From the NCBI GenBank assembly GCA_038318455.1, contig JBBQCF010000002.1, positions 1-50,782 of the forward strand: DNA of 50,782 bases. The letters are read 5' to 3'. Origin of the DNA: Candidatus Moraniibacteriota bacterium (GTDB lineage Bacteria; Patescibacteriota; Minisyncoccia; Moranbacterales; GWC2-37-73). Positions 1 through 50,782 of the stretch are shown piece after piece. Numbering within the stretch: position 1 is the stretch's first letter; the number at the start of each line of letters is the position of its first letter. The notes under the pieces are model-generated. The model was not told the origin of the DNA and made no database searches. It saw only the letters and a program-made list of their open reading frames with translations. The position numbers and the translations under genes were made by a program.

Positions 1-2475
1 ATTGGAAATGAAATTAATCTTTCTTTTGACCTTTCAAATAAAGAGGGTGTTCAGCCAGGCGTAATATATGCAGTTGATCTTGTTAGTGAAGGAGGAAATT
101 TCCAGATACCACTTGATCAAAAAGTTTATGATGAGGCACTAGTGCTTAATCCTGGAGAAACTATTCACAAGAATATTGTCTACACAGCACCAGACTATTT
201 AAATGGTAACTTTAAGATAGTTGTTGAAGTGAGGAGTCAAGGCTCATTTCGTTTCGGAATACTTACTATTAAGGATGAAATTAAGCTTAATGGAAATAAT
301 GAAAATATCGTTATTGATCCCGCTAACTGCTTTCTGACTATTGATGGAGATGAAAAAAAATATGCATTGTCTGATAATGTGGATATTTCAAAAAATGAAT
401 CACTTAATGTGCATTGTCCTATTAGCAGTAAATTTAAGAACCTACAATCGATAACTCCTATTTTCACTACGCATTATTCCTCGACAACTGGACAGATCTT
501 ATCAATAGAAAAAAAAGACACCATTTCTTTGAATGGCAATACTGATATGGCATTTGCTGCTAAATTGCCAAAAGTTACTAATTCTCAGCTATATGATAGT
601 GTATTAACTTTTGTAGATGATAAGAATAAGCAAATTTCTGCTCCAATTGAAATACATTACGTTCTTAGCGGTGATATGTCAGAAATTTTGAATTTGGCAA
701 TCGAAAAAAATAGTTATCAGTCTGGAGATAGAGCTCAGTTGATGTTTATCTGGAATAATGCAGGAAAAGTTACTCTGAACAATAAAGACTGGAGAAATCA
801 GTTTTTTGTTGAGAAAAAGTTTGTACTCGTGAATATAATTGATAAGGACAATAACCAATGTACTGATTCATTTCAAGAGAATATCCCCGATAATATGAAA
901 CAAGGAGTGGGAAAAATAACTATTCCAATCGTAAGATTGTGTGATATTTCGAAGATATATGTACAAATTAAAGACGATAACGGCATGTTATTTGCTGACA
1001 GTTATTATGATATATATCCTGGAAATAGTGTTGAAAAAAAACAAGACTCAGCATTGCCCGCACTGGTTGCAGAAAGTAGTGAAAACATAGAAAGTAAGAT
1101 GTCTGTCAATAAAATACTCGTAGTAGTTATTATTTTGCTTGTCTTGTTTATGATTATAGGATTTTCGTTTGCAATAAAAAAAAGAGGTAATAATGTAATT
1201 ATAGTTACGATCCTGTTTGGTTTATTTTTTATTAGCGCAAAAAATGTTTCAGCTATGGGTTTTTATAATGCTGGCTATGGACCTGGATTTATGTGGCAAC
1301 CTGTATATGTCTCCTTTTTGTCTCAACCAATACCTTGTGCTGCAAGTGTTTCATTGTTTGCAATTAATTGCGGATTTGGAGACAGCTATAGTTCATTTGT
1401 TAGTAATAATTGTGCTGCAAGTACATGTGTTGGTCAGACTTGTTTAGATGGTTTCTTAAATGTAAATGGCACTAAAACTTGTGATGATGGCTGTGCTGCG
1501 AACACTTGCATCGGTTTAACTTGCTGGAATAGTTATCAAACAGTGGCTGGAACCAAAACGTGTGCATCACTGTCTTGCAATCTTCCTTGGGGTGGAACCA
1601 TTGCAAGTGGAGCAAGCGTACAAGCAAGCGCGACAAGTTCAGTTCCTTGTGGCTCAACTTGCTCTACACCTCAAACGAGAACTTGCACCAATGGAGTTCT
1701 TTCTGGTTCGTATGCTTATCAATCATGCATACCAGCAGTTTGCACTTCCTGCCCAGCCTCCACCGCCTCTTGGACAGCATCAGCTTCTTGTTCTGGTCCA
1801 TATAATTTAATTGCAAGTGGAAATGCTAGCACCGTCACAAGCACTAATGGCAACCCAGGAGCTGTAACTCTAACTTGCACTAACGGATCAGTCTCTCAAT
1901 CAGGAATTTCTTGCACTGCTGCTTGCGGAACAACTTCAGGTTCAGGTTACAGTTGCGCTACCTATGCGCCAATAGGAATCTTTGCTGGACTTCCAACAAG
2001 TTACACCCTTGGTACAATTAACTACACCTACAATTCCTGCACCGGAACTTACACTTATGTGAGTGGTTGCTCTGCGCCCATTGTCACATATAATCTTTCT
2101 GTCTCTGCTGGACAAAATGGGAATGTTAATTCAAATCCAGCTGGTATAACAAGCTGTAGTGGAGAAAGCTGCACAGCAACTTTCGCACAAAACACACCCG
2201 TCACTTTAACAGCAACGCCATTTACAGGATCATTCTTTGACAGTTGGTCAAGTTGTGACACCACATCAGGAACTTCTTGTAATGTTAATATGAACTCAAA
2301 TAAATCAGTTACTGCAATCTTTTGTACCCCAGTCAATTGTGCTTCAAATACTTGCACAGGAAGTACTTGCAATCCTGGTTGCAGTCAGCCTGCAGTAGCA
2401 GGCACAAAAACAATTGATGAATGTGCTCCACCTGCAGTCTACGCTCCAAACAGCTGGCGAGAAGTAGCGCCATAG
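1..2475 (+). CDS. Large surface/secreted protein, 5'-truncated by the window edge. It has a central double hydrophobic segment and a Cys/Ser/Thr-rich C-terminal region with an InlB-B-repeat-like module.
   Basis: Frame 1 is open from nt 1, with no stop before the GTG at 142 used by the ORF track; stop at 2473-2475. Hydrophobic stretches are KILVVVIILLVLFMIIGFSFAI and VIIVTILFGLFFISA. Three copies of C-A-x-[NS]-T-C-x-G-x-T-C ... AGTKT are present. The segment YNLSVSAGQNGNVNSNPAGITSC...PVTLTATP..GSFFDSWSSC...C.V.M....VTAIF resembles divergent InlB B-repeat domains. Confidence 0.8.
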   Translation: MGNEINLSFDLSNKEGVQPGVIYAVDLVSEGGNFQIPLDQKVYDEALVLNPGETIHKNIVYTAPDYLNGNFKIVVEVRSQGSFRFGILTIKDEIKLNGNNENIVIDPANCFLTIDGDEKKYALSDNVDISKNESLNVHCPISSKFKNLQSITPIFTTHYSSTTGQILSIEKKDTISLNGNTDMAFAAKLPKVTNSQLYDSVLTFVDDKNKQISAPIEIHYVLSGDMSEILNLAIEKNSYQSGDRAQLMFIWNNAGKVTLNNKDWRNQFFVEKKFVLVNIIDKDNNQCTDSFQENIPDNMKQGVGKITIPIVRLCDISKIYVQIKDDNGMLFADSYYDIYPGNSVEKKQDSALPALVAESSENIESKMSVNKILVVVIILLVLFMIIGFSFAIKKRGNNVIIVTILFGLFFISAKNVSAMGFYNAGYGPGFMWQPVYVSFLSQPIPCAASVSLFAINCGFGDSYSSFVSNNCAASTCVGQTCLDGFLNVNGTKTCDDGCAANTCIGLTCWNSYQTVAGTKTCASLSCNLPWGGTIASGASVQASATSSVPCGSTCSTPQTRTCTNGVLSGSYAYQSCIPAVCTSCPASTASWTASASCSGPYNLIASGNASTVTSTNGNPGAVTLTCTNGSVSQSGISCTAACGTTSGSGYSCATYAPIGIFAGLPTSYTLGTINYTYNSCTGTYTYVSGCSAPIVTYNLSVSAGQNGNVNSNPAGITSCSGESCTATFAQNTPVTLTATPFTGSFFDSWSSCDTTSGTSCNVNMNSNKSVTAIFCTPVNCASNTCTGSTCNPGCSQPAVAGTKTIDECAPPAVYAPNSWREVAP

Positions 2476-2508
2476 GAATCAATTAATTAATAAATAAAAT
2501 CAAAACAA

Positions 2509-2868
2509 ATGGAAAACAAAACAAAGATAATTATTGCTTTAATTGCGACGGCTGTAATTATTATTGGAGGCACTAGCATTTATGCTCTAACTAAAAAAAG
2601 TGATACAATTATCCCAACTTCAAATGAGAAAATATTAACCAATACTGTTTCAGAACCTGACCAAACAGTTCAAGAACAAGAAATTCCTAAACAAACAGTA
2701 ACCTCAGAAGATCCAATTCTTCCTAATGAATTAATCCCAATGGAAGAAGCTGCCAAACAACTTAACGCTATTGTTGAAAAAGTTAAGGCAGGAAATCTTT
2801 CTGCTGAAGAGGGAGAAGTTCAAATGTCTGCTATCAGAAAACGACTAGCTCCTCCAACTATTAAATAG
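2509..2868 (+). CDS. Hypothetical membrane-anchored protein with an N-terminal TM helix
   Basis: ATG ORF of 119 aa. N-terminal hydrophobic helix IIIALIATAVIIIGGTSIYAL. Followed by a strong terminator. Confidence 0.6.
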   Translation: MENKTKIIIALIATAVIIIGGTSIYALTKKSDTIIPTSNEKILTNTVSEPDQTVQEQEIPKQTVTSEDPILPNELIPMEEAAKQLNAIVEKVKAGNLSAEEGEVQMSAIRKRLAPPTIK

Positions 2869-2895
2869 CGCGCATTACAAAAAATATTACATTTC

Positions 2896-2922
2896 AAAAA
2901 CAGGGGAGACCCTGTTTTTTGT
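2896..2922 (+). terminator. Rho-independent terminator
   Basis: AAAAA-CAGGG-GAGA-CCCTG-TTTTTTG; stem 2901-2905/2910-2914 followed by a T-run. Confidence 0.7.
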
Positions 2923-2987
2923 TTTGATTAGGATTGCTTCTTTGAAGGTGATATAATGGTTGAGTTGGTTTTTATTTTCAAAAAAGC

Positions 2988-4622
2988 ATGCTTGAAAAAG
3001 AATTAGAAAAATATTTTAACTTCTCAAAATTTCGTCCTGGACAAAAGGAAATTGTCCAGAGCATTATGGACGGAAAAGATGTGGTGGCGCTCATGCCAAC
3101 TGGTGGTGGAAAGTCGCTATGTTTTCAGCTTCCAGCAATTTTGAATAAAAATATTTCTATCGTTATTTCTCCTTTGATTGCCTTGATGCAAGATCAAGTT
3201 GATGCTCTCAACGCACGTGGAATTGCCGCGACATATATCAATAGCTCACTTGATCAATACGAAATTGCTGAGCGTTTTAATGATATCAAAAATGGTAAGA
3301 CCAAGATAGTATATATAGCACCTGAAAGATTTGGTAATCGCGAATTTCAAAAACTTTTTTCAGATTTAGATGTATATTTGTTGGCGGTTGATGAGGCGCA
3401 TTGTGTTTCGCAGTGGGGTCATGATTTTCGTCCAGATTATCTTTCAGTGAAGGAATATATTGCACTGCTAAAAAAGCGTCCTATTGTGGCAGCGTTCACT
3501 GCTACCGCGACTCCTGAAGTTAAGGATGATATTATTGAGCGTCTGGCTCTCAGCGACCCGGCTGTTTTCGTGCGCGGATTTGACAGGCCAAATCTGAAAT
3601 TTTTTGTGCGCGAAAATTTAAAGAAAAATGAAAGAATAGACGAAGCCCTCAGAATTGTTAGATCAATTGAAGGCAGTGGTATCATTTATGCGATTACACG
3701 AAAAGAAACTGAAGCAGTTGCCAAATTTTTGAAAGAAAATGGCATAAAAGCCACTGCATATCACGCCGGAATGGCTGCAGACAAAAGAAGCAAAATTCAA
3801 AATGATTTCATGGAGAATAAGTTCAAAGTTATCGTGGCGACCATTGCTTTTGGCATGGGCGTGGACAAGGCTGATATTCGCTTTGTGATTCATGTGGGAA
3901 TGCCTTCGAGTCCTGAGGGATATTATCAAGAGGCTGGCAGAGCTGGCAGGGATGGCGGGCAAGCATATTGCATTCTGCTTCACTCTAAGGCTGACGCAAG
4001 TTTGCATCATTTTTTCATTATGGCTGGAAAAAGTGAAATGGCTTCGCAAGGTAAAAGTTGGGATGATGTTAAGGTTGTGACTAATATTAAATATGCACGA
4101 CTGGACAAGATGAAAGAATATGTCGGAATTAAGACTTGTCGCAGGTTGCTGCTCTTGGAATATTTCGGTGATCCAGCAGTTGAAAATCATTCTGGCAACT
4201 GCAAGGGTTGCGACGTGTGTTTGAATTTCAAATGGTCAAAAGTAACTGAACCAGAAAGTGAAAGAAAAGAGAATAAAATCAAAAAGAAAAAAGCCAGTGG
4301 TCAATTGGGTGAGTCGGTTTTGGAAAGTGTGGGATTGTATCAGCAAAAATATTCAATAGAAAAAATTGCAAAAATTAGAAGTCTTGGGATTAGTACGGTT
4401 TCAGGACACTTGATGGAATGGTATGCAGCAGGTGGCGAATTCATGATTCAAGACTTTGTTTCATTGAAGCAAGAAAAAGAAATACTTGACGTCATAATGA
4501 AATCTGGTGGGTTCAAGGGACTAAAGGCTATTAAGGAAGCTATTGATGATGGTATAAGTTATGAACAAATTCGTTTTGTTATAATTAAAATGCGCCGTGA
4601 AAAAAAACAGATAAATGTTTAA
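2988..4622 (+). CDS. recQ: ATP-dependent DNA helicase RecQ
   Basis: Walker A MPTGGGKSLCFQLP, DEAH box VDEAHCVSQWGHDFRPDY, RecQ-type Zn-binding Cys cluster (CRR...C..CD.C) and a C-terminal HTH-like tail. Confidence 0.93.
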   Translation: MLEKELEKYFNFSKFRPGQKEIVQSIMDGKDVVALMPTGGGKSLCFQLPAILNKNISIVISPLIALMQDQVDALNARGIAATYINSSLDQYEIAERFNDIKNGKTKIVYIAPERFGNREFQKLFSDLDVYLLAVDEAHCVSQWGHDFRPDYLSVKEYIALLKKRPIVAAFTATATPEVKDDIIERLALSDPAVFVRGFDRPNLKFFVRENLKKNERIDEALRIVRSIEGSGIIYAITRKETEAVAKFLKENGIKATAYHAGMAADKRSKIQNDFMENKFKVIVATIAFGMGVDKADIRFVIHVGMPSSPEGYYQEAGRAGRDGGQAYCILLHSKADASLHHFFIMAGKSEMASQGKSWDDVKVVTNIKYARLDKMKEYVGIKTCRRLLLLEYFGDPAVENHSGNCKGCDVCLNFKWSKVTEPESERKENKIKKKKASGQLGESVLESVGLYQQKYSIEKIAKIRSLGISTVSGHLMEWYAAGGEFMIQDFVSLKQEKEILDVIMKSGGFKGLKAIKEAIDDGISYEQIRFVIIKMRREKKQINV

Positions 4623-4639
4623 ATTTTAAAATTAGTGTT

Positions 4640-4792
4640 ATGACTGAAAAAATAAAAAGCAAAAAACCTAAACGTAAGCTGACTAGGAAAGAAGCAATCA
4701 AAAAAGGGAATAAGGAATTTCGTATTTTTGCGCGCGACTTGGCAAAATCAATGAATATTGTTCCTGATAAAAAAGATAAAAAGATAAAATAA
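4640..4792 (+). CDS. Possible small, highly basic protein (50 aa), below the ORF-track cutoff
   Basis: ATG at 4640, TAA at 4790-4792. Translation is MTEKIKSKKPKRKLTRKEAIKKGNKEFRIFARDLAKSMNIVPDKKDKKIK. No homology recognised. Confidence 0.3.
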   Translation: MTEKIKSKKPKRKLTRKEAIKKGNKEFRIFARDLAKSMNIVPDKKDKKIK

Positions 4793-4893
4793 GTGTGCTA
4801 GCATTTCTTTTTGTATTTTTCGTACTTGCTATTTCTTTTTCAGGCACGTTTCGCTGAAATAAAATTAATAATATTTGTAATTAAAAAAATAAA

Positions 4894-5097
4894 ATGGAAG
4901 AAATTTTAAAAAAAATTCAAGAGCAAGAAATAAAAATAGATGCAATTTATGTTTCAGTTGAAAAACTGCGAAAATATTTTCTTTGGACACTTATTATAAC
5001 TGTTGCCATGGTAGTGCTTCCACTTATTGCGATGATGTTTGTGTTGCCATCTGTTTTAAGTTCACTCACAAGTGCATATGGTTTGGGTGGTATGTGA
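4894..5097 (+). CDS. Small single-pass membrane protein, hypothetical
   Basis: 67-aa ATG ORF with one TM helix (FLWTLIITVAMVVLPLIAMMFVLPSVL). A terminator lies downstream. Confidence 0.5.
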   Translation: MEEILKKIQEQEIKIDAIYVSVEKLRKYFLWTLIITVAMVVLPLIAMMFVLPSVLSSLTSAYGLGGM

Positions 5098-5163
5098 TTT
5101 GTGACAGTTTTGTTTTTTGGCTCAAATTAGCGTTTCATTAAAGTGTATGGGTGTGCATAACTC

Positions 5164-5194
5164 AAAAAGAAGGCTCTAAACAGCCTTCTTTTTA
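5164..5194 (+). terminator. Rho-independent terminator
   Basis: GAAGGCT (5169-5175) / AGCCTTC (5182-5188), 6-nt loop, then TTTTTAT. Confidence 0.7.
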
Positions 5195-5208
5195 TTTATT
5201 TCATTGTG

Positions 5209-5237
5209 TTGACTACTGGATGACTGTGGGGTAGTAT
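5209..5237 (+). promoter_or_regulatory. Sigma70-type promoter of the mraZ operon
   Basis: TTGACT (5209-5214), 17-nt spacer, TAGTAT (5232-5237). Confidence 0.6.
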
Positions 5238-5245
5238 TACATTGC

Positions 5246-5270
5246 AGTGTAGTGAAGTGGAAGAAAGTGG
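5246..5270 (+). promoter_or_regulatory. Putative MraZ operator: direct repeats at 10-bp spacing
   Basis: AGTGT (5246-5250), AAGTGG (5255-5260) and AAGTGG (5265-5270) lie just downstream of the -10 element. A further GTGG lies at 5226-5229. Confidence 0.5.
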
Positions 5271-5323
5271 TGAATTCTTTGTAATATTATTTACAAATTC
5301 ATTGAAGATTAAAAAATCTAAAT

Positions 5324-5758
5324 ATGTTTATCGGAGAATATCAACATAACATAGATCCAAAAAAGCGACTGGCGCTTCCTTCAAAGTTTCGCAAAGAACT
5401 TGGAGCAAAAGTTGTGGTGACTCGTGGATTGGATAAATGTTTATTTGTATATCCGGAAAAAATTTGGAAAGAGTTGGCGGAAAAACTTGGAACGTTGCCG
5501 ATGGGGGAGTCGACAACAAGAAGTTTTGTTCGATTGATGCTGGCAGGCGCTGTTGATGTTGATGTTGATAGTCAGGGCAGGGTTTTGGTTCCTGAATATC
5601 TTAAGGAATATGCTGGTCTTAATAAGAATGTGACAGTGGCAGGACTCTTTAATCGATTGGAAATCTGGGATGAAGAAAAATGGAAAACATATAAAATAAA
5701 GGCTGAAGAGAATACTGATGAAATTGCTGAACAACTTGGAAAACTTGGAATATATTAA
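5324..5758 (+). CDS. mraZ: Transcriptional regulator MraZ
   Basis: MFIGEYQHNIDPKKRLALPSKFR... duplicated SpoVT/AbrB-like MraZ halves; first gene of a dcw-type block. Confidence 0.93.
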   Translation: MFIGEYQHNIDPKKRLALPSKFRKELGAKVVVTRGLDKCLFVYPEKIWKELAEKLGTLPMGESTTRSFVRLMLAGAVDVDVDSQGRVLVPEYLKEYAGLNKNVTVAGLFNRLEIWDEEKWKTYKIKAEENTDEIAEQLGKLGIY

Positions 5759-5765
5759 AATTGAG

Positions 5766-5860
5766 AATTTGTATTTTTTGAAAATAATTTTTTTACTTGC
5801 CTTTCGTTCGCTTTGCTCACACGGAAGCCGCAAAAAAACAATTTTCAAAAAATACAAATT
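5766..5860. repeat. Intergenic nested-hairpin element, family 1, copy 1
   Basis: Perfect 20-bp inverted repeat 5766-5785/5841-5860. It encloses the conserved core TTTTTTTACTTGCCTTTCGTTCG...CACGGAAGCCGCAAAAAAA, shared with 15078-15190 and 16282-16388. Confidence 0.75.
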
Positions 5861-5875
5861 AGAGATTATACCGCT

Positions 5876-6853
5876 ATGACTATTCATAAGACAGTATTGC
5901 TGAAAGAGACAGTTGAGGCGCTGAATTTAAAACCAGGCATGATTGTTGTTGATGCAACATTGGGCGGAGGAGGACACAGCTACGAAGTTCTTAAAAAAAT
6001 TGGAAAAAGTGGTAAGCTTATCGCATTTGATCGTGATGAGGATGCAATTAGGCGATTTGAAAAAAGAGTTGAAGTTGGGAGTGATGAAGTTCATGACGAA
6101 AACATTAAATTGTTTCATGACAATTATTCATCCCTAAAAGATAGACTAACTTCAATAAATATTTCTTCAGTCGATGCTATTTTGGCAGATCTTGGTATTT
6201 CGTCAGATCAACTTGCAGATGAAAAAAGAGGAATCAGTTTTCAAGGAAACTCTCCTTTGGACATGCGCATGGATTTAACGAGGGGAATCACGGCAGCAGA
6301 AATTGTTAACACATATTCCGAGCAAGAACTGGTTAGAGTTTTGAGGGAATTTGGAGATGAGCAATATGCGTCTTCTATTGTAAGAAATATTATTGCCCAG
6401 CGCATAGAAAAACCTTTCACCAGAACAATTGAATTGGTCGAAGTTATAGAAAGGTCTGTCCCATCAATGTATAAAAGGAAGAAAATACATCCAGCCACAA
6501 AAACATTCCAAGCGCTAAGGATAGAAGTGAATCAAGAACTCGAAATGCTAGATTCGTTTCTTTCTCAAGCGATTGAAGTATTGAAACCTGGTGGCAGACT
6601 AGCAATCATCACCTTTCATTCTGGTGAAGATGCAAAAGTGAAATACGCATTGAGGGAAAATGCAAGGGGATGCATTTGCCCTCCGGAGTTTCCAGTGTGT
6701 CGTTGCGAAAAAGTTGCGCACATCGAATTGATTACAAGAAAGCCTATCGTGCCTAGTGAGCAAGAGGTCGCTGAAAACCCTCGCTCACGAAGCGCAAAAT
6801 TGCGTATTGCTCAAAAAACGAAACTAGTAAAAGAGAAAAACCCAGTTAAATAG
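5876..6853 (+). CDS. rsmH: 16S rRNA (cytosine1402-N4)-methyltransferase RsmH
   Basis: MTIHKTVLLKETVEAL.., SAM motif DATLGGGGHS. Start moved to the ATG at 5876 because the TTG at 5813 lies inside the repeat element. Confidence 0.92.
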   Translation: MTIHKTVLLKETVEALNLKPGMIVVDATLGGGGHSYEVLKKIGKSGKLIAFDRDEDAIRRFEKRVEVGSDEVHDENIKLFHDNYSSLKDRLTSINISSVDAILADLGISSDQLADEKRGISFQGNSPLDMRMDLTRGITAAEIVNTYSEQELVRVLREFGDEQYASSIVRNIIAQRIEKPFTRTIELVEVIERSVPSMYKRKKIHPATKTFQALRIEVNQELEMLDSFLSQAIEVLKPGGRLAIITFHSGEDAKVKYALRENARGCICPPEFPVCRCEKVAHIELITRKPIVPSEQEVAENPRSRSAKLRIAQKTKLVKEKNPVK

Positions 6854-6928
6854 TCGCTATGCGAATTTAGCGGGGTAAAAAACAAAAACAAATTTAAACA
6901 GTAATTTCTGTGGGGGGAACCACAAGAA

Positions 6929-7318
6929 ATGACAAAAAGAACTATTGTTATCAGGAAGAAATCCTGGCTACAAAAAACAAATAAAAAAAGAAATATCTTG
7001 CCGATAACAGCGCTGAATTCAAGTACTGCCGGTTTTATTAACCCTGTTTTCGTGGTTCTTGTAGCTGCAGCTTGCTCGGGATTGTTTTATGTCTATTCGG
7101 TTAACCAGACCGCTGTTAAAGGCATCGCAATTAGAAATGCTGAAAATGAAGTTTTATTGGAACAAAAAAATAATGAATCATTGAAAATAAAGGAGGCAGA
7201 ATTAAAATCCTTGTATCATATTGAAGATGTATCAAAACAACTTAATATGATTAATGCTGTTAATGTTAAATACGTGGAAGAGATTCCAGCTGTCGCTTAT
7301 AATGCTGCAACGCGCTAG
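6929..7318 (+). CDS. ftsL: FtsL-like cell division protein
   Basis: 129 aa, one TM helix followed by a coiled-coil-like region. Lies between rsmH and ftsI. Confidence 0.6.
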   Translation: MTKRTIVIRKKSWLQKTNKKRNILPITALNSSTAGFINPVFVVLVAAACSGLFYVYSVNQTAVKGIAIRNAENEVLLEQKNNESLKIKEAELKSLYHIEDVSKQLNMINAVNVKYVEEIPAVAYNAATR

Positions 7319-7356
7319 TATGTAAAATGAAAAGATAAATTCTGTAATATTCTGAT

Positions 7357-9237
7357 ATGAATAAGGCAAAAATTATAAGGCGCAACGATCCAAAGCAAAA
7401 AACTTCAGAAAAAAACTGGAGAATTAATATTTTGGTTTTTTTTATTTTCTTTATTGCAATAGTTGTTGTGACAAAACTTTATATTCTTCAGGTTGCTAGG
7501 CATGGCGTTTATGCAGCACTTGCGGAGCAACAGCATGGACATACAACTCAACTTGTAGCAAAGCGAGGAGAAATATTTTTGCAAGATGAAAACCAACCAT
7601 ATCCAGTTGCAGTGAATAAGGAAATGAAAATGGTGTATGCTGTTCAGCGCGAAATGAAAGACATGGATAGTTCTATCAAGGCATTAGCATCTATCTTGGG
7701 TCTGGATGAAAAATTTCTTCAAGAGAAACTAGATGATCCTACGGATATGTTTGAAATTTTAAAAAATAAACTTTCCGATGATGAGGTTAAAAAAATAAGA
7801 GAAGCGAAAATAGCGGGAATATATTTGGTGGGGGAAAATTTTCGTTATTATCCGGCAGCTGAACTTGCAGCGCAAACAATTGGCTTTGTTGGATCAGACG
7901 GCAAAGAGCAAGTCGGTAGATATGGACTCGAGTCATCATGGCAGGATAAATTAAAAGGCATTAGTGGTATGCAAATTCAGGAAGGTGATTCTCGCGGAAG
8001 GTGGATACCTGTTTCAGATAGAAATGTTGAGGCTGCACAGGATGGACAGAATTTGATTTTAACAATAAATCACACTGTTCAATTTGAAGTCGAAAAAATA
8101 CTTAAACAGACAATGGAGAAATTTAGTGCAGATAGCGCTACAGCCATTGTTGTTGATCCAAAAACTGGTAAGATTTTAGCCTTGGCAAATCAACCAAGTT
8201 TTAATCCTAATGATTTTTCCTCAACTGACATTTCACTTTTTATGAATCCAGCGGTAAGTTCGCCATATGAATCAGGTAGTGTTTTCAAGGCCTTCACTGA
8301 AGCTATTGGTCTTGATGATGGAAAAATAAGTCCTAACACAACTTATTCTGACACAGGCACAGTTGTTGAGGCTGGATATTCAATTCATAATTCCGATCTC
8401 AAGGCTAATGGCACACAAACAATGACGCAGGTTTTGGAAAAATCTCTGAATACTGGAGTTATATACATTGAAAAACTTGTTGGTAATAAAAATTTCGCTG
8501 ATTATATTAGTAGATTTGGTTTTGGCAAAAAAACTGGAATTGATTTGCCTGGTGAAGTTCCTGGTAACATCAGAAATCTGGAAAACACAAATAGAACAAT
8601 AAACTTTTTCACAGCTTCTTTTGGGCAAGGTATCTCAATGACGCCAATTCAATTGGCAATGGCATATGGCGCATTGGCAAATAAGGGCGTTTTGATGAAG
8701 CCACAAATTGTTGATGAAATTAATTATACCGATGGCCATAGCGAAAAAATACAACCTGAAGAAGTGCGACAAGTCATTACCGAGAGTAGCTCTAAACAAG
8801 TATCTGAAATGCTTAGGGCTGTTGTGCTTAATGGGCACGGAAAACAAGCTGATGTGCCAGGATATTTGGTTGGGGGTAAGACAGGAACAGCGCAAGTTGC
8901 AAAAACTGGTTCAAAGGGATATGAAGAAGGTGTGAACATCGGTTCATTCGCAGGCTATGCTCCAACTAATGACCCTAAATTTGTGATTGTTGTTAAAATT
9001 GTGAATCCAAAAGGAGTCGAATGGGCAGAAACATCAGCAGCGCCTTCTTTTGGTAAAATAATGAAATTTTTATTGGAATATTATAAAGTTGAGCCGACTG
9101 AAGATCCGAAAATAAGTCCAACGTATAAAATGTATCAAGCTGAAAATACTTCCGTAGCTTCTGAAGTAACTCCTGCTGCTGTTGAAAATGCTAAATTGGA
9201 TACTAAGACTAAAGATGACTCCAAGAAAAAGAAATAA
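7357..9237 (+). CDS. ftsI: Penicillin-binding protein, class B transpeptidase (FtsI-type)
   Basis: N-terminal TM, PBP dimerisation region, SxxK (SVFK) and KTGTA motifs. Lies in dcw context. Confidence 0.9.
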   Translation: MNKAKIIRRNDPKQKTSEKNWRINILVFFIFFIAIVVVTKLYILQVARHGVYAALAEQQHGHTTQLVAKRGEIFLQDENQPYPVAVNKEMKMVYAVQREMKDMDSSIKALASILGLDEKFLQEKLDDPTDMFEILKNKLSDDEVKKIREAKIAGIYLVGENFRYYPAAELAAQTIGFVGSDGKEQVGRYGLESSWQDKLKGISGMQIQEGDSRGRWIPVSDRNVEAAQDGQNLILTINHTVQFEVEKILKQTMEKFSADSATAIVVDPKTGKILALANQPSFNPNDFSSTDISLFMNPAVSSPYESGSVFKAFTEAIGLDDGKISPNTTYSDTGTVVEAGYSIHNSDLKANGTQTMTQVLEKSLNTGVIYIEKLVGNKNFADYISRFGFGKKTGIDLPGEVPGNIRNLENTNRTINFFTASFGQGISMTPIQLAMAYGALANKGVLMKPQIVDEINYTDGHSEKIQPEEVRQVITESSSKQVSEMLRAVVLNGHGKQADVPGYLVGGKTGTAQVAKTGSKGYEEGVNIGSFAGYAPTNDPKFVIVVKIVNPKGVEWAETSAAPSFGKIMKFLLEYYKVEPTEDPKISPTYKMYQAENTSVASEVTPAAVENAKLDTKTKDDSKKKK

Positions 9238-9273
9238 AATTAATATGAAATATTGTGATATAATGAAGATAAT

Positions 9274-10569
9274 ATGAAAGCAAAAAAAATAATTTATTTG
9301 GAAAAAATATTGCAACTAATGGCAGTTGTTGTTCTCAAAAGACATAAGCCAAAAATTGTAGCAATAACTGGCAGTGTTGGAAAAACCTCGACCAAGGCGG
9401 CAGTTTTTGAAGTGCTTAGCTCAAAATTTGAAGTTCGAGAAAATCAAAAAAACTATAATAATGAAATCGGAATTCCACTCACTATTATTGGGGCAGAAAG
9501 TGGTGGGAGAAATATTTTCAAATGGCTTGGAGTTTTTTTAAAATGGTTTTTTACCGTTATCTTTCCTGGTTATCCAGAAATTTTGATTTTAGAGCTTGGC
9601 GTGGATCGTCCAGGTGACATGGCATATTTTATGTCTTTTATAAAACCAACGGTTGGCATTGTTACTAATGTTTCACTTAGTCATATAGAATTTTTTAAGA
9701 GCCTAGAGAATACTGCCAAGGAAAAAAGAGTTTTAATTGAAGCTATAGCATCGGGAAACTTTGCAATCCTAAATGCTGATGATGAAAATGTAATTGGAAT
9801 GAGAAAAAATACTTTGGCGCAAGTTCTATCTTTTGGGCAAACTGAAAATGCTAGCGTGAACGCCTCAAATGTTGTCTATAATTATCAGGATAATAAACCT
9901 GCGGGAATAAGCTTCAAGCTTAATTACGAGGGAACTAATATTCCAGTAAGATTGAAACATATTTTAGCATTGCACTATGTCTATCCTGCATTGGCTGCAG
10001 TTGCAGCAGGAATTGTTTTTAAAATAAATTTGATTGACATTGCCAATGCGCTTGAATCTTTTCGCGCGCCAGCTGGGAGGATGAATTTTTTGGATGGGAG
10101 GGCTGGAAGTTTTATTATTGATGACACATATAATGCCTCTCCAATGTCCACGGTGGCAGCATTGAATGTGCTTGGAGAGCTCAAAGCTACACGAAAAATT
10201 GCAGTGCTGGGTGACATGTTGGAACTAGGTGATATGACAGACTCTGGTCATCGTGAAGTCGGACAAGCTGTTTTCAATACAAAAATTGATATTTTTATTG
10301 CAGTTGGAAAAAGAATGAAGAATGCAGTTGGCGAACTTATTTCACTCGGTTTTCCATCGGAAAATATTTTCCAATTTGATAACCCAATAACTGCTGGAGA
10401 AAAAGTTTTACAATTAATAAGGGTGGGAGATTTCATTTTAGTGAAAGGTTCACAGGGAATGCGCATGGAAAAAATTGTGGAGCAAATTTTGGAAAATCAG
10501 ACTGATCAAAAAAATCTTTTATGTAGACAGTCGATTGAATGGCGAAATAAACCTTTTGCTAAGCCATAA
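9274..10569 (+). CDS. murF: UDP-N-acetylmuramoyl-tripeptide--D-alanyl-D-alanine ligase
   Basis: Mur ligase P-loop ITGSVGKTSTK and the MurF-like DDTYNASP motif. Confidence 0.88.
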   Translation: MKAKKIIYLEKILQLMAVVVLKRHKPKIVAITGSVGKTSTKAAVFEVLSSKFEVRENQKNYNNEIGIPLTIIGAESGGRNIFKWLGVFLKWFFTVIFPGYPEILILELGVDRPGDMAYFMSFIKPTVGIVTNVSLSHIEFFKSLENTAKEKRVLIEAIASGNFAILNADDENVIGMRKNTLAQVLSFGQTENASVNASNVVYNYQDNKPAGISFKLNYEGTNIPVRLKHILALHYVYPALAAVAAGIVFKINLIDIANALESFRAPAGRMNFLDGRAGSFIIDDTYNASPMSTVAALNVLGELKATRKIAVLGDMLELGDMTDSGHREVGQAVFNTKIDIFIAVGKRMKNAVGELISLGFPSENIFQFDNPITAGEKVLQLIRVGDFILVKGSQGMRMEKIVEQILENQTDQKNLLCRQSIEWRNKPFAKP

Positions 10570-10576
10570 ATATAGA

Positions 10577-10630
10577 GTTATCCACAGAGTAGACCACTTA
10601 CTTGACTTTTTGTCAAAAAAGGAGTATAAT
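10577..10630 (+). promoter_or_regulatory. Consensus promoter preceded by a DnaA-box-like 10-mer
   Basis: GTTATCCACA (10577-10586); TTGACT (10602-10607), 17-nt spacer, TATAAT (10625-10630). The -35 element sits in the palindrome TTGACTTTTTGTCAA. Confidence 0.6.
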
Positions 10631-10783
10631 AGAAATATAGGGTAGTGAGAAAAAAAATAGTTTTATCAAGGTGCGTTTAGTTGCTTTGAAATCAAAAGAC
10701 AGTTTCCGTTGGGGCATTGTCTTTTGTTTGTTAAAAATGTATTTTCACAAAAAACGTGCATTGCACGAGAGAGGAGACTAGCC

Positions 10784-10966
10784 ATGAGAAGAAATCGTCC
10801 GATCAAGCTTCACGATATCAAAGGATTCGTGAAAAGAATGGTGGCTGAATGCAACAATGGTTTGCTCAATAATATGAGCGAATCCGATCTCGTTGATCTG
10901 GAAACAAGATTTGCGGCAAGATTGTTGCATGTTGATTTCAGACCAAAAGTTTTCCTGCCATTTTAA
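10784..10966 (+). CDS. Small hypothetical protein (60 aa)
   Basis: ATG at 10784 preceded by GAGAGGAGA. The TTG start at 10709 in the ORF track lies inside a leader hairpin. A terminator lies downstream. Confidence 0.5.
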   Translation: MRRNRPIKLHDIKGFVKRMVAECNNGLLNNMSESDLVDLETRFAARLLHVDFRPKVFLPF

Positions 10967-10997
10967 AAGGAGAAAATATGTATGACAGAGAAAAAAT

Positions 10998-11045
10998 AAA
11001 CCCTTGGCACATTCAATGAATGTAAGCCAAGGGTTTTTCTTTTTG
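10998..11045 (+). terminator. Rho-independent terminator
   Basis: AAACCCTTGGC (10998-11008) / GCCAAGGGTTT (11025-11035) followed by a T-run. Confidence 0.7.
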
Positions 11046-11239
11046 AAGATCGAATAAGTATGGTATGCATAATTTATGTTAAAATGCTAATTTTTTATTA
11101 CTTTGAATTTGTGCTATACTTTTAATATTGAAAAATAATCTTGAAAATGAAGTAGCTTCATTAACTGAAGCATAATTTAAAAATTAACTCGAGAGTTTAA
11201 AATAGTTGCAAAATAAATAATTTAAAATAAAAAACAAAA

Positions 11240-11962
11240 ATGAAAACAAAACTAAAATCCATCGGCTATGTTTTCGGAGTAGTAATTAGTGCAATCGCAC
11301 TTGGAACATTTCTTCAATTTGCCAAAGCTTGGACTGAACCAACAGCAACTCCACCAACTCAAAATATCGGAGCACCAATCAATACTGGAATTATTGGACA
11401 GGGAAAGGCTGGTAATTTTAGTGCAACAGGAATTGTAGCTTCAACATTGTTGGTTACAGGAGATGCTAATATTTCAGGAGCTGGTAACGGGATTGTTTTC
11501 GCTGATGGAACGAAGCAAATAACTGCCACACAAGCAAATAATTCAGTTTCTACGGCTGGGGATAATCTTGGAGATCACACTGCAACGAAGGATTTAGATA
11601 TGGGGGGAAAAGCTATTGATAATGTATCTGACATTACACTTTTTTTCAATGGTATACCTGTTACGTTAAAACCTGCCTATGCTAACCTAGGTGAAGATAC
11701 TTATACTACGACAAGTTTTTATGCTGGTAATTATAATACTAATGTTTCAGGTTCAGCTTATAATTCAAGCGATACGTGTAGTGGTGATGGTACGAATAAA
11801 TATTTTTGTGTAGTTAATGTTAATAAGGATTGTATAGATTACTATGCTACTGTACATTCAATGTCATTAGGTAGCTATGGAACACAACTTATTAGCAATG
11901 TTCAATCGCAGCATGTTATTTGCAAGAAGGCTGTGTCGGCAGTATTTACTGGGCTTGAATAA
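11240..11962 (+). CDS. Secreted surface protein, hypothetical
   Basis: Signal peptide ending AKA/WTEPTATPP. Gly/Thr/Asn-rich beta-type sequence with a Cys-containing C-terminal half. Confidence 0.7.
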   Translation: MKTKLKSIGYVFGVVISAIALGTFLQFAKAWTEPTATPPTQNIGAPINTGIIGQGKAGNFSATGIVASTLLVTGDANISGAGNGIVFADGTKQITATQANNSVSTAGDNLGDHTATKDLDMGGKAIDNVSDITLFFNGIPVTLKPAYANLGEDTYTTTSFYAGNYNTNVSGSAYNSSDTCSGDGTNKYFCVVNVNKDCIDYYATVHSMSLGSYGTQLISNVQSQHVICKKAVSAVFTGLE

Positions 11963-11994
11963 TTTTGTATGTATTTTTCTTAAAAATAAAAAGC

Positions 11995-12588
11995 ATGAAT
12001 TGGAAAAAGATGTTTATTATATTGATTATATCTGCCATTGTTATCCTTGTCTTTTTGGCGAGTTCCTTTATTATTGTTAAAAATAAATCTAAAAATCCTC
12101 AAAATGTGCAAATTAATCAAAAAATTGATGTCCCAGACGATTTTAAAAAGGAGCAACTTGATGCTATCAAGGCAAATGCTGAAATTAGGAAGGTTATTGG
12201 CTTTATTGAAAAAATTTCTAATAGCACATTTATCATAAGACTCTATCCTATCCAGCAGGGTATTTTTAGTGCAAATGGCTTAGTGCTTGCACATATTACC
12301 CCCCAAACAAAATTCTATAATTTAATTCAAGTAAATACTATTAAGGCTGATCAGAAAGATGTAAATATTGGCCAAGACTCATCATTAAATCAGATAAATA
12401 ATGAACATGTGGGAAACGTTGTCAATATTGAAAACCCAGAACCTTCTGATGGAAAAGTTGAAATAAAAATTGATGACATCAAAGAGGGTCAATATATTTC
12501 TGCGATTTCAAGTTATGATATATCTGGAAATAATGAATTTTTTGCAACAGATATAAACCTTGAGTTTAGTCAAAATGCCGGTCAATAA
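11995..12588 (+). CDS. Membrane-anchored hypothetical protein
   Basis: ATG at 11995 (MNWKKMFIILIISAIVILVFLASSFII) is preferred over the TTG at 11965. Confidence 0.6.
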   Translation: MNWKKMFIILIISAIVILVFLASSFIIVKNKSKNPQNVQINQKIDVPDDFKKEQLDAIKANAEIRKVIGFIEKISNSTFIIRLYPIQQGIFSANGLVLAHITPQTKFYNLIQVNTIKADQKDVNIGQDSSLNQINNEHVGNVVNIENPEPSDGKVEIKIDDIKEGQYISAISSYDISGNNEFFATDINLEFSQNAGQ

Positions 12589-12710
12589 TATCCTGCTTTG
12601 CGATAAAGCTCATAATAGTATTAGTAGGTGACTTTACAAAAATAATTAACAAATATTATTAAATAGATTATATAGAATAAACTGACCCTTGTGGCCAGTT
12701 TTATTTTATA

Positions 12711-12822
12711 TGGTAGCGCCAAGGAGAGTCGCCTCTTGCTCCGACTTCGAGGCTGCGGCGCTACACACAGAATGCTCGCACATTCGCATCCTACTTGCGC
12801 CGGTCCAATTCTCCTTGGCGCA
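12711..12822 (-). ncRNA. Unclassified structured RNA, unit A: tRNA-minihelix-like terminal stem, two internal hairpins, encoded ACCA 3' end
   Basis: All on the - strand. A 12-bp perfect terminal stem pairs GCGCCAAGGAGA with UCUCCUUGGCGC. Helices CGGCGC/GCGCCG, GAAUG/CAUUC and GCCUC/GAGGC all covary with unit B. The region is a GC-rich island, and a hairpin plus U-run follows the unit. Confidence 0.6.
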
Positions 12823-12874
12823 TTATTGAAAAAGCAAAAACACCCAATAAAAATGGGTGCTCTTGCTTTATTTG

Positions 12875-12986
12875 TAGCGCCAAGGAGAATCGCCCTTTGC
12901 TCCGACTTCAGGGCTGGGGCACTTCACACAAGAAAAGCTGCGCTCACTCGCTTTTCACTTGTGCCCGTCCGATTCTCTCTTGCCAC
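12875..12986 (-). ncRNA. Unclassified structured RNA, unit B, a paralog of unit A
   Basis: Same architecture with compensatory helices GGGCAC/GUGCCC, GAAAAGC/GCUUUUC and GCCCU/AGGGC. Identical 13-nt loop GAAGUCGGAGCAA. The 3' end is identical to the tRNA-Glu 3' end. The terminal stem has a bulge and one mismatch. Confidence 0.55.
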
Positions 12987-13034
12987 TAAACAAATTTAAA
13001 AGCCCTCACGAATGAGGACCTTTAAAAAAATTTG

Positions 13035-13106
13035 TAGCGCCAAGGAGAATCGGACTCCTGTTACCAGGATGAGAACCTGGTGTCCTAGCCACTAGACGAT
13101 GGCGCC
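13035..13106 (-). tRNA. tRNA-Glu (anticodon CUC), no encoded CCA
   Basis: The cloverleaf folds by hand as GGCGCCA-TC-GTCT-AGTGGCTA-GGAC-A-CCAGG-TTCTCAT-CCTGG-TAAC-AGGAG-TCCGATT-CTCCT-TGGCGCT-A. The D-arm closely matches E. coli tRNA-Glu. The T-loop is unusual, with C at position 55. Confidence 0.85.
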
Positions 13107-13119
13107 ATGTACAAAGGAA

Positions 13120-13148
13120 ATTGTAGCAAGCTTTTTTAAATCTATCAA
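13120..13148 (-). promoter_or_regulatory. Promoter of tRNA-Glu
   Basis: On the - strand: TTGATA (13148-13143), 17-nt spacer, TACAAT (13125-13120). It lies about 14 nt upstream of the tRNA 5' end. Confidence 0.6.
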
Positions 13149-13179
13149 GCATTTTTAATCTAAATATTTCTTGGGTAAG

Positions 13180-13215
13180 AAAAAAGGAAATGTTTCGATA
13201 AACATTTCCTTTTTA
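13180..13215. terminator. Bidirectional terminator hairpin
   Basis: Perfect 11-bp stem AGGAAATGTTT (13185-13195) / AAACATTTCCT (13200-13210), flanked by an A-run and a T-run. It lies downstream of the - strand gene 13233-13808. Confidence 0.7.
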
Positions 13216-13232
13216 ATGATAAAGAAATATGA

Positions 13233-13808
13233 CTATTTCTTTATCATTTTTGATAATACCTGAAGAATCTCGGGTAATTTTTCACTTATCTCCTTTTCAA
13301 GGATTTTTGGGCATTGATTTTGGAACATTAACTTTGTTCCGTTTGTCCTGATTAGAACATAGTAGATGCCCTTTTTATACCAAATGCGATTTGGACATTT
13401 ATTTTTCTGTCCAGCATTTTTGATGGCTCCCTCTAGTGAGATTTTTATAATTTCTTTTCCAGCATAGATTCTGCCATTTTTCTGCTTATGTGCTTTTGCT
13501 AGTATAATTTCCAAAATATAAGCGAAAAAATGAGATTCCACGCCATCTGCTTCAACCACAACATGCCACTTGTTGTCAGGTTTCGAAATGAATTTCATGC
13601 CATTTCGACCAGTGCTGATAAGGGCATATTCTTCCTCGACTAGTTTTTTGAGTCGATCACTAATCTCAAAAACAACCAATGATTCTCCTACCACCTTAAT
13701 TACGCTGTAACATGCTTCTGCTAAGGTAAAGCCATGCTCCACCTTTAATTCATTGAGGAGATGCTCAATCTTTAGCTGTGCATCCTTGTAGATTCTTGGA
13801 CGTGTCAT
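13233..13808 (-). CDS. Hypothetical protein (191 aa)
   Basis: ATG ORF with AGGAGG-like RBS (plus strand cctccttt at 13816-13809) and a terminator downstream. No domain recognised. Confidence 0.65.
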   Translation of the reverse strand: MTRPRIYKDAQLKIEHLLNELKVEHGFTLAEACYSVIKVVGESLVVFEISDRLKKLVEEEYALISTGRNGMKFISKPDNKWHVVVEADGVESHFFAYILEIILAKAHKQKNGRIYAGKEIIKISLEGAIKNAGQKNKCPNRIWYKKGIYYVLIRTNGTKLMFQNQCPKILEKEISEKLPEILQVLSKMIKK

Positions 13809-13989
13809 TTTTGCCCTCCTTTAGGCATGTGGATATGTTTTTAAGTTTACTAGTATGGTTTTTTAACCAAAATCAATCATAAAACATTTAATTGTTTTTG
13901 TCAAGCATTTTGCCTTGCCTTTTTCTCTCTTAATGATACAATTGAAAAATTGAAAAAGAACTATACATAAGAGATATTAATGATAAAAT

Positions 13990-15060
13990 ATGAATTTTGA
14001 GCAAACACTGGGAAGCTTTAAGGTCGCTATTGATAAGGAACTTGAACATTATTTCAATATCGCAATCGCAGATGCCGCCAAAAAAGACGCTCTCATTGCC
14101 CAGGCTCTTGGACAAACAAAAAAAATTGCTCTTGCTGGCGGTAAGAGGATTAGGGGAGCTCTGCTTTGTCAGGCATATTTTGGCGTGGGCGGAAAAGAGA
14201 AGCGAAAGATTTTAAAAGTGGCTGCAGCGATCGAGTTGGTGCATTTGTTTCTACTTGTCCATGATGATATTATTGATAGGGGAGATTTGCGTCATGGGGA
14301 ATCCACTTTGCATAAAATTTTTGCCAGTAAGAAACAAAAAAATATTTCAATCGAAGAGGCTGATCATTTTGGCCAATCGATTGCAATTATTGTGGGTGAC
14401 ATGCTGTATGCAATTGCAGTTAAGGTAATTTTGGAAGCTGGTTTTGCTTATCGAGAAACTTCTCAAATGCTTCTTGGGTTGCAAGAAATTGTAGCGACTA
14501 CTATTATTGGACAATCACAAGATATTGCAATCGAATATAGAAAAGAAGCTAGCGAGCAAGAAGTTTTGGCTATGTATGAAAACAAGACAGCAAAATACAC
14601 CTTTGAAGGACCGCTTCATTTGGGAGCAATGCTGGCAGGATGCTCGGATAAAAAAACCCTGCAATCATTGAGCTTGCTTGCGGTGCCGCTTGGAATTGCT
14701 TTTCAAATTCAGGATGATATTCTTGGTGTGTTTGGCAATGAAAAGAAAATGGGAAAATCTGCCGCTTCAGATATTTCCGAGGGAAAACTTTCTTTAATGG
14801 TTGTTCAGTCACGGAAATTTGCAACTATTGAGCAGCGAAAAAAACTGAATGAAATTTTAGGAAAAAAGAATTTGAAAAATGCTGAAATAAAAATGTTTAA
14901 AGAGATTTTAGTGTCAACTGATTCTTTGAATTATGCCAAAAATGTAGCTAATAAATATTTCGGAAAAGGGAAAGAGGAAATTGAAAAAATAATTATTTTG
15001 CCAAAAGCTAAGAAATTTTTGTCAGGACTTGTGATATATTTAGAAGGCAGGGAGATATAG
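13990..15060 (+). CDS. Polyprenyl diphosphate synthase (trans-isoprenyl, GGPP/FPP synthase family)
   Basis: First Asp-rich motif LLVHDDIIDRGDLRHG and second Asp-rich motif FQIQDDILGVFG. Confidence 0.88.
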   Translation: MNFEQTLGSFKVAIDKELEHYFNIAIADAAKKDALIAQALGQTKKIALAGGKRIRGALLCQAYFGVGGKEKRKILKVAAAIELVHLFLLVHDDIIDRGDLRHGESTLHKIFASKKQKNISIEEADHFGQSIAIIVGDMLYAIAVKVILEAGFAYRETSQMLLGLQEIVATTIIGQSQDIAIEYRKEASEQEVLAMYENKTAKYTFEGPLHLGAMLAGCSDKKTLQSLSLLAVPLGIAFQIQDDILGVFGNEKKMGKSAASDISEGKLSLMVVQSRKFATIEQRKKLNEILGKKNLKNAEIKMFKEILVSTDSLNYAKNVANKYFGKGKEEIEKIIILPKAKKFLSGLVIYLEGREI

Positions 15061-15077
15061 AATCCACATAGGAGTTT

Positions 15078-15190
15078 AAGAATTTATGTAAAATCATTTT
15101 TTACTTGCCTTTTATTCCTTGAGCACTCGGAAGAATATTTTTAGCTCGACTCATACGGAAGCCGTAAAAAACAATTTTACATAAATTCTT
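15078..15190. repeat. Intergenic nested-hairpin element, family 1, copy 2
   Basis: Perfect 17-bp inverted repeat 15078-15094/15174-15190 around the conserved core TTTTTTACTTGCC...GAGCACTCGGAAG...GCTCGACTCATACGGAAGCCGTAAAAAA. Confidence 0.75.
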
Positions 15191-15198
15191 GAAGCCAT

Positions 15199-16266
15199 TT
15201 GAAATATATGATAAAACGCAAAAAAACGAAAAAAATTAAAGTTGGAAATATATATATTGGTGGCAATGCGCCAGTGGTTATTCAATCTATGTGCACGACT
15301 GATACACGAGATGTTAAAGCGACCGTCAAGCAAATCAGACAACTTCAAATGGCGGGCTGTGAAATGATTCGCGTGGCTGTGCCTGACATGGAAGCAGCCA
15401 AGGCACTTGGCGCAATCAAGAAACAAATTTCCATTCCATTGGTGGCGGATATTCATTTTTCTGCTGAATATGCCATGGAAGCTATGCGTCAAGGAATTGA
15501 TAAATTGAGGATTAATCCTGGCAATATCGGAAGTGAGGAAAAAATAAAAATGGTGGTACTGGAAGCTAAGAAAAGAAAAATTCCAATTCGTATTGGAGTA
15601 AATGGAGGTTCTTTGGAAAAAGATATTTTGAAAAAATATAAAGGAAAAGTTACGGCAAAAGCGATGGTGGAATCAGCCATGCGTCATATTAAAATTTTGG
15701 AAAAATATAATTTCAAGGATATTATAATTTCACTCAAAGCTTCTGATATCGAAAGAACAGTTGAGGCTTATAGAATGTTATCAAAAAAAGTTTCATATCC
15801 TTTGCATATTGGAGTGACGGAAGCTGGAACAATTTTCAGGGGGACGATTGTTTCCTCAATAGGATTGGGAATTTTATTATATGAAGGAATAGGTGACACT
15901 ATGCGAGTTTCACTCACGGCTGATCCAATAGAGGAGATTAAGGCTGGCTGGGAAATTTGCAAGTCTCTTGGTGTTCGCAAGCGTGGAATAACGGTGACTA
16001 GTTGTCCAACATGTGGACGTACTGAAATTAATTTAATAGAATTAGCTGGAAAGGTTGAAAAGGCGCTAGAGGGAATTGATAAGGATATTCATGTGGCGGT
16101 GATGGGATGTGTGGTGAATGGCCCTGGGGAAGCACGTGAGGCTGATTTGGCGATTGTGGGTGGACGTGGTGTTGGACTTATTATGAAAAATGGTGAAATT
16201 ATTAGAAAGGTTGATGAAAAAGAATTACTGAAAGAATTTATTAAAGAAGTTGAGAAATTCCAGTAA
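15199..16266 (+). CDS. ispG: 4-hydroxy-3-methylbut-2-en-1-yl diphosphate synthase (IspG/GcpE)
   Basis: VGNIYIGGNAPVVIQSMCTTDT.. and the C-terminal Cys motif SCPTCGR...GCVVNGPGE. Confidence 0.93.
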   Translation: MKYMIKRKKTKKIKVGNIYIGGNAPVVIQSMCTTDTRDVKATVKQIRQLQMAGCEMIRVAVPDMEAAKALGAIKKQISIPLVADIHFSAEYAMEAMRQGIDKLRINPGNIGSEEKIKMVVLEAKKRKIPIRIGVNGGSLEKDILKKYKGKVTAKAMVESAMRHIKILEKYNFKDIIISLKASDIERTVEAYRMLSKKVSYPLHIGVTEAGTIFRGTIVSSIGLGILLYEGIGDTMRVSLTADPIEEIKAGWEICKSLGVRKRGITVTSCPTCGRTEINLIELAGKVEKALEGIDKDIHVAVMGCVVNGPGEAREADLAIVGGRGVGLIMKNGEIIRKVDEKELLKEFIKEVEKFQ

Positions 16267-16281
16267 GGTGATATGCGTGAG

Positions 16282-16388
16282 TTTATGCGAATATTGTTTT
16301 TTTACTTGCCTTTCATTCGTCGAGCACTCGGAATAAACTCTTGAGCTCGACTCATACGGAAGCCGCAAAAAAATAATATTCACATAAA
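16282..16388. repeat. Intergenic nested-hairpin element, family 1, copy 3
   Basis: 14-bp inverted repeat 16282-16295/16375-16388 with one C.A mismatch, around the same conserved core as copies 1 and 2. Confidence 0.75.
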
Positions 16389-16423
16389 GTAGAATTTTAT
16401 AAAAAGATTGAATAATTTTTTCT

Positions 16424-17128
16424 ATGAATAATAATTTGCCAAATCATATCGCTATTATTCCAGATGGAAATCGTAGATGGGCGAAGGAAAAAAATCTTGA
16501 GCCTTGGGAGGGACATGCTGCTGGAGCTGAAAAACTGGAGCAATTGGCGCGCTGGGCTTTTGATAATGGAGTTTATTGTTTGTCTTTTTGGGGCTCATCT
16601 TTGGAGAATTTGATTAAAAGACCACTGCGTGAAAAACAGGAACTGCTCAAAATTTATGAAGAATATTTCAAAAAATTGATGGTGGATGAAGATATTCACA
16701 GAAACCGCGTAAGAATAAATGTGATTGGAAAATGGGAAAAACAATTTCCATCATCGCTCAAAAAGATTATATTAGAGGGAATTGAGAAGACTGCTCATTA
16801 TGATAAGCATGAGCTTAATTTCTTTTTGGCCTATAGTGGTGACGATGAAATGTTGGACACTGTTCGAAGGATTGTTGCCAGTGGTGTTGATCCTGAAAAA
16901 ATTACAGCCGAAACGATTAAGCAAAATTTGATGACCAGCAAATTGCCAGCAGTTGATTTGCTTATTCGAACTGGTGGAGAACCTCATTTGAGCGCAGGTT
17001 TTATGATGTGGGATATCGCCAATTCATCTTTGCATTTTTCTCAAAAATATTTTCCAGATTTCAATGAAGCTGATTTGTCGCAAGCTATTTTGGAATATAC
17101 CGAGAATGAAAAAAGGCATGGAAAATAG
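16424..17128 (+). CDS. uppS: Undecaprenyl diphosphate synthase (cis-prenyltransferase)
   Basis: HIAIIPDGNRRWAKE and RTGGEPHLSAGFMMW motifs. Confidence 0.93.
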   Translation: MNNNLPNHIAIIPDGNRRWAKEKNLEPWEGHAAGAEKLEQLARWAFDNGVYCLSFWGSSLENLIKRPLREKQELLKIYEEYFKKLMVDEDIHRNRVRINVIGKWEKQFPSSLKKIILEGIEKTAHYDKHELNFFLAYSGDDEMLDTVRRIVASGVDPEKITAETIKQNLMTSKLPAVDLLIRTGGEPHLSAGFMMWDIANSSLHFSQKYFPDFNEADLSQAILEYTENEKRHGK

Positions 17129-17161
17129 GTGTATAAATTTTAATATAAAAAATTGAAAATA

Positions 17162-18295
17162 ATGAACAAAAGCAAAATGTCCGCCCAAGGCGGATTCGCC
17201 TTGGGCGGAAAAAAAATATTATTGATATTGTCATTTATATTATTGACGATGCCATTTGTTTCTCATGCTGAAACAAAAAAAACTGCAATTTTATTTTATG
17301 CAGATTGGTGCCCTCATTGTCATAAGGTAGATGAATATTTCAAACAGCAAGGATTTTATGAAAAATATGATATTCAGAAGTTAAATTTTGATGATCCTGT
17401 TAATAAAGAATTATTGGGAAAAATTTTTACAAGCAAGAGTGATATTAAAAATCTTGGTATCCCTGCTATTGTTATTGACGATACCCTTATTGCTGGCGAT
17501 CAGCCAATTATCAGTGGGTTTGCTAGCGCTATGGAAAATTCCAAGGGAATTGCGCAGGATTTTATTGATGGTTTTACTGCCAAAAGTATTGCTGAAAAAA
17601 ACATTACAAATAATGCAGTTAATATCCCAATCTGGCTCTTATTGGGAGCAGCTTTTGCCGACGCTGCTAATCCTTGTGCCTTGGCAGTGCTTATCTTATT
17701 ACTAGCAACCGTTATTTCAGCTAAAGGCAGGACGCGCGCTTTGCTTTCGGGCCTTATGTTTTCTTTGGCAATTTTTCTTTCCTATCTTTTAATGGGACTT
17801 AGTGTTTACAAGGCAATTGGTGCTTTTGGAGTTTCAAAATATCTTTCATTGGGGGTTGGAATCTTAGCTATCATTATCGCAATAGCTAATTTTAAAGATG
17901 TTTTTTGGTATGGAAAATTCTTTGTCATGGAAGTTCCTCTTTCTTGGCGTCCAAAAATGCAAGAAATTATCCGTCGTGCCACGAGTCCATGGAGTGCGTT
18001 TGGGATTGGTTTTTTGGTGAGTCTATTTTTGGTGCCATGTGCTAGCGGACCATATGTTGTTATTCTGGGAAAATTGGCAGAAAAAACCGAAACAGCCAGG
18101 ACTTTTACTTTGCTGATGCTATATAATTTGGTTTTTGTTTCTCCAATGATCTTGATAACACTAGGAATGTATTTTTTTAATGCCAAATTGAGCAAACTGG
18201 AAAAGATGAGACGAGACAACTTGAGAACACTTCATGCGATCACGGGAGTTATAATGTTGGCAGTTGGAGTGTATTTGATATATACTAAATTGTAG
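17162..18295 (+). CDS. Fusion protein: exported thioredoxin-fold domain (CPHC) plus CcdA/DsbD-type transmembrane thiol-disulfide transporter
   Basis: Signal-like ILLILSFILLTMPFVSHA, ILFYADWCPHCHKV, then a 6-TM region with ANPCALAVL and VPCASGPY Cys motifs. The ATG at 17162 is preferred over the TTG at 17153. Confidence 0.8.
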   Translation: MNKSKMSAQGGFALGGKKILLILSFILLTMPFVSHAETKKTAILFYADWCPHCHKVDEYFKQQGFYEKYDIQKLNFDDPVNKELLGKIFTSKSDIKNLGIPAIVIDDTLIAGDQPIISGFASAMENSKGIAQDFIDGFTAKSIAEKNITNNAVNIPIWLLLGAAFADAANPCALAVLILLLATVISAKGRTRALLSGLMFSLAIFLSYLLMGLSVYKAIGAFGVSKYLSLGVGILAIIIAIANFKDVFWYGKFFVMEVPLSWRPKMQEIIRRATSPWSAFGIGFLVSLFLVPCASGPYVVILGKLAEKTETARTFTLLMLYNLVFVSPMILITLGMYFFNAKLSKLEKMRRDNLRTLHAITGVIMLAVGVYLIYTKL

Positions 18296-18332
18296 GTTAA
18301 GTTTTAAAATTAATAAATTAATAAAAAATAAT

Positions 18333-18650
18333 ATGGAAATGGAATTTACAGATCAAAATTTTGAGCAAGAAGTTATCAAAAGTGATGTGCCGGTGTTGGT
18401 TGATTTTTGGGCACCATGGTGTGGACCATGTCAAATGATGGGACCAGTCGTGGCTGAACTTGCCACGGATATGGGAAGCATCGCTAAGGTTGGAAAAATA
18501 AATGTTGATGAGAATGGAGAAACTTCATCAAAATTTAGCATCATGTCTATTCCAGCTATTAAGATTTTCAAAGGTGGCGTAGTCGTGAAAGAATTTGTTG
18601 GTGTGCAATCAAAAGAAAATTTAAAGAAAGAGCTTGAAGCACTTTGCTAG
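18333..18650 (+). CDS. trxA: Thioredoxin
   Basis: VDFWAPWCGPCQMMGP active site; 105 aa. Confidence 0.93.
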   Translation: MEMEFTDQNFEQEVIKSDVPVLVDFWAPWCGPCQMMGPVVAELATDMGSIAKVGKINVDENGETSSKFSIMSIPAIKIFKGGVVVKEFVGVQSKENLKKELEALC

Positions 18651-18670
18651 CTTATAGTTAAGTTTTTTCA

Positions 18671-18705
18671 AAACAACCGTTGTAAAATGCGGTTGTTTTT
18701 ATTTT
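18671..18705 (+). terminator. Rho-independent terminator
   Basis: AAACAACCG (18671-18679) / CGGTTGTTT (18690-18698) followed by a T-run. Confidence 0.7.
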
Positions 18706-18756
18706 ATTATTTTTGAGGTATAATGGATATATCAAAAATATATTAAAAATAAAAAT

Positions 18757-19674
18757 ATGTACGATCTTATTATTATTGGAGCTGGACCTGCCGGACTTGG
18801 AGCATCAATTTATGCTTCGCGGTATAAGCTTAGTCATGCAGTGATTGGTAGTGAGATTGGAGGACAAGTGACTGAAGCATGGGAAATTGAGAATTATGCC
18901 GGAATTGAATCAATTTCAGGCAAAGATTTGATGGAAAAATTTGTACAGCAAACAAAAGGTCTGGGTGGCACTATAATTCAAGGTGCAGTTAATAGCGTTA
19001 AAAATATTGAGGATGGATTTGAAGTCATTACTAGTGATGAAAAAAAATACGAAACAAAAACCATTATTTTAGCATTAGGCATGAAAGCAAGAAAAATGAA
19101 CATTCCTGGTGAGGATAAGTTTATTGGTAAAGGTGTTTCATATTGCGCGACATGTGACGCTATGTTTTTTAGGGGAAAGGATGTGGTGGTCATTGGTGGG
19201 GGCGACGCTGCTGCCACAGCAGCCATTCATTTGGCTGAATTTGCCAATAGCGTGCAGTTATTATACAAGGAAGGTACGAAAACATTTGAACCGACTTGGG
19301 ATGAAAAAATGAGAAAAAATGGAAAAATTGCTATGAGTACTTTTTCAAAAATTATCAGTGTTATTGGAGATGAAAAGGTATCAGCCCTAGAATATGAATT
19401 AAATGGAGAAAAGAAAGAACTTTTAGTGCAGGGAGTATTTATTGAAATAGGCTCTATTCCTGGTGCGGTTGTTGCGCAAAATCTTGGAGTACAAACTGAT
19501 GAGCAGGGCTATATTGTTGTAAAGCAAGACCAAAGTACCAACATTGAAAATGTTTATGCGGCAGGTGATGCGACAACGGGTTCAAACAAGTTCAGGCAAA
19601 TTATCACAGCAGTTGCTGAAGGATCGGTGGCGGCAGGAAGTGTGTATAAAAAATTGAAATTAGCTAAGAAATAA
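18757..19674 (+). CDS. trxB: Thioredoxin-disulfide reductase
   Basis: GAGPAG FAD motif, CATCDA redox centre, GGGDAA NADPH motif. Confidence 0.92.
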   Translation: MYDLIIIGAGPAGLGASIYASRYKLSHAVIGSEIGGQVTEAWEIENYAGIESISGKDLMEKFVQQTKGLGGTIIQGAVNSVKNIEDGFEVITSDEKKYETKTIILALGMKARKMNIPGEDKFIGKGVSYCATCDAMFFRGKDVVVIGGGDAAATAAIHLAEFANSVQLLYKEGTKTFEPTWDEKMRKNGKIAMSTFSKIISVIGDEKVSALEYELNGEKKELLVQGVFIEIGSIPGAVVAQNLGVQTDEQGYIVVKQDQSTNIENVYAAGDATTGSNKFRQIITAVAEGSVAAGSVYKKLKLAKK

Positions 19675-19835
19675 AACATTTAGAAATTGCACTATGCAAC
19701 TTTCAACTAACTTCTTCTAGGGAACGCGCTTGGACGAAGCCCATGTCCAAGCACTCAAGAGTTGCTGTCGCAACTGTTGGCCGAAAAAGAAATTAGTTTC
19801 ATGTTGCTGTGAGTAAATTATAAATATTAAAATTT

Positions 19836-20963
19836 ATGAATGAAGCGATTGAACTCTCAAAAAAGATTGGAGGAAAAATAGAAATAAGGAGCAAGAAAAA
19901 ATTGACCAAGGAAAGTTTGGCTGTTTTGTATACTCCTGGTGTGGCAGATGTTTGCAGGGCAATTGCAAAAAACAAAAAACTTTCTTTTGAATATACAATT
20001 CGCAAAAACACGGTGGCAGTTATTTCAGATGGAAGTGCTGTGCTTGGATTGGGGAATATCGGCCCAGAAGCAGGTTTGCCAGTGATGGAGGGGAAGGCAC
20101 TTTTATTTAAGGAATTGGGTGGAGTTGACGCAATTCCAATCGTGCTGGCGACTCAAGACACTGAAGACATTATTAAAATAGTAAAAGCCCTGGCGCCAAC
20201 TTTTGGTGGAATAAATTTGGAGGACATTTCTGCTCCACGCTGTTTTGAAATAGAGAAAAGATTAAAAGAAGAATTGGATATTCCTGTGATGCATGACGAT
20301 CAGCACGGAACTGCGATTGTGGTTTTGGCTGGAATTATTAATGCGCTTAAGGTTGCAAAAAAAGATATTAAAAAAGTGCGGATTGTAATTTCCGGGGCAG
20401 GAGCTGCTGGAACAGCTATCATGAATTTGCTTATGAACTATGGCGCAAAAAATATCGTTGTGGTTGATAGTAGCGGGGTCATATATAAGGAACGTCCAAC
20501 TGGCATGAATGACTTTAAGATTGAAATTGCTAAAATAACCAATCCAATGAACTTGCAAGGAACTTTGCAAGATGCTTTGGCAGAGGCTGATATTTTTATC
20601 GGAGTGAGTGCCCCAAATTTGATAACGCATCTTGATATACGTCGAATGAATAAGGATGCTATTGTTTTTGCAATGAGTAATCCTATTCCTGAAATCATGC
20701 CAGAAGAGGCAAAAAAGGGTGGAGCTTTGATCGTGGCAACTGGAAGATCTGATTATCCAAATCAAATCAATAACGTCTTGGTTTTTCCTGGAATTTTTCG
20801 TGGTGCGCTTGATACGGGAACAAGAAAAATAACCGAATCGCACAAATTAAAAGCTGCCAAGGCAATTGCTGCTTTGATAAAAAAGCCTACTCGTGATAAA
20901 ATAATTCCAGATGCGCTTGATAAGCGTGCACCAAAAGTAGTTGCAAATGTTTTCAAAAAATAA
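19836..20963 (+). CDS. NAD(P)-dependent malic enzyme (short form)
   Basis: [44 protein letters not shown] motifs. Confidence 0.9.
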
Positions 20964-20969
20964 AACATA

Positions 20970-21072
20970 AATCATAAAACATAGAACATTTCAAAAAGCA
21001 TAAAGCAAAAGAATGTTTAATACGGAATTTGTTTATTTGTATTTTTTGCTCCATGTTCCATGATTTATGATT
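20970..21072 (+). repeat. AT-rich long imperfect hairpin, family 2
   Basis: AATCATAAAACATAGAACAT (20970-20989) pairs with ATGTTCCATGATTTATGATT (21053-21072), 18 of 20 positions. It fills the intergenic gap. Confidence 0.5.
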
Positions 21073-21082
21073 AATAAAACAA

Positions 21083-21532
21083 ATGAATAATATAAAAGTT
21101 CTCAAGCAAACAATTGACCTTGAAAGTAAAAATCAAATCGAATTTTTTGACATTACCGAACGTGTGCAGGAAATAATAACCACTGCTGGTGTTCGCGAGG
21201 GAAATGTTGTCATTTTTGCTCCACATACTACCATGGGTGTGATTATTAATCACAACGAACCTATGCTAATCCAAGATTTTATGCGTATTTTGTATAAACT
21301 TGCTCCAATGGATGATCGTTATTCTCATGACTTATTTGAAATTAGAAAAATCTCCAAGTCAGATGGTAGGAGTAATGGTCATTCCCATTGTAAATCATTT
21401 TTAACTGGAGTAAGTCAGACAATTCCAATTGAAAAAGGAAAGTTGCTCTTAGCTGAAAGTCAAAGTGTGTTCGCAGTAGAATTTGATGGTGCTCGAAAAA
21501 GGGATGTCGTTGTGCAGGTAATGGGAATATAA
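21083..21532 (+). CDS. YjbQ/UPF0047 family protein (secondary thiamine-phosphate synthase-like)
   Basis: Family-typical FDITERV.., PHTTMGVIINHNEP, HSHCKSFLTG, FDGARKRDVVVQV. Confidence 0.8.
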   Translation: MNNIKVLKQTIDLESKNQIEFFDITERVQEIITTAGVREGNVVIFAPHTTMGVIINHNEPMLIQDFMRILYKLAPMDDRYSHDLFEIRKISKSDGRSNGHSHCKSFLTGVSQTIPIEKGKLLLAESQSVFAVEFDGARKRDVVVQVMGI

Positions 21533-21622
21533 TTAAGCTATAAGGCTTATAAAGTTGGACATGAATTTAAATTCATTTTAAAAGCTGGAAACTTTATAGA
21601 TTTAAACTTGCAATTTTTTATT

Positions 21623-22243
21623 ATGAGTAGACTTATAAACGATTTAATTAGGACTGGCTATTTGCGAAATGATAATATCATCGAAGCCTTTTCTAAGGTT
21701 CATAGAATGGAATTTATTCCTAATGATTTTAATCGTCAAGCAGAGGCTAACATATCTTTGCCAATAGGATATGGACAGACAATTTCACAGCCACTTATCG
21801 TAGCATTTATGTTTGAATTGCTTGAACCGCATAAAGGACAAAATATTCTTGATGTTGGTAGTGGTAGTGGTTGGACAACAGCTCTCTTGGCTCATATTGT
21901 CGGTGAAAATGGAAATGTCAGTGCAATGGAAGTTATTCCTGAACTTTGTGCTTATGGAGAAAAAAATGTTAACAAATTTGGCTTTATTAAGAAGGGCATC
22001 GTCCAGTTTCATTGTCAATCTGCAGTAAACGGTCTTGTGGAGAACGCACCTTATGATAGAATTTTAGTCTCTGCTTCAACTGACGAAGTTTTAGTTGCTC
22101 TTAAAGAACAGCTAAAGGTTGGTGGAAAAATGGTTGCTCCTATTAATAATGAAATTTGGTTTATTGAAAAAAAGGGACCAAAAGAATTCAATATTGAAAA
22201 GTTTGCAGGATTTTCTTTTGTTCCATTTGTTGGAAAGCATTAA
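21623..22243 (+). CDS. pcm: Protein-L-isoaspartate O-methyltransferase
   Basis: GYGQTISQPLIVAFMFELL and SAM motif ILDVGSGSGWTTALLA. The ATG at 21623 is preferred over the TTG at 21608. Confidence 0.88.
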   Translation: MSRLINDLIRTGYLRNDNIIEAFSKVHRMEFIPNDFNRQAEANISLPIGYGQTISQPLIVAFMFELLEPHKGQNILDVGSGSGWTTALLAHIVGENGNVSAMEVIPELCAYGEKNVNKFGFIKKGIVQFHCQSAVNGLVENAPYDRILVSASTDEVLVALKEQLKVGGKMVAPINNEIWFIEKKGPKEFNIEKFAGFSFVPFVGKH

Positions 22244-22283
22244 TGCTGGATAGCTGTAAATTTTTTAAGATAGATTGTGATAT

Positions 22284-23303
22284 ATGAAAATTAGAAGAAA
22301 AATTACTATTTTAATATTTGGAATAATTATTCTTGCTGGTGGTTTTTTTTATTTATATAGTGAAATATATTTTTCAAAAGGAATTACTAATAGTAAGAAT
22401 ACTATCTCCATTGAAAGTGGGGATAACGCTTTGATAGTGGGCGAGAAACTAGCTAAGGCTGAAGTTATTAATGGAAAATATTCGTTTGTGATTTATCTGT
22501 GGATTACTCATAAATTGCACTCTATTGTGGCGGGTGTGTATGAATTTCCAGCAGGCATGCAAATCCCAGAGGCTGCAAATATAGTCATTGGTGGTCAGGT
22601 TGTGCCAATGAGAGTGAAGATAACATTTCCAGAAGGTTTTACCATAAAAGATATGGCAGCAAAACTTATAGCTAATGATCTTGCGGGTGATTCATTTGCA
22701 AAATTAGCTAATAAGCCAACTGTTGATATTAAGAGTCCATATCCATTTCTGAATGAATTGCCAGCAAATGCAACTTTGGAAGGATATTTATTTCCTGATA
22801 CTTATTATTTTGCTAAAGATGTGACTGCCAATGAAATTGTTAAAAAAATGTTGGACACTTTTTCTCTCAAGGTTATGGTAGCAATAAAATCTGATTTGGA
22901 ATTGCAAAAGAAATCATTATTTGAAATTATAACAATGGCTAGCATCGTTGAGGGGGAAGTTAAAAATGCTGATGATAGAAAGATAGTGGCGGGCTTATTT
23001 TGGAATAGACTTGAAAATGAAATGCCACTTCAAAGTGATGCCACTTTGGAATATGCTCTTGGTGATAAAAAAATACAACATTCAATAGCGGAGACAAAGA
23101 TTGATTCGCCATATAATTCATATCAAAATAAGGGCCTTCCGCCGGGACCAGTTTCGAATCCAGGACTTGCTTCTATTTTAGCCACACTCAATCCGACACC
23201 AACTAATTTTGTATATTTCTTGACTGATCCAAAAACTGGCAAAACAGTCTTTTCAAAAAACTTTGAAGAACATGTCGCTAATAAGGCGAAATATGGACTC
23301 TGA
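22284..23303 (+). CDS. mltG: Endolytic murein transglycosylase MltG (YceG-like)
   Basis: N-terminal TM, LASIVEGE, YNSYQNKGLPPGPVSNPG motifs. Confidence 0.9.
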   Translation: MKIRRKITILIFGIIILAGGFFYLYSEIYFSKGITNSKNTISIESGDNALIVGEKLAKAEVINGKYSFVIYLWITHKLHSIVAGVYEFPAGMQIPEAANIVIGGQVVPMRVKITFPEGFTIKDMAAKLIANDLAGDSFAKLANKPTVDIKSPYPFLNELPANATLEGYLFPDTYYFAKDVTANEIVKKMLDTFSLKVMVAIKSDLELQKKSLFEIITMASIVEGEVKNADDRKIVAGLFWNRLENEMPLQSDATLEYALGDKKIQHSIAETKIDSPYNSYQNKGLPPGPVSNPGLASILATLNPTPTNFVYFLTDPKTGKTVFSKNFEEHVANKAKYGL

Positions 23304-23321
23304 AAATAGCATGTAAAAATT

Positions 23322-23350
23322 TTGACATTTTGGCTTATTGAAGCTATGAT
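23322..23350 (+). promoter_or_regulatory. Sigma70-type promoter upstream of mreB
   Basis: TTGACA (23322-23327), 17-nt spacer, TATGAT (23345-23350). Confidence 0.5.
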
Positions 23351-23454
23351 ATCAAAAGGTTGAATACAAAAATAAAAGCATGAAAAATTGGTAAATTCTT
23401 AATTAAGAACGGTTTTTTTTGCTTGTTTGGTATAAATATTTATTGATAGTACGG

Positions 23455-24540
23455 ATGATAGAAAAAATTAAAATTTTTTGGCAGAAAATAATTGGTGATT
23501 TCTTTGGAAATATTTCAAGAGATATTGGTATTGATCTTGGAACTGCAAATACACTCGTATATGTTAAGGGTAAAGGAATCATAATCAATGAACCTTCCGT
23601 CGTAGCAATCAACAAGAGAACTGGTCAAGTTTTGGCAATCGGACGTGATGCTAAAAGAATGGTGGGCAAAACTCCTGGACATATTGTTGCCACCAGACCA
23701 CTCGTGGATGGCGTGGTGAGTGATTTTGAAGTGACAACTCAAATGCTTAAATATTTTATTGAGAAAGTTAATAAGGATGCTTTTTCATTTTCACCGAAGC
23801 CTAGAGTTTTGATTGGTATCCCATCATGCATAACTGAAGTTGAAAAAAAAGCTGTTATCGATGCTGCAATGAGTGCTGGTGCGCGCGAAGCTTTTCTTAT
23901 TGAGGAGCCGATGGCTGCAGCAATTGGTGCGCGACTTCCGGTTACCGATGCTAGAGGTAATATGGTTGTTGATATTGGCGGAGGAACTTCTGAAATCGCA
24001 GTTATCTCTCTAGGAGGAATAGTAAGTGCTCGAAGTTTGCGTGTGGCTGGTGACGAAATGAACGAGGATATTATTCGATATTGTAGAGATGAATTTAACC
24101 TTCTTATTGGTGAGAAAAGTGCAGAAGATGTGAAAATTGCCATTGGAAGCGCATATGCCCTCAAAGAACAATTAACAGCACCTATTCGTGGTCGCGATTT
24201 GGTTAGTGGTTTGCCCAAGGAAACCATTGTGAATGATGAACAAATAAGGGAGGCTATTTCACGCTCGATTCGCATTATTGTAAATAATGTTAAAACCGTT
24301 ATTGAAGAAACACCGCCAGAACTTCTTTCTGATATTATGCAAAGAGGAATAATTTTGGCTGGTGGTGGTGGCTTGATCAGGGGATTGGATAAATTAGTTG
24401 CCAATCAAACTGAAATGCCAGTGCGCATGATGGAGGATCCACTTACAGCTGTTGTGAGGGGTATTGGAATAGTTTTAGAAGATCTTGAAACTCTAAAAGA
24501 TGTTCTTGTCGAAGATCAGCGGGAAAAATCTTTCAAATAA
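23455..24540 (+). CDS. mreB: Rod shape-determining protein MreB
   Basis: DIGIDLGTANTLVY, VVDIGGGTSEIAVISLGG actin-fold motifs. The ATG at 23455 is preferred over the upstream start. Confidence 0.93.
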   Translation: MIEKIKIFWQKIIGDFFGNISRDIGIDLGTANTLVYVKGKGIIINEPSVVAINKRTGQVLAIGRDAKRMVGKTPGHIVATRPLVDGVVSDFEVTTQMLKYFIEKVNKDAFSFSPKPRVLIGIPSCITEVEKKAVIDAAMSAGAREAFLIEEPMAAAIGARLPVTDARGNMVVDIGGGTSEIAVISLGGIVSARSLRVAGDEMNEDIIRYCRDEFNLLIGEKSAEDVKIAIGSAYALKEQLTAPIRGRDLVSGLPKETIVNDEQIREAISRSIRIIVNNVKTVIEETPPELLSDIMQRGIILAGGGGLIRGLDKLVANQTEMPVRMMEDPLTAVVRGIGIVLEDLETLKDVLVEDQREKSFK

Positions 24541-24607
24541 AATAACTAATAGAATAAGTTTGGTTATAGATAATTTTCTTATCATATCCGGCCTTATTTG
24601 AAAATAA

Positions 24608-25417
24608 ATGCAGAGAATTGCTCTAACTAAATTATTCAAAGTATTTTTCCTTGCAGCAATATTTTTGCTGCTTGTTTTTTTAAATCCAGTTAGTTTATTT
24701 AGTCCTTTTCGCGAAATTGTTAACGCTATATTTTTACCATTTCAAAAAGTTTTTTATTCTGTCTCTATTAATGTTGAGGAAACGAGAGATTTTCTTTCAT
24801 CAATTGGGCAACTTAAAGATGAAAATGAGAAATTGCTCACAGATAATCAAATATTGATAGCTGAAAATGCAATGCTGTTGGATGTGAAGAATGAAAATTC
24901 ATTTCTTCGTGATCAATTGAGTCTTCTTCCAAGGGATAAATATGAGTTATTGGCATCAAGCGTAATAAGCCAGGATCCCAATGGTATGGGAAACTGGTTG
25001 GAAATTGACAAGGGTAGTAGTGACGGAGTTGTTAGTGGTATGCCAGTTATTGTTTCCAAGGGAATTTTAGTTGGTAGAATTCAAGAAGTTGGCATTAATA
25101 GTTCAAAAATAATGCTACTGACTAATTCAAAAAACACAATAAGTGCAATGACCACTGAAAATAGTGCAAAAGGTGTTGTTAATGGTGGATATGGTTTGAG
25201 TATTATTCTCGACATGGTTTTGCAAACAGATGCTCTTGCTATTGGAGACAATGTTGTAACTTCTGGAACTGGAGGCGAAATACCCAGAGGTCTTTATATT
25301 GGATCGTTACGCGAAATTCACCCTTCAAGCGATCATCTTTTTCAGCAAGCAGTAATTGAATCTCCTCTTATGATTTCAAAATTACAAACAGTTTTTATTA
25401 TAAAAAGTAGTAAATAA
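24608..25417 (+). CDS. mreC: Rod shape-determining protein MreC
   Basis: N-terminal TM, coiled coil (LKDENEKLLTDNQIL), beta-rich C-terminal domain. Lies after mreB. Confidence 0.85.
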   Translation: MQRIALTKLFKVFFLAAIFLLLVFLNPVSLFSPFREIVNAIFLPFQKVFYSVSINVEETRDFLSSIGQLKDENEKLLTDNQILIAENAMLLDVKNENSFLRDQLSLLPRDKYELLASSVISQDPNGMGNWLEIDKGSSDGVVSGMPVIVSKGILVGRIQEVGINSSKIMLLTNSKNTISAMTTENSAKGVVNGGYGLSIILDMVLQTDALAIGDNVVTSGTGGEIPRGLYIGSLREIHPSSDHLFQQAVIESPLMISKLQTVFIIKSSK

Positions 25418-25574
25418 TTTTTTATACAAGAATTTAACAGGATGAATCCAGCAGTGAGAATTCTAAATAATAATAAAATTAATTGTTGAATATTTAATAA
25501 GTAGCTAAAATAAGGAATTAGAATAATTTACGAAATTTTTTTTGGGCAAAGCTCATTCGAATTTCTACTACTGG

Positions 25575-26087
25575 ATGAAGAAAAAATTTATTTACGGACT
25601 ACTTTTGTTTAGTGCAATTATCTTGCAAACAGCTGTTTTGCCGGTAATCTCCTTTGGCTTTGCAACTGGAGATATTTTGCTGATGATTATTTTGGCAGGA
25701 GCTATTTTGGATGGATTCTCTGGTTTTCTGGGGTGGGCTGTTTTTGCTGGTATTATTTATGATCTGGTTAGTTATACGGCAGTTGGAGTACATGTGCTGG
25801 TCTTTATTTTTGTAGTTTATTTTGTGAGTTTTTTTTCCAGAAGATTTTCTGTTGAATTAAGGGGATTTGGTTTGGCATTATTTATGATATTTGTTATTGT
25901 TTCGACATTGGTTTCGCACGTGATTTTAACCGCATTTGCTGAATTTAATAAGCAATCAGGAAATTTTTATCTTAGAGATATTATTGATTTTAAAGTTGTT
26001 GGTATTCAAATATTGTATGATGTGATACTTTTCTTTTGTTGCTTTATTATATTGCGGAAAGCTAAAAAATTCTTCTCTATTAATTAA
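25575..26087 (+). CDS. mreD: Rod shape-determining protein MreD (polytopic membrane protein)
   Basis: About 5 TM helices. Lies between mreC and mrdA. The ATG at 25575 is preferred over the TTG at 25542. Confidence 0.7.
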   Translation: MKKKFIYGLLLFSAIILQTAVLPVISFGFATGDILLMIILAGAILDGFSGFLGWAVFAGIIYDLVSYTAVGVHVLVFIFVVYFVSFFSRRFSVELRGFGLALFMIFVIVSTLVSHVILTAFAEFNKQSGNFYLRDIIDFKVVGIQILYDVILFFCCFIILRKAKKFFSIN

Positions 26088-26093
26088 AAAAAT

Positions 26094-27986
26094 ATGTTAA
26101 GGAATAAACAAAAAATATCTAGGAAATTTTCTGGATTAGAAATTGAAGATTATATCCTTACTGCAACAGAAAAGGAAGCTTCGAGGATGGAAAAACCTCT
26201 TGCAAAAAATTGGTTTGATATTTTATGGTGGGGTATGTTAGTTTTTGTTTTCATGTTAGGAATAAGAGTTGTTTTTTTAACTGTAATTAAGGGTGCATAT
26301 TATCAGGATGTTTCAAAAGGCAATAGTGTGCGTTCTATTATTATCAAGGCGCCTAGGGGCAGAATTTTTGATCGCACGGGCGTATCTTTGGTTAATAATG
26401 TTCCAAGTATTGATGCAGTTATAATTCCTGCTGATATTCCCAGGGATAGCATGGAAACAAAAAAAATAGCCGATGTTGTTTCAACTATTCTGAATATAAA
26501 TACTGCAGAAGTCTGGACAATTTTAGAGAGTAATGCAAATTCTAAATCGTTAAATCCTGTTTTGTTAAAAGAGAATATACAACACGAACAGGCGTTAGAG
26601 CTGCTTGAGAAGGGTAATAATCTTCCAGGTATCAGTATTGAAAAAACAGCTATTAGGGATTATGTTGATGGGCCAATATTCGCTCACGTTCTTGGATATG
26701 AGGGAAAAATAAAGCAAAGTGAACTTGACCAAAATAAGGGATATCTACTCACTGATTATATTGGAAAACAGGGAATAGAAAAATCCTATGAAAAATATTT
26801 ACGTGGAATTCATGGCAGTGATCAAGTAGAGGTTGATTCGATGGGAAATACTAAGCGAGAAATTGGAATCATAAATCCAAAACCAGGGAGTGATCTCGTG
26901 ATGGGTATTGATGCGGGTTTGCAGAAAAAACTTTATGACAGTATTAATGCTGTTTTAGAAAAAACAAAAACCAGTACCGCTTCTGCAGTCGCTATTGATC
27001 CAAAAACTGGTCAGATTCTTGCTATGGTAAGTGTTCCAAGTTTTGATAATAATTTATTTGCTAATAAAATTTCCAATGAACAATATGCTAGTTTGATAAA
27101 TAATCCTGATAATCCGCTTTTCAATCGTGCTATTTCTGGTGAATACCCACCTGGATCAACAGTGAAGCCTGCCATTTCAGTGGCTGCTCTTTCTGAAGGC
27201 ATTATAACACCATCAACTATTATTAATGGTTTGGGCGGTGTTTTACGCTTGGGTAGTTATAGTTTTGGTGATTGGAAAGCTCATGCGCCAAGTGATGTGC
27301 GCACAGCAATTGCTGAAAGTAATGATATATTTTTCTATACCGTTGGAGGTGGTTATGGAAATATTAGTGGTCTTGGAATGGATAAAATGAAAAAATGGTA
27401 TAACAATTTTGGATTTGGGGAGTTACTTGGAATTGATATTGGAGGAGAAGCTAGTGGTTTAATCCCAAGTGAGCAATGGAAAAAGGATGTTATTAAAGAG
27501 CGTTGGTCTGTTGGAAATAGTTATCATGCAGCAATTGGTCAAGGATATGTAAGTGCAACAGTTCTTCAGCTCGCTGATTACACGGCATCAATTGCAAATG
27601 GTGGAACATTATACAAACCGCAGCTTGTTTCGCAGATAAAAAAAAGTGATGGTGAAGTTATCAATATTAAACCAGAAGTCATTCGATCAAACTTTGTTTC
27701 ACAAGATATTCTAAACGTTGTTAGGGAAGGTATGCGAAAAACAGTTTTGGCTGGAACGGCGCAACCCCTTAAGGATATGCCAGTTGATATTGCTGGCAAG
27801 ACTGGCACTGCTCAATTTGGCGTGGGTGCAAAACAAGAGCATGGTTGGTTTATTTCTTTTGCGCCATATGATAATCCCAAAATAGCTATGGCTGTTTTGG
27901 TTGAAGGTGCTGGAGAGGGATTCACCAGTGCTTTGCCGGTGACAAAAGATGTGTACCAGTGGTACTTTGGTGACAGGAATCAATAA
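26094..27986 (+). CDS. mrdA: Penicillin-binding protein 2 (elongation transpeptidase)
   Basis: SxxK (STVKP) and KTGTAQ motifs. Lies in mreBCD context. Confidence 0.9.
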   Translation: MLRNKQKISRKFSGLEIEDYILTATEKEASRMEKPLAKNWFDILWWGMLVFVFMLGIRVVFLTVIKGAYYQDVSKGNSVRSIIIKAPRGRIFDRTGVSLVNNVPSIDAVIIPADIPRDSMETKKIADVVSTILNINTAEVWTILESNANSKSLNPVLLKENIQHEQALELLEKGNNLPGISIEKTAIRDYVDGPIFAHVLGYEGKIKQSELDQNKGYLLTDYIGKQGIEKSYEKYLRGIHGSDQVEVDSMGNTKREIGIINPKPGSDLVMGIDAGLQKKLYDSINAVLEKTKTSTASAVAIDPKTGQILAMVSVPSFDNNLFANKISNEQYASLINNPDNPLFNRAISGEYPPGSTVKPAISVAALSEGIITPSTIINGLGGVLRLGSYSFGDWKAHAPSDVRTAIAESNDIFFYTVGGGYGNISGLGMDKMKKWYNNFGFGELLGIDIGGEASGLIPSEQWKKDVIKERWSVGNSYHAAIGQGYVSATVLQLADYTASIANGGTLYKPQLVSQIKKSDGEVINIKPEVIRSNFVSQDILNVVREGMRKTVLAGTAQPLKDMPVDIAGKTGTAQFGVGAKQEHGWFISFAPYDNPKIAMAVLVEGAGEGFTSALPVTKDVYQWYFGDRNQ

Positions 27987-28039
27987 TCTTACTTTTTTTA
28001 TCTTTTGTTTTATATAAGGCAATTTTTGGTTGTGCATGG

Positions 28040-28087
28040 TTGACAATTTGCCCAAAAATGTATATACTTTGACGATTATGGTATAAT
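28040..28087 (+). promoter_or_regulatory. Candidate promoters of RNase P RNA
   Basis: First candidate: TTGACA (28040-28045), 17-nt spacer, TATACT (28063-28068). Second candidate: extended -10 TGgTATAAT (28079-28087). Confidence 0.5.
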
Positions 28088-28110
28088 ATAATATAGTTCT
28101 TTGAATTTAG

Positions 28111-28589
28111 AATTTATCAAAGTAATTAGGCAATCGCTGTTTTCGCAAGAAAATAGAGGAAAGTCCGGACGTTTCCCATGAAAGTGGGAGCATGGTAGCG
28201 GGTAACCCCCGTCAGAAGTGATTCTCGAGGTGCGAGCAGAGACGCCTGAACGTGAAAACAATCAGGCACCCTGATTTATTAGGGTGAATTTCTATGGCAA
28301 CATAGAAGGTGAAACGGCTAAATCCTTACCTGGACGCAAGACCGTGCTCCAGTGCGTGGCACTGGAAATTTCAAAAATCAAATTACAAATTCCAAACAAT
28401 TTTCAAATAGAAAATAAATCAAGAGTATTTCTTTGTTTGGTGCTTGTTTCTTGTGATTTGTATTTTCCAATGCTGTGCATTGGTAGAGTGTCGCTTGACT
28501 CCGACGGTAACGTCGGAGCTAGATAAATGATTGTCATCAATTTGAAAAAATTGACACAGAATCCGGCTTATAGATTACTTTGATAAATT
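28111..28589 (+). ncRNA. rnpB: RNase P RNA (bacterial type A-like) with a large AT-rich insertion
   Basis: P4 signature AGAGGAAAGTCCGGAC (28155-28170) and ACAGAATCCGGCTTAT (28556-28571). P1 pairs 28111-28126 with 28574-28589. GGTGAAACGG and AGATAAATGATTGTC elements are also present. Confidence 0.9.
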
Positions 28590-28633
28590 GTAAATTCAAA
28601 GATTAAAATTTAAATTTATATTTACATAGATAA

Positions 28634-30067
28634 ATGAAAAAAAGAAGCGAATTATTTTTCAGTGCAATTCAGGTTCCAATGGACGGGGCAATGATATTAT
28701 TGGCAGCGTTAAGTGCTTTTTCGATTAGAAATATTCCAGAAATTTTAGCCTTAAAGCCTAAACTATATAATTTTCCACTGGATAGTTATTTGCATGCTGT
28801 TTTTCTTATAACTCCTCTTGCGATTATTGTATATGCTATAGAGGGCCTTTATAATATTAAGGTTACTAGAAAATTTTGGCAGGAAGCAGTGAGTGTTTTT
28901 TTGGCAACCTCTGTTGCGCTAGTTGTTATTATTGTTACGATTTTTCTTAAACGAGAATGGTTTTCATCTCGTTTTATAATTCTGGCTGGTTGGGGACTTA
29001 CTGTGATGTATGTGACAATTGGTAGATATATTTTGCAAAAAATTCAAAAACATTTCTTGCAATCAAGAGGTATGGGTGTGCACAGACTTCTTTTGATTGG
29101 CAGAAATCGAAAAATGGATTTAATTTTAAAGTTAATAAAAAAAGATAAATCATTGGGCTACAAGATTGTTGGACGCATAGAAACAGCAGCTATACGACTC
29201 GTGCGCGATATTAAAGAATCAAAAGGTGTTGATGAGATCATTGTTTGCGATTCATCACTCACTGACAATGAACAAGAAAAATTGATAGATTATTGTGCAA
29301 TTAATAATATTTCATATAAATTCATTCCAACAACATTGCAAACTGCAAAATTTGAAAATGGTATTTTTAATGGTGAGCCTATTATTGAAATTAAACATAC
29401 TCCACTTGAAGGTTGGGGTAAAATCTTAAAGCGCACTTTTGACATAATAAGCTCTAGTGTTTTTATCGTAATTCTTTCTCCATTAATGGCGGTGGTTGCA
29501 TTACTGATTAAAGTAGAGTCTTTTTTTGAAAATTCCAAAGATGGCCCAATCGTGTATAAAAATGAACGCATAGGAAGTGACGGAAAGAAATTTAATGTAT
29601 ATAAATTTCGTTATATGAAATGGGAATTTTGCACAAACCCCAATACGTCAGAAGGTAGAAAGGCCCTGGAATATGAAAAAGAATTGATTAAAAAATTAAG
29701 CATCAAAAAGGGACCACTTTATAAAATTAAAAATGATCCTCGCAAGACAAGAATTGGTGCAATCATTGAAAGGCTTTCTATTGATGAGTTGCCACAATTT
29801 TTCAATGTTTTCATGGGGGATATGAGTTTAGTTGGTCCTCGTCCTCATCAAGAAAGAGAAGTGGCAAAATATAGTGAATATCACAGGCGATTATTGACCA
29901 TAAAACCTGGAGTAACAGGTATGGCGCAAGTTTCCGGACGCTCTGATCTTGAATTTGAAGACGAATATAAATTGGATGTTTTTTATATTGAAAATTGGTC
30001 ACTTTGGCAGGATATTCAAATTTGTCTTAAAACAGCTTTGGTTTTATTCAAGAGAAGGAAGAATTAG
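28634..30067 (+). CDS. Polyprenyl-phosphate glycosyl-1-phosphate transferase (WbaP/EpsB-type sugar transferase)
   Basis: Multi-TM N-terminus, then the bacterial sugar transferase domain KRTFDIISSSVFIVILSPL..., PQFFNVFMGDMSLVGPRP. Confidence 0.88.
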   Translation: MKKRSELFFSAIQVPMDGAMILLAALSAFSIRNIPEILALKPKLYNFPLDSYLHAVFLITPLAIIVYAIEGLYNIKVTRKFWQEAVSVFLATSVALVVIIVTIFLKREWFSSRFIILAGWGLTVMYVTIGRYILQKIQKHFLQSRGMGVHRLLLIGRNRKMDLILKLIKKDKSLGYKIVGRIETAAIRLVRDIKESKGVDEIIVCDSSLTDNEQEKLIDYCAINNISYKFIPTTLQTAKFENGIFNGEPIIEIKHTPLEGWGKILKRTFDIISSSVFIVILSPLMAVVALLIKVESFFENSKDGPIVYKNERIGSDGKKFNVYKFRYMKWEFCTNPNTSEGRKALEYEKELIKKLSIKKGPLYKIKNDPRKTRIGAIIERLSIDELPQFFNVFMGDMSLVGPRPHQEREVAKYSEYHRRLLTIKPGVTGMAQVSGRSDLEFEDEYKLDVFYIENWSLWQDIQICLKTALVLFKRRKN

Positions 30068-30143
30068 TGGGAAAAAGGCGAGTTGTCCTGGAGCGGAAAT
30101 AATAAAAACCGCTGGGTTTCAAGGGGTGCAACAGCACGACGGG

Positions 30144-30191
30144 TGTGGATAACTTTTTTGCTTTGACAAAAAGTCAAAAATAGACTATAAT
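30144..30191 (+). promoter_or_regulatory. Consensus promoter preceded by a DnaA-box-like 10-mer, second copy of the module
   Basis: TGTGGATAAC (30144-30153); TTGACA (30163-30168), 17-nt spacer, TATAAT (30186-30191). The -35 element sits in TTGACAAAAAGTCAA, the reverse complement of the palindrome at 10602-10616. Confidence 0.6.
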
Positions 30192-30287
30192 TAGAATATG
30201 AGAGGATAGAAAAAGAAATGGTTTGGTCGACTGTTTTCCCTTATCTTTCTCGGTAAGTAAATAATCAGTAATTAATGAAATACAATT

Positions 30288-30641
30288 ATGACAGATGTAA
30301 GACCCACAGATCAGGAATTCCTAGAATTCGCTGTAAAAGCGCTTGTTGACAATCCAACAGACGTGAAGGTTGAAAGAAAAATTGATGAAATGGGAGTTCT
30401 CATTACTTTGGATGTTAATCCAGCAGATATGGGAATGGTAATCGGACGAGAAGGTCAGACCGCAAAAGCTCTTCGAACAATTCTTCGTGTTATCGGAGCT
30501 CGTAACAACGCTCGTGTTAACTTGAAAATCAACGAACCAGAAGGTTCTACTCGTGGAGAACGCACACCTCGCCCAGAAGCAGCTCCTGCTGTTGAAGTGA
30601 AAAAAAGCATTGATGATGTTCTTGGAGACATGAATATCTAA
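30288..30641 (+). CDS. khpA: KH-domain RNA-binding protein (KhpA/YlqC-like) with a C-terminal extension
   Basis: EFLEFAVKALVDNPTDVKV...MGMVIGREGQTAKALRTILRV matches the UPF0109 KH fold. About 35 extra Pro/Glu/Ala-rich C-terminal residues. Confidence 0.8.
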   Translation: MTDVRPTDQEFLEFAVKALVDNPTDVKVERKIDEMGVLITLDVNPADMGMVIGREGQTAKALRTILRVIGARNNARVNLKINEPEGSTRGERTPRPEAAPAVEVKKSIDDVLGDMNI

Positions 30642-30668
30642 AAAAGTTTTTCAAAACTTTTAAATAAT

Positions 30669-30695
30669 AAAAACCCGTCGAAAGGCGGGTTTTTA
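30669..30695. terminator. Terminator hairpin between convergent genes
   Basis: AAAAACCCGTC-GAAA-GGCGGGTTTTT, with an A-run and a T-run on either side. Confidence 0.7.
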
Positions 30696-30820
30696 TGTGC
30701 TTGTTTATATCGCATATTTCCTTTCTTGGCACGCTGTCGGCCAAAATCAATAGCCGACAGCTCATGAGTGGCTCTTGCCATTATTGGCCGTGAAAGAAAA
30801 TTGTCTCACAAAATAATCCT

Positions 30821-32257
30821 CTATTGTTTCAGATATTTATAAATTGATCCGATAAGATAAAGTGAACCGGTTATTACAACTGTTTTTTTTGAATCATGAA
30901 TAACTTTTGATATTTCTGTTTTATTGTTACCAATTATTTTGAATTTTTTGAAATTTCTTGATTCCAAGAATAAAATAATTTCTTGATTATTAATACTACT
31001 ATGAAGATTATCTTGATTGGAAAGTGAAAAATGTGTAAAGAAAATTTTGTTGGCAAGTGGAATTATTTCCCGGAGCATTTCTTGAAAGTCTTTGCTTTTT
31101 TTGAAAGCAATAATAAAAGTGAATTTTTGTTTGGGATATATTTTTGCAATATTATTAGTGAAAGCATGCATTTTTTGCGGATTGTGCGCTCCATCAATAA
31201 TGACAGTGTTTTGCTGGATTTTTTTGATTTCAAACCGTCCAGGAATGGCGATGTTACGTAGCATGCTACGTAACAAGTGCTCGTCTATTTTGAACTTGTC
31301 ACGCTTGGATAATAAAGCTAGGCAGGTAAGTGCTAGTGAGCAATTTTCTGCTTGATGAGCTCCAATCAATCCTAAATGGATATTTTTTAAGGAGAAATTT
31401 ATAGCATTATCATCCCCGTGAAAACGGAAATCCGGGTTTTTTTTATTTGCAACGTAACCTGGATTCCGGATCAAGTCCGAAATGACACATGGATATTTGG
31501 AAAAATTAAAATCAAAAACAGTTTCCAGTGGTGTTGAAAAAATAATCTTGTAATTTTTCTGACCAATGATAGTTAAGGTCGCATTTTTTTCTTTGCAACA
31601 TTTTTTTATTATATTGAGTCCAGCGACTGATGACTGATAACCGATGACAGTATTTTTATTTCCTATTATTCCAGCTTTTTGCTCGGCTATCTTTGAGATT
31701 GTTTTTCCGAGAATTTCAGTGTGATCGAGACCAAGTTTAGTGATAATGCAAAGCTTGTTTTTTGTGGTGACGGTATTAGTGGCGTCGAGTGTTCCGCCAA
31801 GACCTGTTTCAATCACAGCATAATCTAATTTTTCTTTGGCAAAAATATAATACGCCAAACCAACATTTATTTCAAAAAATGTTGGCGCGCCATATTTGCA
31901 GGCCTCCATTTTTTTGATCAAGGGCGAAATTTGATTGAAATATTTTAGAATCAGTTTTTCCGAAGGCAATTGGTTATTGATTTGCATGCGTTCGCGAATG
32001 TCAAAAATATGCGGAGAAATTGACATGCCAACAGAAAAACCTTGACTAACAAGCGCGTGGCTCGTCAGATGTGCGGTAGATCCTTTGCCTGATGTTCCTG
32101 CAATATGAACAACTTTGATTTTATCTTGTGGATTACCAAGTAATTTCATGAAGTATTTAGCTCTATCTAGGCCAATTGTCCCCATAAATAAAGCTTCCCG
32201 CGTGGGAATACGAATTTTGAGAAATTCTTCAAATTTTTTAAGGGTGGATATTTTCAT
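30821..32257 (-). CDS. folC: Folylpolyglutamate synthase/dihydrofolate synthase-like Mur ligase (FolC)
   Basis: P-loop HIAGTSGKGST, ETGLGG, LIGAHQAENCSLAL, IIDGAHNP. The gene contains an about 27-codon segment made of a palindromic repeat. Confidence 0.85.
   Translation of the reverse strand: MKISTLKKFEEFLKIRIPTREALFMGTIGLDRAKYFMKLLGNPQDKIKVVHIAGTSGKGSTAHLTSHALVSQGFSVGMSISPHIFDIRERMQINNQLPSEKLILKYFNQISPLIKKMEACKYGAPTFFEINVGLAYYIFAKEKLDYAVIETGLGGTLDATNTVTTKNKLCIITKLGLDHTEILGKTISKIAEQKAGIIGNKNTVIGYQSSVAGLNIIKKCCKEKNATLTIIGQKNYKIIFSTPLETVFDFNFSKYPCVISDLIRNPGYVANKKNPDFRFHGDDNAINFSLKNIHLGLIGAHQAENCSLALTCLALLSKRDKFKIDEHLLRSMLRNIAIPGRFEIKKIQQNTVIIDGAHNPQKMHAFTNNIAKIYPKQKFTFIIAFKKSKDFQEMLREIIPLANKIFFTHFSLSNQDNLHSSINNQEIILFLESRNFKKFKIIGNNKTEISKVIHDSKKTVVITGSLYLIGSIYKYLKQ
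31408..31487. repeat. Palindromic element (family 3) lying in frame inside folC
   Basis: TATCATCCCCGTGAAAACGGAAATCCGGG...CCTGGATTCCGGA...CGAAATGACA is related to the intergenic copy at 37348-37451. It encodes CVISDLIRNPGYVANKKNPDFRFHGDD on the - strand. Confidence 0.6.
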
Positions 32258-32354
32258 ATTTTGCTATCATAGCGTTTAATTTTGGTACTTGCAACTGTAA
32301 TTTAGCTTATTTGCGCACTTTTTTAATTTCAAGATCTATGTTAGAATATTTTAT

Positions 32355-33026
32355 ATGAAAAGATTTGATATAGTTACAATTTTCCCAAATATTTTTGACA
32401 GCTATTTCGGCGAGTCTATCATTAAACGTGCTAAGGAAAAAGAAATAGTCCAAATTACAGCGCATAATTTGCGTGACTTTTCTACCAATAAGCACAATAA
32501 TGTTGATGACACACCATACGGTGGTGGAGCTGGCATGGTGATGCAAGTGGAGCCAATTTATTTGGCAGTGAAAGATATTAAAAAAGAAAATTTAAAAACC
32601 AGAACTATTTTATTTTCTGCTAAAGGAAAAAGATATAAACAAGAGGATGCCAAAAGATTAACTGAATATGATCAACTGATTTTTATTTGTGGTCGCTACG
32701 AGGGTGTGGATGAACGTGTGGCGGAAAATGTTTGCGATGAAGAAATTTCTATTGGAGATTTTGTGATGACTGGTGGAGAGATCGCTGCAATGGTCGTGAT
32801 TGATAGTGTCGCGAGATTATTGCCTGGAGTGCTTGGTAATGACCAGAGTGCAATCGTCGAATCACATAGTGAAGAAGGATATTTGGAATTTCCGCAGTAT
32901 AGCAAGCCGGAAAAATTCCTAGAGTGGGAAGTTCCCAGTGTCCTGCTAAGTGGTAATCATGCCGAGATTGAGAATTGGAGAAAAAATCAATCAAAATCCA
33001 AAAAGAAAATTACAAGCACCAAATAA
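32355..33026 (+). CDS. trmD: tRNA (guanine37-N1)-methyltransferase
   Basis: FDIVTIFPNIF, DDTPYGGGAGMVM, CGRYEGVDERV, GGEIAAMVVIDSV motifs. Confidence 0.93.
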   Translation: MKRFDIVTIFPNIFDSYFGESIIKRAKEKEIVQITAHNLRDFSTNKHNNVDDTPYGGGAGMVMQVEPIYLAVKDIKKENLKTRTILFSAKGKRYKQEDAKRLTEYDQLIFICGRYEGVDERVAENVCDEEISIGDFVMTGGEIAAMVVIDSVARLLPGVLGNDQSAIVESHSEEGYLEFPQYSKPEKFLEWEVPSVLLSGNHAEIENWRKNQSKSKKKITSTK

Positions 33027-33118
33027 AATCCAATAATCAAATTTTAAATATTCAAACCGTTTGTGAGTTACCTTTTTTGCAATTTGAGATTTGTTTGGAA
33101 TTTTTTTCTTGATTATTG
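33012..33118 (+). repeat. AT-rich long imperfect hairpin, family 2
   Basis: CAATAATCAA (33031-33040) pairs with TTGATTATTG (33109-33118). ACAAGCACCAAA (33012-33023) is the reverse complement of TTTGGTGCTTGT, found at 28436-28447 and 40052-40063. Confidence 0.45.
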
Positions 33119-33136
33119 TTTATTATTTTTTATATT

Positions 33137-34243
33137 ATGCAAACAAAATTAGGAGACAGAACACTTTTGACAACGGTATCAATACTGCTTATTTTTGGCC
33201 TTATTATGATTGCGAGTGCTGGAGTTATTTATTCTCAAACAAGGTTTGGAGATGATTATTATTTTTTCAAACATCAACTCCTGTATGGAGTTTTACCAGG
33301 ATCAGTAGTGCTTTATTTTTTGTCTAAAATCGACTATCATTTTTGGAAAAAAGTTGCAGTTCCAATCTTTTTTGTGGCAGTTATTTTCTTGCTTCTGGTT
33401 TTTGTCCCAGGTGTGGGATCGAATATTTATGGTGCAAGTCGTTGGATTAAGCTTGGTATATTTTCTTTTCAACCTTCTGAAATGGCAAAATTGGCAATAA
33501 TAATATATCTAGCTGCCTGGCTTGATGGTCGAGGAGAAAAACGTATCGGAGATTTTTTTGAAGGTTTGTTGCCATTTATTGGCATTATTGGTTTGGTTGG
33601 ATTTTTAATTATGAAGCAACCAGACACTGGAACTTTTGGCGTTATTGCTTTGACTTCTTTTGCAATCTTTTTTATTTCAGGCGCTCGTTTGAATCATCTT
33701 TTTTCAATTACCATGCTTGGAGTATTTGGACTTTGGATTCTTGTTAAAATTGAGCCGTATCGTTTCAATAGAATTCTGACCTTTCTTGATCCTTCTACTG
33801 ATCCAAGTGGGATAGGATATCAGATCAATCAAGCCTTATTGGCTGTTGGTAGTGGGGGATTTTTTGGAGTTGGACTTGGTCATTCTCGTCAAAAATTCAA
33901 TTATTTGCCTGAACCTGTAGGAGATTCCATTTTTGCAATCATCGGTGAAGAGCTTGGAATGCTTGGCGCTGTGGTGCTGTTGGTTTTGTTTGTTATTCTG
34001 GCCATTAGAGGTATTAAAATAGCTAAGAATGCACCAGATGTGTTTGGAAAATTATTGGCAACTGGCATTACAATGTGGATAACATTTCAAGCCTTTATTA
34101 ATATTTGCGCCAATATAGCACTGGTTCCATTAACTGGAATTCCACTTCCTTTTATAAGTTATGGTGGAACATCTTTGGCATTTTTGATGGCGGCTGTTGG
34201 TATCTTATTAAATATCTCAAAACAGGCGAATTTGGATAATTAA
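33137..34243 (+). CDS. ftsW: SEDS-family peptidoglycan glycosyltransferase (FtsW/RodA)
   Basis: 10-TM SEDS pattern with QPSEMAKL, PDTGT, LPEPVGDSIFAIIGEELG, GIPLPFISYGGTS. Lies upstream of murG-murC. Confidence 0.88.
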   Translation: MQTKLGDRTLLTTVSILLIFGLIMIASAGVIYSQTRFGDDYYFFKHQLLYGVLPGSVVLYFLSKIDYHFWKKVAVPIFFVAVIFLLLVFVPGVGSNIYGASRWIKLGIFSFQPSEMAKLAIIIYLAAWLDGRGEKRIGDFFEGLLPFIGIIGLVGFLIMKQPDTGTFGVIALTSFAIFFISGARLNHLFSITMLGVFGLWILVKIEPYRFNRILTFLDPSTDPSGIGYQINQALLAVGSGGFFGVGLGHSRQKFNYLPEPVGDSIFAIIGEELGMLGAVVLLVLFVILAIRGIKIAKNAPDVFGKLLATGITMWITFQAFINICANIALVPLTGIPLPFISYGGTSLAFLMAAVGILLNISKQANLDN

Positions 34244-34320
34244 TAAATTATTTACTGGATTTTATTGGCTTTTCTTGCTATTATATTAATGAAATTTCAA
34301 ATTTTAAATTATTTTTTATT

Positions 34321-35430
34321 ATGCGTATTATTTTAACAGGTGGAGGAACTGGCGGACACTTAACACCCCTTGTTGCAGTGGCTGATAAGATCAAAGCAAA
34401 ACTTGGACCAGAGGCTGAAATTCTTTATGTTGGATCTGGGGCGGAAATGGAAAAGAAAATAATGACTGAAAATGGTATTCCATTTAAATTTGTGATTAGT
34501 GGAAAAATGCGAAGATATTTTTCTTTTCAAAATTTTGTCGATATTTTTAAAATCCCAATTGGTTTTGTGCAATCGCTCTGGATGCTTTTGCGTTTTATGC
34601 CGGATGTGATTTTTTCCAAAGGTGGATATGTGGCTGTACCAATTGTTTTGGCTGGCTGGATTTATCGTATTCCAATTATGATTCATGAATCAGATAGTGC
34701 GCCAGGTTTGGCAAATCAATTTTTAGCGAAATTTGCCGATAGAATAGCTGTAGCCTATCCATCAGCTGAACAATATTTTCCAAAAGAAAAAACTGCCCTA
34801 GTTGGAAACCCAATACGTTTTCAAGTTACTGATGGTGATGCGATAATGCTTAGACAAGAACTTAATTTTACGCAGTCGAGAAAAACTTTGCTAGTGCTTG
34901 GTGGATCGCAAGGATCAAAAATTATTAACGAAGCTATTATTAGGGTTTTGCCCCAGTTGTTGCAACATTTTCAAATTATTCATCAAACAGGACAAGATCT
35001 TTTTGAATCAGCCATAGCTGAAGCCGCTATTATGGGTGTTAAAAATGGTCATGGTGGATATTATGCCGCACCATTTTTAAACGCCAATAAACTTCGCGAT
35101 GCTTTTGCCTTGAGTGATTTGGTTATTAGTAGAGCAGGTGCAACATTCATCACTGAAATAGCTGCCAACGGAAAACCTGTTATCTTGATTCCAATTTCTG
35201 AAAGTGCAAATGACCATCAGCGCATGAATGCCTATGCTCTTGCGCAAATTGGAGCAGCTATTGTGCTAGAAGAATCAAATTTGGGCGAGCATATTTTGCT
35301 TGAAAAAATAAATCATATTTTGACTAATGATGAATTGTGTCAAAGTATGACTGAAAAAATTAAAACATTTTATCATCCTACTGCTGCTGAAGTTGTTGCA
35401 AATAGTATTATAGAAATTGGACGGTTGTAA
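34321..35430 (+). CDS. murG: UDP-N-acetylglucosamine--N-acetylmuramyl-(pentapeptide) pyrophosphoryl-undecaprenol GlcNAc transferase
   Basis: ILTGGGTGGHLTP, HESDSAPGLAN, SRAGATFITE motifs. Confidence 0.92.
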   Translation: MRIILTGGGTGGHLTPLVAVADKIKAKLGPEAEILYVGSGAEMEKKIMTENGIPFKFVISGKMRRYFSFQNFVDIFKIPIGFVQSLWMLLRFMPDVIFSKGGYVAVPIVLAGWIYRIPIMIHESDSAPGLANQFLAKFADRIAVAYPSAEQYFPKEKTALVGNPIRFQVTDGDAIMLRQELNFTQSRKTLLVLGGSQGSKIINEAIIRVLPQLLQHFQIIHQTGQDLFESAIAEAAIMGVKNGHGGYYAAPFLNANKLRDAFALSDLVISRAGATFITEIAANGKPVILIPISESANDHQRMNAYALAQIGAAIVLEESNLGEHILLEKINHILTNDELCQSMTEKIKTFYHPTAAEVVANSIIEIGRL

Positions 35431-35451
35431 TTGTTAAATGGTTTGCATATT

Positions 35452-36831
35452 ATGAAAATTCAAGATATTAAGAAGGCATATTTTATTGGAATTAAAGGCG
35501 CTGGCATGACTGCAGTTGCTCAAATCATGCAAAGCAGAGGAATTGAAGTTTCTGGCTCTGATACTAGTGAAATTTTTTATACTGATCAGATATTGAAAAG
35601 ACTCGGCATTTCTTTTTATGAAAATTTTGCGATTGAAAATATCCCAAATGATATTGATGTTGTTGTTCATTCAACTGCATATACGCAGGAAAATAATGTT
35701 GAAATGGCGGAGGCTAAGAAAAAAGGATTTTTACTTTTGAGTTATCCTGAAATTCTGGGCGTCTTGTTTGATGAAAAGCTTGGAGTTGCTGTTTGCGGAA
35801 CACATGGAAAAACCACAACATCTGCCATGCTTGCGCAGGCTTTTGATGCTGCAGATCTTAAGCCAAGTGCCATTGTTGGTAGTAATGTGATTTCATGGCA
35901 GGGAAGTGCACTTTCAGGAAAAGGTGAATATTTCGTGGCTGAAGCGGATGAATATCAAAATAAATTACGTTTTTATCAGCCCTGGTCGACAATTCTTACA
36001 AGTGTTGATTGGGATCATCCAGATTTTTTCCCTGATATTGCTTCATATAAAGAAGTTTTTAAGAATTTTGTGGCTAAAATTCCCAAAATTGGTTTTTTGG
36101 TCGCATGGGGAGACAGTAGTGATGTTTTGGAAGTTATCAAAAGTGCAAATTGCAATGTTGTTACCTATGGTTTTACCAAAGATTGTGATTATAAGATTAT
36201 TAATCATAATTTGCAAAATGAAAATACTATGCAATCTTTTGAAGTTGAATATGCTGGCAAAAATCTAGGCGTTTTCCAAACTCCACTTGTTGGTAAACAT
36301 AATGTGCTTAATGCAACTTCTATTATCGCTCTTAGTCATCAGATGAATTTAAATTTGGATGCAATAAGAGAATCACTAAGTTTATTTAAAGGTACAACGC
36401 GACGCTTTGAATATATTGGAAAATTCCAGCAAGCTACCTTGATTGATGATTACGCTCATCATCCCGATGAAATCAAGGCAACACTTTCTGGCGCGAGGCA
36501 ATATTTTGGAGATAAGAAGATTTGGACAGTTTTTCACCCACATACTTTTTCCAGAACAAAGGCCTTGTTGCAAGATTTCGCGCAAAGTTTTGATGATGCT
36601 GATCACGTGGTGGTTATTGAAACATATGGCAGTGCGCGCGAACTTGGTGGTGAAGCTACTTCTGATAAACTAGCAAATCTTATCAATAAATATCATCACA
36701 ATAAAGCTGAATACATTGCGACAATTGACGAAGCGGTGGAATATTTCAAAGAGAAATCTGGACAATATGATGTATTGATAACAATGGGTGCTGGCGATGT
36801 TTGGAAAGTTGCACAAGAGCTTAAAGAATAA
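35452..36831 (+). CDS. murC: UDP-N-acetylmuramate--L-alanine ligase
   Basis: YFIGIKGAGMTAVA, GTHGKTTTSAM, DDYAHHPDEI motifs. The ATG at 35452 is preferred over the TTG at 35431. Confidence 0.92.
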   Translation: MKIQDIKKAYFIGIKGAGMTAVAQIMQSRGIEVSGSDTSEIFYTDQILKRLGISFYENFAIENIPNDIDVVVHSTAYTQENNVEMAEAKKKGFLLLSYPEILGVLFDEKLGVAVCGTHGKTTTSAMLAQAFDAADLKPSAIVGSNVISWQGSALSGKGEYFVAEADEYQNKLRFYQPWSTILTSVDWDHPDFFPDIASYKEVFKNFVAKIPKIGFLVAWGDSSDVLEVIKSANCNVVTYGFTKDCDYKIINHNLQNENTMQSFEVEYAGKNLGVFQTPLVGKHNVLNATSIIALSHQMNLNLDAIRESLSLFKGTTRRFEYIGKFQQATLIDDYAHHPDEIKATLSGARQYFGDKKIWTVFHPHTFSRTKALLQDFAQSFDDADHVVVIETYGSARELGGEATSDKLANLINKYHHNKAEYIATIDEAVEYFKEKSGQYDVLITMGAGDVWKVAQELKE

Positions 36832-36904
36832 TTGCTTTTATGCATTAAAATTGTTAAAATGAAGGTAGCAGGTAAGATGTTGGTATAATATTTTTCAGAA
36901 AATT

Positions 36905-37336
36905 ATGAGTGAAAAAATAGTGATGTATACGGATGGTGGGTCACGTGGCAATCCTGGGCCAGCTGCAGTTGGTATATATATAGAAACATTGGCGAAGAAA
37001 TATGGCGAATGTATTGGAAATAGAACCAACAATGACGCTGAATACGAAGCTCTCATTTTGGGACTACAAAAAATAAAACTTGTGCTCGGCAAAGATAAGG
37101 CCAAAAAAGTGGAAGTTTCCTGCTTGCTTGATAGCGAACTGGTTGTCAAACAGCTCAATCATGAATATAGATTGAAAGAAGAAAGAATTCAAAAATATTT
37201 CATTGAAATTTGGAATTTGATGTTTGATTTTGCAGAAGTTACTTTTGCTCACATTCCGCGTGAAAAAAATAAAATTGCTGATGCAATGGTGAATGAAGCG
37301 CTGGATGGTCAGTTGAAACAAGATTGTTTAATTTAG
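36905..37336 (+). CDS. rnhA: Ribonuclease HI family protein
   Basis: MYTDGGSRGNPGPAAVG and NNDAEYEALILGL catalytic DEDD-type motifs; 143 aa. Confidence 0.85.
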   Translation: MSEKIVMYTDGGSRGNPGPAAVGIYIETLAKKYGECIGNRTNNDAEYEALILGLQKIKLVLGKDKAKKVEVSCLLDSELVVKQLNHEYRLKEERIQKYFIEIWNLMFDFAEVTFAHIPREKNKIADAMVNEALDGQLKQDCLI

Positions 37337-37347
37337 GCATTTATATC

Positions 37348-37451
37348 ATTGTCATTCCCGTGAAAACGGGAATCCAGGATTTATTTCTACTAATGAGCTA
37401 AAATCTGGGTTCCCAATCCCTCCCAAGGCGGGCATGACGAGTTGGGAATGA
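37348..37451. repeat. Palindromic element, family 3, intergenic copy
   Basis: Terminal inverted repeats TGTCATTCCC (37348-37357) / GGGAATGACA (37442-37451). Internal hairpin CCCGTGAAAACGGG and inverted pair GGAATCCAGGATTT / AAATCTGGGTTCC. Confidence 0.65.
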
Positions 37452-37521
37452 CAAAAGCAAAATTTTTATATATTGGAATTTGTTTGTAATTTGGTATTTA
37501 TAATTTGTGATTTTTACATTT

Positions 37522-38835
37522 ATGGCAAAAACAAAAAAATGGTTAATGTGGATTGTAATAGTTGTTGCAATAATCGGCAGTGTGTTTTTTTATTTTAAAA
37601 GTAAAAAGCCCGTAACAACTTACACCACTGCTGATGTCAGCAAGGGAACTTTAGCGCAAACTGTCAGCGTGACTGGAGATTTGGTGGCAAAAGATGAAAT
37701 CACACTTAATTTTGAAATTGGTGGAAGAGTTAGTAAGGTTTTTGTAAAACCAAGTGATAAAGTTGCGGCTGGTGACAAGATCGCAATCTTGACTGATAGT
37801 ATTTTGCAAAAACAGGCAGAACAAGCCAAGGCAAATCTGGATCAATCAATTGCTAATGCTGGTTCTAGCAGTGACACATTGCGTGAAGTCAAAGTCGCAT
37901 TGGATAATGCTGAAAACACACTTGATGATACTGAAAATCTTAATGATCAAAATATTTCTGCAGCCAAAAAAGCGGTTGACAATGCCAATAATTATTATGA
38001 CGATACCAAGGCTTATTATGATTCGTTGACTGTCGATGGAAAATTAGCAGCTAAACCATCCTTAACGATGGCGGAAAATAGTTTGAATTCAGCTAAGGAG
38101 GCTCTTAAGACAATCAATCAGCAAGCTGATCTTAGTAAAACTAATGCTGAAAACAATATTAGTAGTGCCAAGGCTAAAGTAAAAACAGTTGAATCTAATT
38201 ATGCAAAAAGTTCTCGCAATGCAATAGTGGCAGGAGCGCGAGCTGCTTATGATATGGCTAATTTGAATTTAGCTAAAGCTGTGTTGGTCTCACCAGTTAA
38301 TGGAACAATCACTGAAGTGAACAATAAGGCAGGTGAAATTCTCGGAACTGGAGTTATTAAAGAAGCATTTTCACGTGTGATGAGCTTGGATATGATTATT
38401 GAATCAAAAGTTCCTGAATCTGATATCGTGAAAGTGAAGCTTGGTCAACATGCTAATATTAGCTTTGATGCTTTGAGTCCGGATGATATTTTTGATGGAG
38501 AAATAATTGAAATTGATCCAGCTTCAACGAATATTCAGGACGTTGTTTATTATAATATCAAACTTAAATTGAACACTCTTGATGTTCGCATTAAGCCAGG
38601 TATGAGTTCTAGTATTGATATTAAAACTGCAGAAAAAAATGATGTGTTTAGCATTCCAGCGCGAGCAATTAAGACTGAAGAAAATAAGAAATTCGTGGAT
38701 GTCTTGGATTCGGTAACTAATACGACCAAGAAAGTTTATATCACAACAGGGTTAGATGGAGATGATGGAATGGTGGAAGTTTTGTCGGGACTTACTGGCA
38801 GCGAAAAAGTGGTAACATTTATGGCAACCAAATAA
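37522..38835 (+). CDS. HlyD/MacA-family periplasmic adaptor (membrane fusion protein)
   Basis: N-terminal TM, lipoyl-like GDLVAKDEITLNFEIGGRV, long coiled coil, beta-barrel region. Lies upstream of the MacB-type ABC genes. Confidence 0.85.
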   Translation: MAKTKKWLMWIVIVVAIIGSVFFYFKSKKPVTTYTTADVSKGTLAQTVSVTGDLVAKDEITLNFEIGGRVSKVFVKPSDKVAAGDKIAILTDSILQKQAEQAKANLDQSIANAGSSSDTLREVKVALDNAENTLDDTENLNDQNISAAKKAVDNANNYYDDTKAYYDSLTVDGKLAAKPSLTMAENSLNSAKEALKTINQQADLSKTNAENNISSAKAKVKTVESNYAKSSRNAIVAGARAAYDMANLNLAKAVLVSPVNGTITEVNNKAGEILGTGVIKEAFSRVMSLDMIIESKVPESDIVKVKLGQHANISFDALSPDDIFDGEIIEIDPASTNIQDVVYYNIKLKLNTLDVRIKPGMSSSIDIKTAEKNDVFSIPARAIKTEENKKFVDVLDSVTNTTKKVYITTGLDGDDGMVEVLSGLTGSEKVVTFMATK

Positions 38836-38868
38836 AAAACCTCTAGCATTGCTAACGCTAAAGGTTTA
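38836..38868. terminator. Bidirectional terminator hairpin
   Basis: AACCTCTAGC / GCTAAAGGTT stem with one mismatch, flanked by an A-run and a T-run. The T-run is better on the - strand. Confidence 0.6.
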
Positions 38869-38885
38869 TTGTGGAATTTTTAAAA

Positions 38886-39131
38886 TCAAAGTACTGGCAA
38901 TGTGCCAATAAATTGGTTATTAAATTTTTCCATATCAATTTCTGGTTTGAATTTTTCTGCTCGTATCGCTATTGCAACGATAAATCTTGAAAATGTCATT
39001 TCTCCCGCATTTAGGGATCTAAGTTCAAAATTCAAACACACCATGAAGTCTCTGAATTGTTGTACTTCTGAAAATTCTTTTAAGAGATAACCAAGATTTC
39101 CTTGGGTTAAGCAATAAATGTCCTTTTTCAT
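38886..39131 (-). CDS. Hypothetical small protein (81 aa) on the opposite strand inside the exporter gene block
   Basis: ATG preceded on the - strand by AAAGGAGAAACAAC. A terminator lies downstream on the - strand. No domain recognised. Confidence 0.55.
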   Translation of the reverse strand: MKKDIYCLTQGNLGYLLKEFSEVQQFRDFMVCLNFELRSLNAGEMTFSRFIVAIAIRAEKFKPEIDMEKFNNQFIGTLPVL

Positions 39132-39220
39132 GTTGTTTCTCCTTTTGGCTTCTTTGAGCCATTGTGATAGGTGCCACCGATAAGAACACTAACTTCTAAT
39201 TATACTCTAAAATAACCAAA

Positions 39221-39952
39221 ATGTCAACACGACTAATCGAAGTTAAAAATCTTGAAAAAACTTATGAAAACGAAGGTGTTAAAACACCTGTTCTTCATAG
39301 TTTGAATTTTACAATGGAAAAAGGTGAGTTTGTTTCAATCATGGGGCCGTCGGGATCTGGAAAATCAACTTTGATGCAGATTTTGGGCATGCTTGATCGT
39401 CCAACTGGAGGAGAATATATTTTTGAAGGAAAAAATATCAACGATTATTCAGATGATGAATTGGCCAAACTTCGCAATAAAAAAATTGGTTTTGTTTTTC
39501 AATCATTTAATTTGTTGCCAAGAACTTCGGTGTATGAAAACACTGAACTTCCGCTTTTGTATGATGAAGATCATTTGGAAATTGGAAATAAAGAGAAAAT
39601 CAACAAAGCCTTGGCGGCAGTTGGCATGGAGCATCGCACGAATTATCTCTCCAATCAACTTTCTGGTGGAGAAAAACAACGCGTGGCAATTGCTAGAGCG
39701 TTGGTGAACGACCCAGGTGTTATTTTCGCTGATGAGCCTACTGGAAATCTTGATTCAAAATCAGGACTTGCTGTGATGAAAATTTTGCAAAGACTTAATG
39801 ATGAAGGACATACTGTTATTTTGGTGACACATGAAACTTATACTGCTCAACATGCCAAAAGAATTTTGCAGGTTAAAGATGGGAATATTGTTTCTGATGA
39901 ATTGGTTGCAAATAGGTTGATTGCAAAGGGTGAGGGGGAATTACTAAAGTAA
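39221..39952 (+). CDS. ABC transporter ATP-binding protein (MacB/LolD-type)
   Basis: Walker A GPSGSGKST, signature LSGGEKQRVAIARAL, Walker B IFADEPTGNLD. Confidence 0.92.
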   Translation: MSTRLIEVKNLEKTYENEGVKTPVLHSLNFTMEKGEFVSIMGPSGSGKSTLMQILGMLDRPTGGEYIFEGKNINDYSDDELAKLRNKKIGFVFQSFNLLPRTSVYENTELPLLYDEDHLEIGNKEKINKALAAVGMEHRTNYLSNQLSGGEKQRVAIARALVNDPGVIFADEPTGNLDSKSGLAVMKILQRLNDEGHTVILVTHETYTAQHAKRILQVKDGNIVSDELVANRLIAKGEGELLK

Positions 39953-40088
39953 AAATAACAAATTTAAAATTGCAAATTACAAATAAATTACAAATACTAA
40001 AATTTAAAATTTCAAAAAATTTGATATTTGATTGTTGTGATTTGTTTATTGTTTGGTGCTTGTCGTTTGTATTTTGTAATTTATATTT
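39953..40088 (+). repeat. AT-rich long imperfect hairpin, family 2
   Basis: The A/C-rich left half has repeated AAATTACAAAT and the G/T-rich right half has ATTTGTAATTT. It contains TTGTTTGGTGCTTGT (40049-40063), identical to 28433-28447 inside rnpB. Confidence 0.5.
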
Positions 40089-41327
40089 ATGAAATTAAGT
40101 GCTCCACTTAAAATTTCTTATAACAATATTATGGCGGCGAAGTTCCGTTCTTTTTTGACGGTGCTTGGAATTATTATTGGAATTGCTTCGGTGATTATTG
40201 TGATGGCAATCGGAGCTAGTGCGCAGCAACTAATTTTAGATCAAGTTTCTGGCATTGGATCGAATTTGGTGGGAGTTTTGCCTGGAGCATCCGATGAAAA
40301 AGGTCCGCCAGCTTCAGTTTTTGGTATTGTGACGACCACCCTAAAGATTAATGATTTGGATGCTATTTTGCAAAAGAAGAATGTTCCAAGCGCGGTTGCT
40401 GCTTGCGGATATGTCACTGGGGCGGGCACAATAAAATATCGGGAAAATTCAGTGCAAGGAAGTTATCAGGGCGTGTCCGCATCATTTCCGGATGTTGAAA
40501 AAGTCCAAGTAAAAACTGGAAGATTTTTTACTAATGAAGAGGATATGGGGCTTGCTAGAGTCGCAGTACTTGGTGCCAAGAGGGCGCAGGATCTTTTCAA
40601 TGGAAGTGATTCAATCGGAAAAGTTTTTACAATCAAGGATACAAATTTTACCGTGATTGGAGTACTTGATATCAGGGGTAGTGCACTTTCTTCTTCTGAT
40701 GACACGGTGTATGTGCCAGTTCAGACAGCACAAAAATTGATGCTCGGAATTGATTATTTGAATTTTGCACGCATTAAAGTTGATTCGGTCGATGACATGC
40801 CTCGAGCCGTTGCTGATATTAGAATGACTTTGCGAGTGCAGCATAAAATTAAAAATGCAACAGATGATGATTTTTCAGTGCGCGATACTGCGCAAGCATT
40901 AGCAATTATTACAAATATTACTAATATCCTCAAATATTTCTTGGTAGGCATTGCAGGAATTTCTTTGGTGGTTGGTGGCATTGGAATCATGAATATCATG
41001 CTTATTTCTGTGCAACAACGTATTCGTGAAGTTGGCCTTAGAAAAGCAGTTGGTGCGCGCAATCGGCACATCATTACGCAATTTTTGATGGAATCTGTTT
41101 TCTTAACATTGGTCGGCGGTGTGATTGGGATAATTATTGGAATTTCGATATCTTTTCTGGCTGCGGTGATTATAAATTATTTGGGATATACTTGGCAATT
41201 TATAATTTCCATAAGTTCAATTGTGGTGGCAACGACAGTGGCAGCAGCAATCGGAATTATTTTTGGACTGTATCCAGCCCGCAAAGCTTCGCGTATCTCA
41301 CCAATGGAGGCATTAAGATATGAATAA
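40089..41327 (+). CDS. ABC transporter permease, MacB/FtsX-like
   Basis: N-terminal TM, large extracytoplasmic MacB_PCD-like domain and C-terminal FtsX 3-TM bundle (GGIGIMNIMLISVQQRIREVGLRKAVGA). Confidence 0.88.
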   Translation: MKLSAPLKISYNNIMAAKFRSFLTVLGIIIGIASVIIVMAIGASAQQLILDQVSGIGSNLVGVLPGASDEKGPPASVFGIVTTTLKINDLDAILQKKNVPSAVAACGYVTGAGTIKYRENSVQGSYQGVSASFPDVEKVQVKTGRFFTNEEDMGLARVAVLGAKRAQDLFNGSDSIGKVFTIKDTNFTVIGVLDIRGSALSSSDDTVYVPVQTAQKLMLGIDYLNFARIKVDSVDDMPRAVADIRMTLRVQHKIKNATDDDFSVRDTAQALAIITNITNILKYFLVGIAGISLVVGGIGIMNIMLISVQQRIREVGLRKAVGARNRHIITQFLMESVFLTLVGGVIGIIIGISISFLAAVIINYLGYTWQFIISISSIVVATTVAAAIGIIFGLYPARKASRISPMEALRYE

Positions 41328-41474
41328 ATATAAATAAATTACAAATGACAAATTGCAAATACCAAGCAAATTTCAAAAAACAAAAAAAACTTTTCAAATT
41401 GTTTGCATATTTGAATTTTGTAGATTGTAATTTGTTTGGAATTTATTTATTGTAATTTGTTTATTTACTTTAAA
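41328..41474 (+). repeat. AT-rich long imperfect hairpin, family 2
   Basis: Left half is AAATTACAAATGACAAATTGCAAATACC and right half is GTAATTTGTTTGGAATTTATTTATTGTAATTTG. It fills the gap between the two permease genes. Confidence 0.45.
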
Positions 41475-42731
41475 ATGTTTAGACAATTTTTAAATTCAAT
41501 CAGATTTGCCGTCAAAAACCTTCGCAATAATGTGGGAAGAACTGTTTTGACTTTGGTTGGAATTGTGGTTGGCATTATGGCAGTCATTGTGGTTTCTTCG
41601 AGCGGACAAGGTGTGAAAAATTATATTCTCGGACAATTTGATTCTTATGGCTCCGACTTGATTCAAATCGAACCAAAAATTCCTTCAACTGGAAAAACTT
41701 CTGCTGCAAACGCTACAGGACAAGCACAGGGAATTTCCATCACCACGCTTAAAATTTCTGATGCTAAGGCACTTAAAAAAATTCCTAATGTCCAGGATTA
41801 TGCGGCAGGAACAATTGCTCAAGAAGTTTTCTCACATGGCTCCAATAATAAGAGAGTGATGATATATGCTACGGGGGCGAATTGGCCGCTTGTTGATAAG
41901 GCCACCAAAATTGCAGAGGGTTCTTTTTATTCCGAGACAGAGGATAATAATTTGGAGCAAGTTGTCGTTATCGGCATTGATTTGAAAGACGAATTATTTG
42001 GCAGTGATGAGGCTATTGGAAAATCAGTGAAAATAAAAGGAGCAGATTATCGAGTGATTGGCGTGCTGGCAAGGAGAGGCTCAATGAGCTTTATGAACTA
42101 TGACGAGCTGGCATATATTCCAGTGCAAACAGTGCAGAAAAAAATTCTAGGCATAGATTATTTGAAATTCATTTCAGTTTTGGTTAAAGATGTGAATTTG
42201 ATTGATGTGACAGTGGCTGATATTAATGACACCATGAGGAGACTACATAAGACCTATAAAGCTGATCAAGAGGATTACTCTATCAGCACAATGCAAGAAG
42301 CTCAAAAAACTATTGACGATGTTTTTGGTACTATTAATATTTTGCTTTTAGCTTTAACCTCGATTTCTTTGTTGGTTGGCGGAGTGGGAATTATGAATGT
42401 GATGTATGTGGCAGTGGTGGAGAGAACTTTTGAGATTGGACTTCGAAAATCCGTGGGTGCGACAAGTTCTGATATTCGCAATCAATTCTTGCTTGAAGCT
42501 GTTATTATAACTTTAATTGGTGGTGCGGTTGGAATATTTTTAGGCTTTTTGATTGCACTTGGCTTTTCTTATGCACTTTCCTTGCTTGGTTTTTCACTTC
42601 AATTTTCTGTAACTTTTAGTTCCATTGCTTTGGCTACGGGTTTTTCAATGGCAACAGGAATAATTTTTGGATATTATCCAGCCTGGAAAGCTTCCAAACT
42701 TTCTCCGATGGAGGCACTTAGGAAAGAATAA
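41475..42731 (+). CDS. ABC transporter permease, MacB/FtsX-like (second paralog)
   Basis: Same architecture as 40089-41327 (GGVGIMNVMYVAVVERTFEIGLRKSVGA). The ATG at 41475 is preferred over the TTG at 41436, which lies inside the hairpin repeat. Confidence 0.88.
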   Translation: MFRQFLNSIRFAVKNLRNNVGRTVLTLVGIVVGIMAVIVVSSSGQGVKNYILGQFDSYGSDLIQIEPKIPSTGKTSAANATGQAQGISITTLKISDAKALKKIPNVQDYAAGTIAQEVFSHGSNNKRVMIYATGANWPLVDKATKIAEGSFYSETEDNNLEQVVVIGIDLKDELFGSDEAIGKSVKIKGADYRVIGVLARRGSMSFMNYDELAYIPVQTVQKKILGIDYLKFISVLVKDVNLIDVTVADINDTMRRLHKTYKADQEDYSISTMQEAQKTIDDVFGTINILLLALTSISLLVGGVGIMNVMYVAVVERTFEIGLRKSVGATSSDIRNQFLLEAVIITLIGGAVGIFLGFLIALGFSYALSLLGFSLQFSVTFSSIALATGFSMATGIIFGYYPAWKASKLSPMEALRKE

Positions 42732-42732
42732 A

Positions 42733-44481
42733 ATGAAAAGAAATATAAAAATATTTTTAAATTTCATTCTCATTAATTTTTTAATGTCAGTGAGTTTTTT
42801 TGATATACAAAATGTTTTGGCCGCCCCAATAGTAGCTGATGTTAATGGTGATTTAATTTCGAATCAAAGCGTGACAATTTCAGGATCTTCTTTCGGCACT
42901 AAAATTTCTAATCAAGCTTCACCAATTCGTTTTGAAACCTGGGGGATTGGCAATGAAGGCAAGACAGCACAAGAGGCAAGTGGTGGTTGGTGGACTGACG
43001 GCAGAAATACTGTATTTCCAAGAATTGTTAATACTAATAAACGGATAAGCTCAAGAGATGTTATAGATACAAGCATGTATCCAAGTGGATCATCAACTTC
43101 GGTGGATAGTATTTCAAGAATGTTTTATAAAAATGTAGCTGGGTTTGATGTGACCGGAAAGATGCTGTTAAATTTTTGGTTTTATACTGATATTTCAAAT
43201 AATATTTTAAATGATAATATAAATACGCAGCTTAAATTTTTATATTTTGCAACTGATGTTGTCGCTGATTGGCCTTGGGGTAATCCGCAATTTACAATGC
43301 CATTTAGAGCGATGAGTCTTTGGGAAAATAGTATTCCAGATATTTCAAATTCAACCATGGTTACATATGATTCATCAACGCTTGGATCCAACGGGGTTAG
43401 AAATGATTTGAATAACACTGCTAATCTTATTAAAGCTGAAGGTTGGTATAATTTGCAAATAGAATTGAAGCAAGGTGAATATGGTGTGGAAGGTGGCAGC
43501 GAAAAAATTTCAATCGTTGGTCCAAATTATACAAAATATGGCACTTCTTCGGTGGCAGGAAATCCTGCCTATGTTGTTTATCCAGAATGGCAGTCTGGTG
43601 TGGCTAGTCCGACTGTGGTTTGGTATCAAGGAAAAAGGTATATGGGCAAAAGCGTTGGCATTGTTTCAACAATTTCGCCAGATAATGATAGTGCAAATTG
43701 GCATGAAGTTTATGCTTCTGATAAATTAAACTCTGTTATTTTTTGGCTTTGGTCACAAAAAAGAGGAAATAATGATTGGAATTATAGTAATCAGACATTG
43801 ATAGGCGAGAATGAGGTTATGTATGATAAATTGTATTATGAAGTAGTGCAAAGTGGAGCAACAGACTTTACTGCTAAAGGAGCTGCTAGTAATGATCCAG
43901 GAACTGTTTTTAAAAATATTCAATGGACCAGGCTTGGAGCGGGGGATCAAGTAAGGATTGTTGATGAATATAAAACTGGTTCCAAAGTTGATTATAATGG
44001 GGAGGCATATCAATGTATTTCCGACATTGTTTCTCTAGCAACTCCAGCTATTGACTCTACTCATTGGTCTAAAGTTTTTTCTTATCGATGGCCAAGTAGC
44101 ACAACTAAGATGTTTTTAGATGGTATTTATATGGATAATTCATTTGCCAGAATTGAAATAGGCGATAATTCAGTTTATGCTAATTGTACTCATCGCGAAA
44201 TTCAAGTCGCAACTTCTTGGAGTGATGGTCAAATTGATTTTGCCTTCAATCAGGGGTCATTGCCTAACGGACAAGCATATCTCTTTGTGATAGATGAGAA
44301 TGGCGTGCCAAGTGCTGGGCACCCTATAATAATTGGTGAGGTGAAAAATTATTCAATCTCAAATTTCACAACTCTTGTTTCCAATTGGTTTCATCTTGGA
44401 AGTGGAAATGTCAGTGATTTTAATTTTGATAACATTGCAAACACAAAAGATTTGGGGATTATGATGAGTAAATGGCAGTAA
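42733..44481 (+). CDS. Secreted protein with CBM5/12-like carbohydrate-binding motifs and a C-terminal dockerin-like tail
   Basis: Signal peptide MKRNIKIFLNFILINFLMSVSFFDIQNVLA/AP. W..G..Y..G..V.Y.G..Y-type motifs (EWQSGVASPTVVWYQGKRY; YKTGSKVDYNGEAYQC...HWSKV). Tail SDFNFDNIANTKDLGIMMSKWQ. The ATG lies 1 nt after the permease stop. Confidence 0.85.
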   Translation: MKRNIKIFLNFILINFLMSVSFFDIQNVLAAPIVADVNGDLISNQSVTISGSSFGTKISNQASPIRFETWGIGNEGKTAQEASGGWWTDGRNTVFPRIVNTNKRISSRDVIDTSMYPSGSSTSVDSISRMFYKNVAGFDVTGKMLLNFWFYTDISNNILNDNINTQLKFLYFATDVVADWPWGNPQFTMPFRAMSLWENSIPDISNSTMVTYDSSTLGSNGVRNDLNNTANLIKAEGWYNLQIELKQGEYGVEGGSEKISIVGPNYTKYGTSSVAGNPAYVVYPEWQSGVASPTVVWYQGKRYMGKSVGIVSTISPDNDSANWHEVYASDKLNSVIFWLWSQKRGNNDWNYSNQTLIGENEVMYDKLYYEVVQSGATDFTAKGAASNDPGTVFKNIQWTRLGAGDQVRIVDEYKTGSKVDYNGEAYQCISDIVSLATPAIDSTHWSKVFSYRWPSSTTKMFLDGIYMDNSFARIEIGDNSVYANCTHREIQVATSWSDGQIDFAFNQGSLPNGQAYLFVIDENGVPSAGHPIIIGEVKNYSISNFTTLVSNWFHLGSGNVSDFNFDNIANTKDLGIMMSKWQ

Positions 44482-44674
44482 AAGTTTATAAAGTTTCAAG
44501 TTTATCAAGTTTTTAAAGTAAAATTCAGAAATGCAAAAATAAAAAAAGAAGAAATTCAAAAAAGAATGATATAATGAATACATGGAAATAGGACAAAAGA
44601 AAAAGAAAAAAGTTTATCTAAAATTGTTATTTAACTTATTTTTAATAAGCTGATTTTTTAATATACAAAGTGTT

Positions 44675-45817
44675 TTGGCAGCGCCAAGTGTAAGCGATGT
44701 TGGTGGGACAATTCTCGATGGTCAACAGATTAATATTTCCGGTATTGGATTTAAGATAAAATCTCCAGTGGCCCCTCTCTTATGGGATAATTTTGAAGAT
44801 GGCAGCGATGGGTCAAGGTTATCAACAAAGGAAAGATGGGTAAGCTTATATGGTGGTACTGGTGGTTATTACAATAGTGTTGATAAATATAGTGGGAATT
44901 TAGCGGCATATCAAACTTATGTTAACCCTTATCCTATGGGAGAAGTAACTAATAACTTCTTTTTCCCCACGGAGCAGATGGAGGTTTATTATTCGTATGT
45001 AACAAAATATGTAGGGAGTGTAGGAGATGGAGTGTTCAAAAACGGCAGAATCTGCGCCAATGCCGGATCAAACCCACCTTATAACGGCCCTGGCAACGCA
45101 AGCTGGAGTATGAATTCGGTCGGATATAGCACTGGCGGAGGCCTTGATGGAGTAGAGCATAGCCCAGACCCTAATGGGTCTGTTACATACGATAATAATG
45201 GTTTGGGTTTAAGAGATGGAAATTGGCACAGATTAGAGTTGTATAAAAAAATGAGTACTCCCGGTGTTGCAGATGGTATCTTTTGGGGAAATATTGATAG
45301 TGATGATGGATTTGCTAAATATGCTAATTCACGATCTCGTACTAATTATGCTGTCATGACGAGAGGTGTGGATGAAACTTACTTACATTATGGTATTCTC
45401 TTGGGCTTAATGCACACAAGCGGCACCGGCACTTCAAAAATCTGGGTTGACGATGTTTATGTTGACAATACTCAAGCGCGAATTGAATTATGCTCTGGTA
45501 GTATTTGGAGTACGCGTACTCATTGTGAACCACAGATACCAAAAATAACTTGGAATGATAGCAATATTTCTGCGACAGTAAATCAGGGAACTATTTCCAA
45601 CGGTACGGCATATTTATACGTGGTTGATAAGGATGGAAATGTTAATGCCAGTGGGTATGCTATTACAATTGGATCACCATCAACTTATACAATCTCAAAT
45701 TTCACAACCCTTGTTTCCAGTTGGTTTCATCTTGGAAGTGGAAATGTCAGTGATTTTAATTTTGATAATGTTGTGAACACTAAAGACTTGGGAGTAATGA
45801 TGAGTAAGTGGGAATAA
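44675..45817 (+). CDS. Paralogous secreted-type protein with a dockerin-like tail; the N-terminal signal peptide is interrupted by an in-frame TGA (possible pseudogene)
   Basis: The ORF track starts at the TTG at 44675. The upstream in-frame ATG at 44582 encodes MEIGQKKKKKVYLKLLFNLFLIS-TGA-FFNIQSVLAAPS, homologous to the signal peptide of 42733-44481. The tail is SDFNFDNVVNTKDLGVMMSKWE. Confidence 0.7.
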   Translation: MAAPSVSDVGGTILDGQQINISGIGFKIKSPVAPLLWDNFEDGSDGSRLSTKERWVSLYGGTGGYYNSVDKYSGNLAAYQTYVNPYPMGEVTNNFFFPTEQMEVYYSYVTKYVGSVGDGVFKNGRICANAGSNPPYNGPGNASWSMNSVGYSTGGGLDGVEHSPDPNGSVTYDNNGLGLRDGNWHRLELYKKMSTPGVADGIFWGNIDSDDGFAKYANSRSRTNYAVMTRGVDETYLHYGILLGLMHTSGTGTSKIWVDDVYVDNTQARIELCSGSIWSTRTHCEPQIPKITWNDSNISATVNQGTISNGTAYLYVVDKDGNVNASGYAITIGSPSTYTISNFTTLVSSWFHLGSGNVSDFNFDNVVNTKDLGVMMSKWE

Positions 45818-45878
45818 AAGTTTATCAAGTTTCAAGTTTATCAAGTTTTTAAAGTAAAATTCGTGCTATAATATAGGT

Positions 45879-48800
45879 ATGCGAAAAGAAAAAAATATAA
45901 AGTTGGCGCTACTCATCCTTTTTATCGTGGGTAATTTTTTTCTTGGTAATATTTCTCATGCTGCACCTGAAGTTGCAGACAACGGTGTCGATGAAGACGG
46001 GGATGGATGGCTTGGGACAACTGGAGGCTATCAAATAAGAGCTAGTCATCCTAGGGTTTTACTTGATTCAACTCAACTTGCAACAGTGATTGATCGGATG
46101 TATGGCGCTAATGCTATTGAACCATACAAGCATTGGTTTGATTTAATTAAAAACAAAGAAGATGTTTCTCATAATGTTGATCTGACAAATCTTGCGCTTA
46201 TTTATAAGGCAACTGGGCAGCAAGTTTATAAAGACAGATTTATTGCCTCGATTCCTATTTCGGGTGTGCCTAATAGCACAGAGCTTTTCGGTGTGGATAT
46301 AATGTTTGATGAGTTGGATGATACTGTAAAAAATAATATCATTCAAAGAGTTAATGCTGGGGGTGCTAGTGTTTGGTATTATAATTCCGTCAATCAATCC
46401 AATAATTCAGCCTTAGCTTCTTGGGGGTATTATAGTCTAATAGGAATTTATCCAGCACTTGCATATGCTGGACTTTTTGCATTTTCCGGATTGGAATCAG
46501 CATCAACTTTTAATGTTAATAATTATTTTGCCAGTGCAAAAAAAGAGCTTTACCCTGGTGGTAATTTCTATGACATAGAAAGAAGAGTTGGCGGCGATCC
46601 AGCTAATAATAACGCGCTGCCGGGAAGTTTTGGTGGAATGTATGATAATGCCGAAGATTCATTCGGTATAAACATGTTTTTGGAATATAAAAATTTGACT
46701 GGCGAAGACGTCTCACAAAGTTTTTTGCGCGACAAATATCGCGGTGATTTTTATCAAAATATGCAATATCCATATTTGTATACTTATGCTGCTAGTAATT
46801 CATATTGTACTAGAGCTGGAACTGAATCGCACAAATTGGCAAACATTTGGAACACGCAAACGGATTATGCTACTCAACCAGAGGTTAATACAATAAATCA
46901 ATTAGCATCGATATATCAAGATAAAAAATCTCAATACTTTGCCAATAATGGTGTGAATCGCGAACTTTGCGCGCACGAATTTGATGGAATGTTTTTAGAT
47001 TTGATTTTCTATGATAAAAATTTAGCCGAAGAAGCTCCATCGACAAATCCAACTTCAAAATATTACAGTGGCCCAGGACTTGTTTCGATGCGCAGTGATT
47101 GGACAAATAATGCTTTTTTCAGTGTTCTGATTGCTGGTGAAGGAATTAGCAGGCGCTATGAAGATGGTAATTCATTTTTGTTGGGTAAAAAAGATCATGT
47201 GATTGTTCAGGCAGGTGCTCGTATTAGATTTAATCTTGATAATGGAAAAGAACATTGGTATGCAATCCGCAGCGCTTCAAAAAATACCATGAAAATTTTT
47301 GATCCACTGGAAAGTTTTGATATTAATGCTAATGGCACAACTGGTGCATTACACAGTGGTCCACAATTAGTTGCTTCTGACAATTTGGGTGGTCAAATTT
47401 TTGAAACAAATCCATCAAACACTAATGAATGTTATTATGCTCCGGACAGTAGCACTGAATCTTGCGCCGCATCATATAATCGTAATTCTGCTTCAGCATT
47501 TCCGTTGGGACTTTATGAAACTGCCAATGTCACCAAATATGAACACAATCCAATATATGGCTATACATATTCCGTTGGAGATGCTACAGCTGCTTATACT
47601 AAAAAAATTGATTTTTTTGAGCGTGAATTTTTGTATCTGCGTCCTGATGTTTTGATTGTTTTTGATCGAGTAAAATCTGTTGACCCAAATTTTAAAAAAG
47701 TTTGGACAATTCATACAGTTGATCAGCCAGTCGTACAAGGAAGTTCAGTGGCAAGTGGGTTAGGGATGAAAACATTTGTAAACAACACATCATCAATCAT
47801 TTACAATCCAAACAACACAACCTATATTGATTCTCTCTTGCCGAAACAAAACAAAATTGTTGTTCGAGGTGGCGATACTGCTTTGGTAAAAGAAAAGCCT
47901 TTAAATTCTGGACAAGGAATTGCAAGTCAAGATATTGAAATTTCAAATACTGACATCCCACGTTGGTTGGAATTTCTTGGAGCTGGAAGTGATGGCACTG
48001 GGAGCCTGACAATCAATGGTACAACTAAAGAGGGTGTCACTAATGAAGTTATTAATTTTGCGGGAAAGATTCAAACCGAGGCTGATACGCGTCCAACCAG
48101 CATGACCAGTACCACAGTTACTGATAGCGCCAAAAAATGGACAGTTGATCAATGGAAAAATTATGGTATCAGGACTAAATGTGGTGCAAATGTTTATGAT
48201 TCAATTATTACTTCAAATACGGAAAATACAATAACGGCGCCATTGTTTCCAAATACATCTTGTTACGCTTATCAGGTTTATAGATATGTCGGCAATTCAT
48301 ATAATCATTGGACAAAAATTGACAGCATCGCGACAAGTGATTTGGATTTTGATTATCTGACTGTTTCTATTCCGCATTATTTTGACACTGTGGGTGTGAA
48401 TCCTGACGGAAGTGAGCAACTTTATACTTTTGCTCCGCATACTGACATGAAAGACGATTCATATTCAAAAAGAAAAGATCTTGGACAATGGACTTTTGAA
48501 CAAGAAGCCACAACTCCACAATTGCTGGATAATTTTCTAAATGTAATGTCGCTCAAAGATCCAGGAACTCCAAATAGTGATAATAGATTGTTTGAAGGGG
48601 TCGGTTTTTCCGGTGTGGTGGTTGATGATCAATTTGCAATTTTTGCCAATGATAAAAACAATCTGACTTCTGTGACTGCAACAATTCCGAAGGATGGGAA
48701 TTTAAATGGTCTCATTTTTGATCTCATTCCGAATACTGATTATTATTACAAAATTCAAGATAACTCTTTTTCTTTAGTAAATACTAATAATGGAGGGAAT

Positions 48801-48992
48801 GTTATAACTAGTTCCAGTATGGGAGTTGCAAAAGTTGCGATAAACGTTTCATCTTCCAGTTTAACTTATTCCATTTTGGACTTCACTAACATGCTTCCTG
48901 ACTGGCTACGTAAAACATCATCTGCTGATTTAAATTTTGACAATATTGTAAACACAAAAGACCTGGGGATTATGATGTCAAAATGGAATTAG
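45879..48992 (+). CDS. Large secreted protein, possibly polysaccharide-lyase/heparinase II/III-like (weak), with a dockerin-like tail
   Basis: Signal peptide ...GNISHA/AP. The ASHPRVLLDS start and YEDGNSFLLGKKDHVIVQAG segment are reminiscent of alginate lyase/heparinase II-III families. The tail is ADLNFDNIVNTKDLGIMMSKWN. Confidence 0.8.
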   Translation: MRKEKNIKLALLILFIVGNFFLGNISHAAPEVADNGVDEDGDGWLGTTGGYQIRASHPRVLLDSTQLATVIDRMYGANAIEPYKHWFDLIKNKEDVSHNVDLTNLALIYKATGQQVYKDRFIASIPISGVPNSTELFGVDIMFDELDDTVKNNIIQRVNAGGASVWYYNSVNQSNNSALASWGYYSLIGIYPALAYAGLFAFSGLESASTFNVNNYFASAKKELYPGGNFYDIERRVGGDPANNNALPGSFGGMYDNAEDSFGINMFLEYKNLTGEDVSQSFLRDKYRGDFYQNMQYPYLYTYAASNSYCTRAGTESHKLANIWNTQTDYATQPEVNTINQLASIYQDKKSQYFANNGVNRELCAHEFDGMFLDLIFYDKNLAEEAPSTNPTSKYYSGPGLVSMRSDWTNNAFFSVLIAGEGISRRYEDGNSFLLGKKDHVIVQAGARIRFNLDNGKEHWYAIRSASKNTMKIFDPLESFDINANGTTGALHSGPQLVASDNLGGQIFETNPSNTNECYYAPDSSTESCAASYNRNSASAFPLGLYETANVTKYEHNPIYGYTYSVGDATAAYTKKIDFFEREFLYLRPDVLIVFDRVKSVDPNFKKVWTIHTVDQPVVQGSSVASGLGMKTFVNNTSSIIYNPNNTTYIDSLLPKQNKIVVRGGDTALVKEKPLNSGQGIASQDIEISNTDIPRWLEFLGAGSDGTGSLTINGTTKEGVTNEVINFAGKIQTEADTRPTSMTSTTVTDSAKKWTVDQWKNYGIRTKCGANVYDSIITSNTENTITAPLFPNTSCYAYQVYRYVGNSYNHWTKIDSIATSDLDFDYLTVSIPHYFDTVGVNPDGSEQLYTFAPHTDMKDDSYSKRKDLGQWTFEQEATTPQLLDNFLNVMSLKDPGTPNSDNRLFEGVGFSGVVVDDQFAIFANDKNNLTSVTATIPKDGNLNGLIFDLIPNTDYYYKIQDNSFSLVNTNNGGNVITSSSMGVAKVAINVSSSSLTYSILDFTNMLPDWLRKTSSADLNFDNIVNTKDLGIMMSKWN

Positions 48993-49204
48993 GGAATTTT
49001 TTATTCTTGATATATTAAAAAAATGGTATTTCATTAGGAGGATGAATGAATATGAACAGGATGTGAATTTAAAACTTACTATTGTAGGTATTCATTAAAA
49101 GTGATATTATTTTAAATAGGTGGCCGTATAGTTGTAGTGTATCTTTTTGAAAATAAAAAATTGAAAATGAAAGTGTATCCGTTTTAATAATTAAAAATAC
49201 TGGT

Positions 49205-49783
49205 ATGAATTTCAGGAAAATAAAATTATCAAGAAAAACAATATTGTTCTCACTTATTGGCATAGCTGGGATAGCCTTTGTTATAAGTTTTTTTAATATT
49301 AATATTTCTTTGCCAAAATTTGAGAAAAAAGTTGTTAAGCAAGAAGTTACTAAGGATGGGAGTGTTATTTATTTTGAAAATGAAAAAAAGACTGTCTTGG
49401 TTGGTGAGAATTTTTCTATGGATGTCCATATTGATCCTGTTGGGAAAAAAATTACAGGAACAGAGGTGCATATAAATTTTGATAAGAATTATTTTCAAGT
49501 AGATGATGTTAAGTTGGATGATTCTCAAATGTCACTTGTTTTGCAAAAACCAATTATTGATAATGCTACTGGAAAAGTTTCTTTTGTTGTGGCAATTCCA
49601 GCGACTGACCCCGTTGTGCCAGTTACTGCAAAGTCGAAAATAGCGACTCTCACAATGAAGTCCTTATCATTAACAAGTGGTTCTAATATCGAATTTGCCA
49701 CATCAACATTTGCGACGGCTATTGGCGAAGTCGAGGATGTTTTGTCTAAGAGAAAGGCTGTCACGGTTAGTGTTGAAAAATGA
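49205..49783 (+). CDS. Membrane-anchored cohesin-like domain protein
   Basis: N-terminal TM ILFSLIGIAGIAFVISFF, then ENFSMDVHIDPVGKKITGTEVHINFDKNYFQV...GKVSFVVAIP...IATLTMKSL, a typical cohesin beta-sandwich pattern. Confidence 0.6.
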   Translation: MNFRKIKLSRKTILFSLIGIAGIAFVISFFNINISLPKFEKKVVKQEVTKDGSVIYFENEKKTVLVGENFSMDVHIDPVGKKITGTEVHINFDKNYFQVDDVKLDDSQMSLVLQKPIIDNATGKVSFVVAIPATDPVVPVTAKSKIATLTMKSLSLTSGSNIEFATSTFATAIGEVEDVLSKRKAVTVSVEK

Positions 49784-49801
49784 AATTTTTAAAATTTCTT
49801 C

Positions 49802-49845
49802 TGTGGATAAGTATAGTTGGAGTAAAGTCACATGAGGTGTATAAT
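49802..49845 (+). promoter_or_regulatory. Promoter preceded by a DnaA-box-like 9-mer, third occurrence
   Basis: TGTGGATAA (49802-49810); TTGGAG (49817-49822), 17-nt spacer, TATAAT (49840-49845). Confidence 0.5.
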
Positions 49846-49892
49846 AATATTAATTGGTAATTTTTCTTATAAAATAATATAAATAAAAAAAT

Positions 49893-50693
49893 ATGTTTAC
49901 AAAAAAATCTTTAAAACAAAAAAATGTTATGCATGGGATAGTGTTTTCTTTTTTTGCTATCAGCGCTTTCTTTTGTGTTAGAGCAGAAAATGCTCAAGCA
50001 GCAAATGGGACACTTTCATTAGTTCCATCTGTTTCTTCGGTGATCAGTGGAGGATCTTTTTATGTGGATGTTAATATGGATACAAATTTGAATACAGTCG
50101 TAGCGACTAGGGCAGTTATACGTTATGATAAAACAAAAGTAACTTTTGTTAATTGGAACACAGCTACTTCAATCTTTACAACAAACAACAATCTTTGCTA
50201 TGCGGCTGATGGCGGCGTGGAAAAACCAATAAATTCTCCTTGTCAGATTATAGCTAATGATACGGCAAATGGAATTGTTACGATTACAATGGCCTCAGCG
50301 CATGTTGCAGATCCTGTTGTTGATATTTCCAAATTAGTTAAAGGTTCAGGTTTATTGGTTGCTAGAGCTAATTTTACCGCAAATGTGGATATTGCATCAA
50401 ATCTTATTAATGTTATGGGTCTTCATCATGCCAACACGAGAAACGGAAATGATAGTGGAATAGTTATAGACGATAATTTGGGAACTGATATAACTGACGC
50501 TCCAGTTCAAAGAAGCACCGTTCAATACGGCGATCTTAATAGTGATCGTAGAGTCAATTTATTTGATTACAATACGCTTTTGCCAAATTATGGCAACACT
50601 ACTCCTGGAAATGTTGCTGATATAACTGCCGACAATCTTGTGAACCTGTTTGATTATAATGTTATTCTTGGTAGTTTTGGTCAAACTTTTTAA
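49893..50693 (+). CDS. Secreted cohesin-like domain protein with a complete two-repeat dockerin at the C-terminus
   Basis: Signal peptide ...AENAQA/A. Cohesin-like GTLSLVPSVSSVISGGSFYVDVNMDT...IRYDKTKVTFVNW. Dockerin repeats GDLNSDRRVNLFDYNTLL and DITADNLVNLFDYNVIL. Confidence 0.7.
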   Translation: MFTKKSLKQKNVMHGIVFSFFAISAFFCVRAENAQAANGTLSLVPSVSSVISGGSFYVDVNMDTNLNTVVATRAVIRYDKTKVTFVNWNTATSIFTTNNNLCYAADGGVEKPINSPCQIIANDTANGIVTITMASAHVADPVVDISKLVKGSGLLVARANFTANVDIASNLINVMGLHHANTRNGNDSGIVIDDNLGTDITDAPVQRSTVQYGDLNSDRRVNLFDYNTLLPNYGNTTPGNVADITADNLVNLFDYNVILGSFGQTF

Positions 50694-50735
50694 TTTGAGT
50701 GTGTTTAATAGCAATTTTAATAAAAATAAAAATCT

Positions 50736-50782
50736 ATGTTTAAAAAAAGCCTAATCAAGATAAGTTCCAAAATGGTCAGTGC
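50736..50782 (+). CDS. Start of a further ORF, truncated by the window end
   Basis: The ATG at 50736 (MFKKSLIKISSKMVS...) runs off the window. It is too short to judge. Confidence 0.25.
   Translation, partial: MFKKSLIKISSKMVS

Follow-up and report, generated by a model that had tools for sequence, protein, structure and literature searches.

Tandem structured RNA units behind a tRNA-Glu(CUC) gene suggest a new tRNA-linked trailer RNA family in Candidatus Moranbacteria

The window (the whole 50,782-nt stretch of Candidatus Moranbacteria DNA analysed) carries on its minus strand a tRNA-Glu(CUC) gene followed head to tail by two units, B and then A, with hairpin-plus-U-run elements between them (Table 1). 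This "type 2" tRNA contains a G1.U72 pair, and its T-loop, UCCGAUU, has C at position 55, where U55 is nearly universal; its CCA is not encoded. An 18-mer, GAYTCTCCTTGGCGCTAC, occurs exactly three times in the window, always on the minus strand (at 13034-13051 and at the two copies listed in Table 1), against a chance expectation of 0.02; tRNA-Glu, unit B, and unit A have the common 3' end GAYUCUCCUUGGCGCUAC. The copy in unit B is identical to that of the tRNA at 23 of 23 positions (12870-12892 versus 13030-13052), including 5 nt past the tRNA end. No further tRNA-end copy was found in the window or in 17 related loci. A first-pass annotation had placed the tRNA, B, and A at these positions and on this strand with a shared 3' end, and the exact repeats, ARAGORN, and Rfam agreed. 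It had also described a GC-rich island and a hairpin with a U-run behind each of the three; GC content is 0.45 to 0.51 in the region versus 0.26 to 0.35 in the flanks, and all three hairpins (T1, T2, and T3) are more stable on the minus than on the plus strand. T3 contains a G.U pair and may also terminate a convergent plus-strand gene that ends at 12588.

Table 1. Features of the tRNA-Glu locus, in order of minus-strand reading
Feature	Position	Strand	Evidence or detail
Promoter-like site 5' of tRNA-Glu	13120..13148	minus	TTGATA, 17-nt spacer, TACAAT; TG before the −10 hexamer
tRNA-Glu(CUC)	13035..13106	minus	ARAGORN; Rfam tRNA, 57.8 bits
Hairpin T1 + U-run, directly 3' of tRNA	12995..13026	minus	−16.8 kcal/mol; −8.1 on plus
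Unit B	12875..12986	minus	Fold; A/B comparison; four-unit alignment; covariance model, 139 bits
Unit B P1	5' arm 12986-12974; tRNA-type 3' strand 12888-12877, then U, A	minus	
Unit B J1/2	12973-12967	minus	AAUCGGAC
Unit B P2	12966-12961 with 12922-12917	minus	
Unit B P3	12958-12950 with 12938-12928	minus	
Unit B P4	12914-12910 with 12896-12892; P4 loop 12909-12897	minus	
tRNA 3' strand copy in unit B	12874..12891	minus	Repeat comparison
Hairpin T2 + U-run, between B and A	12831..12869	minus	−23.5 kcal/mol; −15.4 on plus
Unit A	12711..12821	minus	Fold, −50.1 kcal/mol, z = −3.3; A/B comparison; four-unit alignment; covariance model, 123 bits
Unit A P1	5' arm 12821-12810; 3' strand 12727-12716	minus	
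Unit A J1/2	12809-12803	minus	AAUUGGAC
Unit A P2	12802-12797 with 12761-12756	minus	
Unit A P3	12794-12786 with 12775-12767	minus	
Unit A P4	12753-12749 with 12735-12731; P4 loop 12748-12736	minus	
tRNA 3' strand copy in unit A	12713..12730	minus	One U-to-C change, in the T-loop-derived part
Unit A tail	12715-12711	minus	UACCA
Hairpin T3 + U-rich tail, 3' of unit A	12679..12701	minus	−12.6 kcal/mol; −11.0 on plus

The unit plan comprises four helices in ~110 nt, more where there are insertions. P1, in which a 5' arm pairs with a copy, in direct orientation, of the tRNA 3' strand, encloses a long P2-P3 arm and a P4 hairpin. Unconstrained folding of unit A resulted in a 12-bp closing stem and two hairpin arms (−50.1 kcal/mol, z = −3.3), the architecture that had been proposed for it. 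Its location was likewise right, but the start moved by one base: the first paired base is G12821, and U12822, previously taken as the 5' end, faces U12715. A G/G mismatch, an A bulge, and a U.G pair make the closing stem of unit B imperfect. The 13-nt loop said to be identical in both units, GAAGTCGGAGCAA, is indeed present in two exact copies. When A and B were compared over 32 pairs, 98.4% of cells were paired, and all seven pairs altered on both sides were still paired, while slid controls gave 0 to 1; the earlier claim that compensatory changes keep the helices was thus sustained. One of the helices proposed for unit A, GAAUG/CAUUC, did not survive: it is absent from unit C (see below), and comparison instead backs GUAGGAUGC/GCAUUCUGU as the inner helix. 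A coding role was rejected for both strands (the frame is not conserved, the A/B indels are 1, 1, and 2 nt, and there is no Pfam match).

Other Moranbacteria yielded two further members, named unit C (L035/L036) and unit D (L047/L048), each directly behind a near-identical tRNA-Glu, so that all four known units, from three genomes, directly follow tRNA-Glu. The tRNA of the window is identical to that of L035 (72/72) and differs from that of L047 at three positions. Between genomes, the unit interiors have 59 to 82% identity; for the 120 nt preceding the tRNAs the figure is 49 to 54%, the level of the shuffled baseline (51%). Unconstrained folding of unit C gave the same four helices as unit A. 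The four-unit alignment (A3) is hand-curated, with N placeholders, part of D masked, and a 22-nt insertion cut from C, and for that reason is biased in favour of the proposed structure. In it, 95.7% of the pairs proposed are formed, and nine pairs are altered on both sides yet paired (one in P1, two in P2, three in P3, and three in P4; slid controls, 0 to 2). This level of covariation was reached by 0 of 500 shuffles. The placeholders were used because MAFFT alone misaligned the bulges. Unit D has no recognisable P2 and P3 5' strands, and the full fold is not kept by every member. The P4 loop motif UCGGAGCRAA and J1/2 are conserved in the four units. Two G.U pairs (alignment columns 30-60 and 31-59) are kept in every unit and would be A.C mismatches on the plus strand; since both are conserved, a minus-strand RNA is the only reading that fits. 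As a separate observation, GAC of J1/2 and GUC of the P4 loop could form a pseudoknot in A, B, and D that is broken in unit C.

The first-pass annotation had staked its proposal on homologs that keep the helices, and units C and D, with their compensatory changes, are such homologs. The same changes bear on the view that the units are decaying tRNA-Glu pseudogenes left by tandem duplication. The tRNA 3' end is shared, the first bases of unit B are D-loop-like, and CAGCCYYGAAGUCGGAG is weakly collinear with the anticodon-stem, V-loop, and T-stem segment of relatives' tRNA-Glu (14/17 in A, p ~0.01, uncorrected; 13/17 in B, p ~0.11). However, compensation that maintains helices across genomes is an effect of selection and not of decay, neither ARAGORN nor Rfam detected a cloverleaf, and the interiors have no significant similarity to the window's tRNA in either orientation. 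Moreover, what comes after nucleotide 12 of the 5' arm matches the T-loop in antisense and not in sense (7/7 in B). We therefore regard a pseudogene origin as very unlikely.

Copy number (one or two), block orientation, and hairpin order vary between the genomes, differences that would fit recombination between the repeated tRNA-type 3' ends. In L047, the tRNA change from A49-U65 to G49-C65 is mirrored in both the 3' strand and the 5' arm of the unit. Such features raise the question of whether the units are non-functional by-products at the DNA level, in which template switching extended a palindrome around the terminator (the origin, on this account, of the antisense 5' arm), unequal crossing-over between the repeated 3' ends followed, and gene conversion, not selection, kept the arms alike. 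The shuffled hairpins, variable copy number, and inverted block would be expected, as would the 23-nt identity of tRNA and unit B running 5 nt past the tRNA end, the lineage-specific tRNA bases C55 and C65 copied in the 5' arm, and the decay of outer P1 in B, C, and D. The interior is what such by-products fail to explain: eight both-sided compensatory changes lie in P2-P4, DNA palindrome repair would correct the conserved G.U pairs, interior conservation is far above that of the saturated flanks, and the loop motif and J1/2 persist in all four units. In addition, A and B are both retained although they are only 76% identical, as diverged from one another as A is from C and D. An origin of this kind without function appears quite improbable to us.

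Covariance-model searches of 172 kb (the window and the 17 related loci) found no copy beyond those behind tRNA-Glu. Loop-anchored scans of GTDB genomes with GAAGTCGGAGCAANNNNNCGANTC and of JGI metagenomes and IMG/VR with CAGNNNNNGAAGTCGGAGCAANNNNNCGA returned chance matches only, in unrelated GC-rich contigs; because these patterns are blind to units C and D (loop GAGUCGGAGCGAA or an insertion), the scans say little on distribution. An IMG/VR scan with a 5' arm/P2 pattern gave nine matches, none fitting the model or adjoining a tRNA. The 191-aa neighbour protein has one homolog cluster, whose loci have type-1 tRNA-Glu and no unit. The L036 contig begins inside a unit, and the repeats thus coincide with at least one assembly break. 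The units were also considered as the cause of the L008/L010 contig breaks upstream of polyprenyl synthase, where inspection by eye pointed to an IS30-like transposase gene instead.

Next, the units were compared with known RNA classes. No Rfam family matched units A and B at E ≤ 10; 5S rRNA, SRP RNA, and 6S RNA were without a match on 12600-13200 at the same threshold, and ARAGORN and Rfam called only the true tRNA-Glu, with no cloverleaf in the units. ARAGORN reported no tmRNA, and there is no G3:U70 (the equivalent pair is G-C), tag ORF, or conserved ORF. These searches bear out the first-pass statement that no cloverleaf, 5S, SRP, or tmRNA could be fitted, and no significant match to a known family came to light. 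Its reading of the units as tRNA minihelices held in part. Unit A resembles minihelix and tRNA-like substrates (the 4.5S RNA precursor, the tmRNA domain, viral TLS, and mascRNA) in its perfect 12-bp coaxial acceptor/T-stem-like helix, with U at −1 and G at +1, and in the ACCA that terminates its single-stranded 3' tail; RNase P has been described as a molecular ruler (PMC4919913). The organism's own RNase P RNA lies in the window at 28118-28586. The perfect helix and encoded CCA are confined to unit A and are not the conserved feature; in B, C, and D, mismatches interrupt the acceptor-like outer stem and the ends are ACAA, ACAG, and ACAA, respectively. The helix of the units opens into a three-way junction and has no closing T-loop. 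The suggested role as a GluRS decoy is unlikely, as nothing D-arm- or anticodon-arm-like is present in the units.

The 3'ETS-leuZ of E. coli is a functional RNA excised from a tRNA operon transcript by the tRNA-processing machinery. Small RNAs of this type, derived from tRNA spacers and trailers, have been reviewed (PMC8383071). The units would be alike if they are products of tRNA processing; the 3'ETS-leuZ type, however, consists of short, unstructured sponges that depend on Hfq and RNase E and have no tRNA-end copies, whereas the Moranbacteria units are highly structured and repeated. YrlA Y RNAs, tRNA mimics to which Ro60/Rsr binds (PMC4201824), are alike in length (~110 nt), in often occurring as tandem paralogs, in the stem formed by their 5' and 3' ends, and in having a tRNA-like element. 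Ro60 binds the terminal stem of YrlA, whose tRNA-like part, complete with canonical D- and T-loops, is the distal module (PMC4201824); in the Moranbacteria units, the terminal stem is itself the tRNA-derived part. No Y RNA family of Rfam matched, and none of the scanned window ORFs encodes a TROVE/Ro60 protein.

Direct repeats of the tRNA segment from T-loop to 3' end are typical of integrase att sites, and the units have such repeats in common with the duplicated tRNA ends of attL and attR. They could be att-site scars of integrative elements or a MITE-like element whose terminal inverted repeats target a tRNA 3' end; a 12-14-bp inverted repeat brackets the units, and next to unit A the window has ~1.7 kb of additional DNA, containing two ORFs of unknown family. 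Against this, the repeats are merely 160 nt apart and have a conserved, covarying RNA structure between them, and the inverted repeat is the neighbouring tRNA's own sequence, changing with the tRNA in L047. No recombinase family matched the flanking or other window ORFs, and no integrase, transposase, phage-like protein, or other mobile-element gene was found in 50 kb of what is core chromosome, with no island. Neither tRNA-end nor unit copies occur elsewhere in the 172 kb searched, and IMG/VR provided no matches to the units. Descent from a mobile element is thus, in our judgment, highly improbable, even more so than decay of a tRNA gene.

Each 5' arm corresponds to G53 to C71 of the tRNA in reverse complement and is an antisense copy of the T-loop, the T-stem 3' strand, and the acceptor 3' strand. 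Neither this antisense arm nor the architectural precedent of E. coli tyrT/RtT figured in the first-pass annotation. The invariant GGAC of J1/2 is complementary to GUCC of the tRNA T-loop and not to the unit's own 3' flank. As modelled, the data can fit two registers: (i) P1 forms in cis (register 1), or (ii) the 5' arm pairs with the upstream tRNA-type strand (register 2). In register 2, the tRNA from G53, the spacer, the terminator, and the first unit's 5' arm fold into a near-perfect 80-92-nt hairpin in all three genomes (−49 to −58 kcal/mol), which Rfam miRNA-precursor models also match. A deeper antisense-tRNA ancestry was considered for unit A, in which 74% of the 5' 39 nt agree with the antisense tRNA and AGGAUGCGAA aligns with the antisense anticodon loop; it was rejected, as the similarity is not significant without the first 19 nt and is not shared by unit B.

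Register 2 would allow the units to be a cis-acting part of the tRNA-Glu operon from which no free RNA is made. The 5' arm would extend the terminator hairpin, and the read-through transcript would refold, compete with the cloverleaf, and tune termination or the maturation or decay of tRNA-Glu. The presence of the long hairpin in three genomes and the fit of GGAC to the tRNA T-loop are consistent with this, and register 2 is the minimum-energy fold of the whole transcript. Nonetheless, the tRNA folds first during transcription and would need to be unfolded, the same covariation is explained by a 5' arm that pairs with the 3' strand of its own unit, and neither the conserved, covarying P2-P4 interior nor the second unit, whose upstream partner has no GUCC, is explained. 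We consider a purely cis-acting element unlikely, though less so than the other alternatives discussed above.

The rtT RNA of E. coli, 171 nt in length, is freed from a tRNA primary transcript by processing. The literature describes RtT as arising from the tyrT operon by processing (PMC3318445; bioRxiv 10.1101/2024.07.17.603846), and its Rfam class is Cis-reg (RF00391). Like the units, the RtT repeats of E. coli tyrT-tyrV (RF00391; rttR) lie in tandem directly 3' of a tRNA gene, end with ~19 nt of their tRNA's 3' end, and have an antisense T-arm/acceptor 5' arm that pairs with the tRNA-derived 3' strand (compare the Rfam RtT consensus structure); the E. coli arm is 86% complementary to the tRNA-Tyr T-arm. 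Both have a GC-rich, multi-branched interior, variable copy number, a structured part of about 112 to 130 nt, a repeat period of 160 to 178 nt, and a spurious opposite-strand ORF (12691-12999 on the plus strand here; ychS in E. coli). They differ in the tRNA and host (Glu in a CPR bacterium versus Tyr in an enterobacterium), in the spacers (hairpin plus U-run in the window; unstructured in E. coli), in the encoded CCA (every E. coli unit; only unit A here), and in the closing stem (12-13 bp in the window units; ~10 bp in E. coli). The Rfam RtT model, which scores 133 to 137 bits on the E. coli repeats (gathering score, 45 bits), gave no match on A and B at E ≤ 10 or on C and D at E ≤ 1, and in the reciprocal search the unit model R2 scored ≤6.9 bits on the E. 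coli locus. RtT and the Moranbacteria units have the same design and are not homologous, and we infer that each reached it independently.

On the best reading of these results, CPR bacteria (Patescibacteria) have a new family of tRNA-linked trailer RNAs. We think it fairly probable that units A and B represent a small, undescribed family of structured RNAs, tied to one tRNA-Glu(CUC) type in Candidatus Moranbacteria, that are made, processed, and act as set out here. Extended −10 sites equivalent to that of the window lie upstream of the tRNA in L035 and L047 (one promoter in 3/3 genomes), and no promoter comparable to that of tRNA-Glu was found before units A or B. Because they have no promoter of their own, the units would be transcribed by read-through from the tRNA-Glu promoter. 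A terminator-like hairpin separates the tRNA from the first unit in each of the three genomes, and read-through past the tRNA is for this reason possibly low. The T1 flanks (CUACARAUUUUU..AAAG / CUUUUAAAUUUG) are common to the window, L035, and L047, and the T1 hairpin family also follows units C and D. The read-through RNA is probably shaped by tRNA-end processing: the tRNA-maturation machinery would set the unit ends, with the 3' end at the tRNA-like discriminator position. The 5' end would be either RNase P-like, at the foot of P1, or like that of E. coli rtT, immediately behind the preceding tRNA-type end. This processing by mimicry is weakened as a step by the imperfect tRNA-like end of three of the four units and by the presence of CCA in A only. 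Once released, the RNA would be stable and would work via its conserved interior, either through a bound partner or through an effect on tRNA-Glu maturation.

A more specific and more doubtful proposal, which we advance tentatively, is that the units serve as a riboregulator or tRNA mimic coupled to the unusual C55 tRNA-Glu(CUC). By one route, the antisense 5' arm and GGAC would sense or control the folding and maturation of this tRNA, in cis or in trans; by the other, the tRNA-like end would be shown to a specific partner while the covarying P2-P4 interior binds a protein.

The non-coding RNAs of the CPR/Patescibacteria are almost unexplored, and the four units contribute to them a structured RNA family backed by covariation. 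They are the first clear architectural counterpart of RtT outside enterobacteria found in this analysis: both have a tRNA-type 3' end and a 5' arm of antisense origin, occur in tandem, and vary in copy number. In practical terms, such repeats yield spurious ORF calls. Independent origin of the design suggests either a general route by which tRNA genes spawn RNAs, proposed to be palindrome extension around a terminator followed by unequal recombination, or an advantage of the tRNA-end cap; either reading would inform the evolution of tRNA operon trailers into functional RNAs. If the riboregulator or mimic proposal is true, the units would define a general convergent class of "tRNA-end-capped" RNAs and provide a handle on the 35-year-old question of the role of RtT.

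The locus reported in the first-pass annotation is real: tRNA-Glu(CUC) is followed by two tandem structured RNAs, units B and A, and a shared 18-mer, GAYUCUCCUUGGCGCUAC, occurs exactly three times in the 50.8 kb, always on the minus strand (chance expectation, 0.02). Identity between tRNA-Glu and unit B extends over 23 nt, reaching 5 nt beyond the tRNA end. The proposed GC-rich island was borne out (0.45 to 0.51 in the tRNA-unit segment versus 0.26 to 0.35 in the flanks), as were the hairpins after the tRNA and after each unit (T1, T2, and T3), each with a U-run behind it and a more stable fold on the minus than on the plus strand. The only good promoter-like site at the locus is an extended -10, just upstream of tRNA-Glu.

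Features of the tRNA-Glu locus in the window
Feature	Position	Strand	Basis
tRNA-Glu(CUC)	13106-13035	minus	ARAGORN + Rfam
Hairpin T1	between tRNA-Glu and unit B	minus	sequence
Unit B	12986-12875	minus	sequence
Hairpin T2	between units B and A	minus	sequence
Unit A	12821-12711	minus	sequence
Hairpin T3	after unit A	minus	sequence

The window is a core region of genes for the cell wall and cell shape. Unit A and the Mur ligase region are separated by two plus-strand ORFs of 240 and 207 aa (11240-11962 and 11965-12588). Neither has a significant match in Pfam, PHROGs, or NCBIfam (a single DUF7798 match, at 16.6 bits, falls short of the cut-off of 27), and both are absent at the syntenic loci L012, L035, and L047 of related genomes, representing lineage-specific extra DNA adjoining the units. 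Downstream of the Mur ligase gene, the window (10785-11040, plus strand) and all relatives (L012, L035, L046, and L047) share a short conserved ORF (∼60 aa), with a conserved AAACCCTTGGC...GCCAAGGGTTT hairpin 3' of it wherever the sequence continues; the L046 contig ends inside the ORF. The window also contains a bacterial type A RNase P RNA (28118-28586, plus strand; 137 bits) of 469 nt versus 367 nt for the model, with an AU-rich insertion of ∼100 nt after model position 245 and several poorly aligned peripheral helices.

In unconstrained folding, unit A (-50.1 kcal/mol; z = -3.3) is closed by a helix of 12 bp (P1), inside which lie a long P2-P3 arm and a hairpin, P4, whose loop has 13 nt. 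When units A and B were aligned in structural register, standard pairs occupied 98.4% of 64 pair cells, and all seven pairs that had changed on both sides were still paired, versus zero to one when the 3' partners were slid by 1 to 3 columns. Retention of the helices through compensatory change, as had been claimed, held for A and B; P3 of unit A is GUAGGAUGC/GCAUUCUGU and not the GAAUG/CAUUC that had been claimed. In unit B, P1 is interrupted by a G/G mismatch and a bulged A and includes a U.G pair. Indels of 1, 1, and 2 nt separate A from B, which rules out a reading frame conserved on either strand. A 102-aa plus-strand ORF spanning both units (12691-12999) is almost certainly spurious.

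Polyprenyl synthase and Mur ligase homologs assigned the window to Candidatus Moranbacteria, with nearest relatives at 78 to 85% protein-level identity. Loop-anchored scans of GTDB, JGI metagenomes, and IMG/VR returned chance matches only, and two further units were located by synteny-guided fetching and a covariance model built from A and B (R1). In L035, a 469-kb JGI contig, a tRNA-Glu identical to that of the window (72/72) is followed by a hairpin, unit C, and a second hairpin; unit C scored 68.6 bits with R1 and 88.6 bits with a four-unit model (R2). L036, an independent assembly, starts inside unit C. In the GROS21 scaffolds L047 and L048, a tRNA-Glu with three differences precedes a hairpin, unit D (∼220 nt; 27.2 bits with R1 and 44.2 bits with R2), and another hairpin. 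An R2 search of 172 kb found no further copy, and the known units number four, from three genomes (1, 1, and 2 copies).

At L012, L021 to L028, and L031, the syntenic site consists of a "type 1" tRNA-Glu (GUCGCUA..., with a normal UUCGAUU T-loop) and a terminator, with no unit. All unit-bearing genomes have a "type 2" tRNA-Glu, with C where U55 is nearly universal. The tRNA-Glu(CUC) of these three genomes (in the related genomes, L035 3583-3655 and L047 7269-7341) combines the T-loop UCCGAUU with a G1.U72 pair; the UUCGAUU-bearing tRNA-Glu of relatives without units differs at ∼14 positions, and unit presence and tRNA type go together. Upstream of the polyprenyl synthase, several assemblies of close relatives (contig ends L008 1-380 and L010 1-135) break at an ORF starting MKYQHFTIQEREKIQEY..., which, judged by eye, resembles the N terminus of an IS30-family transposase and would account for these breaks. 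In Moranbacteria GW2011_GWE1_36_7 (L032 and L034, ∼6205-6659), adjoining bAvd and reverse transcriptase (RVT_1) genes indicate a diversity-generating retroelement a few kilobases downstream of the syntenic region.

Unit C folded alone into the same four helices as unit A. The four units were compared in a hand-curated alignment (the 22-nt loop insertion of C removed, the unalignable 5' side of P2/P3 of D masked, and N placeholders added), in which 95.7% of cells were paired and nine pairs had changed on both sides (one in P1, two in P2, and three each in P3 and P4), versus zero to two in slid controls; none of 500 shuffles reached the observed covariation. The helices proposed from A and B are maintained in the homologs as well. 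All four units retain two G.U pairs at the P3 base, pointing to an RNA on the unit strand (minus in the window). Unit interiors are 59 to 82% identical between genomes, versus 49 to 54% for the 120 nt upstream of the tRNAs (shuffled baseline, 51%). Among single-stranded elements, AAUYGGAC in J1/2 (which joins P1 and P2), the CAG that precedes P4, and the UCGGAGCRAA motif of the loop are conserved. The 13-mer common to A and B is not conserved in exact form across the four. The inner 8 to 9 bp of P1 are invariant. Farther out, in the acceptor-like part, units B, C, and D have mismatches, and these three end in ACAA, ACAG, and ACAA; CCA follows unit A only. Because neither the outer P1 nor CCA is conserved, the "minihelix with ACCA" of the first-pass annotation describes unit A and not the family. 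That interpretation is partly right, its reading of a structured RNA on the minus strand belonging to no known family being supported.

A feature that had escaped the first-pass annotation concerns the 5' arms: in every unit, this arm is reverse-complementary to tRNA segment G53-C71, including the T-loop. The match is 18 of 19 nt in unit A and 11 of 11 nt in unit B (GAGAAUCGGAC versus GUCCGAUUCUC), and the loop insertion of unit C holds a second copy of the arm (CGCCAAGGUGGAUCGGAG; 15 of 18 nt). From nt 13 onward, the arm matches the T-loop in antisense (AAUCGGA) and not in sense; it is therefore an inverted copy of the tRNA and not a deletion derivative. A reading of the units as tRNA pseudogenes is poorly supported. 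In L047, G-C replaces A-U at tRNA T-stem pair 49-65, and unit D has the matching C in its 3' strand and the matching G in its 5' arm. A purely DNA-level origin, by palindrome extension around the terminator and unequal crossing-over, plausibly accounts for the origin of the arms and for their changing in step with the tRNA, but it leaves the compensatory changes in P2 to P4 and the conserved G.U pairs unexplained.

Because the arm is antisense to the tRNA, it has two pairing options, with the unit's own 3' strand as P1 (register 1) or, spanning the hairpin in between, with the tRNA-type strand that lies upstream (register 2). Whole-transcript folding favored register 2, predicted at -49 to -58 kcal/mol in all three genomes. 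The main rival explanation is a cis-acting role, in which the 5' arm would pair with the 3' part of the tRNA.

The hairpin after units C and D, with flanks CUACARAUUUUU...CUUUUAAAUUUG, is the same as that 3' of the tRNA in the window, and the tRNA-unit block of L035 is inverted relative to the window and L047. The shared hairpin, variable copy number, and inverted block fit recurrent recombination between repeated tRNA-type ends. Genes for a recombinase, transposase, reverse transcriptase, or Ro60 are absent from the window; readings of the units as att scars or as MITEs are poorly supported. Across the fetched loci, tRNA-Glu (with its unit, if present) is inverted against the Mur ligase/polyprenyl synthase flanks in L021 to L028 and L035 relative to the window, L012, L031, and L047, such that this small intergenic block flips repeatedly among relatives. 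After the hairpin following unit C, L035 3861-3880 (UUUGUCUAGC) repeats bases that in L047 precede unit D (GUCUAGCGAAAGG) and in the window precede unit B (GUUUAGUGGCAAG), and it may be what is left of a second unit since lost.

Rfam scans of the units at gathering and permissive thresholds returned nothing credible, and ARAGORN found no tmRNA, in agreement with the claimed lack of fit to known RNA families. The architecture (tRNA 3' end, antisense-like 5' arm, closing helix, and branched interior) is the same as that of RtT, the tRNA-linked repeat RNA of E. coli. In the K-12 tyrT-tyrV-rttR locus, tyrV is followed by three repeats of 178 bp and separated from tyrT by a diverged copy. The 3' end of tRNA-Tyr, AAUCCUUCCCCCACCACCA, terminates every repeat, and farther upstream each has a GGGGAAGGAUGAGAAGCUUCGA with 86% complementarity to the T-arm/acceptor strand of that tRNA. 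The Rfam model RF00391 matched all four copies (133 to 137 bits), and in its consensus GgGaaGGAU pairs with AUCCuuCcC around a branched interior, with ccaCCACCA left single-stranded. Much as an ORF runs opposite both units in the window, an uncharacterised ORF (ychS) is annotated antisense to the E. coli repeats, whose own strand carries tpr. Homology was not detected in either direction: RF00391 had no match on units A to D, and R2 scored no higher than 6.9 bits when run on the E. coli locus. Bösl and Kersten (1991) reportedly described RtT as a processed product of the tyrT operon. More recent accounts also report it as a tyrT operon processing product and suggest a link, unproven, to the stringent response (PMC3318445; bioRxiv 10.1101/2024.07.17.603846).

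The units form an RNA structure that is linked to tRNA-Glu, lies on the same strand as the tRNA, and is conserved with covariation; it has a tRNA-derived 3' strand, an antisense-derived 5' arm, and variable copy number. They would be transcribed by read-through from the tRNA promoter, with ends probably set by tRNA-processing enzymes, and may act through their conserved interior. Since the pattern used to scan the large collections was too specific, their true distribution is probably wider than the four known copies, and they are best filed as a new RtT-type tRNA-linked repeat RNA of CPR bacteria (Patescibacteria), nonhomologous to RtT itself.

Follow-up and report, generated by a model that had tools for sequence, protein, structure and literature searches.

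RNase P RNA is a universal and essential ribozyme, and its natural structural variation defines how much the catalytic core tolerates. In heterocyst-forming cyanobacteria, helix P12 of this RNA reportedly carries heptamers of the short tandemly repeated repetitive (STRR) type, which Vioque is said to have described in 1997 (NAR 25:3471). The intervening sequences of 23S rRNA are located at helices 9, 25 and 45, and helix 9 is a classical site of those that are excised by RNase III. This excision takes place without re-ligation, and the short ORF-less insertions at known intervening-sequence (IVS) sites in the 23S rRNA of CPR bacteria were proposed to be RNase III-type or IVS-like (available part of PMC11270868). 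The type A RNase P RNAs of the CPR were described as scoring poorly with RF00010 and as having lengthened helices, one of them called an 'extended P15 helix' (Lui, Nielsen and Arkin 2021, available text of PMC8172020). REP/BIME and MITE-like repeats, finally, are short non-coding hairpins that are scattered intergenically; many of them are transcribed, and some are located within other features (see PMC3184786).

We analysed a stretch of 50,782 nt (the window) from a Moranbacteria-like (Parcubacteria, CPR) genome of 0.92 Mb (labelled G000 among the genomes compared), in which rnpB contains a palindromic cassette. The cassette resembles the cyanobacterial STRR in that an apparently dispersed repeat with a 7-nt unit lies inside rnpB, lengthens a peripheral helix and varies among related strains. 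Unlike the STRR, it is located in P16/17 of the catalytic domain and not in P12, it is palindromic throughout and ends in a GC hairpin on either side, its host belongs to the CPR and it also occurs in 23S rRNA. With the 23S intervening sequences it shares that an AT-rich extended stem-loop replaces the native tip of a peripheral hairpin, that its occurrence is sporadic among close relatives, that an identical design is present in helix 9 of relatives and that RNase III is present; in contrast, the host RNA is here RNase P RNA, and excision would here be hypothetical. We know of no described intervening sequence that has heptamer periodicity and a flanking pair of GC hairpins whose triloops are complementary. 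Like the RNAs of PMC8172020, the RNA studied here has an extended helix and lacks the UGG/CCA-binding motif; the available text of that paper draws no link from the extensions to dispersed repeats, to presence or absence within a genus or to 23S insertions, and a similar extension may be found in its figures S5-S7. The likeness to REP/BIME and MITE-like repeats lies in the short, non-coding, intergenically scattered hairpins, whereas the arms are here degenerate heptamer arrays and the flanks are inverted. An insertion of the MITE-like type with a direct target-site duplication was rejected, because the flanking 17-mers are inverted copies.

Position and architecture of the cassette

The gene matched RF00010 over the full model (positions 1-367) with a score of 137.3 bits (E 4e-42, cmscan), the cut-off being 100, and a genome search returned no other match to this model. 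Both conserved strands of P4 (GAGGAAAGUCCGG and ACAGAAUCCGGCUUA) and the order of the helices from P1 to P18 align to it as well. The two promoter-like sites directly upstream (Table 1) agree with the consensus at 11 and 10 of 12 positions, respectively. No GGU motif, which would pair with the 3'-CCA of tRNA, is visible in L15 of this rnpB, since TAGAGT stands on its 3' side (TTGGGT or TTTGT in congeners). This does not take the RNA out of the type A family; the UGG/CCA-binding motif is absent in most CPR RNase P RNAs (23 of 35, available text of PMC8172020). Within the family, the cut-off of RF00010 was exceeded in 23 of 33 genomes, and the present case explains the poor scores of these rnpB genes. 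A scan of the window at Rfam gathering thresholds found RNase P RNA and one tRNA only, so no group I or group II intron was matched by a covariance model.

Table 1. Features of the rnpB locus and related hairpin elements in the window
Feature	Coordinates	Strand	Remarks
Two promoter-like sites directly 5' of rnpB	28040..28097	+	TTGACA-17-TATACT and TTGACG-17-TATAGT; consensus matches only
rnpB, bacterial type A RNase P RNA including the cassette	28118..28586	+	469 nt; cmscan RF00010
P15, 5' strand	28340..28343	+	Pairs with 28489-28492; cmscan alignment and minimum-energy fold
Hairpin h1	28349..28365	+	7-bp stem CCAGTGC/GCACTGG, triloop GTG; left base of cassette; reverse-complementary to h2 including the loops
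AT-rich middle of cassette	28366..28466	+	101 nt; left arm A/C-rich, right arm G/T-rich; 7-nt periodicity; interrupted rod
Hairpin h2	28467..28483	+	7-bp stem CCAATGC/GCATTGG, triloop TGT; right base of cassette
P15, 3' strand	28489..28492	+	cmscan alignment; preceded by 3' side of L15
AT-rich hairpin element	32993..33118	.	Matches left arm on both strands; 15-mer as reverse complement with 1 mismatch
Intergenic AT-rich hairpin element	39985..40082	.	Aligns to the whole 101-nt segment, 67% identity; identical 15-mer
Intergenic AT-rich hairpin element	41368..41465	.	Aligns to the whole 101-nt segment, 65% identity

An earlier note on this DNA had described two GC-rich hairpins with an AT-rich segment of 101 nt between them, and both hairpins and the segment were confirmed (Table 1). 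Their assignment to the specificity domain (P12-P14) was not: the alignment to RF00010 places the whole segment, as an insert, between P5'/P7' and P18, in the P15-P16/17 arm, which is part of the catalytic domain. Within the P15-17 arm of the type A RNA, the cassette sits at the tip of the P16/17 stem-loop. The segment is indeed AT-rich (21.8% GC, compared to 46.5% in the remainder of rnpB and 35.7% in the genome), although 'almost pure A/T', as it had been called, is an overstatement. The two hairpins are likewise present but are not independent helices of the host RNA. Instead, both make up the base of a large cassette that is palindromic as a whole: 28349-28483 is a single imperfect palindrome of about 135 nt and consists of h1, an AT-rich rod and h2. 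The sequence of h2 is of the same type as the single hairpin found in congeners without the cassette.

That the cassette is an artefact of assembly, for which the origin of the genome (a metagenome bin of 63 contigs) might speak, is very improbable, as is the related idea of a chance low-complexity likeness that has nothing to do with the intergenic repeats. One DNA contig of run X1, possibly the sample behind the assembly of the window, covers 28297-28650 and thereby crosses the cassette with 0 differences to the window, and the same design was found at the same site in ten other genomes of the family and in G039, a member of another family.

The minimum-energy fold of the cassette is one rod (-43.4 kcal/mol, z -4.4), in which CCAAACA (28392-28398) pairs with TGTTTGG (28434-28440). 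The AT-rich middle folds at -18.0 kcal/mol (z -3.0) on the sense strand and at -15.3 kcal/mol on the antisense strand; in this genome it consists of steps of 3-4 bp and one step of 7 bp, which are separated by 3x3 internal loops. Rods are formed by all 11 inserts of the family (z -3.0 to -8.1). The insert of G045 still forms one with a middle of 49% GC, and the design was therefore kept when the sequence was replaced. The loops of h1 and h2 are complementary at 17 of 18 positions over six distinct loop pairs, which was reached by one of 5000 permutations, and in the 12 cassettes compared the two triloops are identical at none of the three positions (nine cassettes) or at one of them (three cassettes). 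In 8 of 10 distinct combinations, pair 4 of the inner h1:h2 helix of the rod form is a C.A mismatch. Compensatory changes are also present inside h1 and inside h2 in the family comparison, where the hairpins counted had been picked by having 7 of 7 local pairs, so that a figure of 70/70 paired arises by construction and only changes of pair type are informative. As predicted folds, the rod and the pair of local hairpins each find support in these comparisons.

The arms of the middle have a lag-7 signal (z 2.9 in the left and 2.4 in the right arm), which is present in 10 of the 11 family inserts (z 1.4 to 5.0 over their 20 arms). Heptamer-array loci number 30 in the genome, against 0-8 for other lags. 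The arrays are degenerate, as TRF on 28300-28520 reported just one unit, of 11 nt in 2.1 copies.

Relation to dispersed AT-rich hairpins

A BLAST search with the real 101-nt segment gave 47 matches of at least 30 bits in the genome, whereas 100 arm-wise dinucleotide shuffles gave 8.9 on average and 22 at most, so that 47 was attained by none of them. By crude ORF calls, 27 of these matches fall between genes, and intergenic DNA makes up about 14% of the genome. BLAST statistics are inflated for AT-rich queries, which speaks for a chance likeness, and so does the result of nhmmer, which corrects for composition and retained just one other locus, a full-length match at C6:22408-22516 (E 3.3e-4). 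Five single-sequence seeds found few loci as well (2, 0, 2, 4 and 3 matches). Near-full-length dispersed matches, down to E 2e-17, were obtained with the insert of G005, which has a different sequence.

The 15-mer at 28433-28447 that had been singled out earlier is identical at 40049-40063, and its reverse complement lies at 33012-33026 with one mismatch and an exact 12-nt core. It has 3 matches where 0.23 are expected, a number attained by 0 of 100 shuffles. In the whole genome there are 3 exact copies, 6 with at most one mismatch and 21 with at most two, and all three exact copies sit in hairpin elements. It is therefore not a common low-complexity sequence; had it been one, this would, by the earlier note's own criterion, have spoken against its view. 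These comparisons argue that the AT-rich part is related to dispersed intergenic hairpins beyond an effect of composition and that it probably belongs to the AT-rich hairpin repeats with which many intergenic spacers in the lineage are filled.

In a folding census of windows with at most 24% GC (1932 regions), diluted by AT-rich coding sequence, there was a modest excess over shuffles: 128 regions against 39 at an energy per nucleotide of -0.2 or lower, 24 against 1 at -0.25 or lower, and 96 against 56 for single hairpins with 30 bp or more. Screening by the composition of the arms did not discriminate (651 loci against 595 in control order) and missed the rnpB element itself. The most frequent 11-mers of the genome are mainly runs of A/T.

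Distribution in the family and the parallel in 23S rRNA

Of the 32 rnpB genes of the family, 11 contain the cassette with its three parts, h1, a middle that forms a hairpin, and h2 (G000, G004, G005, G013, G014, G017, G024, G042, G043, G045 and G047). Both states occur within each of five genera. At the same site the congeners G001, G002, G003, G006 and G007 have a single hairpin, with RNAs of 325-362 nt, and in a relative of about 93% identity (runs X3 and X5) 57 nt replace 28346-28518. As congeners do without it, the cassette is dispensable. On the rnpB core tree, which leaves out G041 and G042, 9 changes are needed, of which at least 5 are forced by the starred branches. The tree scores G028 as cassette-free; in its rnpB, however, a right arm and a hairpin resembling h2 come after a run of N, so it is probably a carrier and the count of 9 may be 8. 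The cassette is evolutionarily labile. A recent duplication of h2 was rejected as its origin, because the likeness of h1 to h1 between genera exceeds that of h1 to h2 within a genome. With these cassette-free congeners and the shuffle tests, the central idea of the earlier note holds, namely that an essential ribozyme carries either an expansion helix derived from repeats or an element that it removes or tolerates.

One might also see the cassette as a selected functional module of RNase P, for instance a docking site for a protein on the heptamer hairpins or a switch between rod and two hairpins that tunes activity. The design is conserved in at least six genera while the sequence of the middle turns over, covariation supports the rod and both local hairpins, and of 144 co-directional intergenic cases of the dispersed hairpins, 107 have the better fold on the transcribed strand. 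However, the cassette is absent in 21 of the 32 rnpB genes and in close congeners and is therefore not required, a mutation bias linked to transcription could also produce the strand bias, and no candidate binding protein was identified. We consider such a module improbable.

The tip of helix 9 of 23S rRNA is replaced by the same cassette design in 5 of 13 family members examined (G014, G018, G022, G023 and G045). In G000 itself the genome search found no rRNA genes, and for tmRNA there were sub-threshold matches only. RNase III is encoded in this genome (G000:C16:19289-19939; TIGR02191 with 239.5 bits against a cut-off of 166.25). These observations raise the possibility, which we take seriously but hold tentatively, that the cassette belongs to the intervening sequences of the 23S type and that its AU-rich rod would be cut by RNase III after transcription without rejoining of the ends. 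The mature RNase P RNA would then consist of two pieces, roughly 28118-28365 and 28467-28586, joined by P1, P2, P4, P15 and the GC-rich stub of h1:h2, or else h1 and h2 would each form a GC hairpin that caps the piece to which it belongs. A patchy presence among close relatives is typical of such elements, and in the spacer between tRNA-Arg and tRNA-His a related AT-rich hairpin is followed by a similar GC hairpin; this spacer has to be removed from the precursor. The RNase III-type origin proposed for the CPR insertions at IVS sites (available part of PMC11270868) points in the same direction. The rods of G005, G004 and G013 are, moreover, long and near-perfect duplexes with a strong sense bias (-35.6 against -11.5, -35.3 against -9.0 and -44.4 against -30.8 kcal/mol, sense and antisense, respectively), which fits selection for double-stranded RNA.

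Retention or excision of the cassette

The reading that we prefer, at about an even chance, is that the ribozyme tolerates the cassette as a retained expansion segment at the tip of P16/17. The cassette would be transcribed with rnpB and would fold by itself into a rod with a 17-bp h1:h2 duplex as its base, or alternatively into two local hairpins. The rod would project from a peripheral and solvent-exposed hairpin tip, and in this lineage the tip of P16/17 would be without a contact to P6. Recombination between h1 and h2 would repeatedly cause loss of the cassette and leave a 'solo' hairpin, as in the congeners.

Retention is favoured by the structure of the rod in this genome, which is AT-rich, poorly paired and heavily interrupted and is therefore a weak double-stranded RNA substrate and a doubtful target of RNase III. 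The heptamer repeats in P12 of cyanobacteria are retained in the RNA, which also counts against an intervening sequence. In addition, a literature search turned up no natural split bacterial RNase P RNA, and for the RNase P RNAs of the CPR, large extensions of helices were reported to belong to the RNA structure (available text of PMC8172020). Against retention count the parallel in helix 9 of 23S rRNA, the presence of an RNase III gene and the sense-biased duplex rods of the three relatives.

If RNase III does remove the rod, Moranbacteria with the cassette would use a two-piece RNase P RNA, and the same mobile cassette family would fragment 23S rRNA at helix 9, an outcome that we regard as possible and rather doubtful. 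As far as our literature searches show, it would be the first bacterial RNase P RNA found split in nature. The AT-rich hairpin family and the cassette design are met with at three types of site: the spacers between genes, a spacer of a tRNA operon, and peripheral helix tips in two stable RNAs, namely RNase P RNA and 23S rRNA. The elements are gained and lost between congeners. The association connects dispersed repeats, the intervening sequences and expansion segments of rRNA and the 'diverged' RNase P RNAs of the CPR, which are usually treated apart.

Position, architecture and fold of the rnpB insert

A single RNase P RNA gene was found in the window by the full bacterial type A model RF00010 (137.3 bits; gathering score 100), and rnpB is single-copy, as there is no second match in the 0.92-Mb, 63-contig genome (G000). 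The gene neighbours one encoding a PBP2-like protein, whose closest relatives in Candidatus Moranbacteria, Moraniibacteriota or the Parcubacteria group place the host among the CPR bacteria. The two 7-bp hairpins (h1 and h2), the 101-nt segment between them (21.8% GC, against 46.5% for the remainder of rnpB) and the 15-mer matches lie exactly where the earlier note had put them. As to its interpretation, the link between the segment and intergenic repeats withstood comparison with shuffled sequences (see below) but the placement in P12-P14 did not survive alignment: cmscan puts the segment after P5'/P7' and before P18, in the P15-P16/17 arm of the catalytic domain.

Location of the features in the window and of one related locus elsewhere in the genome
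Feature	Location	Strand	Remark
Promoter-like sites	28040-28097		two strong sites just upstream of rnpB, predicted
rnpB	28118-28586	+	RF00010 match
ORF	28284-28526		80 aa, GTG start, crosses rnpB and the cassette; most likely spurious
Hairpin h1	28349-28365		7-bp stem
Hairpin h2	28467-28483		7-bp stem
L15, 3' side	28484-28489		TAGAGT
AT-rich element	39985-40082		aligns with the entire 101-nt segment, 65-67% identity
AT-rich element	41368-41465		aligns with the entire 101-nt segment, 65-67% identity
Related locus	C6:22408-22516		contig C6; nhmmer, positions 6-95 of 101, E 3.3e-4

Given the L15 sequence in G000 (TTGGGT or CGGGGT in several relatives), the GGU motif, pairing partner of the tRNA 3'-CCA, seems to be absent from this rnpB.

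Since h1 is the reverse complement of h2, loops included, positions 28349-28483 can be read as one imperfect palindrome, a unit larger than the 101-nt segment, which we call the cassette. Among 12 cassettes (from 11 rnpB genes and one 23S rRNA gene) there are six distinct h1/h2 loop pairs (GTG/TGT, AAA/TTT, GGA/TCT, GTA/TAT, GTA/TGC and TTC/GTA), in which 17 of 18 positions are complementary if G-U pairs are counted, a score reached by 1 of 5000 permutations. At minimum energy the cassette is predicted to fold into one rod, which P15 closes (-43.4 kcal/mol, z -4.4; none of 200 shuffles as good); when the two local hairpins are imposed, the fold is less stable by about 3 kcal/mol. Between lineages, compensatory changes on both sides of a pair occur in h1 (pair 3 AT/GC, pair 4 GC/AT, pair 5 TA/CG) and in h2 (pair 3 AT/GC, pair 4 AT/TA, pair 5 TA/CG), of which the pair types alone are informative because the hairpins were selected for full local pairing. 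The rod form carries a C.A mismatch at pair 4 of the inner h1:h2 helix in 8 of 10 distinct combinations. Either fold is possible.

The left arm of the AT-rich middle is A/C-rich and the right arm G/T-rich, and both show a 7-nt periodicity in G000 (lag-7 z 2.9 and 2.4), a signal present in 10 of 11 inserts (z 1.4 to 5.0 over their 20 arms). In the predicted fold of the G000 middle, steps of 3-4 bp and one step of 7 bp alternate with 3x3 internal loops. Rod folds were obtained for all 11 middles (z -3.0 to -8.1); that of the relative G045 has 49% GC and no periodicity, yet folds as a rod. The nearest precedent is formed by the STRR heptamers reportedly described by Vioque in 1997 in helix P12 of the RNase P RNA of heterocyst-forming cyanobacteria.

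Relation to dispersed AT-rich hairpins

The AT-rich part of the cassette is related to AT-rich heptamer hairpins dispersed over the genome. BLAST of the 101-nt segment against the whole genome yielded 47, 13 and 6 matches at score thresholds of 30, 35 and 40 bits, where 100 arm-wise dinucleotide shuffles gave means of 8.9, 0.5 and 0.08, respectively, and none attained any of the real counts, so that the relation exceeds composition. By crude ORF calls, 27 of the 47 matches are intergenic (about 14% of the genome is intergenic). With the composition-corrected nhmmer search one other locus was kept (on C6), and the exact 15-mer occurs three times genome-wide, each time within such a hairpin. The insert of the congener G005, which differs from that of G000, has near-full-length dispersed matches, with 34 places at E <=0.01 in G005 itself, 55 in G004, 43 in G003, 12 in G000 and 20 in G013 (the self match is included, and some places were counted once per strand). 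Outside rnpB its best match is on contig C7 of G004 (E 2.3e-17, bases 8-131 of 131), followed by one on contig C45 of G000 (E 3.5e-17, covering 2-131). The latter, a 124-nt AT-rich heptamer hairpin 76% identical to the insert, fills together with a GC hairpin the tRNA-Arg/tRNA-His spacer of G000 (C45 about 6999-7137; locus L039 1501-1639); this 6-bp hairpin (loop GTA) follows it directly, lies 6 nt before tRNA-His and resembles the GC hairpins of the cassette.

No other short tandem period is as common in the genome as the heptamer, which forms arrays at 30 loci, whereas lags 5, 6 and 8-12 give 0-8. In 107 of 144 structured AT-rich intergenic regions between co-directional genes the transcribed strand folds better (p = 4e-9), which suggests that the dispersed hairpins have a role as RNA, or that RNA is at least the level at which they are shaped; the strand bias could instead stem from transcription-linked mutation bias.

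Left-arm-type A/C-rich heptamers were seen in G000 within an apparent LepA/EF4-like GTPase (C46 962-995, just before the TPGHVDF motif) and a glycosyltransferase-like ORF (C3 about 8455-8485), where they resemble repeat sequence inserted in frame. At 17180-17212 of the window and at C18 17673-17705, a pair of adjacent 6-bp GC hairpins, whose triloops (CAA/TTG) are reverse complements, forms a palindrome of ~30 nt, the twin-hairpin design of h1/h2 with no insert between.

Distribution among relatives and recurrence in 23S rRNA

The cassette is dispensable and caps a peripheral stem-loop of the ribozyme. We found rnpB in 32 of 33 family genomes and could read the P15-P18 arm in all 32, of which 11 carry the cassette (G000, G004 and G005 in genus g1, G013 in g6, G014, G042, G043 and G045 in g7, G017 in g10, G024 in g12 and G047 in g13), as does G039 of another family and probably G028, in which the left part of the site reads N. 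Both states occur inside five genera. On a tree of the rnpB core (319 columns, the cassette columns removed by the fill filter, G028 scored as absent, G041 and G042 left out) the trait requires nine changes, at least five of them forced by the starred branches, and its clustering does not exceed that of shuffled labels (161 of 500 gave a count as low). A selected functional role for the cassette is unlikely, being hard to reconcile with its absence from 21 of the 32 family members. In a relative ~93% identical in the flanks (metagenome runs X3 and X5, from another study), 57 nt with a single hairpin replace 28346-28518. The single hairpins of g1 congeners and of G020, G030 and G034 are of the h1/h2 sequence type and are, on our reading, footprints of h1-h2 recombination.

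For h1 and the first insert bases, likeness between genera exceeds that between h1 and h2 within a genome, and the arms of G000 have similar counterparts in G047 (left arm) and G014 (right arm, 91% identity over 35 nt); the cassette is thus homologous across genera and not freshly duplicated in each. An artefact or chance is very improbable, as it is contradicted by metagenome contigs at the locus, the shuffle test and this cross-genome hairpin comparison.

A 16-nt GC-rich palindrome is nested in the AT-rich rods of G014 and G017 (loci L034 and L020; TTCGCCAGCTGGCGAA) and, as TTCGCCAATTGGCGAA, in that of G042 (L058), three genomes of two genera in all, and a mini-hairpin CTGCCTACCGGCAGGCAGG is common to the inserts of G014 and G043, which suggests nested insertions. 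Within this taxonomic order, large inserts are also seen in further peripheral helices of RNase P RNA, and the genes range from 325 to 742 nt in length. The P3 loop holds 119 nt (G004, L032), P12 holds 70-220 nt (G030, L007; G039, L011; G022, L016; G027, L033) and P9 holds 78-97 nt (G022, G027), and there are inserts between P18 and the P4 3' strand (G039, G027).

The same design recurs in helix 9 of 23S rRNA, a classical site of intervening sequences excised by RNase III. In the 23S gene of G014 (L061 1501-5406; 3906 nt against a 2925-position model) helix 9 (L061 1632-1799) holds a 7-bp hairpin (loop GTA), then an AT-rich hairpin, ~130 nt long and alike in sequence type, and a second hairpin (loop TGC). 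Among 13 family members helix 9 bears a cassette in five (G014, G018, G022, G023 and G045), another extension in one (G044) and a plain hairpin in seven. The distribution differs between the host RNAs, with cassettes in 23S only (G018, G022, G023), in rnpB only (G017) or in both (G014, G045). The terminal hairpins have their core in common between the two RNAs, and likewise the start of the AT-rich part, an indication that they are part of the element and not of the host helix. In the G014 23S gene, a long AT-rich stretch at about positions 2200-2970 may be an intron with an ORF.

In the literature on RNase P RNA (CPR, repeats, STRR, fragmentation) and on Patescibacteria intergenic hairpins we found no palindromic cassette with twin complementary-loop hairpins (supplementary figures may show a similar extension), nor one common to RNase P RNA and 23S helix 9, related to dispersed heptamer hairpins or present and absent within a genus.

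Retention or excision of the cassette

The cassette would be transcribed together with rnpB, fold on itself and be directed away from the core, as the native hairpin, with its 7-bp stem and triloop, has no nucleotides to spare for a P6 contact. Its excision by RNase III, which is encoded in G000, would give a natural split, two-piece RNase P RNA; we consider this a serious rival, a real possibility if not a probable one, to which the same cassette design in 23S helix 9 lends weight, as do the rods of G005, G004 and G013, which are near-perfect and strongly biased to the sense strand. PMC11270868 reports short intervening-sequence-like insertions in CPR 23S genes and proposes that ORF-less ones at known intervening-sequence sites are of the RNase III type. 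The reading that we favour, with about even confidence, is that in G000 the cassette would be retained as an expansion segment of RNase P RNA, because its rod is poorly paired, its sense and antisense strands differ little in energy (-18.0 vs -15.3 kcal/mol) and extended helices have already been described in CPR RNase P RNAs, for which PMC8172020 mentions large extensions of helices, among them an 'extended P15 helix', and notes that the UGG motif is often lost.

Follow-up and report, generated by a model that had tools for sequence, protein, structure and literature searches.

Known cohesin-dockerin systems

In classical cellulosomes, such as the C. thermocellum CipA/SdbA and the A. cellulolyticus ScaA-ScaB adaptor systems, dockerin-bearing cargo is fitted to cohesins by a plug-and-socket principle, and adaptors that combine a cohesin with a dockerin, anchoring cohesins and two orthogonal specificities are found. 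Clostridium perfringens NagJ and NagH represent a different situation, where single cohesins go together with glycan-degrading enzymes and there is no cellulosome. The C. perfringens pairs unite secreted toxin-like glycosidases in complexes without tethering them to a membrane protein, and the dockerins are two-looped, unlike the one-loop tails described below.

For the locus treated here, the one-loop group-2 dockerins of Ruminococcus flavefaciens are the closest precedent. These naturally truncated modules bind ScaE, a cohesin anchored to the cell (Duarte et al. 2025, J Biol Chem, PMC12270676). They send proteins to this cell-surface cohesin and are functional despite the absent second loop, and their binding mode is a 2:1 'tripartite' one (PMC12270676). 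Among the Patescibacteria, the Saccharibacteria protein SEML1_0315 is an essential envelope protein with a dockerin domain, for which a role in targeting glycans of the host cell was offered as a speculation (Wang et al. 2023, Cell, PMC10633639).

A probable display locus

The window, the whole stretch of 50,782 nucleotides that was analysed, contains at positions 42733-50693 what is probably a non-cellulosomal cohesin-dockerin display module of a small uncultured Patescibacteria host (Parcubacteria/Moranbacteria-like). It very likely consists of three sugar-polymer-targeting proteins with a shortened one-calcium-loop dockerin tag and two cohesin proteins. The five open reading frames, A to E, proposed in an earlier note on this DNA are all found on the + strand:

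42733-44481, + strand: protein A, 582 aa; CBM_5_12 20.1 bits (below cut-off), tail HMM 7e-23
44341-44478, + strand: tail of A; degenerate repeat-1 helix, linker, canonical Ca-loop and helix
44583-44674, + strand: interrupted signal-peptide coding region of B; in-frame TGA at 44651-44653
44675-45817, + strand: protein B, 380 aa as encoded; AF2 model with pLDDT 83
45879-48992, + strand: protein C, 1037 aa; NCBIfam HepB 2.4e-23, PDB heparinase II 2.7e-14, tail HMM 2e-21
49205-49783, + strand: protein D, 192 aa; Pfam Cohesin 32.5 bits, cut-off 24.1
49893-50693, + strand: protein E, 266 aa; AF2 model with pLDDT 71, Dockerin_1 20.4 bits

The identities of these modules (cohesins, dockerins and cargo bodies) can be given with high confidence, and the core interpretation holds as far as homology and the neighbouring genes are concerned. 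The system would then be a non-cellulosomal counterpart of the plug-and-socket by which cellulose degraders mount enzymes on their surface. The same note had suggested a cellulosome-like assembly; the plug-and-socket principle of this suggestion stands, but no multi-cohesin scaffoldin, cellulose-binding CBM3 or cellulase was detected here. The locus shares with classical cellulosomes the dockerin-bearing cargo, the adaptor with cohesin and dockerin, the anchoring cohesin and the two specificities, and cellulosomal cohesins are fold matches for E, as cellulosomal dockerins are profile matches for the tails. However, the anchor is a membrane helix, not SLH domains or a sortase, and the cargo is lyase-like or lectin-like. 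In both this system and that of R. flavefaciens the modules are C-terminal, about 40-45 residues long, have a single Ca-binding repeat, and are found on cargo as well as on a cohesin-bearing adaptor-like protein. The host is, on the other hand, a member of the Patescibacteria and not a rumen Firmicute, and an N-terminal membrane helix takes the place of the sortase-linked scaffoldin. SEML1_0315 is likewise a Patescibacteria protein with a dockerin domain, but it belongs to a different lineage, and neither a cohesin nor a gene-cluster architecture is mentioned by Wang et al. 2023 (PMC10633639).

The cargo proteins

Protein A is composed of a signal peptide, an Ig-like domain, a ConA-like jelly-roll with inserted CBM5/12-like repeats, a second Ig-like domain and a one-loop dockerin tail. 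Protein B has the order Ig-like, ConA-like jelly-roll, Ig-like and one-loop dockerin tail (45677-45814). The three bodies had been taken to differ from each other; this is true for C, which is unrelated to the two others, but A is a paralogue of B (phmmer 3e-19) with the additional insertion of CBM5/12-like repeats. These repeats are the CBM5/12-like motifs noticed earlier, although the Pfam CBM_5_12 score of A stays under the cut-off of 26.2 bits. The best PDB fold matches of the B model are X122 domains, the PL36 alginate lyase Aly36B, a PL14 lyase and legume lectins. A search with B as query yielded 47 proteins, of which A, B and P0014 alone have the tail, and since the other 44 body homologues lack it, the tail is modular.

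Protein C displays a signal peptide, a body with a heparinase-II/III-like polysaccharide-lyase fold and a one-loop dockerin tail (48858-48989). Its match to NCBIfam HepB, at 82 bits, is far under the equivalog cut-off, and an arginine is found at the position equivalent to His406 of HepII. C is heparinase-II-like, and A, B and C, which the note called three enzymes, are at most candidate enzymes.

All three proteins had been assumed to be secreted. A and C, as well as E, have signal-peptide-like N-termini, but B, whose start codon is TTG 44675, lacks a signal peptide as encoded. An in-frame ATG at 44583 upstream of B would yield the signal peptide MEIGQKKKKKVYLKLLFNLFLIS*FFNIQSVLAAP, which is broken by the TGA. 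Recoding of this TGA is unlikely because no other real gene of the window has an in-frame TGA. A and C, and also B if the broken signal peptide is bypassed, are thus predicted to be exported by the Sec route, and their bodies are of glycan-binding or polysaccharide-lyase-like type.

The one-loop dockerin tail

The tail of about 45 residues reported to be common to A, B and C is real. An alignment of 46 columns gives 80% identity between A and B and 57% between A and C, 22 of its positions being invariant, and at the DNA level the last 69 nt are 85% (A/B) and 77% (A/C) identical. The Ca-binding residues at loop positions 1, 3, 5, 9 and 12 are exactly as had been read, being D1, N3, D5, N9 and D12 in DFNFDNIANTKDL. 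The description of a single canonical repeat behind a degenerate helix was also borne out, as repeat 2 has a canonical Ca-loop and helix while only a helix is left of repeat 1. Because the order of the elements is a remnant helix of repeat 1, linker, Ca-loop and helix, the missing element is the first loop; the R. flavefaciens module RfDoc2 instead has the order Ca-loop, helix, loop, helix. With high confidence, these tails are a dockerin variant in which helix 1, loop 2 and helix 2 are retained.

When searched alone, the three tails gave no Pfam matches. A profile made from one-loop tails alone finds PDB dockerins first (1daq at 4.5e-7, also 2mte, 4fl4 and 6kg9), and EF-hand proteins come later (0.005-0.07). 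In hhalign the tail spans both repeats of canonical dockerins (99.4%, 2.8e-21) and both repeats of independently collected dockerins of the type found in E (92%, 5.8e-7). P0089, P0095, P0163 and P0189 are intermediates in which the first loop is still canonical. In the B model, which like that of E was built from a single chain, the tail forms helices at residues 343-350 and 369-378, with a pLDDT of only about 50 there.

At least 437 representative proteins (50% identity clusters) match the tail profile at E <= 1e-3, 40 of them at <= 1e-10, compared to five sequences in R. flavefaciens. These proteins are of many different lengths, and the match nearly always forms their very C-terminal end. 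Among 106 tail proteins that were scanned, 40 contain Dockerin_1 (best 1.2e-13) and 14 a cohesin, and polysaccharide lyases, CBM4_9, F5/8C and beta-helix domains are other bodies that carry the tail.

The gene neighbourhood was studied in 37 tail loci from GTDB species-representative genomes of related Patescibacteria. Tail genes adjoin cohesin genes in 14 of these, with a median gap of 117 nt and a maximum of 1955 nt; tandem arrays of tail genes also occur. The available DNA of the remaining 23 loci, many of which are short contigs, holds no cohesin. Since the tails are homologous to dockerins and lie beside cohesin genes in many relatives, they do not behave as a general signal found without nearby cohesins. 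The tails could nevertheless be dockerin-derived Ca-binding modules that have another ligand (a cell-wall polymer, the host surface or a glycan) or merely stabilise the protein, the cohesins having other partners. Peer et al. reportedly described in 2009 that non-cellulosomal dockerins without known partners are common, which would agree with such a role, as would the 23 loci. Giant Omnitrophota ORFs with dockerins have, furthermore, been interpreted as adhesins (PMC10066038). However, in the 14 loci tail and cohesin genes share a strand and lie tightly side by side, the 14 tail proteins with a cohesin of their own have an adaptor-like architecture, and the natural one-loop dockerins of R. flavefaciens are proven cohesin binders (PMC12270676), making this explanation very unlikely. 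Judged from homology and gene order, the tails probably bind one of the neighbouring cohesins.

The cohesin proteins D and E

Protein D has an N-terminal transmembrane anchor (about residues 12-31) and a 'D-type' cohesin (about residues 51-192). Its closest PDB sequence matches are the C. perfringens NagJ/NagH structures 2ozn, 2jh2 and 2w1n, with the NagJ cohesin at 1.3e-4. One N-terminal segment is strongly hydrophobic (KD19 2.42 at residue 12), and an AXA cleavage site is absent. This and the Pfam score agree with the membrane-anchored cohesin-like protein proposed earlier, and D is predicted to be held in the cytoplasmic membrane by its single N-terminal helix. Only about 20 residues separate the helix from the cohesin, which may or may not extend past the cell wall.

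Protein E consists of a signal peptide, an 'E-type' cohesin (about residues 37-212) and a two-repeat 'E-type' dockerin (about residues 210-266). Its cohesin scores 12.6 bits in Pfam, under the cut-off, but iterated profiles from D and from E reach one and the same family of 44 proteins, and every one of the best 43 PDB fold matches of the E model is a cohesin. Pfam Cohesin is matched by 13 of the 22 locus members of this family. The full two-repeat dockerin described earlier for E is supported, even though its Dockerin_1 scores of 15.9-20.4 bits are under the cut-off of 22.9. Loop positions 10-11 are L-F in this dockerin versus T-K or T-R in the tails. E is very likely a secreted cohesin with its own dockerin, apparently of a recognition class different from that of the tails. 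Dockerins of this kind are also present on small Fn3 proteins elsewhere.

Proposed pairing of dockerins and cohesins

Eight loci (L001, L002, L006, L015, L033, L035, L037 and L038) combine tail genes with E-type cohesins only, most of these membrane-anchored, while L042 and L043 combine E-type dockerins with D-type cohesins only. E-type dockerins occur solely where D-like cohesins are present, in four of five such loci against none of 34 others (Fisher 6e-5, a value that overstates independence because the loci are phylogenetically related). Three independent loci found via E-type dockerin proteins all have D-type cohesins immediately adjacent (90-167 bits). This co-occurrence favours pairing of the A, B and C tails with the E cohesin and of the E dockerin with the D cohesin. 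The arrangement of anchoring scaffoldin and adaptor put forward in the note is hence the favoured one, D being the candidate anchor and E the candidate adaptor.

All four combinations of cohesin and dockerin within one chain exist among the relatives, so that a simple pairing rule may be too simple. The E-type cohesin is joined to a tail in P0101 and P0184, and the D-type cohesin to an E-type dockerin in L032, L046 and L042. Such chains leave room for a one-tier display where the tails bind D directly and E is separate cargo or a chain extender whose dockerin binds E-type cohesins, and architecture alone permits this, D being the sole membrane-anchored cohesin of the window. It would, however, leave the eight loci and L042 and L043, ten in all, without a nearby cognate partner, and it would make the many proteins that have a D-type cohesin and a tail in one chain unusual for a cognate pair. 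One-tier display is therefore considered unlikely, and the specific two-tier pairing is, from the co-occurrence data, put forward tentatively, at slightly less than even chances.

In the two-tier arrangement, the tails of A, B and C would plug into the E cohesin in a Ca-dependent manner and the E dockerin would plug into the D cohesin, which would tether the cargo to the cell surface in two tiers. Polysaccharides, acidic or otherwise, might then be bound or cleaved by the tethered proteins, a host cell or a biofilm matrix being a plausible source.

The upstream MacAB-like exporter

Genes for a MacAB-like exporter are located upstream of A:

37507-38835, + strand: HlyD-type membrane-fusion protein (context); Pfam HlyD_D23 8e-09, HlyD_3 3.9e-08
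39221-39952, + strand: ABC ATPase of MacB-type transporter (context); Pfam ABC_tran 2.8e-35
40089-41327, + strand: MacB-type permease 1 (context); Pfam MacB_PCD 1.9e-40, FtsX 4.5e-21
41436-42731, + strand: MacB-type permease 2; Pfam MacB_PCD 8.2e-37, FtsX 1.4e-18

The first tail-bearing gene does begin 1 nt past the stop of the second permease, as had been observed (TAA 42729-42731, ATG 42733), and an AGGAA Shine-Dalgarno-like stretch precedes its ATG. The link to the exporter suggested by this junction is weak: MacAB genes lie immediately upstream of tail genes in only two of about 39 loci, the window and L038, and these two are about 70% identical to each other. It is distinctly unlikely that the pump has any role in display. 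If the neighbouring transporter recognised the tail as a C-terminal signal for export or sorting, this would fit the close junction and the order MacAB, tail gene, cohesin gene, which is kept in L038. Yet the N-termini of A and C are ordinary Sec-type signal peptides, the tail is a dockerin homologue, and most tail-gene loci have no MacB neighbour and the direct adjacency is confined to the two relatives, so that such a signal is hardly credible. At a third locus, L018, an interval of 7 kb containing redox genes separates the MacB gene from the tail gene, which also speaks against it. The HlyD-type protein has an orthologue in L038 that is 68% identical.

Organization of the Putative Display Genes

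The earlier note proposed that the window encodes a minimal cellulosome-like surface module composed of a MacAB-like exporter, dockerin-tailed enzymes, and cohesins. The finding is real, and the core of this reading is supported by homology, by the fold of a structure model and by a conserved gene neighborhood, with binding between the modules as a prediction. All genes from 37.5 kb onward are found on the plus strand.

Features of the window (coordinates, strand where assigned, description)
7357-36831, division/cell-wall (dcw) cluster: two PBP transpeptidases, three Mur ligases including MurC, FtsW, MurG, and a Bac_transf sugar transferase
13034-13106, -, tRNA-Glu(CUC) gene
28118-28586, +, bacterial class A RNase P RNA gene (137 bits)
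37507-38835, +, HlyD-type membrane-fusion protein (Pfam)
39221-39952, +, ABC ATPase (Pfam)
40089-41327, +, MacB permease 1 (Pfam)
41436-42731, +, MacB permease 2 (Pfam)
42733-44481, +, A, cargo protein with tail (ORF)
44675-45817, +, B, cargo protein with tail (ORF)
45879-48992, +, C, cargo protein with tail (ORF)
49205-49783, +, D, membrane-anchored cohesin protein (ORF)
49893-50693, +, E, cohesin protein with a C-terminal dockerin (ORF)

The Cohesin Proteins D and E

D is a cohesin: it scores 32.5 bits with Pfam Cohesin (PF00963), where the cut-off is 24.1 bits, and its best match in PDB is the cohesin of C. perfringens NagJ (1.3e-4). The N-terminus of D has a single strongly hydrophobic segment and no AXA site, which indicates a signal anchor. 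E alone reaches 12.6 bits with Pfam Cohesin and stays under the cut-off. Iterated profiles made from D and from the N-terminal domain of E, using related loci and proteins, reached the same 44 proteins, and it is from this convergence that the homology of D and E follows, the structure model being that of E only. On their own, 13 of the 22 cohesin-family members found in the loci match Pfam Cohesin. The best 43 PDB matches of the AlphaFold2 model of E (pLDDT 71) are all cohesins, with E-values down to 2.3e-6 and TM(target) of 0.45-0.58, and in this model the N-terminal domain has the cohesin β-sandwich fold.

E ends in a dockerin of two repeats (GDLNSDRRVNLFDYNTLLPNYG...ADITADNLVNLFDYNVILGSFG). 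The first repeat is DLNSDRRVNLFD; the second is DITADNLVNLFD and has T at position 3. Profile convergence, structural matches, and the two repeats support the description of E as a cohesin joined to a full dockerin. With Dockerin_1 (PF00404) the whole protein scores 15.9 bits and the isolated C-terminus 20.4 bits; the cut-off of 22.9 bits is reached neither by E nor by the tails of A, B, and C. The same dockerin module also terminates small secreted Fn3 proteins elsewhere.

The cohesins sort into subtypes, E-type, which includes E of the window, and D-type, which includes D. In most relatives the E-type cohesin directly follows an N-terminal membrane helix. The membrane-anchored E-type cohesins of eight related loci (L001, L002, L006, L015, L029, L033, L035, and L038) have cysteine-rich repeats after the cohesin, of the form CTSFxYSxWGxCQPNGTQxRTV...GCTGG, for which no Pfam family was matched. 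Six of them (L001, L002, L006, L015, L029, and L035) also have a C-terminal Ig-like domain, while those of L033 and L038 fail to align in this block. Matches to Big_13 and DUF4625 were found in 7/22 and 5/22 cohesin-family members, respectively. In L038 two type IV pilin-like genes with an N-terminal FTLIELLI motif (11174-11740 and 11784-12356) are found directly after the gene encoding the membrane-anchored cohesin.

A Dockerin Tail with One Calcium Loop

Type I dockerins (PF00404) are built from two tandem repeats of about 22 residues, each with an EF-hand-like calcium loop (D/N at positions 1, 3, 5, 9, and 12) and a helix. The common tail that was noticed in A, B, and C is genuine; in an alignment of 46 columns, 22 of them invariant, A shares 80% identity with B and 57% with C. 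The loop D-F-N-F-D-N-I-A-N-T-K-D-L has the claimed residues (D1, N3, D5, N9, and D12). It is the single canonical loop, repeat 1 being reduced to the helix NFTTLVSNW as judged from the sequence and from hhalign, and the tails therefore depart from the two-repeat architecture. Isolated tails gave no match to Pfam, even at E ≤ 10, so the dockerin assignment rests on family-level and profile evidence.

A word-index search with the three-tail alignment found nothing, since the tails share too few 5-residue words, while an exhaustive HMM search of 1.84 billion representative proteins succeeded, the tail profile matching 437 proteins at E ≤ 1e-3 and 40 at E ≤ 1e-10. In nearly every case the match falls at the extreme C-terminus, and the host proteins range from 48 to 1216 residues. 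Polysaccharide lyases, CBM4_9, F5/8 type C, and β-helix domains are found among the other bodies, and a cohesin is also present in 14 of 106 tail-bearing proteins. Dockerin_1 is matched at E ≤ 0.01 by 40 of these 106, the best at 1.2e-13. The weaker matches to the tail profile are two-repeat dockerins of the usual kind (DLNxDGxVNxxDLGxLLSxWG), and four proteins (P0089, P0095, P0163, and P0189) combine the tail sequence with a retained canonical first loop. The one-loop and the two-repeat forms thus make up a continuum.

A profile built from 66 one-loop tails only found dockerins first in PDB (CelS 1daq at 4.5e-7, then 2mte, 4fl4, and 6kg9), with calmodulin-type EF-hands behind them at only 0.005-0.07. 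When the tail was aligned using hhalign, it matched both repeats of canonical dockerins (99.4%, 2.8e-21) and both repeats of the independently gathered E-type dockerins (92%, 5.8e-7). The tail motif Y-x-I-x-N/D-F-x-x-L-V-x-x-W pairs with helix 1 and the last part of loop 1. The tail has thus been deprived of D-x-N-x-D at the start of loop 1, while helix 1, the linker, loop 2, and helix 3 are retained. The structure model of B has tail helices at 343-350 and 369-378, both of low confidence. A search with B gave 47 proteins, and the tail is confined to three of these: A, B, and P0014, the closest tail-bearing relative of the window. The tail is modular, and the tails of A, B, and C are dockerins with one calcium loop.

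The Cargo Proteins A, B, and C

The bodies of the three cargo proteins had been taken to differ. This is so for C, but A and B are paralogues (3e-19), A carrying an extra insertion with CBM5/12-like repeats. The CBM5/12 match in A (residues 412-436, E = 6.6e-4) is suggestive only, as its 20.1 bits miss the Pfam cut-off of 26.2 bits. In the model of B (pLDDT 83) a ConA-like jelly-roll lies between two Ig-like domains. The structures nearest to it, at TM(target) of about 0.5-0.6, are X122 domains from Teredinibacter, legume lectins, and two alginate lyases, Aly36B of PL36 and one of PL14. Residues ~350-625 of C are heparinase-II-like (NCBIfam HepB 2.4e-23; PDB 2fuq, HepII, 2.7e-14). His406 of HepII is a catalytic residue, as reportedly established by Shaya et al., and a phmmer alignment places an Arg at this position in C; the activity of C is therefore putative. 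The N-terminal toroid containing the remaining catalytic residues of HepII gave no alignment in C. "Glycan-binding or lyase-like" is a fair description of A, B, and C, which are candidate enzymes at most.

All three had also been read as secreted, and A and C do have ordinary signal peptides. For B, an in-frame ATG at 44583 upstream of the gene encodes a good signal peptide, but this is broken by a TGA at 44651-44653 (44583-44674). A nonsense mutation, an error in assembly, or read-through could each explain the TGA. A code in which UGA is a sense codon was rejected as the cause, since in-frame TGA is absent from all the long genuine ORFs of the window; the genetic code is the standard one. 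TAA ends 26 of the 36 long plus-strand ORFs, TAG eight, and TGA, the rare stop codon here, two, namely D (49781-49783) and an ORF ending at 23303.

Conserved Gene Neighborhood and the Transporter

The tail could have been a general sorting signal that occurs without cohesins nearby. When GTDB species-representative genomes were scanned using the tail profile, 41 loci were obtained. Strong tail genes are present in 37 of these, and cohesin genes on the same strand adjoin tail genes in 14 of the 37. In these 14 loci the gap between tail and cohesin genes has a median of 117 nt and a maximum of 1955 nt; for genes placed at random in these loci the median is about 1330 nt. Cohesin and dockerin modules are thus encoded side by side in the window and in 14/37 related loci, and the sorting-signal scenario is not borne out. 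A cohesin is found in the same locus in all seven of the loci with E-type dockerins. In one locus, L023, two cohesin genes and four tail genes reproduce the layout of the window. Consecutive tail genes are often found in tandem, nine in L013 (794-16741) and four in L010 (1551-7326), with no cohesin gene near these arrays within the available flanks.

The transporter is a weak candidate for a part of the module. Pfam finds MacB_PCD and FtsX permeases, an ABC ATPase, and an HlyD-type adaptor, as in a MacB-type exporter. As had been read from the sequence, the ATG of A is found 1 nt past the TAA of the second permease, and a stretch of AGGAA is present upstream of this ATG. However, MacAB genes directly adjoin display genes only in the window and in L038, a relative with about 70% identity, and A and C have ordinary signal peptides. 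In a third locus, L018, a MacB gene is separated from a tail gene by 7 kb, a stretch that includes thioredoxin-like and pyruvate:ferredoxin oxidoreductase genes. The 1-nt spacing may possibly reflect co-transcription and is not evidence of a shared function.

Predicted Pairing of Dockerins and Cohesins

The dockerin classes can be told apart by loop positions 10-11, where the one-loop tail has T-K or T-R and the E-type dockerin L-F. These positions are known determinants of dockerin specificity (PMC12270676). In eight loci tail genes are found with E-type cohesins only. Strong E-type dockerins are found only where D-like cohesins occur, in 4/5 such loci vs. 0/34 others (Fisher 6e-5, an optimistic value since the loci are related). 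In three independent loci, fetched using the E-type dockerin proteins P0199, P0200, and P0201, the immediate neighbors are D-type cohesins in 3/3, scoring 90-167 bits with the D-type profile vs. 22-37 bits with the E-type profile. The favored prediction is that the tail would bind the cohesin of E, and the dockerin of E the cohesin of D, in line with the anchor-plus-adaptor arrangement first suggested. The relatives contain all four combinations of cohesin and dockerin in the same chain, so specificities may be finer than two classes.

The same two pairs are found in L032 (6869-12262) and L046 (4020-10031), where the order of the tiers is opposite to that of the window. There, the tiers would be an E-type cohesin, a small adaptor protein of ~230-290 amino acids that combines a D-type cohesin with a tail, and cargo with an L-F dockerin. 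The E-type cohesin of L032 has an N-terminal membrane helix, and the E-type cohesin is presumed to be the anchor in both loci.

A tentative reading of these observations, and as a whole a rather unlikely one, is that Patescibacteria of the Parcubacteria/Moranbacteria group use two orthogonal pairs, tail with E-type cohesin and L-F two-repeat dockerin with D-type cohesin, as interchangeable blocks that are stacked in opposite orders in different genomes to give variable surface arrays. In the window a membrane-anchored D-type cohesin would hold E as adaptor, which would hold the tail-bearing cargo; in L032 and L046 an E-type cohesin would hold the adaptor with D-type cohesin and tail, and this the cargo with L-F dockerin. 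Ultra-small and probably host-dependent cells might in this way assemble variable arrays of lyase-like and lectin-like proteins, which might attach to the polysaccharides of a partner or feed on them.

Relation to Known Cohesin-Dockerin Systems

In a cellulosome, the scaffoldin combines several cohesins with a cellulose-binding module, and cellulases or hemicellulases are among the dockerin cargo. The word "cellulosome-like" is apt for the window only as regards the plug-and-socket principle. D and E have one cohesin each, and in A-E Pfam and NCBIfam detect neither CBM3 nor any glycoside hydrolase family. Cohesins and dockerins outside cellulosomes are long familiar from bacteria and archaea, and Peer et al. 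reportedly found them to be widespread in 2009 (cited in PMC10066038). The putative display module extends this picture and adds no new principle.

Among precedents for the tail, the group-2 dockerins of Ruminococcus flavefaciens come closest. They have about 40 residues and one calcium repeat, and ScaE, a cell-anchored cohesin, binds two of them at once; one-calcium-loop dockerins were recently proven functional in a handful of proteins from this species (PMC12270676). Like these, the tail has a single calcium loop, and its length is about 45 residues; unlike them it has a different order of elements, and its family is far larger. On the tentative reading given above, two one-loop dockerins might likewise load on each cohesin. 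The one-loop type comprises at least 437 clusters, its weaker profile matches being two-repeat dockerins. Such a large natural family would be of interest for minimal affinity tags and for designer cellulosomes.

Most Patescibacteria have not been cultured, are of very small size, and are believed to rely on other cells, and to our knowledge it is largely unknown how they hold on to partners or substrates. A membrane-anchored cohesin with an adaptor and exchangeable dockerin-tagged cargo of glycan-binding or lyase-like proteins would be a concrete mechanism for surface display in these organisms. In the full-text literature searched, cohesin-dockerin gene clusters are not described for Parcubacteria or Moranbacteria; all that turned up was a brief remark on an essential dockerin protein of Saccharibacteria. 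This is an envelope protein with a dockerin domain from a cultivated Saccharibacterium, and the authors guess that it targets host glycans (PMC10633639).

Genomic Context and Relatives

The window is the entire NCBI contig of 50,782 nt, with a G+C content of about 36%. The dcw cluster implies that the organism makes peptidoglycan, and together with the genes for RNase P RNA and tRNA it marks the region as ordinary chromosome. Promoter-like sites number 69 vs. 54 expected, and the promoter/terminator scan is uninformative because the DNA is AT-rich.

Relatives of the studied proteins are nearly all from Patescibacteria MAGs labeled Candidatus Moraniibacteriota or Parcubacteria group. The closest locus found, L038, is from Parcubacteria group bacterium GW2011_GWD2_38_11, and its transporter proteins are 68-74% identical to those of the window. 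Some MAGs are labeled "uncultured Bdellovibrionales" (L001, L014, L015, L018, L019, L022-L025, L027, L028, L034, and L035). The cohesin protein of L001 is 56-66% identical to those of the Moraniibacteriota MAGs L002 and L006, with the same gene order, so this label looks unreliable.

An ORF on the plus strand starts 43 nt past E (50736-50782, product MFKKSLIKISSKMVS...) and runs off the end of the contig, and the display module may therefore extend past the window. At the other end of the contig, a plus-strand ORF of 777 amino acids (142-2475) has a divergent InlB B-repeat (Flg_new_2) domain and may encode a further surface protein.
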